Shown here: piece by piece, positions 1 through 58,452 of the stretch
Numbering within the stretch: position 1 is the first letter of the stretch
Layout of the letters: each line of letters starts with the position of its first letter
NCBI GenBank assembly: GCA_034087725.1
Contig: JAXDXW010000071.1
Span: 1-58,452 of the forward strand
DNA: 58,452 nucleotides
Direction of reading: 5' to 3'
Source of the DNA: Candidatus Onthovivens sp.
GTDB lineage: Bacteria; Bacillota_I; Bacilli_A; RFN20; CAG-826
Position numbers and translations under genes: made by a program
Notes under the pieces: generated by a model
What the model was told of the DNA's origin: nothing
Database searches by the model: none
What the model saw: only the letters and a program-made list of their open reading frames with translations

Positions 1-262
1 CGCCAATATTTGAGTACTTTTCAATATCAATACCAATGTTTTCATCACTTAAAGCAATTAATAAATATGGCCCCGAATGAGAAATGCTTATAAATTTATT
101 TTCTAATAAAGGCTTTCCACTACTAGAATACTTCACTTCAAGGTTGTTTTCACTGAAAAATACATCTTCTACTTCTTTATAAACCTTAAAATAATTTTTT
201 TTAATAGTTTTTGGAGAATTGATATCTTTTAAACGAATTTTATACAAAAATAAATTAATCAT
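1..262 (-). CDS. 4'-phosphopantetheinyl transferase family protein (Sfp/AcpS-like); 3' end runs off the window
   Basis: Not in the ORF track. Manual translation from ATG at 262, which overlaps the permease stop, gives MINLFLYK...SSSGKPLLENKFISISHSGPYLLIALSDENIGIDIEK. This contains the GKP, SISHS and GxDIE motifs of PPTases. Confidence 0.75.
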   Translation of the reverse strand, partial: MINLFLYKIRLKDINSPKTIKKNYFKVYKEVEDVFFSENNLEVKYSSSGKPLLENKFISISHSGPYLLIALSDENIGIDIEKYSNIG

Positions 263-1703
263 TTTTAATATTTTTTTGAAAAGAAATGTCCATATTATCT
301 GGCAAAATCCAAGATAAAATAAAAGCTATAATGAACATATTCAAAACATTATTTGATAAAATATCTTTTAAATAATTTAATTGAGATAATTCTAAAAATT
401 TAAAAAAGCTACTAACTAATGTTAAGCCGAAACCTAGACATAAAGATAGAGATAAAATTAAAACATTTTTTTGAGAAAAACCAGCTTCAGAGCACATTTG
501 AATTCCAACGACAGCAATTGATCCGAACAGTATAACCATCGTTCCACCAAGAACAGATTCTGGTATTGTGAATAAAAAATTAGCTAAAATAGGGAAAAAA
601 CTGGCAAAAATTAGTAAAAGACTTCCGCAAAAAATAGTGAATCTATTAACAATTTTTGTTTGTGAAACAATGCCAACGTTTTGAGAAAATGTTGTAAGAG
701 GCATCGTTCCAAACATTGCACATATAGCAGAATTAAATCCATCAACAAACAATACACCTGTAATTTCACGATTTGTTGGTTTTCTTTCTAGACCTGATGT
801 ACATAAAGCGTTAGTATCGCCAATGCCTTCAACAACTGCCATCAAAAAACATAAGGTTGTAAGTAATATTGGTACCAAATCGAATTTTAATTTAGAGAAA
901 TCTATTAAATGTGGGTAGGTAATTATATCTTCTACACCTTTAATTGCTAAAGATGAAAAATTTAACATGTTTGGTATGCAAAGAGATACTAAATATCCTA
1001 CTATAATAGCAAAAATTATATTTAAATTTTTCCAAATTCCTTTTGCTAAAAGTTGAAACAATATTGCTGAAAATAAAGTAATAATGCTGACTATAATATA
1101 AAAATAATAAGGGGCAGGGGTTGATTCACCATTTGCTAGTGCTGTTAAAACTGAATTTCCGCCTAAAAATTGTGTTGCGCCTGAAGAAATTAAACTTAAA
1201 CCTATTCCAAAAACAACAACGCAAGGGACTATTTGTTTAAGTAATTTGCCCCGCCATTTAATAAACAGACTCAAGAAAGCAGCGATTAATCCTCCAATTA
1301 AAATAGAACCCATTATTGTATAATAACCAGTTTCCCCTCCACCATAAGAAAGTCCAATAGTAATAAAAACACCTACAAAAGTAAATGAGGTGCCTATTAC
1401 AATAGGAAGTCTTGCACCAAAAAATAATTGAATGATTGTTCCTAATCCTGCCATCAATAGTGAGCCTTGAAGAGCTTGCGTTGCTATTTCAGTATTATTT
1501 ATTCCTATTGCTCCAAATACAATCAAAAGCGGAGTAACATTTGCAACAAACATAGCAAGAACATGCTGAATTCCGAAAGGTATTGCTTTTCTTAATGGAA
1601 CCTTACCATTAATACTGAATAAATTTTCTTCTTTACTATTGCCTTTAAAGATAGACAAAAAACCTTCTTTTAAATCAACAATAAATTCTCTTACTTTTAT
1701 CAT
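255..1703 (-). CDS. Xanthine/uracil permease (NCS2 family)
   Basis: 482-aa multi-TM protein with GIQHVLAMF and the NCS2 signature PLTTFSQNVGIVSQTK. One in-frame CGG at 1251-1253 (KW-CGG-GK). Confidence 0.9.
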   Translation of the reverse strand: MIKVREFIVDLKEGFLSIFKGNSKEENLFSINGKVPLRKAIPFGIQHVLAMFVANVTPLLIVFGAIGINNTEIATQALQGSLLMAGLGTIIQLFFGARLPIVIGTSFTFVGVFITIGLSYGGGETGYYTIMGSILIGGLIAAFLSLFIKWRGKLLKQIVPCVVVFGIGLSLISSGATQFLGGNSVLTALANGESTPAPYYFYIIVSIITLFSAILFQLLAKGIWKNLNIIFAIIVGYLVSLCIPNMLNFSSLAIKGVEDIITYPHLIDFSKLKFDLVPILLTTLCFLMAVVEGIGDTNALCTSGLERKPTNREITGVLFVDGFNSAICAMFGTMPLTTFSQNVGIVSQTKIVNRFTIFCGSLLLIFASFFPILANFLFTIPESVLGGTMVILFGSIAVVGIQMCSEAGFSQKNVLILSLSLCLGFGLTLVSSFFKFLELSQLNYLKDILSNNVLNMFIIAFILSWILPDNMDISFQKNIKND

Positions 1704-1827
1704 ATGTATTTAATTTTACTTTAATTAAATTATTATTGACATAGTCAAATGAAAAAATTTTTAAATTAAAAGAGAAAACTTGATAGTTTTTTAAAAAACC
1801 CTGCAAAAGTCCACTATTTTTTTAAAA

Positions 1828-1848
1828 AACCCGCATACAATGCGGGTT
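1828..1848 (-). terminator. Rho-independent terminator of fucO
   Basis: Inverted repeat AACCCGCA-tacaa-TGCGGGTT, followed by a U-tract on the minus strand. Confidence 0.75.
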
Positions 1849-1870
1849 CTTGTAATCTCCTGGTTGAGCA

Positions 1871-3022
1871 TTATTTCATCAGAGATTTATATAATGAAAT
1901 AATATCTTCTAAAGTAGGATCTTTTGGATTTCCTGGTCTACACGCATCAGCCATAGCTGATTCAGCCAAGAAAGTAATGTCTTCGTCTTTTACAATGCCT
2001 TTTAATGTTTGAGGGATTCCGACATCAATAGCTAATTGTCTAACAGCATCAATAGCAGCTTTTCTATATTCTTCAACGCTCATTGAATCAACATTTTTAA
2101 TCCCCATGGCTCTTGCTATTTCTCTGTATTTTTCTCCAGTAAATTCAGCGTTGTATTCCATAACGGTTGGGAGAATAATTGCATTTGCAATTCCATGTGG
2201 TGTGTCATATAAAGCACCTAATGGATGTGCCATAGAATGGACGATACCAAGCCCAACATTTGAGAAACCCATACCAGCGATGTATTGACCAAGGGCCATT
2301 CCTTCCCTTCCTTCTTTGGTGTTTGCAACTGCTCCTCTTAAATTAGCAGAAATTAATTTAATTGCTTCGAGATGGAACATATCTGATAATTCCCAAGCAC
2401 CTTTTGTGATATATCCTTCAATTGCGTGTGTTAATGCATCCATACCTGTTGCGGCTGTTAAACCTTTAGGCATTGTCTCCATCATCATTGGATCGACAAT
2501 AGCAACAACTGGGATATCATGAGGATCAACACAAACAAACTTTCTATTTTTCTCTACATCAGTAATAACATAGTTGATTGTAACTTCAGCAGCAGTACCT
2601 GCAGTTGTTGGAACTGCGATGGTTGGTACGCAAGGCTTCTTTGTGAGAACTGCACCTTCTAAGCTTCTAACATCAGCATGTTCAGGATTATTGATGATAA
2701 TACCAATAGCTTTAGCAGTATCCATACTACTACCGCCACCAATTGCAATTATGTAGTCTGCTCCACTTTCCTTGTAAGCTTCTACGCCTTCTTGAACATT
2801 TTGAATAGTAGGATTAGCCTTGATTTTCGAATAGATTGCATATTCCAATTTTTCATTATCTAATAAATCTGTAACCTTTTTAACGACGTTGAATCTAATT
2901 AAATCTGGGTCTGCACAAATAAAAGCTTTATGGAAACCTCTATTTTTAATCTCGTCAACTATGCACGAAACACAACCATAGCCATGATAACTTGTTTCGT
3001 TTAAAATAAATCTATTTGCCAT
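1871..3022 (-). CDS. fucO: Lactaldehyde reductase / iron-containing alcohol dehydrogenase
   Basis: N-terminus MANRFILNETSYHG resembles FucO. Fe-ADH motifs GGGSSMD, PTTAGT, GMDALTHAIEGY and HSMAHPL are present. Confidence 0.85.
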   Translation of the reverse strand: MANRFILNETSYHGYGCVSCIVDEIKNRGFHKAFICADPDLIRFNVVKKVTDLLDNEKLEYAIYSKIKANPTIQNVQEGVEAYKESGADYIIAIGGGSSMDTAKAIGIIINNPEHADVRSLEGAVLTKKPCVPTIAVPTTAGTAAEVTINYVITDVEKNRKFVCVDPHDIPVVAIVDPMMMETMPKGLTAATGMDALTHAIEGYITKGAWELSDMFHLEAIKLISANLRGAVANTKEGREGMALGQYIAGMGFSNVGLGIVHSMAHPLGALYDTPHGIANAIILPTVMEYNAEFTGEKYREIARAMGIKNVDSMSVEEYRKAAIDAVRQLAIDVGIPQTLKGIVKDEDITFLAESAMADACRPGNPKDPTLEDIISLYKSLMK

Positions 3023-3126
3023 ATTTTCTCCTTTTTGTTTATTTTAAAATTTTTTTCATAAAAAGTATATCAAACTGAAACATATATTTTTTTATTTAAA
3101 TCATTATTATAAATATATAAATTTGA

Positions 3127-3759
3127 CTAAATTTCTACAAAGAAATTATCAATCTCTTCATAATTTTTGAATTGCAAAGTTTTTGAATCTTTTAAAATAT
3201 CTCTTTGTAGTATAGTTAAGAAAGCAAAATCAATATCAAATTGTCTTGCTGCTTCGTAATCATATAATGTGTCGCCGATAAAAAATAAATCATCCTTTGT
3301 ACAATTATAATGGTCTTTGATAAGTCTTAAACCTTCAGGATTAGGTTTACTTTCTCTAATGTCATCGCCACTTACAATAAAATCAAATAGTCTCTCCATA
3401 CCGAACATTTTCAAACATAAATGTAGTTTTTCTTTACTTTTATTAGTAAAAATGGTCAGGATATATCCTTTTTTAATCAAATTTTGTAAAACATTTATTT
3501 CATTATCAAACAAAAAAATATGGTCTTTGTAGTATTTTGTTGTTCTCGTTAAATATTCATTTTTAATAAAACTAAAATCATAATTTGAGAAATATTTTTT
3601 GTGCGTTACGCTAATTGGGGGTCCACTAAAAGTATTCAAAGCGATGGAAGAAAATTCGCCATTATAAAAATTGTCAAACATCTCTTTCCAAGATAAAAAG
3701 ATCGCTTCATCAGAATTAATTAGTGTGCCATCTAAATCAAAAACTATAATTTTATGCAT
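3127..3759 (-). CDS. HAD-superfamily hydrolase (PpaX/phosphoglycolate phosphatase-like)
   Basis: Motifs FDLDGTL, TNK, KPNP and GDTLYD. Start set at the ATG (3759) overlapping the lgt stop. Confidence 0.85.
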   Translation of the reverse strand: MHKIIVFDLDGTLINSDEAIFLSWKEMFDNFYNGEFSSIALNTFSGPPISVTHKKYFSNYDFSFIKNEYLTRTTKYYKDHIFLFDNEINVLQNLIKKGYILTIFTNKSKEKLHLCLKMFGMERLFDFIVSGDDIRESKPNPEGLRLIKDHYNCTKDDLFFIGDTLYDYEAARQFDIDFAFLTILQRDILKDSKTLQFKNYEEIDNFFVEI

Positions 3760-5212
3760 CTTGAGAGGTTGCTTCAATTTTGTTCTTCTTTCTATCTGTA
3801 TATAGATGTTTATAAAGGATGAAGAAAATTACTATTAGGGCGCCTCCACCAACCATCAAATATGCTGATGTTATGCTAAAGCCATAATAATCTGCAGACG
3901 TTCTAAGAGGTTCTAAAATTACTCGCGTAAAGCCATACCAAATAAGGTATCCTCCAGCTAACGTGCCATCAGCATGGTATTTATCGGCTTTAATGATAGG
4001 ATTATTTTTCTCTTTTGAGAATAAATTTATAAACTTAATAAAATATTTAGAGAAGAAACCTGTTCCAAATCCGTAATAAAGGATAAAATAACCAATTAAA
4101 TTAGTAACTGATTCGATGAAAAATAATGGAAGATAAATTTGATCAGCAGGCAAACTAGTAGAACCATGCTCTGCAAAATGCATGTTATTTTTAATAAAAG
4201 TTGGTAAGAATGAAAAATAGGAAACAGGGACAGGGTATCCATTTACTTCATTATTAAAGAAATTTCCCCATCTACCGATTGCTTGTGCAATTAAAATTGT
4301 AGGAATAATAAAATCGACGAGATGTAAATAATTTATATTTCTATATTCTTTACGTTTCAGACCGTATTTCAAAACAAGCATAGTTGAGACACCTGCGATT
4401 ATACCCAAAATCGCGCCTCCCATAATTCCTAATCCACCAGCTTTAAAATCAAATATCTTAGTCCAATCTTGAACATATTGAGAAGAAGCTCCTGAAGCAC
4501 TTATATCTAAAACGACATACCATAGTCGTGCTCCAATGATTCCTGCTGGAAAAGCTATTAAGAAACAAGTGTATAAAAGTCCATGATAGTGATAAAACTT
4601 ATAGCAGAAATGATCACAAATAAATAGAACCAATATTGCTCCACTTAAGATAAAAAGCGCATATAAAGCAATATTTAAACCACCTAAATTTCCTGTATTC
4701 CTAACTAATATAATTCCTTCTTTTCCTATATGTATGGTATTTGCTAATGGATAGGATAAATATGGTGCATTACCTTCACTAAAAACAATAAAAGAGACTG
4801 CGAAAACAACAGTTGATATAATCCAGGTTGCTTTAAATATTTTTCTAATCTTTAAATCTTCCAAAGGAAGGTAATAACAAAAGAAAAAATTATATATTGC
4901 AGAAAATAACGAAATAACAAAGATAATTCCAAAGAAATAAGTATAAAACTGATGTATAGGTTTGACAGTCAAATTATTCTCTTTAAGCAAATTAATTGTT
5001 GCTTCATCTATATAGAAAGCAACATTTAAAAGTATGAAACCAATCAAAAATAAAACAGTTGCAATAATACAAAAAAGTCCGTATTTTTTGAATAAACCTT
5101 GCAGATCTAAGGTTTTTTTCTTTTTATTCATGAAACCAATTGTTAAAAATAATCCAATGATTCCTAAAATAAAAAACGATAATCCAAAATAATAAGCTAC
5201 ATCATGTGTCAT
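3752..5212 (-). CDS. lgt: Prolipoprotein diacylglyceryl transferase with long N-terminal membrane extension
   Basis: Lgt motifs GARLWYV, GGLGIMGG, AQAIGRWGNFFNNE and YGFTRVILEPLR. About 170 extra N-terminal residues with several TM segments. Confidence 0.9.
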   Translation of the reverse strand: MTHDVAYYFGLSFFILGIIGLFLTIGFMNKKKKTLDLQGLFKKYGLFCIIATVLFLIGFILLNVAFYIDEATINLLKENNLTVKPIHQFYTYFFGIIFVISLFSAIYNFFFCYYLPLEDLKIRKIFKATWIISTVVFAVSFIVFSEGNAPYLSYPLANTIHIGKEGIILVRNTGNLGGLNIALYALFILSGAILVLFICDHFCYKFYHYHGLLYTCFLIAFPAGIIGARLWYVVLDISASGASSQYVQDWTKIFDFKAGGLGIMGGAILGIIAGVSTMLVLKYGLKRKEYRNINYLHLVDFIIPTILIAQAIGRWGNFFNNEVNGYPVPVSYFSFLPTFIKNNMHFAEHGSTSLPADQIYLPLFFIESVTNLIGYFILYYGFGTGFFSKYFIKFINLFSKEKNNPIIKADKYHADGTLAGGYLIWYGFTRVILEPLRTSADYYGFSITSAYLMVGGGALIVIFFILYKHLYTDRKKNKIEATSQDA

Positions 5213-8064
5213 TTTGTTTTCTCCTTTCTTCTTTTATCTTTATCTAAAAGTTCCTTTAAATATTTACCAGTATAAGAATGTGGACAATTTGCGATCTCTT
5301 CAGGCGTACCTAAAGCCACAATTTCCCCGCCTTTATCTCCGCCTTCAGGCCCTATATCAATAACATAATCGGCCATTTTAATAACATCTAAATTATGTTC
5401 TATAACAATTATTGTATCACCGTTGTTAACAATTTCCTCTAATACATTTAATAATCTAGATACATCATCTATATGCAAGCCGGTAGTTGGTTCATCTAGT
5501 ATATAAATAGTTTTACCTGTTGGTTTCTTTTGCAAATAATAGGCAAGTTTAACACGTTGAGCTTCACCTCCAGATAATGTAGTAGCAGGTTGTCCAAGTT
5601 TCATATAACCCAATCCTACATCGAGTAAAGTCTTCAACTTACGAGATAAAGAAACATTTGATTTAAAAAATTCGTAAGCATCTTCTATGGTCATTTCTAA
5701 AACGTCATAAATATTTTTGCCTTTATAAGTGCACGAAAGAGTTTCTTCATTGTATCTTTTGCCATTACACTCATCACATTTTACATAAACATCAGGCAAA
5801 AAATTCATAGGAATTCGTGTAACACCAGCTCCTTGACAATGCTCGCATCTTCCTCCGGGAATGTTAAAACTAAATCTTGATTTATCAAAGCCTTTCGCTT
5901 TTGCTTCAATTGTTTGAGAAAAAAGTTCACGTATATCATCAAACGCTTTGACATATGTTGCAGGATTACTCCTTGGAGTCCTACCAATAGGCTCTTGTGA
6001 AATATTAATAATTTTATCAACAAATTCGCTACCTTCTAATTTCAAAAAAGGTCCAGGGGTAACATTTGCTTTTTCGATTTCCTTCTTAAGCGCGAGATAA
6101 AAAGTTTCATTTACTAAAGAAGATTTCCCACTTCCACTGACTCCTGTTACACATATAAATTTCCCTAAAGGGAACGACACATCGATATTTTTCAAATTAT
6201 TAGTCTTACAACCAGTAATTTTTACAAATTTGCCATTTCCTTTTCGCCTATCTAAAGGAACTGGAATATATTTTTTCTCTGATAAATATGCTCCTGTAAT
6301 TGAACGAGGAGAATTTTCTATATCATTTAAACTACCACAAGCAACAATTTCTCCACCATGAACACCTGCTCCTGGTCCAACATCAACTATATAATCAGCA
6401 GAACGAATCATTTCTTCATCGTGTTCTACTACAATTAAAGTGTTTCCTAAGTCTCTCATTTCTTTTAAAGAATGGATTAACTTTTCACTATCTCTTTGAT
6501 GAAGCCCAATCGATGGTTCATCTAAAACATACAAAACACCACTTAATTTAGAGCCTATTTGTGTGGCAAGCCTAATTCTTTGAGCTTCACCACCACTTAA
6601 TGACATAGATAATCTAGATAAAGTTAAATATTCTAAACCAACATCGAGCAAAAACTTAACGCGATTTTTAATTTCAGCAATAACCAATTCGGCAATTTGA
6701 TATTGATTGGAGGAAATTTTTCCTTGCAAACTGCCAATCCAAGAAAATAAATTGTCTAAAGTTAAACAAGTTACATCATAAATATTTAATCCGTCAATCT
6801 TAATGGATAGAGCTTCTTTTGATAACCTAGCTCCGTTACATGTTGTACAAATTTTATCTTTTAAAAATTTACCATAGTATTCACGATTAAATTCACTTGT
6901 TGTCGAAGAATATAATCTTTCAATTTTTGATTTTAGTCCTTCGATATATGAAGTGCTTTTTTTAGAAATGCCACTAACACTAGTGATTTTATATGAAATA
7001 GGCTCTTTGCTACCATATAAAATTAAATCAACATCTTCTTTCGTTAACTTATTAAATGGTACATCTTTAGGAATATGATAGTGTTCTAATAAAACATTGA
7101 AATTTTGCCAATCTAAATTAGTTGTATTCACGGTGTTTTTATAATAAATTATGGCGCCATCATTAATCGATAAAGTTTTATCAGGAACTAACAAATCAAG
7201 ATCAAGTTCTTGTTTAATCCCTAAACCATTACATGATGGACAGCATCCAAGTGGTGAGTTAAAAGAAAAAAGTCTAGGTTCAAGTTTTGGAACAGTAAAG
7301 CCACATTCTGGACAAGCGTTTTTTTCATTAAAAAGTCTCTCCTTATTTCCAAAATTAACTAAAACAAAACCGTTGGATTGATTTGCCGCCAATTCACAAT
7401 CTTCAAATATTCTCCCACGCATATTATCTTTTAATATGATTCTATCAATGACAATTTCAATGTTATGTCTTTTATTTTTATCAAGTTCTATTTCTTCATC
7501 TAATAATCTATATTCTCCATCTACTCTAACTCTAGCGAAGCCATTCTTCTTAATCTTGTTTAAAGTATCTTTATGAGTGCCTTTTTCATTGCGAATTATA
7601 GGTGCTAGAATTATAATTTTAGTTCCAAGTGGATATTCTAAAATAATATCAGTGATTTTTGCTAACGAAAAAGCAACAATAGGAATATTATGAGTAGGAC
7701 AATAAGGTATACCAATCCTTGCAAAAAGCAATCTAAGATAATCATAAATTTCTGTAACAGTTCCCACTGTTGATCGGGGATTATGAGATGTCGTTTTTTG
7801 ATCAATAGCAATAGCAGGTGATAAACCTTCAATGCTTTCAACATCCGGCTTTTCAAACGAGCCTAAAAATTGACGCGCATAACTAGATAGCGATTCAACA
7901 TATCTTCTTTGACCTTCCGCAAAAATTGTATCGAATGCTAAAGTAGATTTGCCAGAACCACTAAGCCCGCTGAAAACAACTAATTTATTTTTTGGTATTA
8001 CTACATCTACATTTTTTAAATTATTTTCTTTGGCACCTTTAACCCTTATATAATCAATTCCCAT
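5209..8064 (-). CDS. uvrA: Excinuclease ABC subunit A
   Basis: Two ABC modules (GLSGSGKS, GVSGSGKS, LSGGEAQR twice) and zinc fingers; 951 aa; ends in TGA. Confidence 0.98.
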   Translation of the reverse strand: MGIDYIRVKGAKENNLKNVDVVIPKNKLVVFSGLSGSGKSTLAFDTIFAEGQRRYVESLSSYARQFLGSFEKPDVESIEGLSPAIAIDQKTTSHNPRSTVGTVTEIYDYLRLLFARIGIPYCPTHNIPIVAFSLAKITDIILEYPLGTKIIILAPIIRNEKGTHKDTLNKIKKNGFARVRVDGEYRLLDEEIELDKNKRHNIEIVIDRIILKDNMRGRIFEDCELAANQSNGFVLVNFGNKERLFNEKNACPECGFTVPKLEPRLFSFNSPLGCCPSCNGLGIKQELDLDLLVPDKTLSINDGAIIYYKNTVNTTNLDWQNFNVLLEHYHIPKDVPFNKLTKEDVDLILYGSKEPISYKITSVSGISKKSTSYIEGLKSKIERLYSSTTSEFNREYYGKFLKDKICTTCNGARLSKEALSIKIDGLNIYDVTCLTLDNLFSWIGSLQGKISSNQYQIAELVIAEIKNRVKFLLDVGLEYLTLSRLSMSLSGGEAQRIRLATQIGSKLSGVLYVLDEPSIGLHQRDSEKLIHSLKEMRDLGNTLIVVEHDEEMIRSADYIVDVGPGAGVHGGEIVACGSLNDIENSPRSITGAYLSEKKYIPVPLDRRKGNGKFVKITGCKTNNLKNIDVSFPLGKFICVTGVSGSGKSSLVNETFYLALKKEIEKANVTPGPFLKLEGSEFVDKIINISQEPIGRTPRSNPATYVKAFDDIRELFSQTIEAKAKGFDKSRFSFNIPGGRCEHCQGAGVTRIPMNFLPDVYVKCDECNGKRYNEETLSCTYKGKNIYDVLEMTIEDAYEFFKSNVSLSRKLKTLLDVGLGYMKLGQPATTLSGGEAQRVKLAYYLQKKPTGKTIYILDEPTTGLHIDDVSRLLNVLEEIVNNGDTIIVIEHNLDVIKMADYVIDIGPEGGDKGGEIVALGTPEEIANCPHSYTGKYLKELLDKDKRRKEKTK

Positions 8065-8182
8065 AGTTTTAAATTATACTAGAAAATAATTTATTATTCT
8101 TTAAAAAATTACCATTATATTAATTTTGTTCTTATAAATATGAACACATTTAAGGTTTTAGAATATGTTGAATTTTTTATGT

Positions 8183-8908
8183 TTACAAAACATATAAATA
8201 AATTGATATAAATTGTAAAACGCTTCCAGCTAAAACAAAGAAGTGAAAAACAGTATGAAACCAAACACTATACTTTCCACCTAAACCATATAATATAGAA
8301 CCTAATGTATAAGAAATTCCACCAAATAATAGGAGCATAAATCCATTAAATCCAGTTACATCTAAAACCTCTTTAGCAGCAAAAATAATTGTCCAGCCAG
8401 CACAAATATACATTACAAAACTTAATACTTTAAATTTATTAATATTAATTGAATTAAAAACTATTCCAATAGTAACCAATATCCAAACTAAAGCGAAAAT
8501 TATATATCCACAATTCGGAATTACACCATAAAGGGAAGTGTGTCTCAATGATACTAAACAAAAAGGAGTATATGTACCTGATATAAGCAAGTACACAGTA
8601 TCATGATCTATGACTCTCATAACTCTTTTTCCGTTATTCTTTTTTAAAGCATGATAAATACAACTAATTGTATATGTAATAATCAAACTTAAAGAATAGA
8701 TTATTATACTTGTAATCTTGCATACAAAAGATTCATATGACAATTGATTTGAAGGTGGAAGATATCCATCATAACCAGTATTAATTACTTTTAAAAGGCA
8801 TATAATCAAGGATATTATCCCTAAAATAGCACCAAGACCATGAGATATGCTATTCCATAATTCATGACTTAATTTATATGGTGGTAATTCAATTTCTTTA
8901 AGACTCAT
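8183..8908 (-). CDS. Hemolysin III / PAQR family membrane protein
   Basis: Motifs NSISHGLG, SCIYHAL, RVIDHDTVYLLISGTYTP and HTVFHFFVLAG. Confidence 0.9.
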   Translation of the reverse strand: MSLKEIELPPYKLSHELWNSISHGLGAILGIISLIICLLKVINTGYDGYLPPSNQLSYESFVCKITSIIIYSLSLIITYTISCIYHALKKNNGKRVMRVIDHDTVYLLISGTYTPFCLVSLRHTSLYGVIPNCGYIIFALVWILVTIGIVFNSININKFKVLSFVMYICAGWTIIFAAKEVLDVTGFNGFMLLLFGGISYTLGSILYGLGGKYSVWFHTVFHFFVLAGSVLQFISIYLYVL

Positions 8909-8946
8909 AAAAAAACTCCGAATTAGATTTACTAGTATTAAATACT

Positions 8947-8974
8947 ATTATATATAGTTTAAATAAACTATCAA
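8947..8974 (-). promoter_or_regulatory. Sigma-A-type promoter of the hemolysin III gene
   Basis: Minus strand reads TTGATA-N16-TATAAT, about 40 nt upstream of the start codon. Confidence 0.55.
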
Positions 8975-9019
8975 CTTTTTTAATATAAACACTGCAAAAT
9001 CTCACTATTTTTGCAAAAT

Positions 9020-9043
9020 AAAAGCAAGCCGAAGCTTGCTTTT
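9020..9043 (-). terminator. Rho-independent terminator of PFOR
   Basis: AAAAGCAAGC-cgaa-GCTTGCTTTT perfect hairpin, 18 nt past the stop codon. Confidence 0.85.
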
Positions 9044-9061
9044 GTTTACTTTTAATTCTAA

Positions 9062-12000
9062 TTAAGCACCAAATTTCTTAATTCTTTCCCATCTATCTTT
9101 TGCAGATTGTTCGCATTTTTCGAACAATTCTTCAAAGTGTTCTGGGTTGACTTTTGGTAATTGAGAGTATCTTGTTTCTTTTAATAAGAATTCTCTAAAT
9201 TTAGTAAAGTCTGGCTCTTTACAATCTAATTCAAGAGCAGGTTTGCCTTGTTCTAGCTTGCGTGGATCGTAGCGGAATGTTGTGAAATATCCACATTCAA
9301 CAGCTTCTTTTTCAGTAGCAATTGAATTAACTAAACCGCCTTTAATGCCTTGGTTAATACATGGTGCGTAACAAATAATTAAAGATGGACCGTTGTAACT
9401 TTCAGCTTCTTTAAATGCTTGAATTGCTTTCATTGGGTTTGCGCCTAAAGCAACTTGAGCAACATAAACTGTACCATAGCTCATAGCCATTAATGCCAAG
9501 TTTTTCTTTCTAGTCTTTTTACCACTTGCAGTAAATTGAGCGATACTACCAGTTTGTGAAGACTTAGAAGATTGTCCGCCAGTATTTGAGTAAACTTCAG
9601 TATCAAGAACCATGACATTAACATCATCTTCGCTAGCTAATACATGATCTAAACCGCCGTAACCAATATCGTATGACCATCCATCACCACCGATAATCCA
9701 AACTGATTTATCAAGTAAGTCTCTTTCGAAATCAAGAACCTCTTTAACAGATTCATCTTTACTTGCTTTAACTTGTTCAACAAGAGTAGGAATAATCTTT
9801 CTTGCGGTGTCTTTATTTTTAATATTGGCAAGATATGTCTTAATAGTTTCCTTTAACTCATCTTCGACTGTTTCGCTTGCAAGCGCAGCTTCTAAAATAC
9901 GGCAGATTTGCATTAATTTATAATTAGTAGCAAGTCTCATACCATAACCGTATTCAGCATTATCCTCGAATAAAGAGTTAGCCCATGCAACACCATTTCC
10001 GTTTTTATCGGTAACGAAAGGAGTTAAAGGAGTTGATCCACTATAAATTGAACTACAGCCAGTTGCATTAGCAACTAACATATCTTTTCCGAATAATTGT
10101 GAAAGTAATCTATAATAAGGAGTTTCACCACAACCAGCACAAGCTCCACTTACTTCCATGTATGGCATTAAGAAGCCGACACCTTTAACAGTTGTTGTAG
10201 GGAATTTATCTGTCTTATATTCTGTGTGTTTATATAAATAAGTAGCAAACTCTTCTTTATCAAATTGAGATTTTGCTTCGACCATTTTTAATGCATATTT
10301 GTCAGCACCTAAACCTTTTGCTTTTGCAGCTTTATTTGCTAAACATTCACTTGCACAAAGTCCACATCCTACACAGTTCTTTGGTGAGACTTGGATAACA
10401 AAATGCATTCCAGCAACACTTGGGCCTTTAGCTGGAGTGACAGCATCTTTTAAGCCTGCTGGTCCTTTTGCTAATTCTTCATCTGTTAATAAGAATGGAC
10501 GAATTGTTGCATGTGGGCAAACAAATGCACATTGATTACATTGTAAGCAGTTTGCTTTGTTCCATTCTGGGACTCTATCTGCAATACTTCTTTGTTCTTT
10601 ATAAGTAATGTTTTCTTCCATAGTTCCATCAAGTAATTCAAATTCAGTAAATTTAGAAACAGGAATATCATTACCATCAAGTGTGTTGACATGGTCAACA
10701 TAAGAATCAAAATATTCGTCTCCAATAGAAGTTCTTTCTCTAACTACAGGCAATTTTGTCCATTCAGGATCAACTTTGACTTCCCTTAAACCTTCAGTAC
10801 CTTTATCAATTGCTTTCCAGTTAAGTTCGACAATTTCTTGACCTTTTTTACTATATGTTTTTTCAGCTAATTTCTTCATCCATTTATTTGCTTCTTCATA
10901 AGGCATAATTTGTGGATTTAAATAGAAGAATGCGCTTTGTAAAATTGTATTAGTGTGTCTTCCCATACCAATTTCCAATGCGATCTTGTTAGCGTCGATG
11001 ACATAGAATTTTGCACCTTTTGATGCTAATTGATTTTTAACTCTATTAGGTAAAGATTTAATTAAGGTCTCATCATCCATATCAGTATTTAATAAGAATG
11101 TTCCGCCTTTCTTTAAATTCTTTAACATATCGAATCTAAATACATATGTGTCTAATGAGCAAGAAATAAAGTCAGCATGTTCTACATAATATGTTGAATG
11201 AATTGGTTCTTTACCAAATCTTAAGTGAGAGCGTGTAACACCACCAGATTTTCTTGAGTCATATGCAAAATAAGCTTGAGCATATTGATGGGTTGCATCA
11301 CCAATAATTTTAATAGAAGATTTGTTAGCACCAACAGTTCCATCACTACCTAAACCATAGAACAAGCATGATGTATATGTGTGAGCAATTTCATAGCTAT
11401 CATCAACTGGTAATGATAAATGAGTAACATCATCGATGATACCAACTGTGAAATTATGGAATTCTTTTCCAGAAAGCATGACATCATAAACGGCTTTGAT
11501 GTGTTTTGGTTGTGTGTCTTTACTACTTAAGCCATATCTTCCGCCGATAACTTTAATATCAGTTCTACCTGTTAAAGTTAATGCTGTAACAACATCTTCG
11601 TATAAAGGTTCACCGACAGCACCCATTTCTTTTGTTCTATCTAAAACAGCAATTTCTTTAACTGTTGAAGGAATAACACTTGCTAAATGTTTAGCGCTAA
11701 ATGGTCTATAGAGATGGACTTTAACTAAACCAACTTTTTCACCTTTTGAAGTTAAATCATTAACGACTTCTAAAGCAGTTTCAGTTACACTACCCATAGC
11801 AATTATTACTTTAGTTGCTTCTGGATCACCAACATAAACAAATGGAGCGTATGTTCTTCCGGTTAATCTTGTTGCTTCCTTGAAATATTTATCTGCAATA
11901 TCTATAACCTTATTGAAATGTTCGTTTTGTGCTTCTCTGCCTTGGAAGTAAATATCATCATTTTCAGCACCTCCACGAGTAACTGGGTGAGTGTGTGGAT

Positions 12001-12634
12001 TAAGAGCTCTTGCTCTAAATTCCTCGACTTTTTCTCTATTCAAAAGCTTTTCCCATTCTTCATCAGCAACGAATTCAACATTTTGAATTTCGTGACTTGT
12101 TCTAAAACCATCGAAGAAATGGCAAATTGGATAGCTTGCTTCAATCGAAATTAAATGAGCAACTGGAGTTAAATCAGCTACTTCTTGAACAGAATGTGAG
12201 CAAAGCATTGCGATTCCTGTTTGTCTTATAGCATAGACATCTTGATGATCACCAAAAATAGAAAGTGAACGAGTTGCTAAGCTTCTTGCACTAACATGCA
12301 TAACAGCTGGTAAAAGTTCACCACACCATTTATAAATGTTAGGAATCATTAATAATAATCCTTGGCTAGCTGTATAAGTTGTAGCTAAAGAACCACCTTG
12401 TAAAGCTCCGTGAAGTGCTCCACTTGCGCCTGCTTCACTTTGCATTTCACATACTTTTACAACATTTCCAAAAAAGTTCTTTTTACCTTTGCTTGCGTAT
12501 TGATCAACATAATCAGCCATTGGGCTTGAAGGTGTAATAGGATAAATAGCAGCTACTTCTGTAAAATTATAACTACCAATAGCAGCAGCTGTATTACCAT
12601 CAACACTAAGCATTGTTTTCTTAACGTCTGACAT
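9062..12634 (-). CDS. nifJ: Pyruvate:ferredoxin (flavodoxin) oxidoreductase, single-chain
   Basis: Motifs YPITPSS, EMQSEAGA, 2x[4Fe-4S] CLQCNQC/CVGCGLC, GACAGCGE and GGDGWSYDIG. Start set at ATG 12634 (AAGGAGA RBS). Confidence 0.97.
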   Translation of the reverse strand: MSDVKKTMLSVDGNTAAAIGSYNFTEVAAIYPITPSSPMADYVDQYASKGKKNFFGNVVKVCEMQSEAGASGALHGALQGGSLATTYTASQGLLLMIPNIYKWCGELLPAVMHVSARSLATRSLSIFGDHQDVYAIRQTGIAMLCSHSVQEVADLTPVAHLISIEASYPICHFFDGFRTSHEIQNVEFVADEEWEKLLNREKVEEFRARALNPHTHPVTRGGAENDDIYFQGREAQNEHFNKVIDIADKYFKEATRLTGRTYAPFVYVGDPEATKVIIAMGSVTETALEVVNDLTSKGEKVGLVKVHLYRPFSAKHLASVIPSTVKEIAVLDRTKEMGAVGEPLYEDVVTALTLTGRTDIKVIGGRYGLSSKDTQPKHIKAVYDVMLSGKEFHNFTVGIIDDVTHLSLPVDDSYEIAHTYTSCLFYGLGSDGTVGANKSSIKIIGDATHQYAQAYFAYDSRKSGGVTRSHLRFGKEPIHSTYYVEHADFISCSLDTYVFRFDMLKNLKKGGTFLLNTDMDDETLIKSLPNRVKNQLASKGAKFYVIDANKIALEIGMGRHTNTILQSAFFYLNPQIMPYEEANKWMKKLAEKTYSKKGQEIVELNWKAIDKGTEGLREVKVDPEWTKLPVVRERTSIGDEYFDSYVDHVNTLDGNDIPVSKFTEFELLDGTMEENITYKEQRSIADRVPEWNKANCLQCNQCAFVCPHATIRPFLLTDEELAKGPAGLKDAVTPAKGPSVAGMHFVIQVSPKNCVGCGLCASECLANKAAKAKGLGADKYALKMVEAKSQFDKEEFATYLYKHTEYKTDKFPTTTVKGVGFLMPYMEVSGACAGCGETPYYRLLSQLFGKDMLVANATGCSSIYSGSTPLTPFVTDKNGNGVAWANSLFEDNAEYGYGMRLATNYKLMQICRILEAALASETVEDELKETIKTYLANIKNKDTARKIIPTLVEQVKASKDESVKEVLDFERDLLDKSVWIIGGDGWSYDIGYGGLDHVLASEDDVNVMVLDTEVYSNTGGQSSKSSQTGSIAQFTASGKKTRKKNLALMAMSYGTVYVAQVALGANPMKAIQAFKEAESYNGPSLIICYAPCINQGIKGGLVNSIATEKEAVECGYFTTFRYDPRKLEQGKPALELDCKEPDFTKFREFLLKETRYSQLPKVNPEHFEELFEKCEQSAKDRWERIKKFGA

Positions 12635-12794
12635 TTTAAATCTCCTTTTTTCAAACAAAATTATTATATAATTTTAAACTAATGAATTAAATAAGGAATT
12701 TATGTTTAAAACATAAAATTTTCCGTCTAAAACGACACAAAATATAATATTATTGTTGAAAAACATATCAACTTTTTATAAGATAATTGAGCAT

Positions 12795-12869
12795 GCTCCC
12801 TTAGCCAAGCTGGCAAGGCAATTGACTGCAACTCAATGATCGTTGGTTCAAATCCGACAGGGAGCTCCA
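12795..12869 (+). tRNA. tRNA-Cys (GCA)
   Basis: Acceptor stem GCTCCCT/AGGGAGC, anticodon arm ATTGA-ctGCAac-TCAAT, TTCAAAT T-loop, U73 discriminator, encoded CCA. Confidence 0.95.
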
Positions 12870-12925
12870 AGTTTAAAAGAAATCAGGTCTAATTTAGGCC
12901 TTTTATTTTTGCGCATTTCAAGTTT

Positions 12926-12954
12926 AAAAAAGCGACGATTACATCGCTTTTTTT
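12926..12954. terminator. Bidirectional terminator between tRNA-Cys and potD
   Basis: A6-GCGA...TCGC-T7 hairpin between convergent genes. Confidence 0.7.
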
Positions 12955-12981
12955 GAAAAAATATACGGGTTTTGCAGGGTT

Positions 12982-14520
12982 TTATTTATTTCTAAGGGCT
13001 TTTCTTTTCTTTACTTTATATTTTTTTACAATATTATAGGTGCCTAAATAAAGCAAAACAGCAGCTACAAATATAATTAAAGATACTATTACAAATGTAG
13101 GTAATGGATTGACTTTTACATCTTCCCACATTTTAACAATTTTATTATTATCTTTACCAAAATCTTGCATTACATAGAGTCTACCAATTTCGCTTTCTTC
13201 TGGATATTGAGCTTTTAAAGTACGTCCTTCCCAAGAATCAGGGTCAACTTGAAGAATAATTTCTTCACTTGTTCCAAAGAAATAGGAAATGTCGTAATCA
13301 ATTACTCCTTCTTCTCCTTCCATATCATAACTATCATAAAGGTATGAAAGAATTGGATTTTCCTCAATTTCTAAAGATGTACCACTAATAAATGATGTAT
13401 ATCCTGTGCAATACATATTTGCGGTAACAGATTCTGGCTCAGATAGAAAATCTAAAAATTTACAAGCATACTCGTAATTTTTCGAATCCTTATCAACGGT
13501 TTTTGGCATGCACCACGCATCAAACCAAATATTTGCACCAGAAGAAGGTAAAGCGTAATATAATTCTGTTCTTATACCATCAGGTTTTTCCTCTTCGTAA
13601 CTTTCGTCCTCGCCTGGGTAATATTGTCCTTGTAAAATTGAGAAGCAAGCATCACCACTCCGTGCTAAATTCATTCCAATCTTTTTTGTAACAATATCAT
13701 TTTTTCCGCTATCTACTTCAAATCCAAAAATATTGTCTTTTAACTGAATTAATCTATTCTTAACATTTTCAATCGCTTCATCGCTGTGATCGTTAAAATA
13801 AATATTATTTTTATCATCGTAAGAAATGGAGTCATCTAAAAATTTATCTTTATATATTTCGAGAATGCCTAAAGCATACGTATCACGCATACTGTCTTTA
13901 ATAGATTGTGTTCCTTTATAATTAGGATTCCAAAAAGCGCTCCACCCATTTTCACTATTTAGTTCTTCGACAATATCTTCTTTTTCCATTCCTCTAGAGA
14001 CGAATGTCGAATAAGTAGGATTGTATAAAATACCCAATGTTCCCCGCATGTATCCTTTAGCAAATTCTGATAAAATACCTAACTTTTGCGAGGTTTTTTT
14101 ATCAAAAACATTGATTTTATCAATAATGCCAGGATTTTCAGAATCGTGAGAAACTAAATATGTCGAAACATTTTCCTCGTATGTTTCTAAGTCTGAAATC
14201 TTTTGAATGAGCCCTTCACTGGCTAAACGTTGAATCATGTATTCACTACAACAAATTAAATCATAGTTTGCTTTCCCGGTTTGAAGTTCGTTATACATCG
14301 TTTCGTTTGTGTCATAAGTCTCGTAAATGATTTCACACTCAGTATTTGCTTCATTAAATTGAGCTATCAATTCTTCATCAATATAGTCTTCAGCATTTAA
14401 AATATGAATATATACTTTACCATTATCCCCATTATTGTTGCTATTACCACAACTTCCTAAGGAAAATAAACTCACTAAAGAAAAAGATAAAATGGATATA
14501 AATTTACTATTTTTACGCAT
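12982..14520 (-). CDS. potD: Spermidine/putrescine ABC transporter substrate-binding lipoprotein with an extra C-terminal TM helix
   Basis: Lipobox LGSC; motifs YETYDTNETMY, YM(W)GTLGILYN, A(W)SGDA and NIWFDAWCMPK. Two in-frame CGG at conserved Trp sites (14044-14046, 13660-13662). Confidence 0.9.
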   Translation of the reverse strand: MRKNSKFISILSFSLVSLFSLGSCGNSNNNGDNGKVYIHILNAEDYIDEELIAQFNEANTECEIIYETYDTNETMYNELQTGKANYDLICCSEYMIQRLASEGLIQKISDLETYEENVSTYLVSHDSENPGIIDKINVFDKKTSQKLGILSEFAKGYMRGTLGILYNPTYSTFVSRGMEKEDIVEELNSENGWSAFWNPNYKGTQSIKDSMRDTYALGILEIYKDKFLDDSISYDDKNNIYFNDHSDEAIENVKNRLIQLKDNIFGFEVDSGKNDIVTKKIGMNLARSGDACFSILQGQYYPGEDESYEEEKPDGIRTELYYALPSSGANIWFDAWCMPKTVDKDSKNYEYACKFLDFLSEPESVTANMYCTGYTSFISGTSLEIEENPILSYLYDSYDMEGEEGVIDYDISYFFGTSEEIILQVDPDSWEGRTLKAQYPEESEIGRLYVMQDFGKDNNKIVKMWEDVKVNPLPTFVIVSLIIFVAAVLLYLGTYNIVKKYKVKKRKALRNK

Positions 14521-15364
14521 TTAAAGATCTCCCCTTTCTAACTTTGTGTAAGCCTTTTTTCTTATTTTTTAATAAGGAAATAATGATTACTGCAACTAAA
14601 ACGAACAAGAATATTATTGTTGTTAACGGCCTCATATTTGGTGGTATTGGACCTTTTTTAATTTTTGCTTGAACTAATGTAGATAATGTTTCAATATTAC
14701 CTTCTCCACTTAACAAGCCTGGTCCTCTAGTAAATGCTGTTATAATAAAATCATCCAAAGATAAGGTAAAGGATAATAAGAATCCACTAACTATACCAGG
14801 TAATATTTGTGGTATAAGAACTTTATGTAAAGCTCTAGATGGAGAGCAGCCTAAATCAAGAGCTGCCTCATAAAGAGAAGGATCCATTTGTGTCAATTTT
14901 GGTTTTACATTTAAGTAAACAAATGGGACGCTAATAACAACATGGCCAATTAAAAGAGTCCAAAAAGAAAATATATTTTCATGAAAAACTGCATTACCAA
15001 AAAAGACAAATAAAACAGTTAAGCTTAACGCTATAACAATTTCAGCGTTAACTACAGGTATTTGATTTAAACTTTCAATTGCGTGTCTTGATCTTTTTTT
15101 AGAATAAAACGCCCCAATTGCTCCGGTAGTGCCGAGCAAAACAGATATTGCACTACTAATTAAAGCAATTATTAACGTATTGCCAAGAGCTGTCATAATT
15201 TCTTTATCTTGAAAAAGATTTACATATAAAATTCCATTAAATCCGTTCCACTCACCTATATATGTAGAATTTGTAAAGCTAAAAACAATTAATACTAAAA
15301 TAGGAACATACATTAAAAGAAGGATTAAATAAATATAAGAATAGGCAAGAATCTTTTTTACCAT
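14513..15364 (-). CDS. potC: Spermidine/putrescine ABC permease
   Basis: Motifs YVPILVLIVFSF, LYEAALDLG and SFTLSLDDF; lies in the pot operon. Confidence 0.93.
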   Translation of the reverse strand: MVKKILAYSYIYLILLLMYVPILVLIVFSFTNSTYIGEWNGFNGILYVNLFQDKEIMTALGNTLIIALISSAISVLLGTTGAIGAFYSKKRSRHAIESLNQIPVVNAEIVIALSLTVLFVFFGNAVFHENIFSFWTLLIGHVVISVPFVYLNVKPKLTQMDPSLYEAALDLGCSPSRALHKVLIPQILPGIVSGFLLSFTLSLDDFIITAFTRGPGLLSGEGNIETLSTLVQAKIKKGPIPPNMRPLTTIIFLFVLVAVIIISLLKNKKKGLHKVRKGRSLNA

Positions 15365-16155
15365 ATTGATGCCCTCCCTTCGTCTTCTTTTTCAGAAAAA
15401 TTACGAGTTACGAGTGTTGAAATGCCAATTATTAAAAGCATAATAAGAGCCATTAATGATCCATCACCCCATTGATAATTTGAAAAATTCAAATAGATAG
15501 AATTACCAAACAACACAACTTTACCTTCTGAGAGAATTTCAGGTATAACATAACTAGACATAGTAGGCATGAAAACCATCATTGCAGCACTAATTACCCC
15601 TGGAACAGATTGTGGGAAAATGGATTTTGTAAAAACTTGAACCTTATTGCAGCCAAGATCCATAGCTGCTTCGATTTGAGATTTATCAAGTTTTAACATT
15701 GTGGTGTATAGTGGCAATATAACAAAAGGCAAATAGTTATAAACTAAACCAATTGTTGTAGCAACATAAGGGTGCTCGCCACCATTTAATCCAATCCAAG
15801 TTAAAACATCACGAGTTGCACCTGTTCTTAAAACAAAGTTAATCCACATCGGCATAACAAATAGCATAACAATTACATAATTTGAATTATATTTCTTATT
15901 AGCTAGCAAATACGCAATAGGATATCCAATAACTAAACAAATTATCGTATTTAAAACACCAAATAATAAAGAAACTAATAAAACATTCAGCTTATTTGTG
16001 CTTGAAAAGAAATTTACAAAAGCATCCATTGTAAAATTGCCATTTGTATCTGTAAAAGCATAAAAAACAATTAATAGAATTGGCAAAACAACAAATAAAA
16101 TAAGGAAAAGGAAATAAGGGATGCAAAGGTATTTCCTTTGAAATCTAAATTTCAT
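15358..16155 (-). CDS. potB: Spermidine/putrescine ABC permease
   Basis: Motifs PMWINFVLR, YNYLPFVILPLY and IEAAMDLG. Confidence 0.93.
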   Translation of the reverse strand: MKFRFQRKYLCIPYFLFLILFVVLPILLIVFYAFTDTNGNFTMDAFVNFFSSTNKLNVLLVSLLFGVLNTIICLVIGYPIAYLLANKKYNSNYVIVMLFVMPMWINFVLRTGATRDVLTWIGLNGGEHPYVATTIGLVYNYLPFVILPLYTTMLKLDKSQIEAAMDLGCNKVQVFTKSIFPQSVPGVISAAMMVFMPTMSSYVIPEILSEGKVVLFGNSIYLNFSNYQWGDGSLMALIMLLIIGISTLVTRNFSEKEDEGRASIW

Positions 16156-17818
16156 ATTCGCTTATTTCCTTTTTCAATCTTAAACGAATATATTTTTTAT
16201 CAATATGAATTCCGACTTTATCAAATAAATTATATGTATAAGGGGTAACACAAACAAAGTCTTCTTCATTTTCTGTTCTTACAATTAATTGATAGTGATC
16301 ACCTTTATAAACACTATCAACAATCTCACCTACTACTGTGGCTTCTTCACTTTCAATGTCGTCAACAATCTCAACATTTGAAATATCAACTTCGCAAACA
16401 ACAGGAGCGTCAGTTAAATCATATTTCTTTTTATTGTCTTTACTTTCTAAATAGCCATCATCAGTAACCACTGAATGAGGTAAAAGTTGAGTAATGTCAC
16501 ATTCAAATGGAGTTTCATCAATAACAACTTTATTTTCTTTATTTATATAAGAATCAGTATAAATATTTGTAACAAAGTCTTTCTTCATAATATGAATAGA
16601 ATCTTTTTCAATAATAAGACCAACTTCCAAATTTAAAGGATAGTCTTTAGTTGATTTAACTAAACATTCATTTTTATTAATCATAATAGTATATTCAAAG
16701 TTCATTCCTTTAAATATTTTGTTGGTTATTACGCCTTTAATCATTCCTTTTGTTGGTTCGACAATCTCAACGTCTTCAGGTCTAACAACAACATCGACTT
16801 TTTCATTAACAGGGAAATCATCCAAACACTCAAATGAATTATTTAAAAATCTAACTTTTAATTTATCTGACATTGTTGCATTATAAATATTACTTTCGCC
16901 AATAAAGTCAGCAACAAATGCATTTTTAGGCTCATCGTAAATCATTTTTGGCGTACCAATTTGTTGGATTAAGCCATCTTTCATAACAACTATCGTATCA
17001 GACATCGTTAATGCTTCTTCTTGGTCATGAGTAACATAAATAAATGTGATCCCAAGTTTTTCATGCATCGCCTTTAATTCAAGTTGCATGTCTTTTCTCA
17101 TTTTTAAATCGAGAGCACCTAAAGGTTCGTCAAGGAGCAAAATTTCTGGCTCATTGACAATAGCTCTTGCAATAGCAACACGTTGTTGTTGACCGCCGCT
17201 TAAGGTTGATACATCTCTATCTTCCAATGAATCTAAATCTACTATTTTTAAGGCTCTAGCTACTTTTGCATCGATTTCTTGTGCTGTTAACTTTTTATAT
17301 TTATAAGCCTGCTCAGGAGTGCTTAATAAATTATCAATTTTTGCTTGAAGAGAAGCTAACTTTTCTTTCTTTTCATCTTCGCTAAGTAATTTGTTTTTCT
17401 TAGTTATACGATAATCTTCTTTTAACTTTTTTACCTTTTCTTTGTTTACTTTCAAAATAGGATTACCCTTTTCATCTTTTAATTCGATTGGAATTTTCTT
17501 CAATCGTAATCCAAAGGCAACATTTTCATAAACATCTAAATGTGGAAAAAGTGCATAACGTTGAAAAACCATATTAATAGGTCTTTTATTAGGTGGAAGG
17601 TTTGTAATATCCTTTCCTTTTAATAAAATTTCACCTTTACTTGGCAATTCAAATCCAGCAATCATGCGCAAAGTTGTAGACTTACCACAACCACTAGGTC
17701 CTAAAAATGTAATAAATTCACCTTTTTTTACATAGAGGTTAAAATTATCTACTACAGTAACATCATCAAAGATTTTACTTACATTTTTAAGATCAATAAT
17801 GTAATTCTCTTGTACCAT
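16145..17818 (-). CDS. potA: Spermidine/putrescine ABC ATPase with internal insertion and extended C-terminus
   Basis: Motifs GPSGCGKST, VFQRYALFPH, LSGGQQQR and LLLDEP. 557 aa, well above the usual ~360. Confidence 0.93.
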   Translation of the reverse strand: MVQENYIIDLKNVSKIFDDVTVVDNFNLYVKKGEFITFLGPSGCGKSTTLRMIAGFELPSKGEILLKGKDITNLPPNKRPINMVFQRYALFPHLDVYENVAFGLRLKKIPIELKDEKGNPILKVNKEKVKKLKEDYRITKKNKLLSEDEKKEKLASLQAKIDNLLSTPEQAYKYKKLTAQEIDAKVARALKIVDLDSLEDRDVSTLSGGQQQRVAIARAIVNEPEILLLDEPLGALDLKMRKDMQLELKAMHEKLGITFIYVTHDQEEALTMSDTIVVMKDGLIQQIGTPKMIYDEPKNAFVADFIGESNIYNATMSDKLKVRFLNNSFECLDDFPVNEKVDVVVRPEDVEIVEPTKGMIKGVITNKIFKGMNFEYTIMINKNECLVKSTKDYPLNLEVGLIIEKDSIHIMKKDFVTNIYTDSYINKENKVVIDETPFECDITQLLPHSVVTDDGYLESKDNKKKYDLTDAPVVCEVDISNVEIVDDIESEEATVVGEIVDSVYKGDHYQLIVRTENEEDFVCVTPYTYNLFDKVGIHIDKKYIRLRLKKEISEYEI

Positions 17819-17955
17819 TATTAACCCCCTCCAAGTGTTTCAAATTTTCTTTAAAACGAAAAAATTATATGTGTATTTATTTAAAATTAAAATAAAAAAT
17901 TTTTTTTGACTTTTTTTGAGTTCAAAAAATTGATAATTTTACGCACATTTAAATT

Positions 17956-17985
17956 AAAAAAATTACGAACTAGTCGTAATTTTTT
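17956..17985 (-). terminator. Rho-independent terminator of argS
   Basis: AAAAAATTACGA-actag-TCGTAATTTTTT hairpin. Confidence 0.75.
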
Positions 17986-18052
17986 GAATTTTATTAATTT
18001 TGAGTTTTCTAATATATTTTTGCAATAAAATTTAATGTATTTTTGCTATTTT

Positions 18053-19696
18053 TTACATCGATTCTTTGACTTCAACTCCAAGCAAATTTAAACAATTTTT
18101 TAAGACAATTGATGTCGCCTTAACAAGTGCTAATCTTTCAGCAGTAACTTCTTGATTATCTTCATCAATAAATTTGATTTCGTTGTATAAAGAATGGAAT
18201 AAATTTGAAACTTTATAAGCGTATGATGTCAAACGATGAATCTCTTTTGTACGGGCGATATCAATCACTAGATCCTTAAATTCAGAAAGAGATTTTATTA
18301 AAGAAATTTCTTTTTCTTCTATGAGCAATTTATAGACATCTTTTAAAGCAAAAGAAGAATTTTTCTTTAAAACTGAACACATGCGAGCATAAGCGTATTG
18401 AATATAATAAACAGGATTTTCACTACTAGATTTTCTAGCTACATCTAAATCGAAATCAAAATGTGAATCTAAAGTTTTTGAAAGGAAGAAAAATCTAGCA
18501 ACATCGACGCCTACATCTTCACATAGTTCGCGAATTGTAATTGCGTTTCCTGTTCTTTTAGACATTTTTAATTCTTGTCCATTCTCCATAAGGCGAACCA
18601 TTTGAATAATTAAAATCTCTAAATTATCAGGATTATAGCCAAGAATCTTTAAGCCACCTTTTAACCTAGCAATATACCCGTGGTGATCTGCTCCAAATAA
18701 ATTAATTAATTTGTTGTATCCTCTATCAAATTTATCAGCATGATATGCAATATCAGGTAAAAGATAGGTATAACTGCCATCGCTTTTTACTAAAACACGA
18801 TCTTTATCGTCATTAAAATCTGTTGTTTTTAGCCATAAAGCATTTTCATTTTTAAAAGTGTAACCACTATTTTCCAATTTTTCCAAAGTTGATTTAACTT
18901 TATTGCTTTTATATAAACTTCTTTCACTTGTGTAATTATCAAAATGGACCCTAAATAAGTCTAAATCGCGTTTTATTTTATCTAATTCAAGATCAATTCC
19001 AATATTTTTAAAATATTCAATAGCTTCAATTTCAGAAACTTTTAAATATTTATCGCCTTCATTAGCAGCAATATCATTTGCAAGTTTAATAACGTCTTTT
19101 CCTTGATAACCAATCTCATCAAGATTTACTTCAAGATTAAAAGCTTGCTTGTATCGCAAAAATAATGATTTAGCTAAAACATCAATTTGATGTCCAGCAT
19201 CATTTACATAATATTCACGCAAAACATCATATCCGCAAAAAGAGAGAACACGAGTTAGACTATCACCATAAGCTGCTCCTCTTGCGTGTCCTAAATGTAA
19301 ATCCCCGGTTGGATTTGCACTGACATATTCAACCATAACTTTTTCATGATTTCCTGATAAATTTCTTCCATAATCATCACCCAATTCAATAATTGTCTTG
19401 ATAATTTTTGTTAAAGAATCTTTTTTCATAAAAAAATTAATAAATCCTGGTCCGGCAATTTCAACTTTTTCGATGCATTCTTCTTTTTCCAATTTTTCTT
19501 TTAATTTTATAGCAATATCTCTAGGATTTGATTTCAATTGTTTAGAAAGTCTTAGCGCAATCGTTGAAGCATAATCGCCATGTTCCTTATCTTTTGGAGT
19601 TTCTATTGCTATCATCTCATCAGCAACTATTAAGCCAAAAGTTTCATTTAAAGCTTGTTTAATTACATTCATCAAGTTTTGTTTTAAATCAACCAT
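18053..19696 (-). CDS. argS: Arginine--tRNA ligase
   Basis: Motifs HGDYAST, VEYVSANPTGDLHLGHARGA, GADHHGY, KMSKRTG and YIQYAYAR. Start set at ATG 19696 (GAGG RBS). Confidence 0.98.
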   Translation of the reverse strand: MVDLKQNLMNVIKQALNETFGLIVADEMIAIETPKDKEHGDYASTIALRLSKQLKSNPRDIAIKLKEKLEKEECIEKVEIAGPGFINFFMKKDSLTKIIKTIIELGDDYGRNLSGNHEKVMVEYVSANPTGDLHLGHARGAAYGDSLTRVLSFCGYDVLREYYVNDAGHQIDVLAKSLFLRYKQAFNLEVNLDEIGYQGKDVIKLANDIAANEGDKYLKVSEIEAIEYFKNIGIDLELDKIKRDLDLFRVHFDNYTSERSLYKSNKVKSTLEKLENSGYTFKNENALWLKTTDFNDDKDRVLVKSDGSYTYLLPDIAYHADKFDRGYNKLINLFGADHHGYIARLKGGLKILGYNPDNLEILIIQMVRLMENGQELKMSKRTGNAITIRELCEDVGVDVARFFFLSKTLDSHFDFDLDVARKSSSENPVYYIQYAYARMCSVLKKNSSFALKDVYKLLIEEKEISLIKSLSEFKDLVIDIARTKEIHRLTSYAYKVSNLFHSLYNEIKFIDEDNQEVTAERLALVKATSIVLKNCLNLLGVEVKESM

Positions 19697-19874
19697 AAAA
19701 TACCTCAAAAATCTTAATTAGTATATCATTTCCTATTAAAAATAAATATATTCATATATTTAAAATATGTATTTTTTTCCTACTATCAAGGAAGTACAAT
19801 TAATAACTAAAAAATAAAAATCTAAAATTTTACTTGATTTCTGCAGGGTTTTTGAAAAAATTAAAGGGTTTTTG

Positions 19875-21317
19875 TTATTTACGAATAATTTTACTCTTTA
19901 TTTTTAAGCATAAAACTTTGCATTCAGGAAAATACATAAAGATAGTTAATACTGACACTAAACATAAATACACAAAAAATGAAATTAGATTACTTTGAAT
20001 CAAAATCATTAAATAAAAAATTGATAAAACTAGGATGATGTATATCAATCTTCTTATAAATTTTGATTTAAAATGCCTAGATAATATAAAATCATTTAGA
20101 CAATACCAAACAATGATAACAACTACTGAGGCAATCGAAATTGAAATAGGATCTTTGTAAATAAAATATCCGATAGAATTCGCAATAGCAGAAAATACTA
20201 GAATTATCCCGTTAACAATCGAGTAAGTTTTAACCATGTTAAAAGTCTTATAGTAATTAGACATTATCAAAGTAATTGGAGCTTGCAAAACAAGAATTGG
20301 AAATACTACTTGAAAATACTTAAATGAGGCTATGTATTGAGGTAAAATCCACTCAATTAGCCAAAAGAAAATGTAGTATGCGCATAAACAAAACGAAGCT
20401 AAAATCATCATTCCAGCACATAGCTTATCGTAATTTACCTTCGCACTCTCTAATGTCTCTTCTTGTTTCAAAGATGGATAAAGTACTGTCGAAACAGCAC
20501 CTAGTGCGGTGGTAAAAAGATTAATCATTTGGTAAGCAAAAGCATAATCAGCATATATTTCAGTTGCAAATAAATTAGAAACAAACAATCTATCCATTTC
20601 TAAAATATATGTACAAATTAAATTACCTATTAAAAGAGGAAATCCTATTTTAAATAATTCAAAAATTTCTTTTTTGTTTTCTTTAAAACTAAGAGCTTTA
20701 CCAAAAGAAATAGAACGATATGTATAAACATACCAAAAGAAAATAACATATATAATAGCAATTGAAATCAAAACAAATATCACATAATGATTTAACGAAT
20801 CGCCAACATTTCCCCATTTAGCTAAAGCAAATAAAGCAATAATAGGTATTATAGTTAATACTGATCGGACAATTGTTCTACTCGAAATTTCGTTAAAACG
20901 ACCAGTAGCTTGCGAGATGTATTGATAAAAAGTTGTAATATTTGTCCCAAATACTGAAATAGCAACGGCAGCAAAAATAAAGAAATAATCAGTTCCTAAT
21001 CCAATCAAAGACAATAATAGAACAATTAATGTAATTACTATTTCTACAAAACTTATAAATCTAAAATATAACCTAAATCTTTCCTTATCTAAGTCTTCAA
21101 ACCTTTTACCGCCATATTTTAATAGTATTCCATCGATAAATCCAAAATGAAAAAGACCTACAAAACCATAATATAGAGTAAACATTTTGTAGTATCCATA
21201 GTTTCCTTTATCAATAATCATTGGTATTATAAAACCAACAATTATACCTGCTAAAATGCTGCAAATATTACTAAAAGCAACCTTTAAAACATTTAAAAAT
21301 ATAACTTTTGTTTTCAT
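19875..21317 (-). CDS. Oligosaccharide flippase (Wzx/MOP superfamily)
   Basis: About 480 aa with many TM helices and the Wzx-like YGYYKMFTLY..F.GLFHFGFIDGI. ATGA overlap with rfbB. Confidence 0.8.
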   Translation of the reverse strand: MKTKVIFLNVLKVAFSNICSILAGIIVGFIIPMIIDKGNYGYYKMFTLYYGFVGLFHFGFIDGILLKYGGKRFEDLDKERFRLYFRFISFVEIVITLIVLLLSLIGLGTDYFFIFAAVAISVFGTNITTFYQYISQATGRFNEISSRTIVRSVLTIIPIIALFALAKWGNVGDSLNHYVIFVLISIAIIYVIFFWYVYTYRSISFGKALSFKENKKEIFELFKIGFPLLIGNLICTYILEMDRLFVSNLFATEIYADYAFAYQMINLFTTALGAVSTVLYPSLKQEETLESAKVNYDKLCAGMMILASFCLCAYYIFFWLIEWILPQYIASFKYFQVVFPILVLQAPITLIMSNYYKTFNMVKTYSIVNGIILVFSAIANSIGYFIYKDPISISIASVVVIIVWYCLNDFILSRHFKSKFIRRLIYIILVLSIFYLMILIQSNLISFFVYLCLVSVLTIFMYFPECKVLCLKIKSKIIRK

Positions 21318-22339
21318 CAATTATTACTGTAATGTTTTTCTATCCGTTTAAGATACTCTCCGCTTTCAACATGTTCGAGCCATTCTTGATGCTCTAAATT
21401 CCACTTAATTGTCACTTCAATTCCTGTATCAAAATTATGTTTAGGCTTCCAACCAAGTTCTTTTTCAATCTTAGTAGGGTCCATAGCATATCGTAAATCG
21501 TGTCCAGGTCTATCTTTAACATATGTAATTAAAGATTCTGGCTTTCCGAGAGTTTTTAAAATAGTTTTTACTACTTCTAAATTAGTTCTTTCGTTATGAC
21601 CACCAATATTATAAACCTCTCCGTCTCTTCCGTTTCTAACAATTAAATCAATGGCATCACAATGATCTTCAACATATAGCCAATCTCTAACATTTTCTCC
21701 AGTACCATAAACAGGTAAATTTTCATTTCTTAATGCCTTTTGAATCATTAAAGGAATTAATTTTTCAGGAAAATGATATGGCCCATAATTATTTGAACAT
21801 CTTGAAATTGTTACAGGTAAATTAAAAGTTCGATGATAAGACAAAACCAAGAGATCCGCACTAGCTTTTGAAGCACTATAAGGGGATGAAGTATGAATTG
21901 GGGTATCTTCGGTAAAAAATAAGTCTGGTCTATCAAGAGGCAAATCACCATAAACTTCATCTGTACTAACTTGGTGATATCTTTTAATGCCATATTTACG
22001 ACAAGCGTCCATTAAAACTTGTGTTCCTAAAATATTAGTTTGAAGGAATACTTCAGGATTTTCTATACTTCTATCAACGTGACTTTCAGCTGCAAAATTA
22101 ATTACATAATCAAACTTTTCTTTTTCAAATAACTTGAATACAGCCTCTTTGTTACAAATATTTTCATGAACGAAAATAAAATTAGGCTTGTTCATAATTG
22201 GTTCTAGCGTTTCTAAATTGCCAGCATAAGTAAGTGCATCAATACAGACATATTCATCATTTGGATATCTATTAACCATCATTTGTAAAAAATTACCACC
22301 AATAAATCCAGCACCGCCGGTTACTAAAAATTTTGCCAT
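21317..22339 (-). CDS. rfbB: dTDP-glucose 4,6-dehydratase
   Basis: Motifs TGGAGFIG, NFAAESHVDRS, STDEVYG, YSASK, NNYGPYHFPEKLIP and DRPGHDLRY. C-terminal CGG (21344-21346) sits at the usual Trp of EYxKWIExxY. Confidence 0.97.
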   Translation of the reverse strand: MAKFLVTGGAGFIGGNFLQMMVNRYPNDEYVCIDALTYAGNLETLEPIMNKPNFIFVHENICNKEAVFKLFEKEKFDYVINFAAESHVDRSIENPEVFLQTNILGTQVLMDACRKYGIKRYHQVSTDEVYGDLPLDRPDLFFTEDTPIHTSSPYSASKASADLLVLSYHRTFNLPVTISRCSNNYGPYHFPEKLIPLMIQKALRNENLPVYGTGENVRDWLYVEDHCDAIDLIVRNGRDGEVYNIGGHNERTNLEVVKTILKTLGKPESLITYVKDRPGHDLRYAMDPTKIEKELGWKPKHNFDTGIEVTIKWNLEHQEWLEHVESGEYLKRIEKHYSNN

Positions 22340-22499
22340 AAGAACTCCTTAAAATTTCCTAATATTTATAATAACCTAAATTTCTGATGATGTCTAAAAA
22401 TGAATTATGATAAGTTCAATTAATTGAACTTTGAATCTATAAAAAAGGAAATATTCATGTTTTATCCTCTTCTCAATACAAAATAACTCAAAAATTTAC

Positions 22500-22527
22500 T
22501 TGATAATGAAAAAGGCAATGTTATAAT
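22500..22527 (+). promoter_or_regulatory. Sigma-A promoter of tRNA-Arg
   Basis: TTGATA-N16-TATAAT with an extended -10 TG, 10 nt upstream of the tRNA. Confidence 0.7.
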
Positions 22528-22537
22528 TATTTCTACT

Positions 22538-22614
22538 GGCCTTGTAGCTCAGTTGGATAGAGCAACAGCCTTCTAAGCTGTGGGTCAGGCGTTCGAGTCG
22601 CCTCAAGGTCACCA
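22538..22614 (+). tRNA. tRNA-Arg (UCU)
   Basis: Acceptor stem GGCCTTG/CAAGGTC, anticodon arm ACAGC-ctTCTaa-GCTGT, A20 Arg identity element in the D-loop, A73, CCA. Confidence 0.96.
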
Positions 22615-22628
22615 TTTTTAAAGAACAC

Positions 22629-22654
22629 AAGCGATAACATAGATATCGCTTTTT
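22629..22654 (+). terminator. Terminator after tRNA-Arg
   Basis: AAGCGATA...TATCGCTT hairpin plus T-tract. Confidence 0.65.
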
Positions 22655-22707
22655 CTTTTATTCTTTTGAGCTTTTTGAAGCATCGAAATTCATGCTATGA
22701 ATTTATC

Positions 22708-22807
22708 GATTCTCCTTTTTTTCACGGGGTATTTTTCAATTTTCCTAATAAAAAAAGAGGTATTTTTTCAAATACCCCGGAAATACCCCGGAAAGAAACG
22801 GAGAATC
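22708..22807. repeat. 100-bp quasi-palindromic element (copy 1) with ~27-bp imperfect terminal inverted repeats and four AAATACCYC(G) boxes
   Basis: Left end GATTCTCC...CGGGGTATTT is the near reverse complement of right end AAATACCCCG...GGAGAATC. Positions 22718-22807 match 56829-56918 with 2 mismatches. Confidence 0.9.
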
Positions 22808-23035
22808 AAAAATTTTCTTGTTTATTTTGAATAGTTATTGAATCTAAAAATACTTCTTGGCTTGCATCACCTGCTATTGAACCTATAAAATCATATCCAC
22901 CTTGGCCAATTGAATTAGATTGAGCTGCTGATATATTACCATTTTGACAAGCTTCTACAATTAAAACTGTAGTGCAAACAATGTAACCAGCCAAAGATAA
23001 ATAAGAAAAAAATACTTCCAGCGATGCTTTTTCAT
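22806..23035 (-). pseudogene. Truncated, frameshifted N-terminus of a membrane protein (possibly VanZ-like)
   Basis: ATG at 23035 (MKKHRWKYFF). One added T in a T7 run joins it to LAGYIVCTTVLIVEACQNGNISAAQSNSIG. The frame stops at the repeat boundary. The family call is only a resemblance. Confidence 0.35.
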
Positions 23036-23145
23036 TTTAATTATTTTAAATTAAATATAGCAAAAAACCTATTTTTTATAAGTTTTTTATATAAAAGTGT
23101 CAATTTTCTCTTTATTTAAGACAATGAATGTGATAGATTATTACT

Positions 23146-23255
23146 TGCGTAGAAAGATGAGCGCCTGCTTCTCACCAGATTGACATTGTCGATTGGTAAA
23201 TTGCTACAAAATATTATTTGTATTTTTAACGGGCGCATAGTTTCTAACGTCCGTT
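23146..23255 (+). promoter_or_regulatory. L20 ribosomal-protein leader RNA of infC-rpmI-rplT
   Basis: GCGCCTGCTTCTCACC...GATTGAC...ACGGGCGC resembles the Firmicutes L20 leader, in the expected position. Confidence 0.7.
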
Positions 23256-23280
23256 TTATTTTTATTAGCAGGGGGAATCA

Positions 23281-23856
23281 ATTATAGCTAACTATCAGAA
23301 TCCACAAGAGGATAACAGAAATCAAAATCGCAAGTTTGATAAATACAATGGCGATATCGTTAATGAGAAAATTCATTTCAAAGAGGTCTTAGTAATATCT
23401 CCAACCGGGGAATCTCTAGGAAAAATGTCTCGATTCGAAGCTTTTAAAAAAGCCGAAGAATATGAATTAGACTTATTATGTGTAGCTCCAAATGCGAATC
23501 CACCAGTTTGCAAAATCGTGAATTACGGTAAATATCGCTTCGAATCTCAAAAGAAAGCAAAAGAGGCGAAGAAAAACCAAAAAATTATTGAAATTAAAGA
23601 AATTCAACTTACTCCTCAAATTGGAGAACACGATATTCAGACTAAAGTGAAAGCTGCTATTAGATTCTTAAGCGATGGCAATAAAATTAAAGTCGGTGTT
23701 AGATTCAGAGGACGTCAATTATCTCACGTTGAAGTTGGTGAAGATGTTCTTAAAAAATTCATTAGCTATGTAACAGACTATGCTACTGTCGAAAAGGCTC
23801 CAAGCCTCGATGGTAAATGGTTAACTTGTGTACTTGCAAGCAAAACAAAGAAGTAG
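23281..23856 (+). CDS. infC: Translation initiation factor IF-3 (non-AUG start, probably ATT)
   Basis: The frame is open 48 codons upstream of the track ATG, to ATT at 23281 after a GGGGG RBS. The extension encodes VNEKI..EVLVI..GE.LG, followed by [15 protein letters not shown] and RFRGRQ. Confidence 0.93.
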
Positions 23857-23873
23857 AAAGAGAGGAAAAAAAC

Positions 23874-24068
23874 ATGCCAAAAATGAAAAGTAAAAAGGCT
23901 TTAACAAAAAGAATTAAAGTCACAGGCAGTGGAAAAGTTGTTAGACATCACGCATATGTTTCGCACTTAGCACCACACAAAACAACAAAACAAAAGAGAC
24001 ACTTAAGAAAGGGTACTGATGTTAGTAAATCAGATATGAAGAGAATTAAGTATCTCATTCAAGGCTAG
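23874..24068 (+). CDS. rpmI: 50S ribosomal protein L35
   Basis: [21 protein letters not shown]...KQKRHLRK; AGAGG RBS. Confidence 0.97.
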
Positions 24069-24080
24069 GAGGTTCTAAGT

Positions 24081-24431
24081 ATGAGAGTAAAAGGTGGAAC
24101 AGTTACACACGCAAGAAGAAAGAAAATATTAAAACAAGCTAAAGGCTATTTTGGAAGTAAACACTTACTCTTCAAAACTGCTAAAGAGCAAGTAATGCGT
24201 TCACATCAATATGCATATGTCGATCGTAGAAACATTAAAAGAGATTTCAGAAAATTATGGATTAAAAGAATTAATGCCGCTTGCAGAATGAATGATATTT
24301 CTTATTCAAAGTTCATGCACGGATTAAAAGTAAATAAAATTGATCTTAACAGAAAAATGTTAAGTGAAATTGCAATTCATGATGAAGCTGCTTTCAAAGA
24401 ATTAGTTGAAATCGCAAAAAAAGCCGCTTAA
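24081..24431 (+). CDS. rplT: 50S ribosomal protein L20
   Basis: MRVKGG...AKGYFGSK...[11 protein letters not shown]...[10 protein letters not shown]. Confidence 0.98.
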
Positions 24432-24455
24432 TAAATAGTTATAAAAAAATAATTA

Positions 24456-24478
24456 AAAACCAGCATTGCTGGTTTTTA
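24456..24478. terminator. Bidirectional terminator between rplT and thiI
   Basis: AAAAACCAGCA-t-TGCTGGTTTTT. Confidence 0.8.
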
Positions 24479-24538
24479 TTTTTTTGTTTTTATCAGGTTT
24501 TTGCAGGGTTTTTTAAAATTTTAATGACTTTTTTTGAG

Positions 24539-25699
24539 CTACTCAATAACTTTTAATTCAGTGTTTTGAATAGCTTCTTCTATCAAACTATCAAAATCAA
24601 ATTTAGATTCAATGTATTCACAATCCTTTAACTTTGGCTTAGTTTTTGGTTTTATAACTTCGAAAATTGTACAGCAATCTTCGTAAGGTCTTATAGAAAT
24701 ATCATAACAGTTAATATTTTTAGAAATTTTTATTATGTCAAGCTTATCGTATGTGCAAAGAGGACGAATGACAGGTAAATTAGTGACTTGATTAATTACA
24801 TTCATAGATTCTATTGTTTGACTTGCAACTTGACCAATGCTCTCTCCATTAGCTATTGCAAGTATATGCAACTTTTCAGCAAGCTTAGTTGCTATTCTAT
24901 ACATCATCCTTCGCATGATTGTAATAGGATATCCAGTAGGTGTTATTTCATATATTTTTTCTTGTATTTTAGTAAATGGAACAATATATAGTTTAATCTT
25001 GCTTTGATAAATTGTAAGTTCAGATAGCAAATCTTCCAATTTTAAAATAACGCCACTATTCGTGTAAGGAGGCGCAGCAAAATGAATACAAGTGACCTCT
25101 AAGCCTCTTTTCATCAACAAGTATGTAGCAACTGGAGAATCTATACCTCCACTTAGCATCATTAAACAGCGACCGCTTGACCCAGTAGGTAATCCTCCTT
25201 TACCTTCAATAGTTTTTGTGAAAAAATAAACACCATCATTTCTAATTTCTATAGAAAGTAAAATATCAGGGTTGTGCACATCTACCTTTAAATCTGTATT
25301 TTTTAATACTTTTGTCGCAACGCTACGATTAATTTCGTCACTAATATATGGAAAAGATTTATCAATTCTTCTAGATTTGATTTTAAATGTTTTACCATCT
25401 TCTTGCTTTATAAACTCTAAGGATTTATCAGCTATTTCATCAATATCAAATATATTCTCTTTTTTTGCTAATGAAAAAGAATGCAATCCAGGAATCTCCA
25501 ACAAAGGTTCATAAGAAAAATTGTCAATATCGCTAACATTAATATAAATATGATCGTGTCTAACTGTTAAAGTAAAATTTTCTTCGTATCTTTTTAAAGA
25601 TCTAGTAATTGCTCTTGCAAGCTTATCAATAAAATCTTTTCTATTTTTTCCTTTTGTAGTCAATTCTCCGAAACGGACAATAATTGTATCAAAAATCAT
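24539..25699 (-). CDS. thiI: tRNA 4-thiouridine synthase
   Basis: Motifs RFGELTTKGKNR, THUMP domain, LSGGIDSPVA, GESIGQVASQT and PYEDCC. Confidence 0.96.
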   Translation of the reverse strand: MIFDTIIVRFGELTTKGKNRKDFIDKLARAITRSLKRYEENFTLTVRHDHIYINVSDIDNFSYEPLLEIPGLHSFSLAKKENIFDIDEIADKSLEFIKQEDGKTFKIKSRRIDKSFPYISDEINRSVATKVLKNTDLKVDVHNPDILLSIEIRNDGVYFFTKTIEGKGGLPTGSSGRCLMMLSGGIDSPVATYLLMKRGLEVTCIHFAAPPYTNSGVILKLEDLLSELTIYQSKIKLYIVPFTKIQEKIYEITPTGYPITIMRRMMYRIATKLAEKLHILAIANGESIGQVASQTIESMNVINQVTNLPVIRPLCTYDKLDIIKISKNINCYDISIRPYEDCCTIFEVIKPKTKPKLKDCEYIESKFDFDSLIEEAIQNTELKVIE

Positions 25700-25701
25700 A
25701 A

Positions 25702-26835
25702 CTAACTCCTTACAATTGAAAATATATTTGTTAATTCTCGAGCAAATATTTTTGCTTCATCTAGTGTATTATCATAGCTAAAAGAAATTCTGATAGAATT
25801 GGAAGCTTCTTTTACACTTTTATTTAACGCTAATAAAACATGACTTGGTTTTTCACTTCTTGATGAACAAGCGCTAACACTACTAACATAAATATTCTTA
25901 TTTGATAACGCTTCAACGACCACGCTAGCTTTCTTATTTTTTAATGAAAAATTTAAAATATAAGGGCATTGATTAGGGTATGTATGCATAATAATCTCAT
26001 CATTTTTGCATAGTTCATCATTTAAAAATTTAAAAATTAATTGAACTTTTGCAAGGTTTTTTTCAAAATTAGTGAGATTTTGAGATATTGCTACAGAGAA
26101 AGAATGTATTAATGGATAGTCTTGTGTACCACTTCTAAAACCCTTTTCTTGGCCTCCTCCACAAATTATTTCTTGCAAAGAAATACTTTTCTTTTTAATA
26201 AGACAAGCAATACTTTTTAGTCCGTGGATTTTGTGTGATGATAAAGTAATCATATCTCCTAAATTATAATTAAACTTAATCTTCCCTAAAGTTTGCGCAC
26301 AATCAATATGAAAAACGCACTTTGGATAATTTTTCACAATTCTTTTGCATTCATCTATATTTAAAACTAATCCAACTTCATTGTTTACAGGCATAATAGA
26401 AATTAAAATCGTTTGATCATCAATTAAGTTTTGAAGTTGATTAATGTCGACTTTACCATCAGGCAAAATATTTAAATAATCGACTCTAAAACCATAATTA
26501 TTCTTTAAAAAATTGAAACACTCTAGTACAGAATCGTGTTCAATTTTTGTAGTAATTATGTGTTTGCCTCTACTCATATTTTTTAAGCAATATCCTTTTA
26601 TTGCTAAATTATTACTTTCAGTGGCTGACGATGTAAAAATTATTTCATAATCATTCTTACTTAAATTAAGACTATTTAGTATATTATTTCGCTCTTTATC
26701 TAAAAGATTATTTACTTGCATTCCGAAATGATGAATGGAATTTGGGTTTGCAAAAAAGCATTCAACCGCTTTATTGTATTCGTCCAAAATATGTGAATCT
26801 ACTCTTGTGGTAGACGCGTTGTCGAAATAAATCAT
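25702..26835 (-). CDS. iscS: Cysteine desulfurase (IscS/NifZ type, ThiI partner)
   Basis: Motifs YFDNASTT, TSSATESNN, SSHKIHG, RSGT and SSVSACSS. Confidence 0.92.
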   Translation of the reverse strand: MIYFDNASTTRVDSHILDEYNKAVECFFANPNSIHHFGMQVNNLLDKERNNILNSLNLSKNDYEIIFTSSATESNNLAIKGYCLKNMSRGKHIITTKIEHDSVLECFNFLKNNYGFRVDYLNILPDGKVDINQLQNLIDDQTILISIMPVNNEVGLVLNIDECKRIVKNYPKCVFHIDCAQTLGKIKFNYNLGDMITLSSHKIHGLKSIACLIKKKSISLQEIICGGGQEKGFRSGTQDYPLIHSFSVAISQNLTNFEKNLAKVQLIFKFLNDELCKNDEIIMHTYPNQCPYILNFSLKNKKASVVVEALSNKNIYVSSVSACSSRSEKPSHVLLALNKSVKEASNSIRISFSYDNTLDEAKIFARELTNIFSIVRS

Positions 26836-28562
26836 TAGGCCTTCAAACCTTCTTTGTGATTAATATTATCTAGTGCATTTTTTGCGTAATCATAAGCTTT
26901 TTTAAAATTTCCAGCTTTATAAAAATCTTCAGCTTGATCTAAAATTGCATTTACATCAGCAAACTTATGTCTATCTCTATTGCACACCACAATTAATTCG
27001 CGTGCATTCTTTTCAGTGTAAAATAAATCATCAATATTCTTGTATAATTCATTTGAAAATGTTGTTAAAGATGTTAATTGCTTATTAATTTCGGCAACAT
27101 TAATCGGAACAATCGATAAAAGGCTATTAATTTTATCAATGTTTTCGAATATTTTTTCAAAAGATGGCTCTAATTTTTCAGAAATTTTTTGATCTTGAAA
27201 ATTTCTTATGTTAGCGCGATAATCTTTTGCTTTTATATATTGTTGATAAATAATCTTGTATGCTTGTTCTGAATCATTCTTTAATGACGATAAATACGCT
27301 ACAAAATCATTAATTTTTGCATTTAACTCTTGATTGCCTCTATCAATTTCATCTAGCTTTTCAACCAATTTTTTATAAGGAGTTTTGCCAATCGCTTGTG
27401 TATAGATGCCTAGTTTAGTTTTATCATTTTGAACTTGATTCATTTTGTCGTTTATGTTCTTGTAATCCTCTTCATGGAAGTTATCGATAACATAAACCTT
27501 TTTGTATCTATTAATATTATTAGCTATAGCAATAACCGACCTTTTTAAAGCGGTAAACTGATCAACAACTGCATCATGTCTTTCATCAAAATTCTTTTTC
27601 GACTCCACTTCATTATCAAAGGAAGCGTTTAACTCATCTAAGAGCAAATGATATGACTTAATATCATCACTAATTCCTCCAACTTGAAGATTAAGCATCT
27701 TTCCTTTAGAGAGTTCTATTCTAGTTTTTAAATCTTCTAAGGAATCTTCTATTTTAAAACTTTTGACAGGATATCCTTCTTTAATCATGTCATTATATCT
27801 ACTTTGAATTTTATCAATTCGATTAGGAATAACTTCGTTAATTTCATGCAAATATTCTGGCAAAAGATTAATTACATTATTTAAAGTATTAAGAACCTTA
27901 TCTAAAGGAGGAATAATAGAGTCGGCTTCATCGTATTTAGCGTTTTCTACAGCCTCATCATAGTCATTGAATTTATTATCAATTTTGTCAAATATTTTTT
28001 GAAATGAATCATAAACAAAGCTGAGTTCATTTTCTTTTAGATTAAAGTTAGATTTAACTAATCTAAATTTTTCTTTCAAAGAAACAATTTTTTGTCTTGC
28101 ATCTTCCTCAGGCTGAATTAAATTAGTCAAATCATTATTTAAACTGTCTACACTTTTTTGAAAATACAAGATAATATGGTCATTATTACGATAATATTCT
28201 TTAAATTCCGCATATTTTTTTTCAAAAAATAAATCCTTTAATTCGTTTAAAATTTCAACCATTAAATTATCTTGAGTGTCTCTAATTTCTTTAAATCTTC
28301 TAAAATATGTTGCATGGATGTCTCCATATAAAAGATTTGTTCTAGAAATTATTTCAAGTCTTTGAATATATTGAGCATCTTGGCCAATTAATAAAGAGTG
28401 CAAATATTCATAATCTTTTTCTAGCTGTTCATACATTTTTTTGCATCTATATTTATTTAACATAAATTTATCAAATAAAATCCGTAAACCAAAAAGTGCA
28501 GCAATACCAAGGATAGTGCCAATAATTATAAATGTAATTTCAATTGAATCTAATAAAATCAT
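26835..28562 (-). CDS. ezrA: Septation ring formation regulator EzrA
   Basis: N-terminal TM helix, long coiled coil, C-terminal NRDR patch and the ezrA-iscS-thiI synteny. CGG at 28482-28484 lies inside the TM helix. Confidence 0.85.
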   Translation of the reverse strand: MILLDSIEITFIIIGTILGIAALFGLRILFDKFMLNKYRCKKMYEQLEKDYEYLHSLLIGQDAQYIQRLEIISRTNLLYGDIHATYFRRFKEIRDTQDNLMVEILNELKDLFFEKKYAEFKEYYRNNDHIILYFQKSVDSLNNDLTNLIQPEEDARQKIVSLKEKFRLVKSNFNLKENELSFVYDSFQKIFDKIDNKFNDYDEAVENAKYDEADSIIPPLDKVLNTLNNVINLLPEYLHEINEVIPNRIDKIQSRYNDMIKEGYPVKSFKIEDSLEDLKTRIELSKGKMLNLQVGGISDDIKSYHLLLDELNASFDNEVESKKNFDERHDAVVDQFTALKRSVIAIANNINRYKKVYVIDNFHEEDYKNINDKMNQVQNDKTKLGIYTQAIGKTPYKKLVEKLDEIDRGNQELNAKINDFVAYLSSLKNDSEQAYKIIYQQYIKAKDYRANIRNFQDQKISEKLEPSFEKIFENIDKINSLLSIVPINVAEINKQLTSLTTFSNELYKNIDDLFYTEKNARELIVVCNRDRHKFADVNAILDQAEDFYKAGNFKKAYDYAKNALDNINHKEGLKA

Positions 28563-28621
28563 ATTTTTATTTTATAACATGAAAGTTATGTTTTCTATAT
28601 TTCGCACAAAGAACATCCTAA

Positions 28622-29725
28622 TTAATATATAGGGTAAGTGACTTTTTGTAATCGAGAAGATGGGTAATTTGCTCTTCCTTCTTTAGCTTGTGGCTTGCCA
28701 TCTAGCATAACCAAGTCACCGGTAAAACCGACGGTTGTGTTATTGACAAAACTTGTACCAACTCCATACATTGAAACCGGTACTTTTTCATTGACCCATT
28801 TTTCTATTTTTTCTTTATTAAAAGAAGATGAAACAACAATTTGAACATAATCAAAACCATTTTTATCTAAATTTTCACGAAGAGCATAAATTAATTCTTT
28901 ACAAACACCATGTGGATCAAAACCAGAGGTATCTTTGTCGTCAAAATAGTGGTCAATTAAAGCTTTTGATGTGTCAACACGAACAGCTTTTAGATCATGT
29001 TGCAATATTTTTGCGACTTTTAGTGAATCCTCAACAACATTATTATTGTAATCAATCAACGCAGTAACTTGTTGATCAGGAAAAGTTTTGTGATAAATTT
29101 GGCAAGCTTTCACTATATCACCATCACAAATTTGAATTAAAGCATGTGGCATTGTGCCCATGCCTTTCCCTCCCCACCATAATCCTTGCGCGTCTGTGGA
29201 AACTCTATTTATTCCAGCCACATATGTAGCATATCCGTCACCAACTTGTGTTAAATAATCATCTTGTCTATCCGCCATAGAAAAAACAGGTGTGCCTTTT
29301 GCAACTTTTAAAACTTCATGGACATTAGTCGCTACGCTACTTCTTCTAGCTAAAATTCCATCAATCATACTTTCTAAAAAACCAAAGTTTTCATATTTAC
29401 CTGTAATTTTTAAAACAGGCTCGTTTGCCGAAATAATGTCTCCATCATTTAAAGCTTCAATTTCTAAGGAGCCAGGATCAATTGCAAAAGTATGAATTAA
29501 TGCAATCGCTTCATCAATTCCACAAAGCATCGTGTCGTCTCTTCTTTGAAAAAATTGCATAGTAACAATGTGATTAGGTACATTTTCTAAAACAACTTTC
29601 CTAGTTTTTAAGAAATAATTAGCAGCAAAAAAGCCGTCTTTTAGCCTTGAATCAAATTTAAAAGTCTTATTTGTAAGACGAGAAATTATTCCATTTTCTT
29701 TTAATTTAATTTCTAATTCTTCCAT
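28622..29725 (-). CDS. pncB: Nicotinate phosphoribosyltransferase
   Basis: Motifs ANYFLKT, GTMPHAL, ALIDYNN, VRVDTS and GVGT; type II PRTase fold. Start at ATG 29725 (GGAG RBS). Confidence 0.8.
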   Translation of the reverse strand: MEELEIKLKENGIISRLTNKTFKFDSRLKDGFFAANYFLKTRKVVLENVPNHIVTMQFFQRRDDTMLCGIDEAIALIHTFAIDPGSLEIEALNDGDIISANEPVLKITGKYENFGFLESMIDGILARRSSVATNVHEVLKVAKGTPVFSMADRQDDYLTQVGDGYATYVAGINRVSTDAQGLWWGGKGMGTMPHALIQICDGDIVKACQIYHKTFPDQQVTALIDYNNNVVEDSLKVAKILQHDLKAVRVDTSKALIDHYFDDKDTSGFDPHGVCKELIYALRENLDKNGFDYVQIVVSSSFNKEKIEKWVNEKVPVSMYGVGTSFVNNTTVGFTGDLVMLDGKPQAKEGRANYPSSRLQKVTYPIY

Positions 29726-29726
29726 A

Positions 29727-30332
29727 TTATTTTCTCCAAAAATCTTCACCTACATCATATGAGTCATCTAATTCAAGTAAGCCCTTTTTATTTTCATATC
29801 CATCTAAATTTAACTCTCTACCACTGCAAAGCATTCCATAACTTTCGATTCCTAATAATTTAGCTGGTAAGATTTGTTGACCAGATGGCATAAACGCGTA
29901 TAAATTAGCAAGTACAACTTTCATTCCGACTTTAACATTGCTTGCTCCGCAAACTATTTGAAGCGTATCTTTTCCATTAAATACAGATAAAACATGCAAA
30001 TGGTCGCTGTCTGGATGTTCATCAATTTCTACTATTTGTGCGACTGTAAAACCACTGCTATCTTGATAAGGTAATTTCTCCACTCCTTCATTAATTAATA
30101 TAGAATTTATACAATTTAAAATATCCATATTAATATAAGGTATGAAGCCTTTAGCTTTAATTTTTATAATGGATGAGATATTAAATATATTAATTCCAAC
30201 AATTTTTTCATCTTTGTATAAAATTGTGCAGTGATCCTTTTTAATAACTTTATTTGGATTAGTGTTTGAATTAAATACTATAAATAAAATATCACCAAGT
30301 TTTTCTTTATTATAATATAAACCATATTGCAT
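29727..30332 (-). CDS. YtpR-like tRNA-binding protein (PheT N-terminal-like OB fold)
   Basis: Motifs HPDSDHL, QIVCGASN and GIESYGMLCSGREL. Confidence 0.85.
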   Translation of the reverse strand: MQYGLYYNKEKLGDILFIVFNSNTNPNKVIKKDHCTILYKDEKIVGINIFNISSIIKIKAKGFIPYINMDILNCINSILINEGVEKLPYQDSSGFTVAQIVEIDEHPDSDHLHVLSVFNGKDTLQIVCGASNVKVGMKVVLANLYAFMPSGQQILPAKLLGIESYGMLCSGRELNLDGYENKKGLLELDDSYDVGEDFWRK

Positions 30333-30333
30333 A

Positions 30334-31407
30334 CTACTTACCTTTAAATGATTCAATTAATTCATTATTTAACTTATTTATCATTACTAAAATAGACTTC
30401 TTAGCAGCTAAATAATCGTCAATTCTCATAAACGAAGAACTAGTATGTATGCTTCTAGCACAAATACAATGGGTTAAAGTAGGAATTCCATCTAAACTTT
30501 TGTGAATTATTCCTGCATCTGTTCCTCCTGGAGAATCAAAATATTGATATTTAACGCCAGCTTCTTTGCAGCATTCAATTTGGAAATTTAATAATTTTTT
30601 GAAAGCAATCATTGATCTATCGAAGTATCTAATTAATACTCCCTCTCCTAATTTGCCTAAATCATTTCCTCCTTGAGAGTCTCTAGCTGGTGAACAATCC
30701 AAAACTATTGCTAAATCAGGCTTAATTTTGTTTGCGCTGGTTTGAGCACCTCTACAGCCAACTTCTTCTTGAACACTGCCACCAACATACAAGTCAAATG
30801 GCAAATCAATATCCTTAATTTCGTTTAACAGAATAAGGCCTAATACCAAACCGTATCGATCATCTATTGCTTTAGAAAGGATGCACTCTTTGTTGTAACT
30901 AATTTGAAAATCACCTTTACAAACAACAGGACAGCCAACTTCTACTCCGTTATTAATTGCATCCTCAGAATTTAAAAATCCAAAATCAAACAAAATATCT
31001 TTTTCACTGACTCCACCAGTAGAATTTTTCATTAAATGAGGAGGAATTGTATCTATAGAACCAAAAATTTTCTCTCCCTTATTATTTATCATGACTAATC
31101 TTTGGGAAAGTAATCCATTATAATTAAAGCCTCCTAAAAAAGTAGGAACAATCAATCCATTTGGCAATATTTGCTTAACCATGAATCCGACTTCATCCAT
31201 GTGACCGACAACCATTACTTTTTTTGCATTAGTTTTTTTACTCTTTTTTAATGCAAATATTGAACCTAGATTATCGTAAATTAATTCACAATTTAATTTT
31301 TGATACTCTTTTTTTAAGTAAGCAGCAACATCATTTTCTTGGCCACTTACGCCAATAAGTTCGGTCAATTCTTTAAAATACTTTATTTCTAATTCACTCA
31401 ATTTCAT
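30334..31407 (-). CDS. M42 family aminopeptidase (glutamyl aminopeptidase-like)
   Basis: Motifs GHMDEVG, KAIDDRYG, QEEVGCRGA, GGTDAG and RSIHT. Confidence 0.92.
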   Translation of the reverse strand: MKLSELEIKYFKELTELIGVSGQENDVAAYLKKEYQKLNCELIYDNLGSIFALKKSKKTNAKKVMVVGHMDEVGFMVKQILPNGLIVPTFLGGFNYNGLLSQRLVMINNKGEKIFGSIDTIPPHLMKNSTGGVSEKDILFDFGFLNSEDAINNGVEVGCPVVCKGDFQISYNKECILSKAIDDRYGLVLGLILLNEIKDIDLPFDLYVGGSVQEEVGCRGAQTSANKIKPDLAIVLDCSPARDSQGGNDLGKLGEGVLIRYFDRSMIAFKKLLNFQIECCKEAGVKYQYFDSPGGTDAGIIHKSLDGIPTLTHCICARSIHTSSSFMRIDDYLAAKKSILVMINKLNNELIESFKGK

Positions 31408-32050
31408 CTATTGTATCCTCGCTTTTTTTCAAAATCATTCTATTTATTTTAATACCTTTATTAAAAAATTTTTCTTCGTATTCTGTGACACTATCAAATT
31501 CGTCATCATCTTTATAGTCTTCGCACAAACTTAAAACACTATATTTAAATTTTAAGGCTTGGTCATAACTATAATCAAAGAAAGGTTTATTATCACTTTT
31601 AATATATATATTATGATTAAGCTTTAAAATTTTGTAATATGCTTTAAAAAAATTGTCTGAAGTCAACCTTCTCTTTGTATGTCTTTTTTTTGGCCAAGGA
31701 TCAGAAAAATTTAAAAAAATTCCATCAATAGAATTAGGTTCTAGACAATCAACAATTTTATAAAAATCATCTGCTACTAATTTTACATTAGTTAGTTCGC
31801 TTCTATCTATAGCTTTTAAGCAATATCCTGCAATGGTTTTATTTATTTCTACAACTAGAAAATTGTAATCTGGGTACTTTTTAGCTAATTCAATAATAAA
31901 TTTTCCTTTTCCAGGCCCAATTTCTAAAAATAAATCCTTTTGTTTAGAAAAATTTAAAAAATTGTCTTTTGATAAATCTTCAATTAAAAATTGATTTTTT
32001 AAAGAATTTTTTAAATAATCGACACTTTTTTGTGAATATTTAACTCTCAT
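31394..32050 (-). CDS. trmB: tRNA (guanine-N7)-methyltransferase
   Basis: Motifs LEIGPGKG, LNFSDPWPKKRHTKRRL and TEYEEKF. Confidence 0.96.
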   Translation of the reverse strand: MRVKYSQKSVDYLKNSLKNQFLIEDLSKDNFLNFSKQKDLFLEIGPGKGKFIIELAKKYPDYNFLVVEINKTIAGYCLKAIDRSELTNVKLVADDFYKIVDCLEPNSIDGIFLNFSDPWPKKRHTKRRLTSDNFFKAYYKILKLNHNIYIKSDNKPFFDYSYDQALKFKYSVLSLCEDYKDDDEFDSVTEYEEKFFNKGIKINRMILKKSEDTIDEIE

Positions 32051-33405
32051 TATAAATTACCTAAATCATAAATTGCGTGTGCGTATAAAGATTGAGAAGA
32101 ATAAAAATCTTCAAGATCAATTTTCTCATTCGCCTCATGGATATGATCTTCTTTTCCAGGGAAATGACTGCCAAATGCAACAGTATTCTTAGCCTCTTTT
32201 GCATATGTTCCACCCCCAATTGTCATTGGCTTATTTACAGTGTCTCCTGTTTCTTCAACATATACATTAGCTAACGCTTTTATGAAATCCGTATTTTTTG
32301 GATCATAATATAATACTTCAGATGTAGATAATACTTTTAATGGCAAAATAGAATCTTCGCTAAGTTTATTAATTGCTTTGTTAATTTCAACATTTTCAGG
32401 ATATCTAAAGTTGACAGTCATTGAGAAAATACCATCTACATAGCTGATTAGTCCTACATTATAAGTGGTTTCTCCCATATTTTCAGTTGAATAAAAGCAA
32501 TCCAAATTCTTACCGCTTGGATCTTTATAATCATCAGCAACTCTTTTTAATAAAGGTATATCGTAGGCTTCACCTACACATTTTAAAGCAATTATTCCAC
32601 TATTGATTCCTAACTGAGGTAGAGATCCGTGAGCACTTTTGCCAATGAAATTAATCGTAATTTCATCATCATTTTCATTTAAAACTTCGTATTTAACATC
32701 TGCTTTCGTTAAGTATTCAATTATTTTTTCTTTATTAGTAACTGTTACAACAGCACGATCAATTACACTGTTCGAAACAACCCCTGCTTCAATGGATTTA
32801 ACTGGTCCTAAAAAGACCTTTCCTTCAATTTTGTAGTTTGTAATTCCTTTTTCACCGTAAATTAAAGGAAAATCACCATCAGGCGTAAAGCCATAAGTAG
32901 GCTGTTCTTTTTTTAAATTATTGAAATAGTACTCTAAACATGAAGAACCTCTTTCTTCATCGCAACCAAAAACTAGTTTAACTCTATAATTTTTAATTAA
33001 ATTCGCATCTCTTAGTGCTTTTAAAGCGTAATAAGCCGCAACACCTGGCCCTTTATCGTCACTTGTGCCCCTTCCATACATGACATTGTTAGCAATTTTA
33101 GCTCCAAAAGGTTCATAATCCCGCTTACCACTAACAGGGACAACATCAAGATGAGCAAAAATTCCTATTAACTTAGTTCCTTCTCCACAAGAAATTTCTA
33201 AGCATCTATTATCACATTCATCAACTTGAAAACCATCTTTTAAAGCAACTTCTTTCATATATTGATGAGCAGCTAAACATCCTTTTCCATAAGGAGCATT
33301 TGAAGACACCGTTTTTTCATCGTAAACACTATTTATTTGTATTAATTCAGATAATGTTTTTAAACTCTCTTCTTTATAAGAGCCAACTAATTCTTTAAAA
33401 TTCAT
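32050..33405 (-). CDS. pepV: Dipeptidase PepV (M20/Sapep family)
   Basis: Motifs HLDVVP, GRGTSDDKGP, GCDEE, SAHGS, GGGTYA and HEANE. CGG at 33121-33123 matches the conserved Trp before D.PF. Confidence 0.88.
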   Translation of the reverse strand: MNFKELVGSYKEESLKTLSELIQINSVYDEKTVSSNAPYGKGCLAAHQYMKEVALKDGFQVDECDNRCLEISCGEGTKLIGIFAHLDVVPVSGKRDYEPFGAKIANNVMYGRGTSDDKGPGVAAYYALKALRDANLIKNYRVKLVFGCDEERGSSCLEYYFNNLKKEQPTYGFTPDGDFPLIYGEKGITNYKIEGKVFLGPVKSIEAGVVSNSVIDRAVVTVTNKEKIIEYLTKADVKYEVLNENDDEITINFIGKSAHGSLPQLGINSGIIALKCVGEAYDIPLLKRVADDYKDPSGKNLDCFYSTENMGETTYNVGLISYVDGIFSMTVNFRYPENVEINKAINKLSEDSILPLKVLSTSEVLYYDPKNTDFIKALANVYVEETGDTVNKPMTIGGGTYAKEAKNTVAFGSHFPGKEDHIHEANEKIDLEDFYSSQSLYAHAIYDLGNL

Positions 33406-33506
33406 AAACAACCTCAACGTTTTATATTATATATAAAACGTGATTATAATTCATTAAATAATAGTATTAATAGAAAAAATCGCACAAAATTCTTAAAAAA
33501 TGTAAA

Positions 33507-34166
33507 TCAAGCAGCTTTTGTTTCAATTTTATTAACTTCTTTTTCTTTAACTCCTCCAACTTTAAATAACTTGACAATAAGAGCATAAATTGGAGGGATA
33601 ATAACGCCAGCAATTGTGATTTCAATTAGTGAGCCCCAAATTAAGAACGAGAAAATAAATGCTTGGAAAGTCATATCTTGAATTATTGCACCAAGACCTA
33701 ATGTTGCTGAAATCTTGAATGGATCCAAAATTCCAAATAAATACCACATTATTACAACAATAAATGTGTGAAAGAAACTGCAAAAAATAGTTGTTGGGAT
33801 TAATAGCCGATTAAATCTTGCTTGATTTATAAATTTAATCTTTTTTAACCGATAAAATAAAAGCCCGCTCGCCAATCCGAAAATCATTCTAGGAAAAACA
33901 GAAATAAATGGATTTAAGAAAAAGTAATCTGCTGTTCCTGGGAATTGTACTGCTTTTATTAAACTAAAAATTCCCATGAAAAAGCCATAAAGCAATCCTC
34001 TTTTCCATCCAAACAAAGCGGCGCCTAAAATAACAAATAAATGAATATATGTAAAACTAACAGGACCGATAGTAATATAACCTAAATATGGTACAAATGT
34101 AAAAACTACAAAAATCGCCAAAAACATTGCATCATAAACAATCGATCTAATCTTATCTCTTTTCAT
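33507..34166 (-). CDS. ECF transporter S component (PanT-like, probably pantothenate)
   Basis: Motifs PYLGYITIGP, HLFVILGA and NPFISVFPRM; translationally coupled to coaX; TGA stop. Confidence 0.8.
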   Translation of the reverse strand: MKRDKIRSIVYDAMFLAIFVVFTFVPYLGYITIGPVSFTYIHLFVILGAALFGWKRGLLYGFFMGIFSLIKAVQFPGTADYFFLNPFISVFPRMIFGLASGLLFYRLKKIKFINQARFNRLLIPTTIFCSFFHTFIVVIMWYLFGILDPFKISATLGLGAIIQDMTFQAFIFSFLIWGSLIEITIAGVIIPPIYALIVKLFKVGGVKEKEVNKIETKAA

Positions 34167-34917
34167 ACATATTAACCTTATATATGTGATATAAACCTTT
34201 TAAAACTAAATTATCAATAAATTCAAAATTCTCGATTTTTTTTGCTAAAACCCTGCAAAACCCGCCTGTAATTATTTTTTTTAATGGATATCCTAATTCT
34301 TTTTCAATGCTTTCTGCAAATCCATTGATCAAAAAAATCTGCGAATTTAAAATCCCAGATTGGATGGAATCAACAGTGTTTTTACCTATGATTTTATTTG
34401 GCAAAGTTAAAGGCACTTCCATTAATAACGAAGTAGAACTAACTAAACTTCTCATAGAAGATTGAATGCCAGATGTAATAACCCCACCTACAAAATTTCC
34501 GTTTTTATCTATAACATATAATTTTGTTGCAGTTCCTAAGTCAGCAACTAAAATCGAATGATGATATTGTGCTGCTGCCCCTACAGCTCCACTTAACATA
34601 TCTGCCCCTAATTCACTAGGATTATCAATTTTAATAGGCAATTTCGTTTTCAAACTCTTCCCTACGACTAAAGCATTAACACCAAAAACATCCAAAATCG
34701 AAGCTTTTAAAACTTCGTTCAATGAAGGAACTACACACGAAATTATTGCACCGTCTATGTGATAATTGCTAGATGATATTAATGTTTTAAGAATTATTGA
34801 GTATTCATCACTACTCTTTTTTTTATCAGTATTGATTGAATATGATTTGATAAAATTGTCATTATCAAACAATCCGATTTTAATCATTGTGTTTCCACAA
34901 TCAAAAGTTAAAATCAT
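34153..34917 (-). CDS. coaX: Type III pantothenate kinase
   Basis: Motifs DCGNTMIK, ELGAD, DLGTATK, NTVDSIQSG and TGG. Confidence 0.93.
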   Translation of the reverse strand: MILTFDCGNTMIKIGLFDNDNFIKSYSINTDKKKSSDEYSIILKTLISSSNYHIDGAIISCVVPSLNEVLKASILDVFGVNALVVGKSLKTKLPIKIDNPSELGADMLSGAVGAAAQYHHSILVADLGTATKLYVIDKNGNFVGGVITSGIQSSMRSLVSSTSLLMEVPLTLPNKIIGKNTVDSIQSGILNSQIFLINGFAESIEKELGYPLKKIITGGFCRVLAKKIENFEFIDNLVLKGLYHIYKVNMYEKR

Positions 34918-34980
34918 AAAACCTCCTACAAGCCAAAATACATTTTGGTCTCGTGTATTTTTAACATTTACAGCATATAT

Positions 34981-37131
34981 TTATTTATTTGAATTATCAA
35001 CTTGTTTTATAGACAAAGAGATTCTCTTTTTTTCCGATTCAACACCAATGACTTTAACTTTTACAATATCGTTTACAGAAAATAAATCACTAGGATGCTT
35101 GACATATTTATTAGCTAATTCAGATATATGAACTAATCCGTCTTGGTGAACATTTATATCAACAAAAATTCCGAAATCCATTATATTTCGAACTGTACCG
35201 TTTAAGATCATTCCGACTTTTAAATCTTTTATATCTTTAACCGTATTATTTAATTCAACTATAGAAGCACTTTCGCGAATGTCCCTCCCAGGCTTTTTGA
35301 GTTCTTCAACAATATCTTTCAAGGTCTCTTCGCCAACATTGTTGAGTTTTAAAAACTCACTATTTTTAAATTTAGAAAGTGCATCACTAATTTCAAAAAA
35401 GTCATTATTTTCAAAAGAAACCCCGCAAAACTCAAGTATTTTTTTAGAAATTGAGTAACTTTCTGGGTGAATTCCTGTGTTGTCAAGTGGATTACCACCA
35501 TCTGGTATTCTTAAAAAACCAGCACATTGTTCATAAGATTTATCACCCATTTTAGGTACTTTTTTAAGATCCTCTCTACATTTAAAAGGACCATTTTTAA
35601 CTCTATAATCATAAATATTACTAGCTAGTGTTTTATTTATTCCGCTTACATATTTCAATAAAGAAATTGAAGCGCTATTCAAATTTACACCTACAGAATT
35701 GACACAGTCTTCGACAACATTTGTTAAAGCAAAATCAAGTTTACTTTGATTCATATCGTGTTGATATTGCCCAACGCCAATAGATTTAGGATCTATTTTA
35801 ACTAACTCTGCTAATGGATCTTGAAGTCTTCTTGCTAAGGATATTGCCGATCTTTTTTCAACTGTTAAATTCGGAAATTCTTCTTCTCCCAGTTTGGAAG
35901 CACTATATACGCTAGCTCCACTTTCGTTAACAATAAATATTTTTGTTTTAAATTTATTATCTATTAAAATTTTAGATAAAACTTCTTCACTTTCTCTACT
36001 AGCAGTACCATTTCCTAAAGCGATATAATCAACTCTATTGTTTTTAAGCAAACTAGTAATTTCAGAAATGCCTTTTTCTACATCATTTTTTGAATTAGAT
36101 GTTATATAAACCTGTCCAATTTTAAGAGGATTACCAAAATTATCAACCAAAGCATACTTGCACCCAGTTCTAAAACCAGGATCAAAACCTAATACATAAA
36201 TATCTTTGATTGGTGGATACATTAATAACTGATAAAGATTCTTTTTAAAAACCTCAATTGATTTATCTTCAGCAATCGAAAATAAATCACTTCTAATTTC
36301 GTTCTCAACAGATGGGAGAATCAAACGCTTTAAAGAGTCCTTTATACATGCTTGCAAAATATTTTTATTTGGATTGATCTCTATCATTTCCTTTTTTGAA
36401 ATAAAATACTCTATTTCATCAAAATCATATTCCAAAAAAATTTTAAGACATTTCTCGTTTTCGCCTCTATTCATAGCTAAAATCCTATGAGGAGGTATAC
36501 TCTTTATACTTTCTGAGTAATTGGCATATTGATGATAGGTATCTTTTTCGTCTTTTTGAACTTCTTTTGAACAAATTTTACCATTCTTATATATTCTGTT
36601 TTTAATATATTTCCTATAGTCCGCATTATCACTTATATCTTCTGCGATAATATCAGAGGCACCAGCAATTGCATCTTCTACATTTAAGACATTTTTTTCT
36701 TCATTAATAAATTTTTTTGCAAATTCAAAAATATCTTTTTGTCCATCATTAATTGCTTTAGCAAGTTCATTCAAGCCCTTTTCCCTAGCAATAGAGGCTC
36801 TCGTTCTTTTTTTAGGTTTATATGGACGATAAATATCCTCTAGGTCGATCAAAACAAAACAATTTTCTATTTGTTCCTTTAAATCATCAGTTAATTTACC
36901 TTGCTCATTTATAGACTTGATGATTGTTTGAGCGCGTTCATCTACTTTTCTAAGATAAATCAATCTATCTTCAAGTTTTCTTAAATCATTATCAGTTAAA
37001 TTACCAGTGGCTTCTTTTCTATATCTTGCAATAAAAGGTATTGTATTTCCTTCGTCAATTAAGTTTATAGCAGAAGAAACACTAGTCTTCTTTAACGATA
37101 ATTCATCACTTATTATCTCAACTATATTCAT
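34981..37131 (-). CDS. tex: Tex family transcription accessory protein (S1 RNA-binding)
   Basis: Motifs TIPFIARYRKEATG, DPGFRTGCK, GVGQYQHD and C-terminal S1 domain. Start at ATG 37131. Confidence 0.95.
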   Translation of the reverse strand: MNIVEIISDELSLKKTSVSSAINLIDEGNTIPFIARYRKEATGNLTDNDLRKLEDRLIYLRKVDERAQTIIKSINEQGKLTDDLKEQIENCFVLIDLEDIYRPYKPKKRTRASIAREKGLNELAKAINDGQKDIFEFAKKFINEEKNVLNVEDAIAGASDIIAEDISDNADYRKYIKNRIYKNGKICSKEVQKDEKDTYHQYANYSESIKSIPPHRILAMNRGENEKCLKIFLEYDFDEIEYFISKKEMIEINPNKNILQACIKDSLKRLILPSVENEIRSDLFSIAEDKSIEVFKKNLYQLLMYPPIKDIYVLGFDPGFRTGCKYALVDNFGNPLKIGQVYITSNSKNDVEKGISEITSLLKNNRVDYIALGNGTASRESEEVLSKILIDNKFKTKIFIVNESGASVYSASKLGEEEFPNLTVEKRSAISLARRLQDPLAELVKIDPKSIGVGQYQHDMNQSKLDFALTNVVEDCVNSVGVNLNSASISLLKYVSGINKTLASNIYDYRVKNGPFKCREDLKKVPKMGDKSYEQCAGFLRIPDGGNPLDNTGIHPESYSISKKILEFCGVSFENNDFFEISDALSKFKNSEFLKLNNVGEETLKDIVEELKKPGRDIRESASIVELNNTVKDIKDLKVGMILNGTVRNIMDFGIFVDINVHQDGLVHISELANKYVKHPSDLFSVNDIVKVKVIGVESEKKRISLSIKQVDNSNK

Positions 37132-37132
37132 T

Positions 37133-39538
37133 TTAGATAGCCACAATATTTACAATTCTATTTTTTACAACTATTACTTTTTTAATAGTTTTACCTTCAG
37201 TATTTTTTATAACATTAGGTGAGGCTAAAGCTAATGCTTTAACTTTCTCATCATCTTCGTCCTTATTAATTTCGATTGTATCTCTAAGTTTCCCATTTAC
37301 TTGAATAGCAATCTTAACAGTCGATAAAACTAGAGCTTTTTCATCATATTCTGGCCATTTTTCAAATGTAATTAATTGCTCGTGACCTAAAATATTCCAA
37401 ATTTCTTCGCCTACAAAAGGACAAATACAATAAAACATTTTTATAAAGTTTTCAATATATGGCTTATAAATAGATTTAGCCTTGTAAACTTCATTAATAA
37501 AAATCATCATTTGAGATATAGCAGTATTAAATTGTAAAGACTCAAAATCTGAAGTAACTTTTTTTACCGTATAGTTATAAACATAATCTAATTCATGACT
37601 ATTCACATCGGAAATTTTATTTTTCAAATTATCGTCTTCAAAAATTCTATAAACTCTATCAATAAATCGCTTACTCCCTTCTAGTCCACTATTAGACCAA
37701 GGCAAGCTAGCCTCTAAAGGTCCCATAAACATTTCATAAAGTCTTAAAGCATCTGCTCCATATTTTTCAACAATTTCATCAGGATTAATGACGTTTCCAC
37801 GAGATTTTGACATTTTCTCACCATTTTCTCCAAGAATCATTCCTTGATGGAAAAGTTTCTTAAATGGTTCTTTGCAACTAACAATTCCTTTGTCATATAA
37901 ATATTTATGCCAAAATCTTGCATAAAGTAAATGCAATACAGCGTGTTCTTGGCCACCTATATATAAATCAACAGGTAACCAGTGATCTAATAATTCTTTC
38001 GAACCAATTTCTTTATCGTTATTTGGATCAATATATCTTAAATAATACCAACAACTTCCAGCCCATTGAGGCATTGTATTTGTTTCACGAGTTGCCTTTC
38101 TGCCATCAACATCAATATGTAGCCACTTTTGTGCGTTAATTAAAGGAGAATCGCCTGTTCCAGAAGGTTTATATTCATCTAATTCTGGTAAAACAAGAGG
38201 TAAATCTTCATTTTTAACTCGACCCATTTCTTTAGTATCATCGAAAGTATAAACTGGTATAGGTTCACCCCGATAACGTTGTCTAGAAAATAGCCAATCA
38301 CGTAATTTATAATTTGTTTTAAAACTTCCTTTTCCTAGTGAAATAAGCTTTTCAGTTATTGCTTTTTTACCATCTTGAATGTTCATTCCATTAATAAAAT
38401 CACTATTTATATGCTTGCCGTCATCTGTATACGCTCCTTCTGAAACATCACTTTCAATGACAATATTAATTGGTAAATTATATTTTTTTGCAAATGCGTA
38501 GTCTCTATCATCATGGGCTGGAACCGCCATAACAGCACCACTTCCATAACTAGCTAAAACATAATCAGCGATATAAATTGGAACCTCTTTATTATTAATA
38601 GGATTAATAGCATATGACCCGGTGAAAACCCCAGTCTTATCTTTATTCAATTCAGTTCTCTCTAAATCTGATTTATGAGAAACTTTTTCAATGTAATTTT
38701 TAACATCATTTCTTTGTTCATCAGTCGTAATTTCTTCAACAAGAGGGTGTTCAGGAGCTAAGCAGCAATAACTACAACCAAATAATGTATCTGCACGTGT
38801 TGTAAAAACTTCAAATGTTTTATCTGAATTCTTGATAGAAAATTCAATCACTGTACCAGTTGATTTTCCGATCCAGTTTCTTTGCATGTCAATAGTCGAT
38901 GAAGGCCAATCTAATCCTTCTAAATCAGCAGAAAGTCTATCAGCATATGAAGTTATTTTAAGCATCCGTTGTCTCATTGGTTTACGAATAACATCGTAAC
39001 CTCCTCTTTCACTTTTCCCATTAATAACTTCTTCGTTGGCTAGAACAGTTCCAAGTTCTGGGCACCAATTTACAGGTTTATAATCGACGTAAGCAAGTCC
39101 ATCATCAAACATTGAAGCAAAAATATATTGAGTCCATTTATAGTAAGAAGGGTCACAAGTTCTAATTTCTCTATCAAAATCATAGCTGAAACCGAGCATT
39201 TGAATTTGTCTTCTAAAATTATCGATATTTCTTAAAGTGAATCCTTCTGGATGTTCATTCATTTTAATAGAATATTGTTCTGCAGGAAGTCCAAAAGCAT
39301 CCCGTCCGATTGGATGGAGAACATTATATCCTTGCATTCTTTTCATTCTTGCAACAATGTCGGTAGCTGTATATCCTTCTGGATGTCCAACATGAAGTCC
39401 TTGTCCGCTAGGATATGGGAACATATCTAAAACATAATATTTTGGTTTTGAAAAATCGTATGTATCGCATTTATATTCTTTTCTTTCAAGCCAAATCTTA
39501 CTCCGCTTTTTTTCTACATTTTTAAAATCGTAAGCCAT
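37133..39538 (-). CDS. leuS: Leucine--tRNA ligase
   Basis: Motifs [31 protein letters not shown] and KMSKS. Four in-frame CGG codons, all at conserved Trp positions. Confidence 0.99.
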
Positions 39539-39554
39539 AATATCCTCCTAAAAA

Positions 39555-39725
39555 TTATAAAAATCGTCTCTAAGGACGATTTTATAACCGTGGTACCACC
39601 TTAATTTACTTCAATTGTTGAAGTACACTTTTAAAATTTTAAATAAAAGATGTGAGACTCTAAGTTGCTTAACTGATTTTCACCATCCATCAGCTCTCTT
39701 AATAAGCAGTTTTTAGATTAATCAT
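39555..39725 (-). promoter_or_regulatory. T-box riboswitch (Leu) upstream of leuS
   Basis: Minus strand carries the stem I AGAGAGCTGA...GGTGAAAATCAG, a candidate specifier CTC at 39654-39656, the T-box AAGGTGGTACCACG and a terminator AAAATCGTC...GACGATTTT. Confidence 0.88.
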
Positions 39726-39775
39726 CTTTGTTATTTTAACATAAATACTTTTATTCTCAAATATTTAAAGTCTTT

Positions 39776-41212
39776 TTAAACTCGTAATAATTTTGAAAAC
39801 AAATCAAGATAAGAGTGAGCAGTTTTTGCCCATCTATTATCGGTTTTCATTGCATTTTTGCGCAAAGTAGTCATCGTTTTACCCTTTTTAGCATATGTAA
39901 TAAGAGTTAAAGCAACACATTTAACACCTTCAATCACACTATAATTGTAGAAGCCAAAACCATTTGCTGTCTTTGCGTTTTTCCCATTATAGCAATTTAC
40001 AGTATCCTTTAATCCACCAGTTAATCGAACAAGAGGTAATGTTCCATATCTTTGAGCAACAAGTTGTCCAATACCACAAGGCTCAAATTTTGAAGGCATA
40101 ATAAAGAAATCGCAAGAAGCATAAATTTTGTGAGCTAAACTTTCATCATAGCCAAGCTGAATAAAGACATTTTCAGGGTAATCATTTTTTAATTTCCTAA
40201 AGCTATCTTCAGCCCATCTTTCTCCAGAGCCTAAAAGTACAAAACATCCGCCCTCATTTACTACAAAATCAGCCATTGCAGTGAGCACATCAATCCCTTT
40301 TTGATCTGTTAAACGACTACATACACCAAAAAGAGGTTTTTTTGCATCTAAATTATGTTCTTTACAAAAAGCAACTTTATTCCTCTTCTTTCCTGCATCT
40401 ACATTTTCACTACCGTAGTTATAATAAATACATTTATCGGTTTTTGGATTGAAAAATTCGTAATCTATTCCGTTTACAAAACCATAGAAATCATCTTTTC
40501 TTAAAACTAAATCGTAATCTAATCCTTTTGATCCTTCCTTTGTTAAAAGTTCTTGAGCATGTGTTGGTGAAACAGTAGTAATTTTATCAGAATAAACTAT
40601 TCCTGCTTTCAAAGTAGAAACTTTACCTTCAAGTCTTACTTTTCCGTTATTATAAATATCGGCATTTAAGTTATATAAATCAAATAAAGCACTGCTATCT
40701 AAGAACCCCTTAAATAAAGGATTGTGAATAGTTAAAACTGTCTTAATATGGCCTAAAGTTAAATGATCTTTGTATTTTACTTTTAAAAGACAAGGAATCA
40801 TACCTGTTTGATGATCATGAACATGACAAATATCTACTTTAAAAGGCATAATTTTTAAGAGTTCAACTGCAGCATTACAGAAAAATGCGAATCTTTCTCC
40901 GTCATCAAAGTAACCATAATAGTTGTCTCTATTAAAGTATTGATCGTCTTTAATTAAAAAATAATCTATTTTTTTATATAAAGTGTGATAAACTTCACAA
41001 TTAATTTCTCGCCAATTCATGACCACTTTAAAATGGGCTACTTTAGAAATTTTCTTAAAAAAGCTTGTATTCCCGTTTTTATAAAATGGAGTAATTATCG
41101 CAACATTATCTTTATTCTTTATAAATTCTTTACTTAATGAAAAGATAACATCACCTAAGCCACCAGTTTTTGAAAACGGTAAACACTCACTTGTAATTTG
41201 AACGATATTCAT
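39776..41212 (-). CDS. glgA: Glycogen synthase
   Basis: Motifs KTGGLGDV, HVHDHQT, RLTDQKG and EPCGIGQL. Start at ATG 41212. Confidence 0.96.
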   Translation of the reverse strand: MNIVQITSECLPFSKTGGLGDVIFSLSKEFIKNKDNVAIITPFYKNGNTSFFKKISKVAHFKVVMNWREINCEVYHTLYKKIDYFLIKDDQYFNRDNYYGYFDDGERFAFFCNAAVELLKIMPFKVDICHVHDHQTGMIPCLLKVKYKDHLTLGHIKTVLTIHNPLFKGFLDSSALFDLYNLNADIYNNGKVRLEGKVSTLKAGIVYSDKITTVSPTHAQELLTKEGSKGLDYDLVLRKDDFYGFVNGIDYEFFNPKTDKCIYYNYGSENVDAGKKRNKVAFCKEHNLDAKKPLFGVCSRLTDQKGIDVLTAMADFVVNEGGCFVLLGSGERWAEDSFRKLKNDYPENVFIQLGYDESLAHKIYASCDFFIMPSKFEPCGIGQLVAQRYGTLPLVRLTGGLKDTVNCYNGKNAKTANGFGFYNYSVIEGVKCVALTLITYAKKGKTMTTLRKNAMKTDNRWAKTAHSYLDLFSKLLRV

Positions 41213-41213
41213 A

Positions 41214-42329
41214 TTAAATCTTTGCTCCTTGAGGTATATATATTGGATTGCAATCGTCATTAATCAAATCTTTATTTTCGATTTTGCAATGCTTATCTAT
41301 AACAACATTTTTTATTTTAACGCCCTTTTTAATAATTGTATCTGTAAAAATAATGGAATTTTCTACTTCAGCCCCCTCTTCAACGATAACATTTCTGGCT
41401 AAAATTGAATGAGTAACTTTTCCATCTATAGAACATCCGTTGGCTAAAACAGAATTAGAAACTTCCGCATCACATCCATAAATAATAGGGCGAGAATTAT
41501 GGCTAGTTGTGTGATATGTCCAATCATCAATGAATAAACTTGTCTTAAATTTTTCAGTGTCTAAAAGTTCAAAAGAAAAATCGACGTACTCTTTTAATGA
41601 TGAGAAATATCGACAGTATCCATCGTATTTTATTGCATGAACCTTATTCTCGTAATTAGCAATGTAATGAACTAAATCCTTAAGAGAAAATAAAGAAGAA
41701 ATTGAATCTACTCTTTTTAAAAGATCTCTTAAATAAGAGGCGCTAATTACATATGTTTCTAAAGAAATATTGGCATTATTTCTACTACCGTCATTAGTAG
41801 TAAATTTTTGAATGTTACCTAAAACATCAACAGTAATCTTATCACACCCTAAAAATCTAGTATCAGCGTGCGAAGTTTCTCGATAAACAACACTAACAAG
41901 TTTTTGCGATTGAATGTGTTGTTCAATGATACTATTAAAATCAATTCGATATACAAATTGAACCGGAACAATTACGATATATTTTGCATCGTTATCATAT
42001 AAAAACCAGTCATTTTCTTTAATATTGTTTATATCTGTGTTAAATGTTGGATTTGTTAAACCATATTCATTTATAAATAAAGATTGAAAACCCGTTTTTG
42101 GATTTTTTAAATATGTAGATTCATAACCTAGATGTTTAAAAATAGATCTAGAATGATCTTTTACTAAAATTCCAATATTATCAATCCCACTATTTGTTAA
42201 GTTTGATAAAGCAAAGTCAATAAAAGTATATCTGCCTAAAAAAGTTGTAGAAGCTAAAGGACGTTGTTTAGTTAATTCACCAAGATCCGTAGAGTTATGC
42301 AAATTTACAAGAGCAATTACATCTTTCAT
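41214..42329 (-). CDS. glgD: Glucose-1-phosphate adenylyltransferase subunit GlgD
   Basis: RPLASTTFLGRYTFIDFALSN with no GGxGxRL loop; left-handed beta-helix tail; follows glgC. Confidence 0.9.
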   Translation of the reverse strand: MKDVIALVNLHNSTDLGELTKQRPLASTTFLGRYTFIDFALSNLTNSGIDNIGILVKDHSRSIFKHLGYESTYLKNPKTGFQSLFINEYGLTNPTFNTDINNIKENDWFLYDNDAKYIVIVPVQFVYRIDFNSIIEQHIQSQKLVSVVYRETSHADTRFLGCDKITVDVLGNIQKFTTNDGSRNNANISLETYVISASYLRDLLKRVDSISSLFSLKDLVHYIANYENKVHAIKYDGYCRYFSSLKEYVDFSFELLDTEKFKTSLFIDDWTYHTTSHNSRPIIYGCDAEVSNSVLANGCSIDGKVTHSILARNVIVEEGAEVENSIIFTDTIIKKGVKIKNVVIDKHCKIENKDLINDDCNPIYIPQGAKI

Positions 42330-43462
42330 AGTGATAGATTCCTTTCATAATCAATTAAAATTATTTTTTCGCTGTCTTTATTAATTTCTTCGCCTGCTTT
42401 TATAATTGTCTTCGGACCGATAATTGCGTTATTTACAAAAGCATTCTCTTCTATGATAACTCCAGGCATTAAAACAGAATTTATAACAACTGCTCCTTCT
42501 TTTACAACAACTTCATTTGAGACTACACAGCTTTGCAAGGAGCCGAAAATTCTTGCACCTTGATTAATTAAACAATCTTTAACCTTTGCAGAAGGTCCAA
42601 TAAATTGTGGAAGTGAATGCGTATCTTCGCTAAAAACACTTGGATATTCGCTAAATTTAATTGTATCTTTTGTTCGTCTAGAAGGTAAAAGTTCCATATT
42701 TGCCATATGTAAACTGTCTACTGTTCCAACATCTCTCCAATATCCTTTAAATCTATACGCATAGATTTTTTTATTAATATCAAGCAAATAAGGGATAATA
42801 TCTTTTCCAAAATCATGCGAACTATTTGGATTTTTAGCATCTAAAACAAGCGCTTTTCTTAAATCTTTGTATGTGAAGATATAAACACCCATCGAAGCTA
42901 AATTTGATTTTGGCACTTTTGGTTTTTCTACGAATTTTGTAATTCGATCATGCGAATCGACCTCTAAAATACCGAATCTAGAAGCTTCTTTAATATCAAC
43001 TTCTAAAACAGAAATTGTACAAGCAGCTCCACTTTTAATGTGAAGTTCAAGCATTTCATTGTAAGTAGATTTATAAATATGATCACCGCTTAGAATAAGA
43101 ACATATTCCGGATCTTCTTCATCTAAAAAGTCAATATTTTGATAAATTGCATCAGCTGTGCCGTTATACCAAGATGCTCCTTCCTCTGTTTGGCGAGGAG
43201 GAAGAGCCACACATTTGCCACCGACACCATTAAAACCCCGCTTTTCTCCATTACCTATATAATTATTTAAAGCTACGGATTCATATTGAGTTAACACGCC
43301 GCAGGAATCAATGCCCGTATTTGCAACATTAGACAATGAAAAATCAATAATACGATATTTACCACCAAAGTAAACAGCTGGTTTTGCAATTTTTTTAGTA
43401 AGTGCATGAAGTCGTGTGCCCTTGCCTCCTGCTAAAATCATCGCAACACATTTTTTCGACAT
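42326..43462 (-). CDS. glgC: Glucose-1-phosphate adenylyltransferase
   Basis: Motifs LAGGKGTRL, AKPAVYFGG, GTADA, LSGDHIY and GYWRDVGT. CGG at 43238-43240 matches the conserved Trp of the GxxW motif. Confidence 0.97.
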   Translation of the reverse strand: MSKKCVAMILAGGKGTRLHALTKKIAKPAVYFGGKYRIIDFSLSNVANTGIDSCGVLTQYESVALNNYIGNGEKRGFNGVGGKCVALPPRQTEEGASWYNGTADAIYQNIDFLDEEDPEYVLILSGDHIYKSTYNEMLELHIKSGAACTISVLEVDIKEASRFGILEVDSHDRITKFVEKPKVPKSNLASMGVYIFTYKDLRKALVLDAKNPNSSHDFGKDIIPYLLDINKKIYAYRFKGYWRDVGTVDSLHMANMELLPSRRTKDTIKFSEYPSVFSEDTHSLPQFIGPSAKVKDCLINQGARIFGSLQSCVVSNEVVVKEGAVVINSVLMPGVIIEENAFVNNAIIGPKTIIKAGEEINKDSEKIILIDYERNLSL

Positions 43463-43473
43463 ACAAGCTCCCC

Positions 43474-46400
43474 TTAATCAACAGTTGTATATAACAAAAC
43501 GTGGCTAGCGTTTTTATCTCTACTTACAAGTAACGTTTCATCAACTAACTCAGAAATATCGCCAATTTTTTCAGGTGGGGTTGAAAGAATAACTTGTAAA
43601 TGAAATTTGCGCAATAATTTAACCGCTTCTATAATTCTTTCGCGGTCCATTTTTGAAAATGCTTCATCAAAAATAATTAATCTAATTGTATTGGAAATTT
43701 CGCCTTCATCATAAACATGATAAAGTTGTGCAAAGGAAGCTAAAACAGAAATATAGAAAGGTGTTTGAGTTTCGCCTCCAGATTTTTTCTTAATCATTTT
43801 TGAAAGTCTTTGTTCTTCATTTGTTAATTTATTTTTAACTATTAAGTCAAAATCTAAATAGCTTCTATAATCAGTAAATTTTTCAATATTATTCACAAGA
43901 ACTGATGATTTTTCACTAGAACCTATATCAACAATTTGTCTAAATAAATCTTCCATTACATCTTTGTATTTTTCAATAAAGGCTACATCGTTATCAGAAT
44001 CTAAAATTAAATCGTCTTTAAGCATGTCATAATACCTACGATATACAATTGAAGGCTTAACTGTAAATCTATACAAATCTGTACCAAAAGAAGATTCCTC
44101 TAACGCAAGGTTTAAATTATTTATTTGATCTTCAACATCTTCAATAGCGCTTCTCAATTTAAAAATAAAGTCGTCTTTAAATTGCTTTGTAGCCTTTTCA
44201 TAACTATCTTGAATTTTTTCTTTATATTCAGGAAGTTTAACATCTCTAAATTCTTTTAATTCTTCACTAAATCTAGTGTTATCGATTGTTTCACAATCAT
44301 ATCCAAGATGATAATCACGACAATAGTCTCTACGAGACTTAGTTAATTGAGAAAAAACATTTCCTAAAATGTATTGACCTCTAACAAGGGTCGTATTTGT
44401 TTCATTAAATATTACTAAATAAGTTTTCCCTTCTTTAAGTAAATTATTTAAATAAGGTTCACATTTATCGATGATAAACTCAGATTCATAATTATTAAGT
44501 AAAGATTTCTCTTTTTCTTTAATTTTAACTTCCTCGTTTTTAATTTTATCCTTCTTTAAATTAGCAATTTCATTCGTTAAATTACCTTTTTCTAGCATTA
44601 AAGAATCATTATTTGCCTTAATATCGTCAATGTCTTCTTCAATTGCACGAATTCTTTTATCAATCGAATCAAGTAAAGCTGTGTCGTGCTCTTTTAATTC
44701 TTCTTCAATATAAGTTAATGATTTTTCAAGTCCTGGAAGCTCGCTAATTTTAGATATACTTTCTAAAATAGAACTAATTTCGTTACTATTGATAACTTCT
44801 AAATTATTAGCTTCAGTAATAATCGAAGATAATTGTTTGAAAATTCCTAAATTTCCTAAATTGAGTTGCAATTCTTTACTCTTCTCTTGAATAAATCTAG
44901 CATCTAAACTTCGACCTATAAAAGACATCTGATAAGAGCGAGGATTGATGCGAGAAAGAGCGAAATTTCTATATAAATCGCACTCTTTTGTTATACCATT
45001 TCCTGAATTTCTTGCTTCTTCAATAGTTGCAGATTTATGAAGTCTGCCAATTAAGAAATTAGTATAAGCCCTTGCTCCTTCATGATCCGTTAAAATTTCT
45101 GTAGCAAGAGAATCTTCTTCTGCTTCAAAGTCTCTATTAATGATTTTTTCTTGATCAACTAAACTAGTACCGTAATATTTATATTCATCAAGTAAATGCT
45201 TCAAAATTTTATAAGCTTCTATGTAGTATTTAGGTGCAACAAACAAATTAAATTTTTGTGCTACAAGATAGCCTTCTATAGCGTTTGACCAACTCAAATC
45301 GTGAATATCAACTAAATCAGCGTATATTTCTACAGGAATATCTTTACCAAATTTATCTTTTAAAGAATTTTGAAGTTTATTTTTAATACTAACTAGACGA
45401 TAATCATAAGCTTTTTCACCATGCTTAATATTTTTTTCTTCTTCCCTCAATGCGGCAATCTTTTTTTCAGTTTGCGAAATACTTCTAGCTAAAGATGTAG
45501 CAAGTGAAGATACATTATTTTTAAATAAAGACAATTCTCTCCTGAAATTAAATAATTTCTCTTCGTTTAAAGACAAAATATCTGTCTGATATTCATTTTT
45601 AAATTCATTAATTGAGGAAATCAATGAGTTCGCACTATCCTCGAGTTCAGTTAATTCAGTTAATCTATCTTCTTCTAAAACATCTTTAGAAAAAACAGAA
45701 AGAGATGAAGAAATGCTTTTTGAAGCTTTTAAAAACCCATCACAGTATGCGTTTAAATTGATACTAATTTGATTATTTTTGCTTTTAATATTACCAATTT
45801 TTTCAATAATCTGATCTTTCTCTTCAGTTAACTCTTGTGTTAATTTAGCGGCATCATTATTTGCACGATCACTAATCAAGGAAATTTTCTTGTTTTCTAA
45901 TTCTGATAAATCTACCTTATTATCAGCTATATCCTCATCAATTTGTGCTAACCTATTTTCGGCTTTTAATACTTCGTTTTTTAAAATGTTTAACTTTTCT
46001 TTAGACATTTCAAGCTCACATCTTTCAATTGTATAGCGAGAAATATCTACACCCTCTTTAGTATTTAAATAAACTTGATAATTTTGCTCAATTTCCTCTA
46101 AAGAAGAGATTCGAGTTTGAAGTCTTTCGGCTTCGTTTTCAAGTCGTTTATATTGCAAAATATTATCTTGTAAAGAATCGAGCTCAATATTTTGTTGAGG
46201 ATCACAAACATACTCCGTAATAAAGGTAGTTATGTCTGTAATTGGAGTAAAAGATGAAGCTTTCTTAAGGAGACTAAAATACTTATCCTTTAAACCACCA
46301 AATTTCTTTTTCAAAAATTCTTGATACTGTCTATTTGAATCGAAAAATGTGAATTTTCCATAATAATTTTCATTTAAAAATTTATATAGAGTTTTATATT

Positions 46401-46839
46401 CCATCGGATAATTGTCTAATATAAATTCATTTTGAGGTATTTTATCTTCTAAGCAGAAAAAATGATGTTCTTCACTCCCGTCAACAAAAGTATCGAAAAC
46501 AATGCCCATTGTAAAATAGTTTTCATGAATATCGTCAAAAAATTCAAGAGCTATGTAAGATGTAAAGCGACCTTTTCTTAAATACTTAAAATCACCATCA
46601 GCAGTATCTCCAATTTCACCACTTAAATAGCTTTTTAAGGTTCTAGCTGATTTATCCATTGCGGCCTTATTGAAAAATCTACCTGTCGTATCGCCTAAAA
46701 GAACTAATGAAAGAGCGTCAATTAATGTTGATTTACCACTAGCATTTTTACCTGTTAAAAATACTATTTGTTTAAAATCAATGGTTTGATTCCAAAAATA
46801 ATGCCAATTTATAATTTTTGCTTTAGTTAGCGATTTCAT
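43474..46839 (-). CDS. SMC-like ATPase, Wadjet JetC / MksB type
   Basis: INWHYF, Walker A GKNASGKST, long coiled coils, signature SGGETQ and Walker B IIFDEAF. Start at ATG 46839 (AAGGAG RBS), overlapping the upstream stop. Confidence 0.88.
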   Translation of the reverse strand: MKSLTKAKIINWHYFWNQTIDFKQIVFLTGKNASGKSTLIDALSLVLLGDTTGRFFNKAAMDKSARTLKSYLSGEIGDTADGDFKYLRKGRFTSYIALEFFDDIHENYFTMGIVFDTFVDGSEEHHFFCLEDKIPQNEFILDNYPMEYKTLYKFLNENYYGKFTFFDSNRQYQEFLKKKFGGLKDKYFSLLKKASSFTPITDITTFITEYVCDPQQNIELDSLQDNILQYKRLENEAERLQTRISSLEEIEQNYQVYLNTKEGVDISRYTIERCELEMSKEKLNILKNEVLKAENRLAQIDEDIADNKVDLSELENKKISLISDRANNDAAKLTQELTEEKDQIIEKIGNIKSKNNQISINLNAYCDGFLKASKSISSSLSVFSKDVLEEDRLTELTELEDSANSLISSINEFKNEYQTDILSLNEEKLFNFRRELSLFKNNVSSLATSLARSISQTEKKIAALREEEKNIKHGEKAYDYRLVSIKNKLQNSLKDKFGKDIPVEIYADLVDIHDLSWSNAIEGYLVAQKFNLFVAPKYYIEAYKILKHLLDEYKYYGTSLVDQEKIINRDFEAEEDSLATEILTDHEGARAYTNFLIGRLHKSATIEEARNSGNGITKECDLYRNFALSRINPRSYQMSFIGRSLDARFIQEKSKELQLNLGNLGIFKQLSSIITEANNLEVINSNEISSILESISKISELPGLEKSLTYIEEELKEHDTALLDSIDKRIRAIEEDIDDIKANNDSLMLEKGNLTNEIANLKKDKIKNEEVKIKEKEKSLLNNYESEFIIDKCEPYLNNLLKEGKTYLVIFNETNTTLVRGQYILGNVFSQLTKSRRDYCRDYHLGYDCETIDNTRFSEELKEFRDVKLPEYKEKIQDSYEKATKQFKDDFIFKLRSAIEDVEDQINNLNLALEESSFGTDLYRFTVKPSIVYRRYYDMLKDDLILDSDNDVAFIEKYKDVMEDLFRQIVDIGSSEKSSVLVNNIEKFTDYRSYLDFDLIVKNKLTNEEQRLSKMIKKKSGGETQTPFYISVLASFAQLYHVYDEGEISNTIRLIIFDEAFSKMDRERIIEAVKLLRKFHLQVILSTPPEKIGDISELVDETLLVSRDKNASHVLLYTTVD

Positions 46840-47461
46840 CGATTTCGTTCTCCTTTCCATTAATTTCGTCTAATAAATTGCTTAAGGCAACAATCTTATC
46901 ATTATTTAAAGCGTAGACAATACTTGGAAGTATATAAAATGTTACATTCCCTTCATCATAAGAGCCACTAACTTTAGAAATAATATTACGGCTTGCTAAA
47001 AATCTTAAAGAACGTGCAATACCTCTTCCGTTTAATTTTTTGCCTGGCATATAAATTCCGTGATCAACCATCTCTTTAATTAATGTAGGAGTTGTCATAA
47101 AAATTGATTGCGAAACAGAATTAGATTCGCTTTTTTCGTTTTCATAAATTAATCTTAAAGCAAACAAAACTAAGCTTGTTTCTCTATCAATTTTCAATCT
47201 GTTTTCAGTAAAATCGTTGCTCAAAGCGATTACTCCTAAAATGTTATCCTTTTCAATATGCCAACCAGAAAATTTCAAATATCCTTCAAAAATATCAAAA
47301 TATCTTTCTAAAAATCGATAATCAGGATTTACTCTCATTATTTTTTCTTTCGGATCAAATATATCGCGAACAATAAAGCCTTTTAATAATAATTTATTGC
47401 ACACGCTTGCGAATGTATTTTGATCACTAGATGATAATTTTATAAACTCTTCAGTAAACAT
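46823..47461 (-). CDS. DUF4194-like KITE subunit (Wadjet JetB / MksE type)
   Basis: 212 aa with tandem winged-helix-like pattern (NPDYRFLERYFDIFEGYLKFSGWHI...SLVLFALRLIYE...ILPSI); lies between the kleisin and SMC genes. Confidence 0.78.
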   Translation of the reverse strand: MFTEEFIKLSSSDQNTFASVCNKLLLKGFIVRDIFDPKEKIMRVNPDYRFLERYFDIFEGYLKFSGWHIEKDNILGVIALSNDFTENRLKIDRETSLVLFALRLIYENEKSESNSVSQSIFMTTPTLIKEMVDHGIYMPGKKLNGRGIARSLRFLASRNIISKVSGSYDEGNVTFYILPSIVYALNNDKIVALSNLLDEINGKENEIDEIAN

Positions 47462-47463
47462 AA

Positions 47464-48900
47464 TTAATTCTCCTTAACTGTAAAAAGAAAATGTGGGACA
47501 AGAAAACGATTATTAATAATTTTTTGATCATCGATGACTTCTACATTGTAAAAACATTTAGAATCGTCTTTTTTCACTGTTGCAAAAATTAAGCAAATAA
47601 AAGCCTCAAAATTAATTAAAGGCATATCTTCAACTCTTAATGTCTTTTCATCACCAAAACATTCCTTCATAAATTCGTAAATTTTTTCGTCAGTATAAAC
47701 ACTTCGCGTTGATTCTAAGAAATCGCGCATAATCTCTTCGTTTGCAATATCAAAATCAATAATTTGTAGAGGCATTCCATCTTCTTTTAATCTACGTAAA
47801 ATAGGGAAAGTTATGGACTCACTATCAACATACCCCTGCTCATAAAAATATATAGAATCTTGCATTTTAGAGAGAAGTTTTCGCAAAAAACTAGGATCAT
47901 TTAAATTTTTTGTATAATTTTTAAATATATTTTCTAAGTGTCCTTTTATTGTTCTATCAGTGTTGTTTAAATATAAAATTTTGTTCGTAGAAGACTTTGT
48001 ATAATTATTGTTTTCTTTATCAATACTTGAAATTAATGAATTTAAAGATGAATAAGTATCAGTTATGTAATTAATTTTTGTAATAATCTCGTTTTCTAAA
48101 TCTTCTTTTGAAATAGTATTTGAAATTAATGCGGCTTGAGATATTAATTTTAAGCGAATTTCTTTAGATGATAACCACTTATCAAGAATCTGAATAATAG
48201 GTCTTTTAAATCTTACAACAGAATCAAATGTTTTAAGAGGATGATAATAACGATCGCTAATTTTTTCTTTGTAAATATCAAAAAAATCGTATAAAACATC
48301 ATTTGTATCAAACATTTTTCCTAATTTATTTTGGAAAATATGTATTGAATTCAAAAGAGTGATAAGTTCTACTTTCAGCTTCTTTGTATTTTCATAACAG
48401 CGATGTAAAGTTACAAACATCAATTCGTCTTGTTCTTCGTCTTCTAATTTTAATTCAGAGTAGGTAGAATGAACCAAGCTTAAATAAGGTGATTCTTCAT
48501 CACTTATAATATCTTTAAAGGCTTTCAAAATTGAAATTGTAAAAGGAGGAAGAATGATTGTTTCTTCAAAATTTTCTGGATTCATTGAAATGCTTATCCA
48601 ACCAGTTTCTTCTAATCTTCTTACGATAAAGCTAGCTTTAGTCGACAAATTATCCACGATATAATTTTCGTCCAAACTATCTTCTTCTAAAGATAAATCG
48701 AGTTGCTCTAGTTCTTCTTTACCTTTTTCTTTTAAAGCTTTAATAAAATCATTTTTGTTAATTATTGACTCATCTTGCTCTACTAAGTTAAATAAAATAA
48801 GCACGGCATCAGCAAATATTCCTCTATTTTTACTGTTAAATATAGAGAAATATTTTTCTGGTAAAATCTGAAATAAATTCACTATAGTTTCCTCGTTCAA
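47464..48900 (-). CDS. Kleisin-like subunit (Wadjet JetA / MksF type, DUF5716-like)
   Basis: 478 aa, TTG start; LFQILPEKYFSIFNSKN and RRLEETGWI are typical of Firmicute JetA; first gene of the trio. Confidence 0.72.
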   Translation of the reverse strand: MNEETIVNLFQILPEKYFSIFNSKNRGIFADAVLILFNLVEQDESIINKNDFIKALKEKGKEELEQLDLSLEEDSLDENYIVDNLSTKASFIVRRLEETGWISISMNPENFEETIILPPFTISILKAFKDIISDEESPYLSLVHSTYSELKLEDEEQDELMFVTLHRCYENTKKLKVELITLLNSIHIFQNKLGKMFDTNDVLYDFFDIYKEKISDRYYHPLKTFDSVVRFKRPIIQILDKWLSSKEIRLKLISQAALISNTISKEDLENEIITKINYITDTYSSLNSLISSIDKENNNYTKSSTNKILYLNNTDRTIKGHLENIFKNYTKNLNDPSFLRKLLSKMQDSIYFYEQGYVDSESITFPILRRLKEDGMPLQIIDFDIANEEIMRDFLESTRSVYTDEKIYEFMKECFGDEKTLRVEDMPLINFEAFICLIFATVKKDDSKCFYNVEVIDDQKIINNRFLVPHFLFTVKEN

Positions 48901-49008
48901 CTAAAAAGTATTTTATCATAAAGCATGCTCTAACTCATTAAAAAAATCTATTTTAAAATAAATATTTTAAAAGTAGCAAATATTTACTCATAATTCTATA
49001 ATTTAACT

Positions 49009-49494
49009 ATGACTGAAAAAAGACTATATCCCGCAAAAGGTCCACTTCTAAAAACATACAGCATTATCTCTTTAATATTACTATTAATTGCCTATTTAGC
49101 TTTCGGTTCAAGATTCATGTATGCAAACAAAACTCACGATGAATTAATGTCTATGCTAGGTGGAGATTTTTTAATTTTATGCATCCGGATAATTTTAAAC
49201 ATTATTGCAGTTTTTGTTTTACTAAAAAGAAATTATTATGAAATTTCTAAAAACGCAATTACACACATTAAATTAGGCGTTTCAACAACATATAATTTTT
49301 CAGATATCATTTATATTGATGAAAGTTATTCAAAAAAAGAAAAAACAATCCTTTTTTATTTAAAAGATGGCAAAGAAATATATTTAATTAATGATAAGGA
49401 AAAAATAATCTCGGCAACTTTAAAAGAAAACTGTAAAAATCTTCTTTCAAGGTCTCAATTCATAACTAAATATAAATCAAAAAATCCTATATAA
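49009..49494 (+). CDS. Hypothetical membrane protein (2 TM plus PH-like C-terminal domain)
   Basis: 161-aa ORF with two hydrophobic helices; in-frame CGG (49186-49188) inside TM2. Confidence 0.65.
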   Translation: MTEKRLYPAKGPLLKTYSIISLILLLIAYLAFGSRFMYANKTHDELMSMLGGDFLILCIRIILNIIAVFVLLKRNYYEISKNAITHIKLGVSTTYNFSDIIYIDESYSKKEKTILFYLKDGKEIYLINDKEKIISATLKENCKNLLSRSQFITKYKSKNPI

Positions 49495-50785
49495 GACCAA
49501 CTCTTTTATAAATAAAATCAATATTTCGTAAATAATATTTTTCATCAAAAAGTTCGTCTAAATCGACACTTTTTAAATTTTCAATAATTATTTCATTGCT
49601 TTCAAGTGCATTTCTAAAAGATTCAAACTCACCATTTAAAGTCCTTAAAGCAAGAGACTGAACAAGGTCATAAGATTCCTCTCTTGAAAGACCTTTTTCA
49701 ACCAATCTTGTTAATATTCTTTGAGAAAAAACTACTCCTTTTGTCAAATAAATATTTTTATGAATATTTTCTTCATGAACATCTAAATTTTGCATTGTTT
49801 TTGTCATTCTTCTAACAATGTACGATGTCAATTCTATTGCATCTGGGAAAATAATTCTCTCACTAGAGGAATGTGATATGTCTCTTTCGTGATATAAAGG
49901 AATATTGTCATAACTGCCAAATGCATAAGATCTTATAACTCGTGCTAATCCGCACATATTTTCAAAACTTATAGGATTACGTTTATGAGGCATTGCACTA
50001 CTACCTTTTTGTGAAGAAGAAAAACCTTCAGATACTTCAAAAATTTCATTCCTAGAAAGATTTCTAAACTCAACACACATGTTCTCGATTGATGTTGCAA
50101 TTAAAGCTAGTGAATTCAAATAATTTGTATGATTATCCCTAGAAATTACTTGAGTTGCAATTAAAGGAGTTTTTAAATTAAATTTCTTTGCAACAATCTC
50201 TTCAACATCTTTGGAAGCGAAAGCAAAATTACCAACTGCACCTTCTAATTTTACTAAACAAAGTTCGTCCTTTGCTAATAATAGTCTTTTTAAATTTCGC
50301 TTAATTTCATCAAAAAACCTTGCAAATCTCAATCCAAATGATGAAATTTCAGCATGCATACCATGAGTCCTAGCAATGCAAGGAGTGTCTTTATATCTTA
50401 AAGCAAGAGCCTCTAAAGTGAGCAGTAAATCGCATAAATCACTTTTTAGAATTGAAGTTGCATCATTATAAATTATTGACATGGCTGTATCTACAACATC
50501 TGTGGATGTTAAACCATAATGAAACCAGCGTTTTTCTTCACCTAATTCTTCGTCAATTGAACGTGTAAATGAAATAACATCATGCTTATATTGTTTTTCC
50601 AATTCATTAATTCTATCAACGTTCACATGCGCCTTACTCTTAATAGAATCAACATCTTCTTTTGGAACAATTCCAAGCTCAGAATAAGCTTCCAAATTCG
50701 CTATTTCAACATCTAAAAAAGTTTTATAACGTCTTTCCAGTGTAAATAGTTCATCTATTTCTTTAACTTCGTATCTTTCTATCAT
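49487..50785 (-). CDS. purB: Adenylosuccinate lyase
   Basis: Motifs MIERY, HDVISF, HYGLTSTD, RTHGMHAE, GSSAMPHKRNP and ERDISHSS. Confidence 0.97.
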   Translation of the reverse strand: MIERYEVKEIDELFTLERRYKTFLDVEIANLEAYSELGIVPKEDVDSIKSKAHVNVDRINELEKQYKHDVISFTRSIDEELGEEKRWFHYGLTSTDVVDTAMSIIYNDATSILKSDLCDLLLTLEALALRYKDTPCIARTHGMHAEISSFGLRFARFFDEIKRNLKRLLLAKDELCLVKLEGAVGNFAFASKDVEEIVAKKFNLKTPLIATQVISRDNHTNYLNSLALIATSIENMCVEFRNLSRNEIFEVSEGFSSSQKGSSAMPHKRNPISFENMCGLARVIRSYAFGSYDNIPLYHERDISHSSSERIIFPDAIELTSYIVRRMTKTMQNLDVHEENIHKNIYLTKGVVFSQRILTRLVEKGLSREESYDLVQSLALRTLNGEFESFRNALESNEIIIENLKSVDLDELFDEKYYLRNIDFIYKRVGLI

Positions 50786-50788
50786 ATT

Positions 50789-53468
<2,680 letters not shown>

Positions 53469-53637
53469 ACAAAAACTCCTTCAATTTTGGCTTCAATTCA
53501 CATAGTTATATTTATAAATAAATATCTTTTCTTTAATCACTAAAACATTATAATACAAAATGCGTTTTAATACTTATTAAATTTAATTAAATAATTTTTT
53601 ATAAATAAAAGAAATTATTAATTAAAAAGCTTTAAAA

Positions 53638-54915
53638 CTACTGTTTATTTATGTGTTTTTCAAAATATAAATCGTATATTGCTTCAGTTGCGAAATGAAT
53701 TTTTGTTAAAGCTAATTTATTATTAATAAGCCACCCAAAATATGTTTCACTATTTGAAGAAAAATCTATAGCTGAGCCGGCATTTTTCTTATCTTTTTTA
53801 TCTTTTTCATTAAATTCAATATGTACACTAGGTAATAATTCAACAGGTCTATCAAAAGAGAAATCACTGCCATCAGCTAATTTACCTCTAAGATGCATTC
53901 CATCATAATCGTGAATAAAATGCATTTTGCCAAGACTTTTCCATCCAACAGATGGTTTAAATAATTTTTTAAGTATTACATCATCTTCGAAATGATATTG
54001 GCCACTTCTAACTTCTTTAATAACTTCCTCTTTTTCCCAAAGATACCATTCAGGAATAGAACTAAATTTAGTTTCACCCTGTAGATTGTGAAGAATTCCA
54101 TCCTCATCCAATTCGTATGTTGTATGACAATGATTGCAGGTAATAGTTGTGCCTTTTCCTATCATTTCATACTCCGTACCACAATGAGGGCACTTGTATA
54201 AAATCTTATGTGAATTATTCATTCTATTTTTATCTTTAACCTTGAATCCGTTTTCTTTTTGAAACTCATAATCATTGTAATAGAAATTATCTTCAATTCT
54301 TTTTTGAATTTCTTCTGCCGAAAGTTTCTCTACATCTTCCATAGAAACCAAAACTTTAACATCGCTAGTAAGTTTCGTTTTTCTTTGAGGGTGTTTATCC
54401 CGTTGAGGAGATTGTATAAAATTGCCGTGATTCATCTGCAGCACAACTGGTACTTTAACTTTTTTAATTAGTTTGCCTAATGCTTTATCAATCTTTTCAT
54501 TAATGCCAGCTAAAGAGAAGCGAACTTCCGGATAAATACACAAGACCTTTTTGTTTTTAATAACATTTATCATGTGTCTAACGTTAGTTATATCAGGAAT
54601 AAATTTTCTTTTTGGATAGCAACCTAAGGTTCTCATAACGCCTTCGCCGATATTATAAAATTCTTCTATTGAAACAACCCAACACATCTTTCTATATTTA
54701 AAGGCAACAAATTGGTTGATAAAATCGGTAAATGAAGCATGATTTGCTAAAACAATAAAAGGTCCTTTTAATTTTCTAACATCGTCATCAATATTGATTT
54801 TTAATCTATACCAAAAAGCAATAATTCTAGAAAGAACATTAGCAACACAATAAAGTGGGGTAACATGCATTTGCGGTGCTTTATTAATATCAATTTCTTT
54901 AAAATTCATTTCCAT
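53638..54915 (-). CDS. Lysophospholipid acyltransferase family protein (PlsC-like) with C-terminal Zn-ribbon
   Basis: LANHASFTD (HxxxxD), IYPEVR, and CPHC...CNHC. CGG at 54400-54402 in SPQ(W). Confidence 0.8.
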   Translation of the reverse strand: MEMNFKEIDINKAPQMHVTPLYCVANVLSRIIAFWYRLKINIDDDVRKLKGPFIVLANHASFTDFINQFVAFKYRKMCWVVSIEEFYNIGEGVMRTLGCYPKRKFIPDITNVRHMINVIKNKKVLCIYPEVRFSLAGINEKIDKALGKLIKKVKVPVVLQMNHGNFIQSPQRDKHPQRKTKLTSDVKVLVSMEDVEKLSAEEIQKRIEDNFYYNDYEFQKENGFKVKDKNRMNNSHKILYKCPHCGTEYEMIGKGTTITCNHCHTTYELDEDGILHNLQGETKFSSIPEWYLWEKEEVIKEVRSGQYHFEDDVILKKLFKPSVGWKSLGKMHFIHDYDGMHLRGKLADGSDFSFDRPVELLPSVHIEFNEKDKKDKKNAGSAIDFSSNSETYFGWLINNKLALTKIHFATEAIYDLYFEKHINKQ

Positions 54916-55229
54916 AAAAATTCCTCTAAACAAAATGTAACATTTGACAAAAATTTATTACATTTTATCATTTTAAAAGTATATAAAAATATTTTTTTCC
55001 AAAAATAGTCATACTAACACTTTAAAATCCTATTTTTTTATGAATAAATAATATAAAAAAATTATCTTAATCATTTTTGTATAAATTTAAAAAATACTTT
55101 ATTTTTCAAAAAACCTTGCAAAACTCAATTATTTTTTTAATTTTTCTTCATTCATCATCAAATATACTAAGTTATCTAGGCGGCAATGTATTTAAAAAAA
55201 TAAATAGCTCTTCGTTATTTAAAATAATG

Positions 55230-55265
55230 TTATTTTGTTTGCAAAGAATTTTTATTAATCAGCAT
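55230..55265 (-). pseudogene. AbiEii toxin N-terminal remnant
   Basis: MLINKNSLQTK* directly follows the AbiEi remnant and resembles AbiEii N-termini; stops after 11 codons. Confidence 0.45.
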
Positions 55266-55530
55266 TAAGAATAACCCAATTTGATTTAGAATTTCTTCCT
55301 CAATTTTCATTATTTTTGCATATTCTATTAGTTTATTTACACCTTTGTATTTTGACTTTCTGTATATATTTAGTACCTTTACATACACTTCAAATTCAAT
55401 CTTATCTTTGTTTCTAATAAGATTACATATAGTTTTTTCTTTATCATATACTTTAACTATATTTCCTAAATGAGTACTTACTTCAATTATTCCAAGATTA
55501 TATGACTTACTAACTGTATCAGTATGAGTA
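55266..55530 (-). pseudogene. AbiEi-type antitoxin (type IV TA) C-terminal remnant, frameshifted
   Basis: Manual translation gives YNLGIIEVSTHLGNIVKVYDKEKTICNLIRNKDKI, then after a shift VNKLIEYAKIMKIEE. The 5' part is cut off by an IS end. Confidence 0.7.
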
Positions 55531-55532
55531 AA

Positions 55533-55820
55533 TAGGGAGTCCGGACATTTTTTCGTACCATTTTAGAGGCTGACTCTAGAACAATATTCAGTTGGACTTA
55601 AATATCCTAACCTTTCATTTATTCTCTTTGTTTTAAACCAAGTTAAATACTTGTCTAATTCTTTTATGAACTCTTCTCTTATAACATTGTTCCAGTCATG
55701 ATTATGGAAGAATTCTCTTTTTAATATTCCGAAGAATCCTTCACATGCTGCATTATCTGGAGAATATCCTTTTCTAGACATAAATCTTCTATACCGTATT
55801 CTTCCATTATGTATCATCTA
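55533..55820 (-). mobile_element. IS3-family (IS150-like) transposase 3' fragment with probable right end
   Basis: MSRKGYSPDNAACEGFFGILKREFF...RINERLGYLSPTEY is the integrase-core C-terminus. A GC-rich end (TAGGGAGTCCGGAC) abuts the AbiEi remnant. Confidence 0.85.
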
Positions 55821-55871
55821 AGTTTTAAGATACAATTCACACTAAATTAAATAACTTCTTATTGAGTGTGT

Positions 55872-55896
55872 ACTTATCAAATCACGATTTATCGAG
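55872..55896 (+). repeat. hsdS cassette junction repeat, copy 1 (ACTTATCAAATCACGATTTATCGAG)
   Basis: 25-bp direct repeat with 56371-56395 (1 mismatch); encodes LIKSRF[IV]E; followed by an AGGAGG RBS. Confidence 0.85.
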
Positions 55897-55910
55897 CAGG
55901 AGGATAGATT

Positions 55911-56717
55911 ATGTTAATAAATGAATTATTTGATTTTTTGCCAAAATCTAATCGACCAACTTCTTTTGAAAAAGTTACAGGGAAATATCCATTTTTCAAT
56001 TCTACCAATACAATAGATAAATTTGTTGATCAACCAGATTATTCTGGTGAATTTTTGATTATAGGTGATGGAGGCGCCGGTAATTGTAAATATTATAATG
56101 GCGAGTTTTCAGCAACTGATCATACATATCTATTAAAGCTAAAAGAAGGCGTAAATTGTAAACTAATCAAATATTTTCTAGAAAAAGACAATTTTAAAAT
56201 ATTAAACGATGGATTTAAGGGTGTAGGAATTAAAAACGTTAGTAAATCATATATTCAAAACATTGATTTTAAGAAAAACGGAAATTTTCAGACAAAGAAA
56301 TACTATTTTCGTTAGATTCCATTAATACTTTAATAAGTCAGAATAAAAAACAACTAAAATTATTAGATGAACTTATCAAATCACGATTTGTCGAGATGTT
56401 CGGTGATGTTTTAAAAAAATGATAAGGGATTTGATACCTGCTTATTTGGTGATTATGTAAATCAAATGAACATTGGCCCTTTTGGTAGTGATTTAAAAAA
56501 AGATTGCTTTGTCTCAAAAGAAAATGGTTATTGTATGGTTTATGAACAAAAACACGCAATTGATAAAGATATGACTGTTGAAGCAAGGCATGTTACAAAA
56601 GAAAAATATGAAAAAATGAAGAGATTTGATATTGGGCCTGGTGACATAATAGTTAGCTGTAGAGGAACAATAGGTGAGTGTTTTATTCTTCCGAGTGATG
56701 CGGCGCCTCATGTTTGA
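55911..56717 (+). pseudogene. hsdS: Type I restriction-modification specificity subunit (HsdS), frameshifted and truncated
   Basis: TRD1 (GKYPFF...IIGDGG...SATDHTY...GVGIKNVSK), conserved spacer LDELIKSRFVEMFGD, and TRD2 (GPFGSDL...GDIIVSCRGTIG). Frameshifts near 56290-56305 and in an A7 run near 56415. Confidence 0.85.
56371..56395 (+). repeat. hsdS cassette junction repeat, copy 2
   Basis: ACTTATCAAATCACGATTTGTCGAG. Confidence 0.85.
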
Positions 56718-56781
56718 ATTTTTGTTACATCTATGCCAACGCATGATAAAATATTTATGTCAATCTTGACACACCTCCTTA
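56702..56781 (-). mobile_element. IS110-family transposase 5' remnant
   Basis: An AAGGAGGTG RBS is followed by INILSCVGIDVTK and, after a 1-nt shift, FKHEA. This matches the IS110 N-terminal GIDVxKxKH motif but is only about 20 codons. Confidence 0.5.
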
Positions 56782-56828
56782 TTTTTCCCATTAATATTTT
56801 AGGAGGTTTTTTAATTAAAAAACGATTA

Positions 56829-56918
56829 TTTTTCACGGGGTATTTTTCAATTTTCCTAATAAAAAAAGAGGTATTTTTTCAAATACCCCGGAAAAACCCC
56901 GGAAAAAAACGGAGAATC
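56829..56918. repeat. Quasi-palindromic element (copy 2), left end eroded
   Basis: 88 of 90 nt identical to 22718-22807; lies 49 nt from the tRNA-Pro 3' end. Confidence 0.9.
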
Positions 56919-56967
56919 CCAAGAAAAAAGGCAATACAACTTAATGTATCACATAACTTGTTAAAGA

Positions 56968-57044
56968 TGGTCGGGGCGACTGGATTTGAACCAGCGGCCT
57001 TCAGTTCCCAAAACTGACGCGATACCAAGCTACGCTACGCCCCG
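56968..57044 (-). tRNA. tRNA-Pro (UGG)
   Basis: Acceptor stem CGGGGCG/CGCCCCG, anticodon arm TCAGT-ttTGGga-ACTGA, TTCAAAT T-loop, ACCA end. Confidence 0.96.
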
Positions 57045-57249
57045 TGCAACAAATATTTAAACACAATATTTAAAAAAATGCAAATAATTTTAATCAATAA
57101 TATAAAATTCTATTAACTAATACATGAGAAATATATTTTAATCTAGCTTGTAAAGTAAAAAATTAAGAAGAATATTAAAAAAGAAACTAAAAAGAAAACA
57201 AAAAAGCCTATTAGGTAGTAGTACCATTTTAAATCAGTTAAAAATTTCC

Positions 57250-58452
57250 TCATAGCTCTAAGTCTCCAAAAGAAGATGAATAGTCTACTTTATCAGAAAA
57301 TGTTGGCAGAGCTTTTTCTACAAAAGTAAATGTTGTTTTGCCTTTTCCGATCGTATTGACTTTCAACAGTGCTTGAACATCATAATTTTCTCTAGTTATA
57401 TATGCTACAGGGATAAATTCTCTATTTAATTTAATTTTTATAGCTAATTGATTATATATTGGCAATGCAGATTGCTTAGCAATCGAAGGTGCTCCATCAA
57501 AATTAGTTGTAGTGTACATGTATTTTGCGTGATTATAAGAAGCATTAGCATCTAAAACAATCGTCAAATAATAAAAATTATCTATTAATTCAAGCTGATT
57601 ATTAAATGTTTCATTATCGATAGTCACTTTTTCATCAACAACATATGAATTATAAAAAAGATAATCGATCGGGTCAAAAGGATAAGATCCAAACTTCAAT
57701 ATAAAATCTTTTTTGTCGTATTTTTTTCCACTATTTTCATCAAAATGTGCAATATCGACTGATGGGACATTTTCCTTTCCGCTAGTTATAAAATAATTAA
57801 TGCTACCAGGCTCAGAATACATTCTCTCTGCCATTTGAATGTTGTTACTAAAAGTAATGTTTTCTTTAAAATACCCTAAGGAGTTTTTATATGTTGTCGT
57901 ATTGGTGTGCTGAAGATTTGAAAATGTTATGGAATTAGCGAAATTATAGCCTTTTGAAACATAAGCAGTAATAGAACTTAATCTAGAGAAACTGATTCTT
58001 GCTAAAGACCCATAACCAAATTTATTGATGACTTCTTCCTTTGAAAAATCGATGCTAGTAATATCTTTCCCTTCTATATATGAATTAAATTCATCAATTG
58101 CATAATCAACAGAATTTCCTTCCTTAATAAAACTACAAAACACGCTATTTTTAAGAAAAAGCGTCTTAAACTCAAATATTTTTTTTAAATTTAGGCTAAC
58201 GTAGTACTCTTCATTAATAACAATTGAATCCAAAATATAACCTTCATTAGCTCTTGGATAAATAGAAACATAGAAATTTTTTAATTGCTTATTTTGACTA
58301 AGTGAGACACTTCCGTTAATGATGGAAGAATCTATTTCAATTGAGCAACCTGTTTTATTAGGGTCTCTTGGAACATAAAAAATTTCAACTAAATTCTCTC
58401 CTTCTTTTGCAGGGAATGAAAAATAATTGTCTGAATTAGTAAGATATTTCTT
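57250..58452 (-). CDS. Hypothetical protein, probably surface/secreted; 5' end outside the window
   Basis: The frame stays open from the window end to the stop at 57250, so the track start at 58233 is internal. PRANEGYILDSIVIN resembles InlB B-repeat-like domains. Confidence 0.6.
   Translation of the reverse strand, partial: KKYLTNSDNYFSFPAKEGENLVEIFYVPRDPNKTGCSIEIDSSIINGSVSLSQNKQLKNFYVSIYPRANEGYILDSIVINEEYYVSLNLKKIFEFKTLFLKNSVFCSFIKEGNSVDYAIDEFNSYIEGKDITSIDFSKEEVINKFGYGSLARISFSRLSSITAYVSKGYNFANSITFSNLQHTNTTTYKNSLGYFKENITFSNNIQMAERMYSEPGSINYFITSGKENVPSVDIAHFDENSGKKYDKKDFILKFGSYPFDPIDYLFYNSYVVDEKVTIDNETFNNQLELIDNFYYLTIVLDANASYNHAKYMYTTTNFDGAPSIAKQSALPIYNQLAIKIKLNREFIPVAYITRENYDVQALLKVNTIGKGKTTFTFVEKALPTFSDKVDYSSSFGDLEL

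Follow-up and report, generated by a model that had tools for sequence, protein, structure and literature searches.

A quasi-palindromic sequence of about 100 bp occurs twice in the stretch of DNA analysed here (the window, 58,452 nucleotides in length), each time close to the 3' end of a tRNA gene, and the question is what this sequence is and how it came to lie there. The window has a G+C content of ~30% from base composition and is present in public pig-gut metagenome runs. The genomes nearest to it come from uncultured Bacilli of the gut, among them "Candidatus Onthovivens"-like MAGs, with an identity in ThiI of no more than 75%. An earlier note on this DNA had offered two readings, either binding sites of a tRNA-targeting tyrosine recombinase or a non-autonomous MITE-like unit. 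The best explanation, which taken jointly we hold to be very probable, is that the copies are the left-end module of an undescribed insertion sequence (IS) of the ISL3 family, and that the clade to which it belongs inserts 3' of tRNA genes and terminators.

Copies 1 and 2 form a direct repeat of 90 bp, with 34 kb between them. The core of copy 2 (56829-56918) is identical to copy 1 (22708-22807) at 88 of 90 positions, in direct orientation. With up to two mismatches allowed, the box motif AAATACCCCGGAAA has six occurrences in the window, all of them within the two copies, against 0.39 expected in shuffled sequence, and none of 100 shuffles reaches six. The tandem pair of boxes is spaced by 11 bp. 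An Rfam covariance scan of the window returns three tRNAs above the gathering threshold and nothing else. The tRNA genes next to the copies are these:

22538-22614, plus strand: tRNA-Arg(tct), with its own terminator at 22629-22651; 93 nt from its 3' end to the start of copy 1
56968-57044, minus strand: tRNA-Pro(tgg), co-oriented with copy 2; 49 nt from its 3' end to the end (left tip) of copy 2

Coordinates and alignment confirm two copies of about 100 bp with inverted termini and boxes, each less than 100 nt from a tRNA 3' end. An assembly artefact is ruled out, because independent contigs from other samples (L002 and L003) and Logan contigs of eight pig-gut runs carry the element.

The nature of the element is revealed by places where it has moved. 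Many contigs from other samples that encode the identical IF3 protein end 650-700 bp upstream of infC, at the element, because repeats fragment assemblies. The contig L002, from another strain, has flanks more than 99% identical to the window and 405 extra bases between tRNA-Arg and copy 1. This excess is a 397-bp element plus a perfect 8-bp duplication of the following site:

22660..22667, plus strand: target site ATTCTTTT, duplicated around the 397-bp copy in L002 and empty in the window

The 397-bp copy begins with the element reversed, at tip GATTCTCCG, and its right end, ...CACCCCGTAAAAAAATGATGAACC, is an inverted repeat of that tip. It encodes a 93-aa ORF corresponding to the last 67 positions of DDE_Tnp_ISL3 (PF01610; E 2.5e-13, profile positions 174-240 of 240). 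An ISL3-family element is recognized by its inverted ends, its duplication of 8 bp and its transposase. Since the three are found together here, the boxed palindrome is to be read as the left end of an ISL3-family IS. The earlier note had allowed that the copies might turn out to be the ends of a known IS; IS ends they do appear to be, though of an undescribed ISL3 member rather than a catalogued one.

A unit of ~396 bp is found at further loci (L012-L014, L165 and L167), with a perfect 8-bp duplication, TATTTTTC, at L167, so that the 397-bp form has the multiple dispersed copies expected of a MITE. Several runs have an insertion at site 22660, and the window, L003 and run X1 have none; the Logan contigs of runs X2, X3 and X5 end at it. 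The 397-bp units are internally deleted, non-autonomous copies that moved recently. The IS family of the window has been recently active, since the 397-bp copy is polymorphic and the 8-bp duplication around it is perfect. In eight runs, the Logan depth of the shared core is several-fold that of the flanks and leads into several different outer flanks, at least five of them beyond the two of the window; joints that skip copy 2 and the tRNA-Pro region, having only 20-21 letters on one side, were left out of the analysis. Two kinds of rearrangement were seen in passing. There are tandem duplications at the left tip, of 50 bp in L012 (1826-1875) and of 18 bp in L154 (107-124), and Logan contigs of run X3 show a right end lying inside an element copy at window position 22757.

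More of the transposase was recovered on other contigs. L149 holds a longer copy with the middle part of the protein (125 bits against the NCBIfam ISL3 model, NF033550) and a right end as in the deleted copies; the contig starts inside the gene. Another protein, P0003, scores 57 bits against the same model. A full-length copy of the window's own IS that includes the left end was not among the sequences recovered, and the link of the element to the transposase gene is deduced from the copy 2 stub, the deleted copies and two relatives. When GTDB genomes, JGI metagenomes and IMG/VR were scanned for exact patterns, only two contigs of one related MAG (MAG154: L145 and L153) proved truly to carry the element, the remaining 19-25-mer matches being nearly all chance ones in unrelated phyla. 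One such region, in a Holosporales MAG (L001, JAIROR010000079.1, 3560-3600), has three tandem CCCCGGAAATA units that equal the tandem boxes of the element, probably by chance, as the context is unrelated too. Word-indexed protein searches gave short fragments only for the 93-aa remnant and a single match of 38% identity for the L149 middle part. A search with the peptide read across the element, intended to find more insertion sites, gave no candidates.

The two relatives were found by exhaustive HMMER search. P0017 and P0020 are 426-aa transposases scoring 225 bits against an NCBIfam ISL3 cutoff of 180, and they are 53% and 42% identical, respectively, to the C-terminal remnant of the window family. 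Their contigs (L154 for P0017; L155-L163 for P0020) have the left-end design of the window in diverged letters. It runs from an inverted-repeat tip ending in a CGGGGT box, through a box 11 bp on, a hairpin and T-run, an inverted box and a CCTCC/GGAGG hairpin, to the start codon, with the coding sequence beginning ATG TTT GAC ATA AAT ATT TTA (MFDINIL...). The 11-bp tandem boxes, a comparable hairpin and T-run, and paired terminal inverted repeats were each located in both L154 and L155. Eight-base duplications flank the relatives as well, TTTAAAAC at L155 and GGTATTTA at L161, and all four duplicated targets (ATTCTTTT, TATTTTTC, TTTAAAAC and GGTATTTA) are AT-rich. The architecture of the end is conserved across the three elements.

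In the window the module occupies ~95 bp. Its order on the minus strand is a terminal inverted repeat (TIR) of ~27 bp with a CGGGGT box, a second box 11 bp inward, a hairpin with a T-run, and an inverted repeat copy ~70 bp inside. The left inverted repeat (IRL), GATTCTCCGTTTTTTTCCGGGGTA, and the right one (IRR), GGTTCATCGTTTTTTTCCGGGGTC, agree in 20 of 24 positions. Complete copies have right ends that read GGTTCATC[A/G]TTTTTTT[A/G/C]CGGGGT. The parts of copy 1 are as follows:

22708..22807, minus strand: copy 1, a MITE-like foldback of the IS left end; the IS reads forward on the minus strand, which puts its true left tip at 22807
22781..22807, minus strand: IRL of copy 1, GATTCTCCGTTTCTTTCCGGGGTATTT, which contains box 1 and matches the right ends of complete copies
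22769..22780, minus strand: subterminal direct box repeat, CCGGGGTATTTG, 11 bp from box 1; its GGGGTATTT is the 5' arm of the hairpin
22747..22778, minus strand: terminator-like hairpin, GGGGTATTT-GAAA-AAATACCTC plus TTTTTTTATT, with a 9-pair stem and a T-run; includes the GAGGTATTTT box
22708..22734, plus strand: inner inverted IRL copy (IRL'), GATTCTCCTTTTTTTCACGGGGTATTT, with a complete tip, GATTCTCC

These parts suggest a division of labor. The CGGGGT boxes, tandem and inverted, are candidate transposase-binding sites. The hairpin and T-run of the left end would stop read-through from a strongly transcribed upstream gene; three terminator-like sites are observed in the region of copy 1 versus 0.5 expected. 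The CCTCC/GGAGG hairpin of the leader would mask the ribosome binding site (RBS) of the transposase and so block translation of read-through transcripts.

Copy 1 has the same layout as the other left ends except for the complete tip on its inner inverted arm. That arm lacks the tip in copy 2, L145, L153 and the 397-bp copies, where it is GATTATTTTTCACGGGG (reading GATTA). The termini of copy 1 are imperfect inverted repeats of 27 nt, and its tip matches the left tip of the IS exactly. Judged by sequence, the complete inner tip would give copy 1 two cleavable-looking ends and make it a potential MITE, and as a short non-coding unit with IS-related inverted termini it has the form of one. No target duplication is present at copy 1, the flanks being TATGAATTTATC and AAAAATTTTCTT. 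In metagenomes its full-tip arm has the depth of the flanks (30 vs. 30 in run X1), and the full-tip form is therefore single-copy per genome; the only other examples of the 100-bp form are the orthologous copies in L002 and L003. With that single-copy state and no target duplication, copy 1 is at most a candidate mobile unit. The MITE-like unit of the earlier note was thus close to the mark in that the copies are relics of ISL3 IS ends, and fell short in that copy 1 is single-copy and has no target duplication. A minus-strand ORF at 22806-22994, with no Pfam match, appears cut short by the element and takes its TGA stop from the element tip (T|GATTCTCC). Pieces upstream of this ORF (23116-23376) are broken too, in what is apparently a gene truncated by the element. 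Probably copy 1 inserted into the gene, and an adjacent deletion then removed the target duplication. As RNA, copy 1 folds at -40 and -43 kcal/mol on its two strands, with z about -6; the core of copy 2 folds no better than shuffles, with z about -1.6.

Copy 2 is longer than the previously delimited 56829-56918, since homology to the IS left end reaches about 56708-56735:

56708..56918, minus strand: copy 2, a 5' stub of ~211 bp consisting of the left-end module, leader and first tnp codons, joined to an hsdS fragment
56892..56918, minus strand: IRL of copy 2; 49 nt separate its tip and the 3' end of tRNA-Pro, which has the same orientation
56858..56889, minus strand: terminator-like hairpin and T-run, as in copy 1
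56824..56845, plus strand: inner inverted box/arm, GATTATTTTTCACGGGGTATTT, without tip
56773..56808, minus strand: leader hairpin, in which CCTCCT pairs with the AGGAGG RBS; shared by the window, L154 and L155
56717..56764, minus strand: transposase N-terminus remnant, (K)IDINILSCVGIDVTKIQT*, compared with MFDINILSCISIDTSEIGEV in P0017 (tblastn, 10/16 identical)

By blastn the stub is 75% identical to L154 over 183 nt (E 4e-29) and 70% identical to L155/L159 over 186 nt (E 2e-14). The alignment with these relatives spans the leader and the first codons, which identifies copy 2 as what is left at the 5' side of a full-length IS after deletion of its body. In the stub an AAG has replaced the ATG start codon of the transposase (56759-56774, minus strand), and the frame closes at a TGA 18 codons on; the stub is both truncated and decayed. 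Besides it, no further ISL3 remnants were found within the window. The view that the window encodes no recombinase holds for intact genes, with the qualification that this ISL3 transposase remnant of ~18 codons adjoins copy 2. Both window copies are inert relics, neither of them autonomous, and their mobility would need a transposase in trans.

The surroundings of copy 2 also contain decayed genes. Fragments of hsdS (Methylase_S) lie at 55911-56315 and 56466-56717, each preceded by a 28-nt direct repeat (55869-55896 and 56368-56395, 93% identical). These pieces (55869-56717) look like a decayed specificity gene of a type I restriction-modification (R-M) system, cut at 56717 by the IS stub. A transposase fragment at 55563-55817 (minus strand) is IS3-type (Pfam rve_2, E 4e-11). 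Of the three kinds of debris named in the earlier note, the hsdS pieces are borne out, IS110 is replaced by this IS3-type fragment, and AbiE had no match among the ORFs tested at 54.9-56.7 kb. No exact-protein match is on record for the two genes flanking copy 2, probably owing to start-codon choice.

A second short repeat family was noticed in the window. Its core, AAAACC[C/T]TGCAAAA, is present at nine sites versus 0.25 expected (55102-55145, 1795, 12970, 14084, 19839, 24499, 26047, 34247 and 50314), in both orientations and mostly intergenic, and it is possibly REP-like. The copy at 55102-55145 is at 8-16 times flank depth in pig-gut runs. Separately, L153 (MAG154, JAEDIE010000001.1) has three AAGGGTACGGA boxes at 4030-4130, just upstream of the terminator and element copy, and IS3-family remnants after the element, one with an in-frame TGA.

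We tabulated every distinct insertion site with at least 60 nt visible upstream of the left tip. There are 13 such sites for the three elements, listed here by element, upstream feature and distance to the left tip:

Window copy 2: window family; tRNA-Pro; 49 nt
L145: window family; tRNA-Ala(ggc); 18 nt
L002: window family; tRNA-Arg; 53 nt
L167: window family; truncated tRNA whose anticodon loop reads Lys-CTT; 53 nt
L153: window family; terminator-like hairpin; about 10 nt
L012: window family; terminator-like hairpin; 73 nt
L165: window family; terminator-like hairpin; 24 nt
L154: P0017 element; tRNA 3' end, then terminator; 60-77 nt
L155: P0020 element; tRNA-Leu(gag); 17 nt
L159: P0020 element; tRNA-Thr(ggt); 12 nt
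L156: P0020 element; truncated tRNA-Ala-like; about 80 nt
L162: P0020 element; probable tRNA 3' end; 15 nt
L158/L160/L161: P0020 element; terminator of a protein gene; 24 nt

The left end lies 12-80 nt 3' of a co-oriented tRNA gene in nine of the 13 sites and 3' of a co-oriented terminator-like hairpin in the other four. All 13 read in a single direction, from upstream gene or hairpin through the left end into the transposase gene. In several extra Logan flanks the tip is 3-6 nt past the T-tract of a terminator. Four of the nine tRNAs (L154, L156, L162 and L167) are cut by contig starts and were assigned by eye from the T-arm, acceptor and CCA; ARAGORN and Rfam (E <= 0.01) did not call them. 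The 80-nt 3' flanks of tRNAs make up about 4% of the window DNA outside ORFs of at least 100 aa, so nine of 13 sites at tRNAs is a large enrichment, on a site sample that is small and drawn from short metagenome contigs. The link of the copies with tRNA 3' flanks noticed in the window is real and extends to the relatives. The element was absent from the tRNA-Arg flank in the two relatives inspected, and likewise from the loci around the thiI gene in 80 relatives.

The mechanism we propose is that elements of this ISL3 clade would insert from a few to ~80 nt downstream of tRNAs or terminator hairpins, oriented so that their left end is turned toward the upstream gene, and that the transposase, or a host factor used by it, would recognize a polar cue at the end of the tRNA or terminator hairpin. 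That the clade actively targets tRNA 3' flanks and the hairpin/T-tract tails of terminators, in a fixed orientation and with a left end built for this niche, is to us an evenly balanced proposition. The same pattern might be produced with no choice of target if purifying selection in a compact genome were the sole cause of the adjacency and orientation. ORFs of at least 100 aa cover about 90% of the window; therefore, insertions would be tolerated in few spacers only, and the spacers after tRNAs and terminators are among the safest. On that account, however, the ends of protein genes should far outnumber tRNA flanks as insertion sites, which is not what the nine tRNA sites in ~4% of the non-coding DNA look like. 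The single orientation of all 13 sites is not obviously predicted by selection alone either, and several tips lie just 12-18 nt from the end of the tRNA. We consider selection as the whole explanation rather unlikely, while the survival of harmless insertions may well contribute to the site pattern.

The remaining alternatives concern the identity of the element itself. Its strong folding on both strands of copy 1, the terminator-like hairpin and the position of copy 1 between convergent transcription units would suit a bidirectional terminator or REP-like regulatory hairpin domesticated by the host and kept beside tRNA genes. On the other side, the element is polymorphic in its presence and missing from the thiI loci of the 80 relatives and the tRNA-Arg flank of the two inspected, copy 2 folds no better than shuffled sequence, and there is no Rfam match; we find this reading very improbable. 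Slightly less credible still is a MITE unrelated to ISL3 that landed by chance in or next to ISL3 copies. Copy 1 is indeed a self-contained 100-bp unit with inverted termini, and elements of the window family do nest within each other. Against this, the tip and the ISL3 right end pair as inverted repeats, it is precisely these two tips that the 8-bp duplications border, and relatives with 42-53% C-terminal identity and diverged ends keep the layout of box, hairpin and inverted box at equal positions. Hardly any credence is left for the idea of a tRNA-targeting tyrosine recombinase with which the earlier note began, whether the copies are taken as its arm-type or accessory sites or, more broadly, as an att remnant, also of a genomic island. 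The nearness to tRNA 3' ends speaks for it, and the decayed R-M and IS fragments beside copy 2 could be an old island. But an integrase is absent from the window ORFs near the copies and from the related contigs, and the last 16-25 nt of the three tRNAs have no duplicate in the window at up to two mismatches. Duplications of 8 bp are present at L002, L167, L155 and L161, with none at copy 1. The absence of tRNA-derived direct repeats in the window, together with tips that always lie outside the tRNA, 12-80 nt beyond it, means that integrase-type recombination is not at work. The complete copies have TIRs, 8-bp duplications and ISL3 DDE sequence, as a C-terminal remnant in the window family and as full genes in the two relatives.

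As the left end of an ISL3-family IS, the element can be compared with described members (ISL3, IS1167 and ISAfe1; NF033550, PF01610). It shares with them a single DDE transposase of ~420 aa with an N-terminal Zn-ribbon, TIRs of ~24-27 bp, 8-bp duplications and a transposase frame running into the right inverted repeat. TIRs in the family range of about 15-39 bp are present at both ends, and a DDE_Tnp_ISL3 transposase is linked, of which the window itself keeps only the ~18-codon N-terminal remnant; the 8-bp duplication is seen at the four sites just named and not at copy 1, copy 2 being truncated. The differences from known ISL3 elements are that the window-family transposase parts have no close full-length relative in the protein collections searched (the C-terminal part is 53% identical to its best full-length match, the middle 38% to its one match in the word-indexed database), that the left end is an elaborate ~95 bp with tandem and inverted boxes and a terminator-like hairpin, and that insertions cluster, co-oriented, just 3' of tRNAs and terminators. 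In the literature, with ISfinder not covered, we found no report of ISL3 selectivity for tRNA flanks or terminator flanks. With MITEs and deleted IS derivatives such as Correia elements and RUP, the copies share a small non-coding form, inverted termini derived from IS ends and dependence on a transposase in trans. The 397-bp form is likewise repeated and polymorphic with target duplications, whereas the 100-bp form of the window is single-copy without one and is built from a single IS end and an inverted duplicate of it further in, rather than from a left end fused to a right end.

Tyrosine-recombinase islands and the tRNA-homing transposons of the Tn7-like/CAST type also use tRNA neighborhoods as safe landing sites. 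In contrast to them, the present element is a single-gene IS of ~1.5 kb with no integrase, tRNA-derived att repeats, TnsABCD or CRISPR components. The nearest functional analogies are class C group II introns and IS1630. Class C group II introns insert just after terminators in an orientation-specific manner. IS1630 (IS30 family) of Mycoplasma fermentans targets inverted repeats, according to the passage of PMC3317919 that cites Calcutt et al. 1999. Both analogies share with our element an insertion beside inverted repeats or intrinsic terminators in small low-GC genomes. The enzyme differs, being an ISL3 DDE transposase here and not an IS30 DDE transposase or a ribozyme/RT, and the main neighbors here are tRNA genes. 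The duplication in this clade is a fixed 8 bp, not a 16-26-bp duplication of the hairpin itself.

In itself the element is ordinary genome litter, a truncated IS stub and a foldback relic of an IS end. Such relics explain the repeat, the assembly breaks at the site and the adjacent gene decay, and repeats of this kind fragment the MAGs of a common pig-gut lineage at tRNA loci. The part of interest is the pattern of tRNA and terminator flanks in this ISL3 clade, as target selectivity is, as far as we have found, not a known trait of ISL3 elements. Should the bias be enzymatic, this would be a one-protein system for orientation-specific insertion at harmless tRNA-adjacent sites, with an IS end adapted through its terminator and RBS masking to life behind strongly transcribed genes in compact genomes. 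If the targeting is true, it would be a single-gene bacterial IS counterpart of the eukaryotic retroelements that target Pol III genes, and possibly a safe-harbor insertion tool.

Follow-up and report, generated by a model that had tools for sequence, protein, structure and literature searches.

Described relatives of the jetABC locus

For the destruction of plasmids, JetABC complexes normally depend on a fourth gene, the product of which cuts DNA. In type I Wadjet systems, for example those of Escherichia coli GF4-3, Pseudomonas aeruginosa PA14 and Bacillus cereus Q1, this is the Toprim nuclease JetD, and in the MksBEFG/EptABCD systems of Corynebacterium glutamicum and Mycobacterium smegmatis plasmid control likewise requires the nuclease MksG. 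MksBEF of P. aeruginosa PAO1 is a Wadjet-like trio of kleisin, KITE and SMC subunits without MksG. MukBEF of E. coli and its relatives is also Wadjet-like; it was recruited as a chromosomal condensin, is inherited vertically in one order-level group and has demonstrably replaced Smc–ScpAB. In the SMC field it has been proposed that both MukBEF and MksBEF started out as Wadjet systems for defence, lost the nuclease and were then recruited for chromosome folding. To our knowledge, the examples of such a transition from defence to condensin are few and proteobacterial.

The locus described here lies in a window of 58,452 nucleotides from Candidatus Onthovivens sp., by which we mean the whole stretch of DNA that was analysed. 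It shares the JetA1, JetB1 and JetC1 families with type I Wadjet, and its genes stand in the same order, are likewise tightly coupled and code for proteins of matching size. In contrast to type I Wadjet it has no JetD, is part of a housekeeping operon rather than of a defence or mobile context, and is inherited strictly vertically throughout an order. The complex is of the same type as MksBEFG/EptABCD, but no nuclease gene is linked to it. We give about an even chance to the explanation that it is an anciently domesticated, nuclease-free MksBEF/MukBEF-like complex which derives from type I Wadjet and works on host DNA. It would then be an independent and datable case of domestication in the Bacillota, with one insertion site and about 150 descendant species. 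Compared with MksBEF of PAO1 it would be a separate event, confined to one locus and fused to a glg operon; moreover, the function of MksBEF is known from experiments whereas we infer that of the present trio.

Organization of the jetABC operon

The three genes are all on the minus strand and were assigned by Pfam and PADLOC. The kleisin-like subunit JetA (47464..48900) has 478 amino acids as called from a TTG start and belongs to the Pfam family JetA (DUF5716; E = 1.7e-84) and to PADLOC JetA1 (2.8e-116). The KITE or MukE-like subunit JetB (46823..47461, 212 amino acids) matches DUF4194 (2.3e-13) and JetB1 (2.4e-67), and the SMC/MukB-like ABC ATPase JetC (43474..46860, 1128 amino acids as called) matches JetC1 with 1083 bits as well as the Pfam families AAA_29 and SbcC_Walker_B. 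Among solved structures JetC gives a weak match only, to the JetC chain 8dk1_C (E = 1.7e-5), and its similarity to the Pfam MukB N-terminal domain is remote (2.4e-4 only), as is the sequence similarity of the trio to MukBEF in general.

Two nucleotides separate jetA from jetB, and jetB overlaps jetC by 38 nucleotides as called or by 17 nucleotides if JetC begins at the invariant Met8, which at position 46839 is probably the true start. The stop codon TAA of jetC is followed by a junction of 11 nucleotides (43463..43473, minus strand) that contains GGGGAG as ribosome-binding site for glgC, then by the ATG of glgC. The genes glgC, glgD and glgA, identified by Pfam, follow in the same orientation (39776..43462, minus strand) and are succeeded by leuS. 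A scan of the sequence between jetC and glgC did not find a terminator-like site, and glgCDA are probably co-transcribed with jetABC. Upstream of jetA, a candidate for a sigma-70-like promoter (TTGCTA-18-TAAAAT, 48950..48979, minus strand) was recognized by its match to the consensus. It is located in the 108 bp intergenic region between jetA and the divergent gene orf161 (49009..49494, plus strand), beyond which purB and then purA are found. The GC content of the operon, 28–29%, is that of its surroundings. Three pig-gut metatranscriptome runs yielded only short spurious pieces for the operon.

The product of orf161 is a membrane protein of 161 amino acids with two hydrophobic helices, as judged by eye from the translation, and has no Pfam family. 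Its orthologue directly adjoins glgC in related genomes without jetABC, and orf161 marks the border that the jetABC locus had ancestrally.

The three jet genes are intact and under purifying selection. In JetC the Walker A motif (GKNASGKST), the signature (SGGE) and the Walker B motif (IIFDEAFSKMD) are preserved, and in nine genomes neither the signature nor the Walker B core FDEAFSKMD varies. Disrupted frames of jetA, jetB or jetC were absent from the loci examined. In the closest genome pair the dN/dS values are 0.05 for JetA, 0.04 for JetB and 0.09 for JetC, a range (0.04–0.09) like that of glgC, glgD and glgA in the same pair (0.06–0.10); overall, jetABC has values of 0.04–0.12.

Absence of the nuclease gene

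The window ORFs of at least 100 amino acids were compared with Pfam at E ≤ 1e-4, with ORF 3127-3777 being compared with PADLOC only. None of the ORFs scanned against Pfam belongs to a JetD family, and the PADLOC JetD models matched neither the ORFs without Pfam family nor ORF 3127-3777. A tblastn search with two real JetD proteins, from Clostridia, returned nothing in the 58-kb window at E < 1 and had no hit in 177 related loci either.

The nearest JetD-bearing relatives that we found are two Clostridia systems, which served as positive controls. Their JetC proteins are about 37–39% identical, and the 3′ end of jetC is overlapped by a gene for a JetD_C protein of 420–439 amino acids; one of these loci has a toxin–antitoxin pair next to it. 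After a uniform re-annotation of all 255 loci with blastp, JetD was present in these controls only; after removal of duplicates there are 151 JetC loci, and no others among them have JetD. Within 8–10 kb of jetABC none of the 149 related species-level genomes has a jetD gene. The jetC–glgC junctions are 11–51 bp long and contain no remnant of jetD. At atypical loci, the unannotated ORFs 3′ of jetC include those for ComFA/ComFC, GGDEF, radical SAM and GH3 proteins; three ORFs have no family, and none matches a JetD family. A description of a natural JetD-less Wadjet system in these taxa was not found in the literature.

These results bear out the initial annotation, which had read from the window an intact, tightly coupled trio in the order JetA/B/C with a divergent small membrane gene upstream and with glgC after 11 bp in place of JetD. 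Its statement that the trio lies outside a defence island, between purAB and glgCDA-leuS, proved correct as well.

Distribution and inheritance

The collection scans covered the best 80 loci each (80 + 80 for JetC) and came after an earlier set of 7 loci. By these scans jetABC is found at the same locus in at least 149 species-level genomes, all from a single radiation of gut Bacilli that are uncultured and low in GC; their record titles include Candidatus Onthovivens, Coprobacillus sp. CAG:826, Clostridium sp. CAG:288 and CAG:568, and Candidatus Enterosoma. The order jetABC-glgCDA-leuS is conserved in the 7 loci and again in the 80 + 80 scanned loci. Where the flank reached far enough beyond jetC, as it did in 137 related loci, glgC(D)(A) comes next in about 120. 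The trio is embedded in a housekeeping operon together with glgCDA. The 5.4-kb operon is retained even though the genomes are small (near-complete contigs of 1.0–1.5 Mb), and JetC identity falls to about 36% across the order. Genomes with jetABC include ERZ2606006 NODE_12 (1.08 Mb), Ga0183097_10006 (1.07 Mb), JAKVOO010000001.1 (1.48 Mb) and JBMNFL010000001.1 (1.01 Mb). The distances of JetA and JetC track those of the Glg proteins (r = 0.87–0.89; Mantel test, 0 of 999 permutations), the rate ratio being about 1.1. Inside the clade we saw no indication of transfer. The patchy, horizontal distribution of Wadjet in defence and mobile-element contexts is therefore not what we observe; jetABC has a fixed locus and housekeeping neighbours. 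Throughout a very large clade the trio thus keeps its synteny and is passed on vertically; the initial annotation had proposed this check, and the outcome favours domestication.

Nevertheless, the radiation has seen at least two clean losses of jetABC. The lineages without it (L011-L015 and L018) are nested within the jetABC clade in 95–100 of 100 bootstraps; nested relatives that lack the trio are JBAZGG01, CASFSS01, CAYFSI01, CAVILR01, CAVEPD01 and CASDXP01. The complex is thus dispensable and not essential everywhere, which argues against a role as the sole condensin.

A membrane protein in the position of JetD

In basal lineages the position of JetD is occupied by orfX, which codes for a DUF3137-like membrane protein with two helices; PAO1 MksBEF differs from these basal relatives in this respect. 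In the first set all 19 occurrences of orfX were directly 3′ of jetC, and the number of orfX loci rose to about 42 after a second scan. Among 80 glgC loci without jetABC orfX was never present. It is also absent from the window's own lineage, which has presumably lost it. The protein carries no nuclease or known defence signature and has no match in PADLOC, which speaks against a known defence protein; a relationship to orf161 is ruled out by an hhalign probability of 3.6%. For the suggestion that the complex works with a different effector there is a partial lead: the basal relatives have a candidate in the JetD slot, but the lineage of the window is without it.

The locus offers a living series of stages, from intermediates in which a membrane protein takes the place of the nuclease to crown lineages with JetABC alone and sister lineages that cleanly lost the trio, so that comparative genomics and expression in a surrogate host can be used to test the transition from defence to housekeeping.

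Possible function of the complex

A trio without JetD that is kept at one chromosomal spot in about 150 species most likely acts on the cell's own DNA. As the cutting subunit is missing, we suggest that JetABC serves the chromosome as a condensin of the MksBEF/MukBEF kind, with which it shares the combination of kleisin, KITE and SMC subunits without a linked nuclease and, in spite of the secondary losses, vertical inheritance at a conserved locus under purifying selection. The complex would consist of JetA as kleisin, a dimer of the KITE protein JetB and the SMC ATPase JetC, and would have been fixed in the ancestor of the radiation, with JetD being lost or replaced then or earlier. It would still bind and hydrolyse ATP and extrude or compact DNA like other JetABC/MukBEF dimers, and its role on the chromosome would be accessory more likely than sole. 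Basal lineages would pair it with orfX in the JetD position, whereas the crown lineage of the window would have dropped orfX and kept JetABC alone. On the other hand, the presence of orfX in the JetD slot of basal lineages could mean that the complex does something else than fold the chromosome.

JetABC might still be a defence against plasmids or phages, either nuclease-free by an Smc5/6-like compaction or silencing of small circles, or with another effector, namely orfX in the basal lineages or an unlinked nuclease in the crown. The nearest characterized relatives are anti-plasmid systems, orfX occurs only directly 3′ of jetC, and defence genes are typically lost repeatedly. We nevertheless regard continued defence as somewhat unlikely, as the locus is fixed and strictly vertical, has no defence-island context and shows no sign of transfer inside the clade, as orfX lacks a nuclease or known defence signature, and as the lineage of the window does without orfX altogether.

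JetABC could also be the main condensin that has replaced Smc–ScpAB in the order, which would make it the second replacement in the style of MukBEF. A replacement of this kind has a precedent in MukBEF (PMC10586767). The order-wide retention in small genomes, the housekeeping operon and a purifying selection as strong as on the neighbouring genes would fit, but nested lineages have cleanly lost jetABC, which makes replacement less likely here than for MukBEF. In addition, even highly reduced Mollicutes usually keep smc. We therefore judge this role unlikely.

Quite improbable, in our estimate, is the more far-reaching proposal that jetABC-orfX is an undescribed, Wadjet-derived and membrane-tethered SMC machine that does not cut DNA, in which orfX replaced JetD, which became the principal chromosome organizer of these small genomes in place of Smc–ScpAB and which later dropped its tether in the lineage of the window. 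If true, it would be a second, independent takeover of the MukBEF type with intermediate stages still alive.

We assign little probability to a split canonical Wadjet system in which a jetD elsewhere in the genome still allows JetABCD to cut plasmids. The inspected span is 8–10 kb on each side only, which leaves room for such a gene; however, jetD overlaps jetC in canonical relatives and is near jetABC in none of the 149 genomes, and the jetC–glgC junctions hold no trace of it. We know of no precedent for a split Wadjet that has remained stable throughout an order in which JetC has diverged to about 36% identity.

A decaying, functionless Wadjet remnant, which the missing JetD and the lineages without the whole trio might suggest, is already contradicted by the selection data together with the undisrupted frames and the invariant ATPase motifs, and has next to no probability. 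In practice, tools for finding defence systems should not count JetABC of these gut Bacilli among incomplete systems against plasmids.

Other features of the window

The overall interpretation of the initial annotation stands as to the nuclease-free, vertical trio but not as to a link with a 14-bp motif. This motif is indeed over-represented in the window (7 sites compared with 0.08 expected), but all sites are more than about 6 kb away from the operon, and nothing ties the motif to JetABC.

For the locus surroundings, phmmer searches with Bacillus subtilis Smc, ScpA and ScpB as queries gave no match in the window or in 175 flanks, which carries little weight for the genomes as a whole, and among the flank ORFs of at least 700 amino acids at the 79 loci of the first alignment scan none appeared SMC-like on the first 80 residues. 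The SMC-sized ORF 9062-12658 (1198 amino acids) of the window codes for pyruvate:ferredoxin oxidoreductase, and a gene pair at 33.5–34.9 kb with products of the size of ScpA and ScpB (254 and 219 amino acids) for CoaX and the S component of an ECF transporter. The nearest traces of mobility, an IS3-like transposase fragment and hsdS fragments, are situated at 55.5–56.7 kb, about 6.7 kb from the operon and beyond purA.

Organization of the jet operon and its neighbourhood

The three jet genes, all on the reverse strand, form an intact and tightly coupled unit, as the initial annotation stated. jetA (47464–48900, 478 aa; Pfam JetA 1.7e-84, PADLOC JetA1 2.8e-116) is separated by 2 nt from jetB (46823–47461, 212 aa; DUF4194 2.3e-13, PADLOC JetB1 2.4e-67), which overlaps jetC (43474–46860, 1128 aa; AAA_29 and SbcC_Walker_B, PADLOC JetC1 1083 bits). 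Since all JetC homologues have as first residue the one corresponding to Met8 of the window's JetC, the true start of jetC is probably at 46839. The ATPase motifs are kept, namely the P-loop GKNASGKST, the signature SGGE and the Walker B plus D-loop IIFDEAFSKMD, and a comparison of JetC from nine genomes found the SGGE and FDEAFSKMD core unchanged. The P-loop varies around residues 38–40 (46741–46749): the window shares the form NASGKST with about half of the clade, and the other members have NGSGKST; both forms retain the GxxxxGK[ST] consensus.

The gene order places the trio between purAB and glgCDA–leuS, as had been proposed. The ATG of glgC lies 11 nt past the jetC stop codon, with GGGGAG inside this gap, and is followed by glgD, glgA, and leuS. 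A sequence scan found no terminator-like site in the jetC–glgC gap, and a consensus scan found a promoter-like candidate site 5′ of jetA. Upstream of jetA the small membrane gene noted initially could be recognized as a divergent gene for a 161-aa protein (orf161, 49009–49494, forward strand) with two hydrophobic helices by eye, and then come purB and purA. A terminator-like hairpin (39560–39583, reverse strand) occupies the glgA–leuS gap, a position at which one could expect a T-box leader; no T-box was found there at the Rfam gathering threshold.

Not only is no gene for the Toprim nuclease JetD adjacent, but the entire 58-kb window contains no JetD-like ORF by Pfam, PADLOC or tblastn (the ORF 3127–3777 was checked with PADLOC alone). 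The remaining genes are mostly housekeeping (PFOR, uvrA, lgt, argS, infC, rplT, thiI, ezrA, tex, coaX), the GC content is even at ∼28–31%, and a few ORFs have no family match. Neither of two reverse-strand ORFs, of 481 aa (19875–21320) and 327 aa (57250–58233), gave a Pfam hit at E ≤ 1e-4 or a PADLOC hit at E ≤ 0.01. The housekeeping setting described initially is confirmed. The sole traces of mobility or defence within the window are IS3 and HsdS fragments at 55563–56717. This region, beside tRNA-Pro (56968–57044), carries an 84-aa C-terminal fragment of an IS3-family transposase and at least one type I restriction specificity (HsdS) gene fragment, possibly a second. The equivalent region of the related locus L008 has an hsdS–integrase–hsdS shufflon.

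Conservation of the locus among relatives

When a single genome from each GTDB species was scanned for JetA, seven metagenome-assembled genomes (MAGs) were identified, all with jetABC–glgCDA–leuS and no JetD; Ca. Onthovivens is among their titles, as are uncultured Mollicutes or Bacilli. The same arrangement is present on near-complete contigs of 1.07–1.08 Mb. Two alignment-based scans each added the best 80 loci; among the titles of these records are Coprobacillus sp. CAG:826, Clostridium sp. CAG:288 and CAG:568, Ca. Enterosoma, Ca. Scatoplasma, and many UBA "Bacillales". We take these taxa (CAG:826, CAG:288, CAG:568, Ca. Enterosoma, etc.) to be the GTDB order RFN20. Ten Bacilli loci (L101, L102, L122, L121, L168, L169, L184, L204, L209, L246) come from assemblies titled Slackia, Parabacteroides, Phocaeicola, Bacteroidaceae, Gemmiger, Azospirillum, Prevotella, Alistipes or Bacteroides, probably "cleanbin" MAGs with binning or labelling errors.

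Among the matches listed there are 151 JetC loci after removal of duplicates, and JetD is found within their 8–10 kb flanks in two Clostridia controls only. These controls belong to Caldicellulosiruptoraceae and to a second Clostridia lineage. Their JetC is ∼37–39% identical to that of the window, and their JetD_C/JetD1 proteins of 420–439 aa overlap the jetC end, which shows that the method detects an existing JetD. An MqsRA toxin–antitoxin pair adjoins the jet locus in one of these controls.

The synteny holds across the clade: glgC is located 3′ of jetC in ∼120 of the 137 listed loci whose downstream flank reaches 1.2 kb or more, in some with one or two small genes in between. Elsewhere, the atypical ORFs after jetC include those for ComFA/ComFC, GGDEF, radical SAM and GH3 proteins, and three are without family; a family scan of these ORFs gave no JetD match. 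The jetABC–glg adjacency persists down to ∼36% JetC identity. Such stability is unusual for unrelated functions and hints at co-transcription or a functional coupling of some kind.

Inheritance and loss of jetABC

Pairwise distances of JetA and JetC correlate with those of GlgC/GlgA (r = 0.89 and 0.87; Mantel test, 0 of 999 permutations; rate ratio ∼1.1), comparable to the correlation between glgC and glgA (0.89). JetA, JetB, and JetC have dN/dS values of 0.05, 0.04, and 0.09 in the closest genome pair, compared with 0.06, 0.08, and 0.10 for glgC, glgD, and glgA. Because the distances track Glg and the dN/dS values are like those of the glg genes, we infer that jetABC is vertically inherited, under constraint at housekeeping level and not decaying.

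Six species (loci L011–L015 and L018) have glgCDA–leuS without jetABC upstream (∼9400–10000 in each locus), and in five of them (not L015) orf161 is found divergent ∼100–130 bp from glgC. In a single-locus neighbour-joining tree of GlgC+GlgD+GlgA these species are nested within the jetABC-bearing radiation (95–100 of 100 bootstraps), and 92 of 100 bootstraps join L011–L014 to the crown group of the window. Given this nesting, the tree indicates an ancestral jetABC that disappeared cleanly on two or more occasions.

A candidate gene in the JetD slot of basal relatives

In deeper branches and sister lineages a gene termed orfX occupies exactly the JetD slot (loci L139–L166, L170–L174, L178–L245; for example, L141:13434–14336 and L173:11594–12619). 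Its product of 280–380 aa consists of a short N-terminus, two transmembrane helices recognized by eye, and a ∼200-aa soluble domain. The members are mutually homologous (blastp 1e-7 to 1e-35) across lineages with JetC ∼37–45% identical, two score above the Pfam gathering score for DUF3137, and none matches a PADLOC model. orfX is fast-evolving and its best members are DUF3137-like. Wherever it occurs, it directly follows jetC in a basal operon that has no JetD, and none was found in 80 glgC loci without jetABC. orfX is a candidate for a fourth subunit or a JetD substitute. In one sister lineage an extra small multi-pass membrane protein of ∼150 aa without family match is encoded between jetC and orfX (L170:13427–13879, L172:13406–13870, L169:13412–13885). 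Neither gene remains in the window or its crown group, both having been lost there. The earlier suggestion of a different effector has a concrete candidate only outside the window, in basal relatives.

Possible role of the JetABC complex

Known JetABC complexes are SMC dimers of motors by which DNA is extruded, and the JetABCD nuclease cleaves small circles once extrusion is complete. In the window an intact ATPase complex without linked cutter lies within a housekeeping operon, and jetABC has been kept very long in genomes of 1.0–1.5 Mb. For these reasons it is most likely that JetABC acts by loading on host DNA and compacting or organizing it. MksBEF of P. aeruginosa, without nuclease and probably of JetABCD origin, organizes the chromosome (PMC10586767). 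The system described here is a Wadjet derivative without JetD that spans an order of Bacillota and represents an independent case.

The initial annotation proposed domestication as the main chromosome condensin. In evolutionary terms, the conserved locus, vertical inheritance, and constraint support domestication well; in functional terms it is plausible. Given the nested losses, an accessory role appears more likely than a sole-condensin role, and replacement of Smc is somewhat disfavoured. From the membrane protein of the basal lineages it would seem that the ancestral complex was membrane-tethered or had its regulation at the membrane, in the service of either defence or chromosome handling.

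No sign of the speculated link between the operon and the AAAACCCTGCAAAA motif was seen; no site is present between 34.3 and 55.1 kb, and none is near the jet operon. The 14-mer itself, without obvious hairpin at its sites, occurs seven times in the window at ≤1 mismatch (0.08 expected), at 1795, 12970, 19839, 24499, 26047, 34247, and 55110; five sites are intergenic and two are inside genes.
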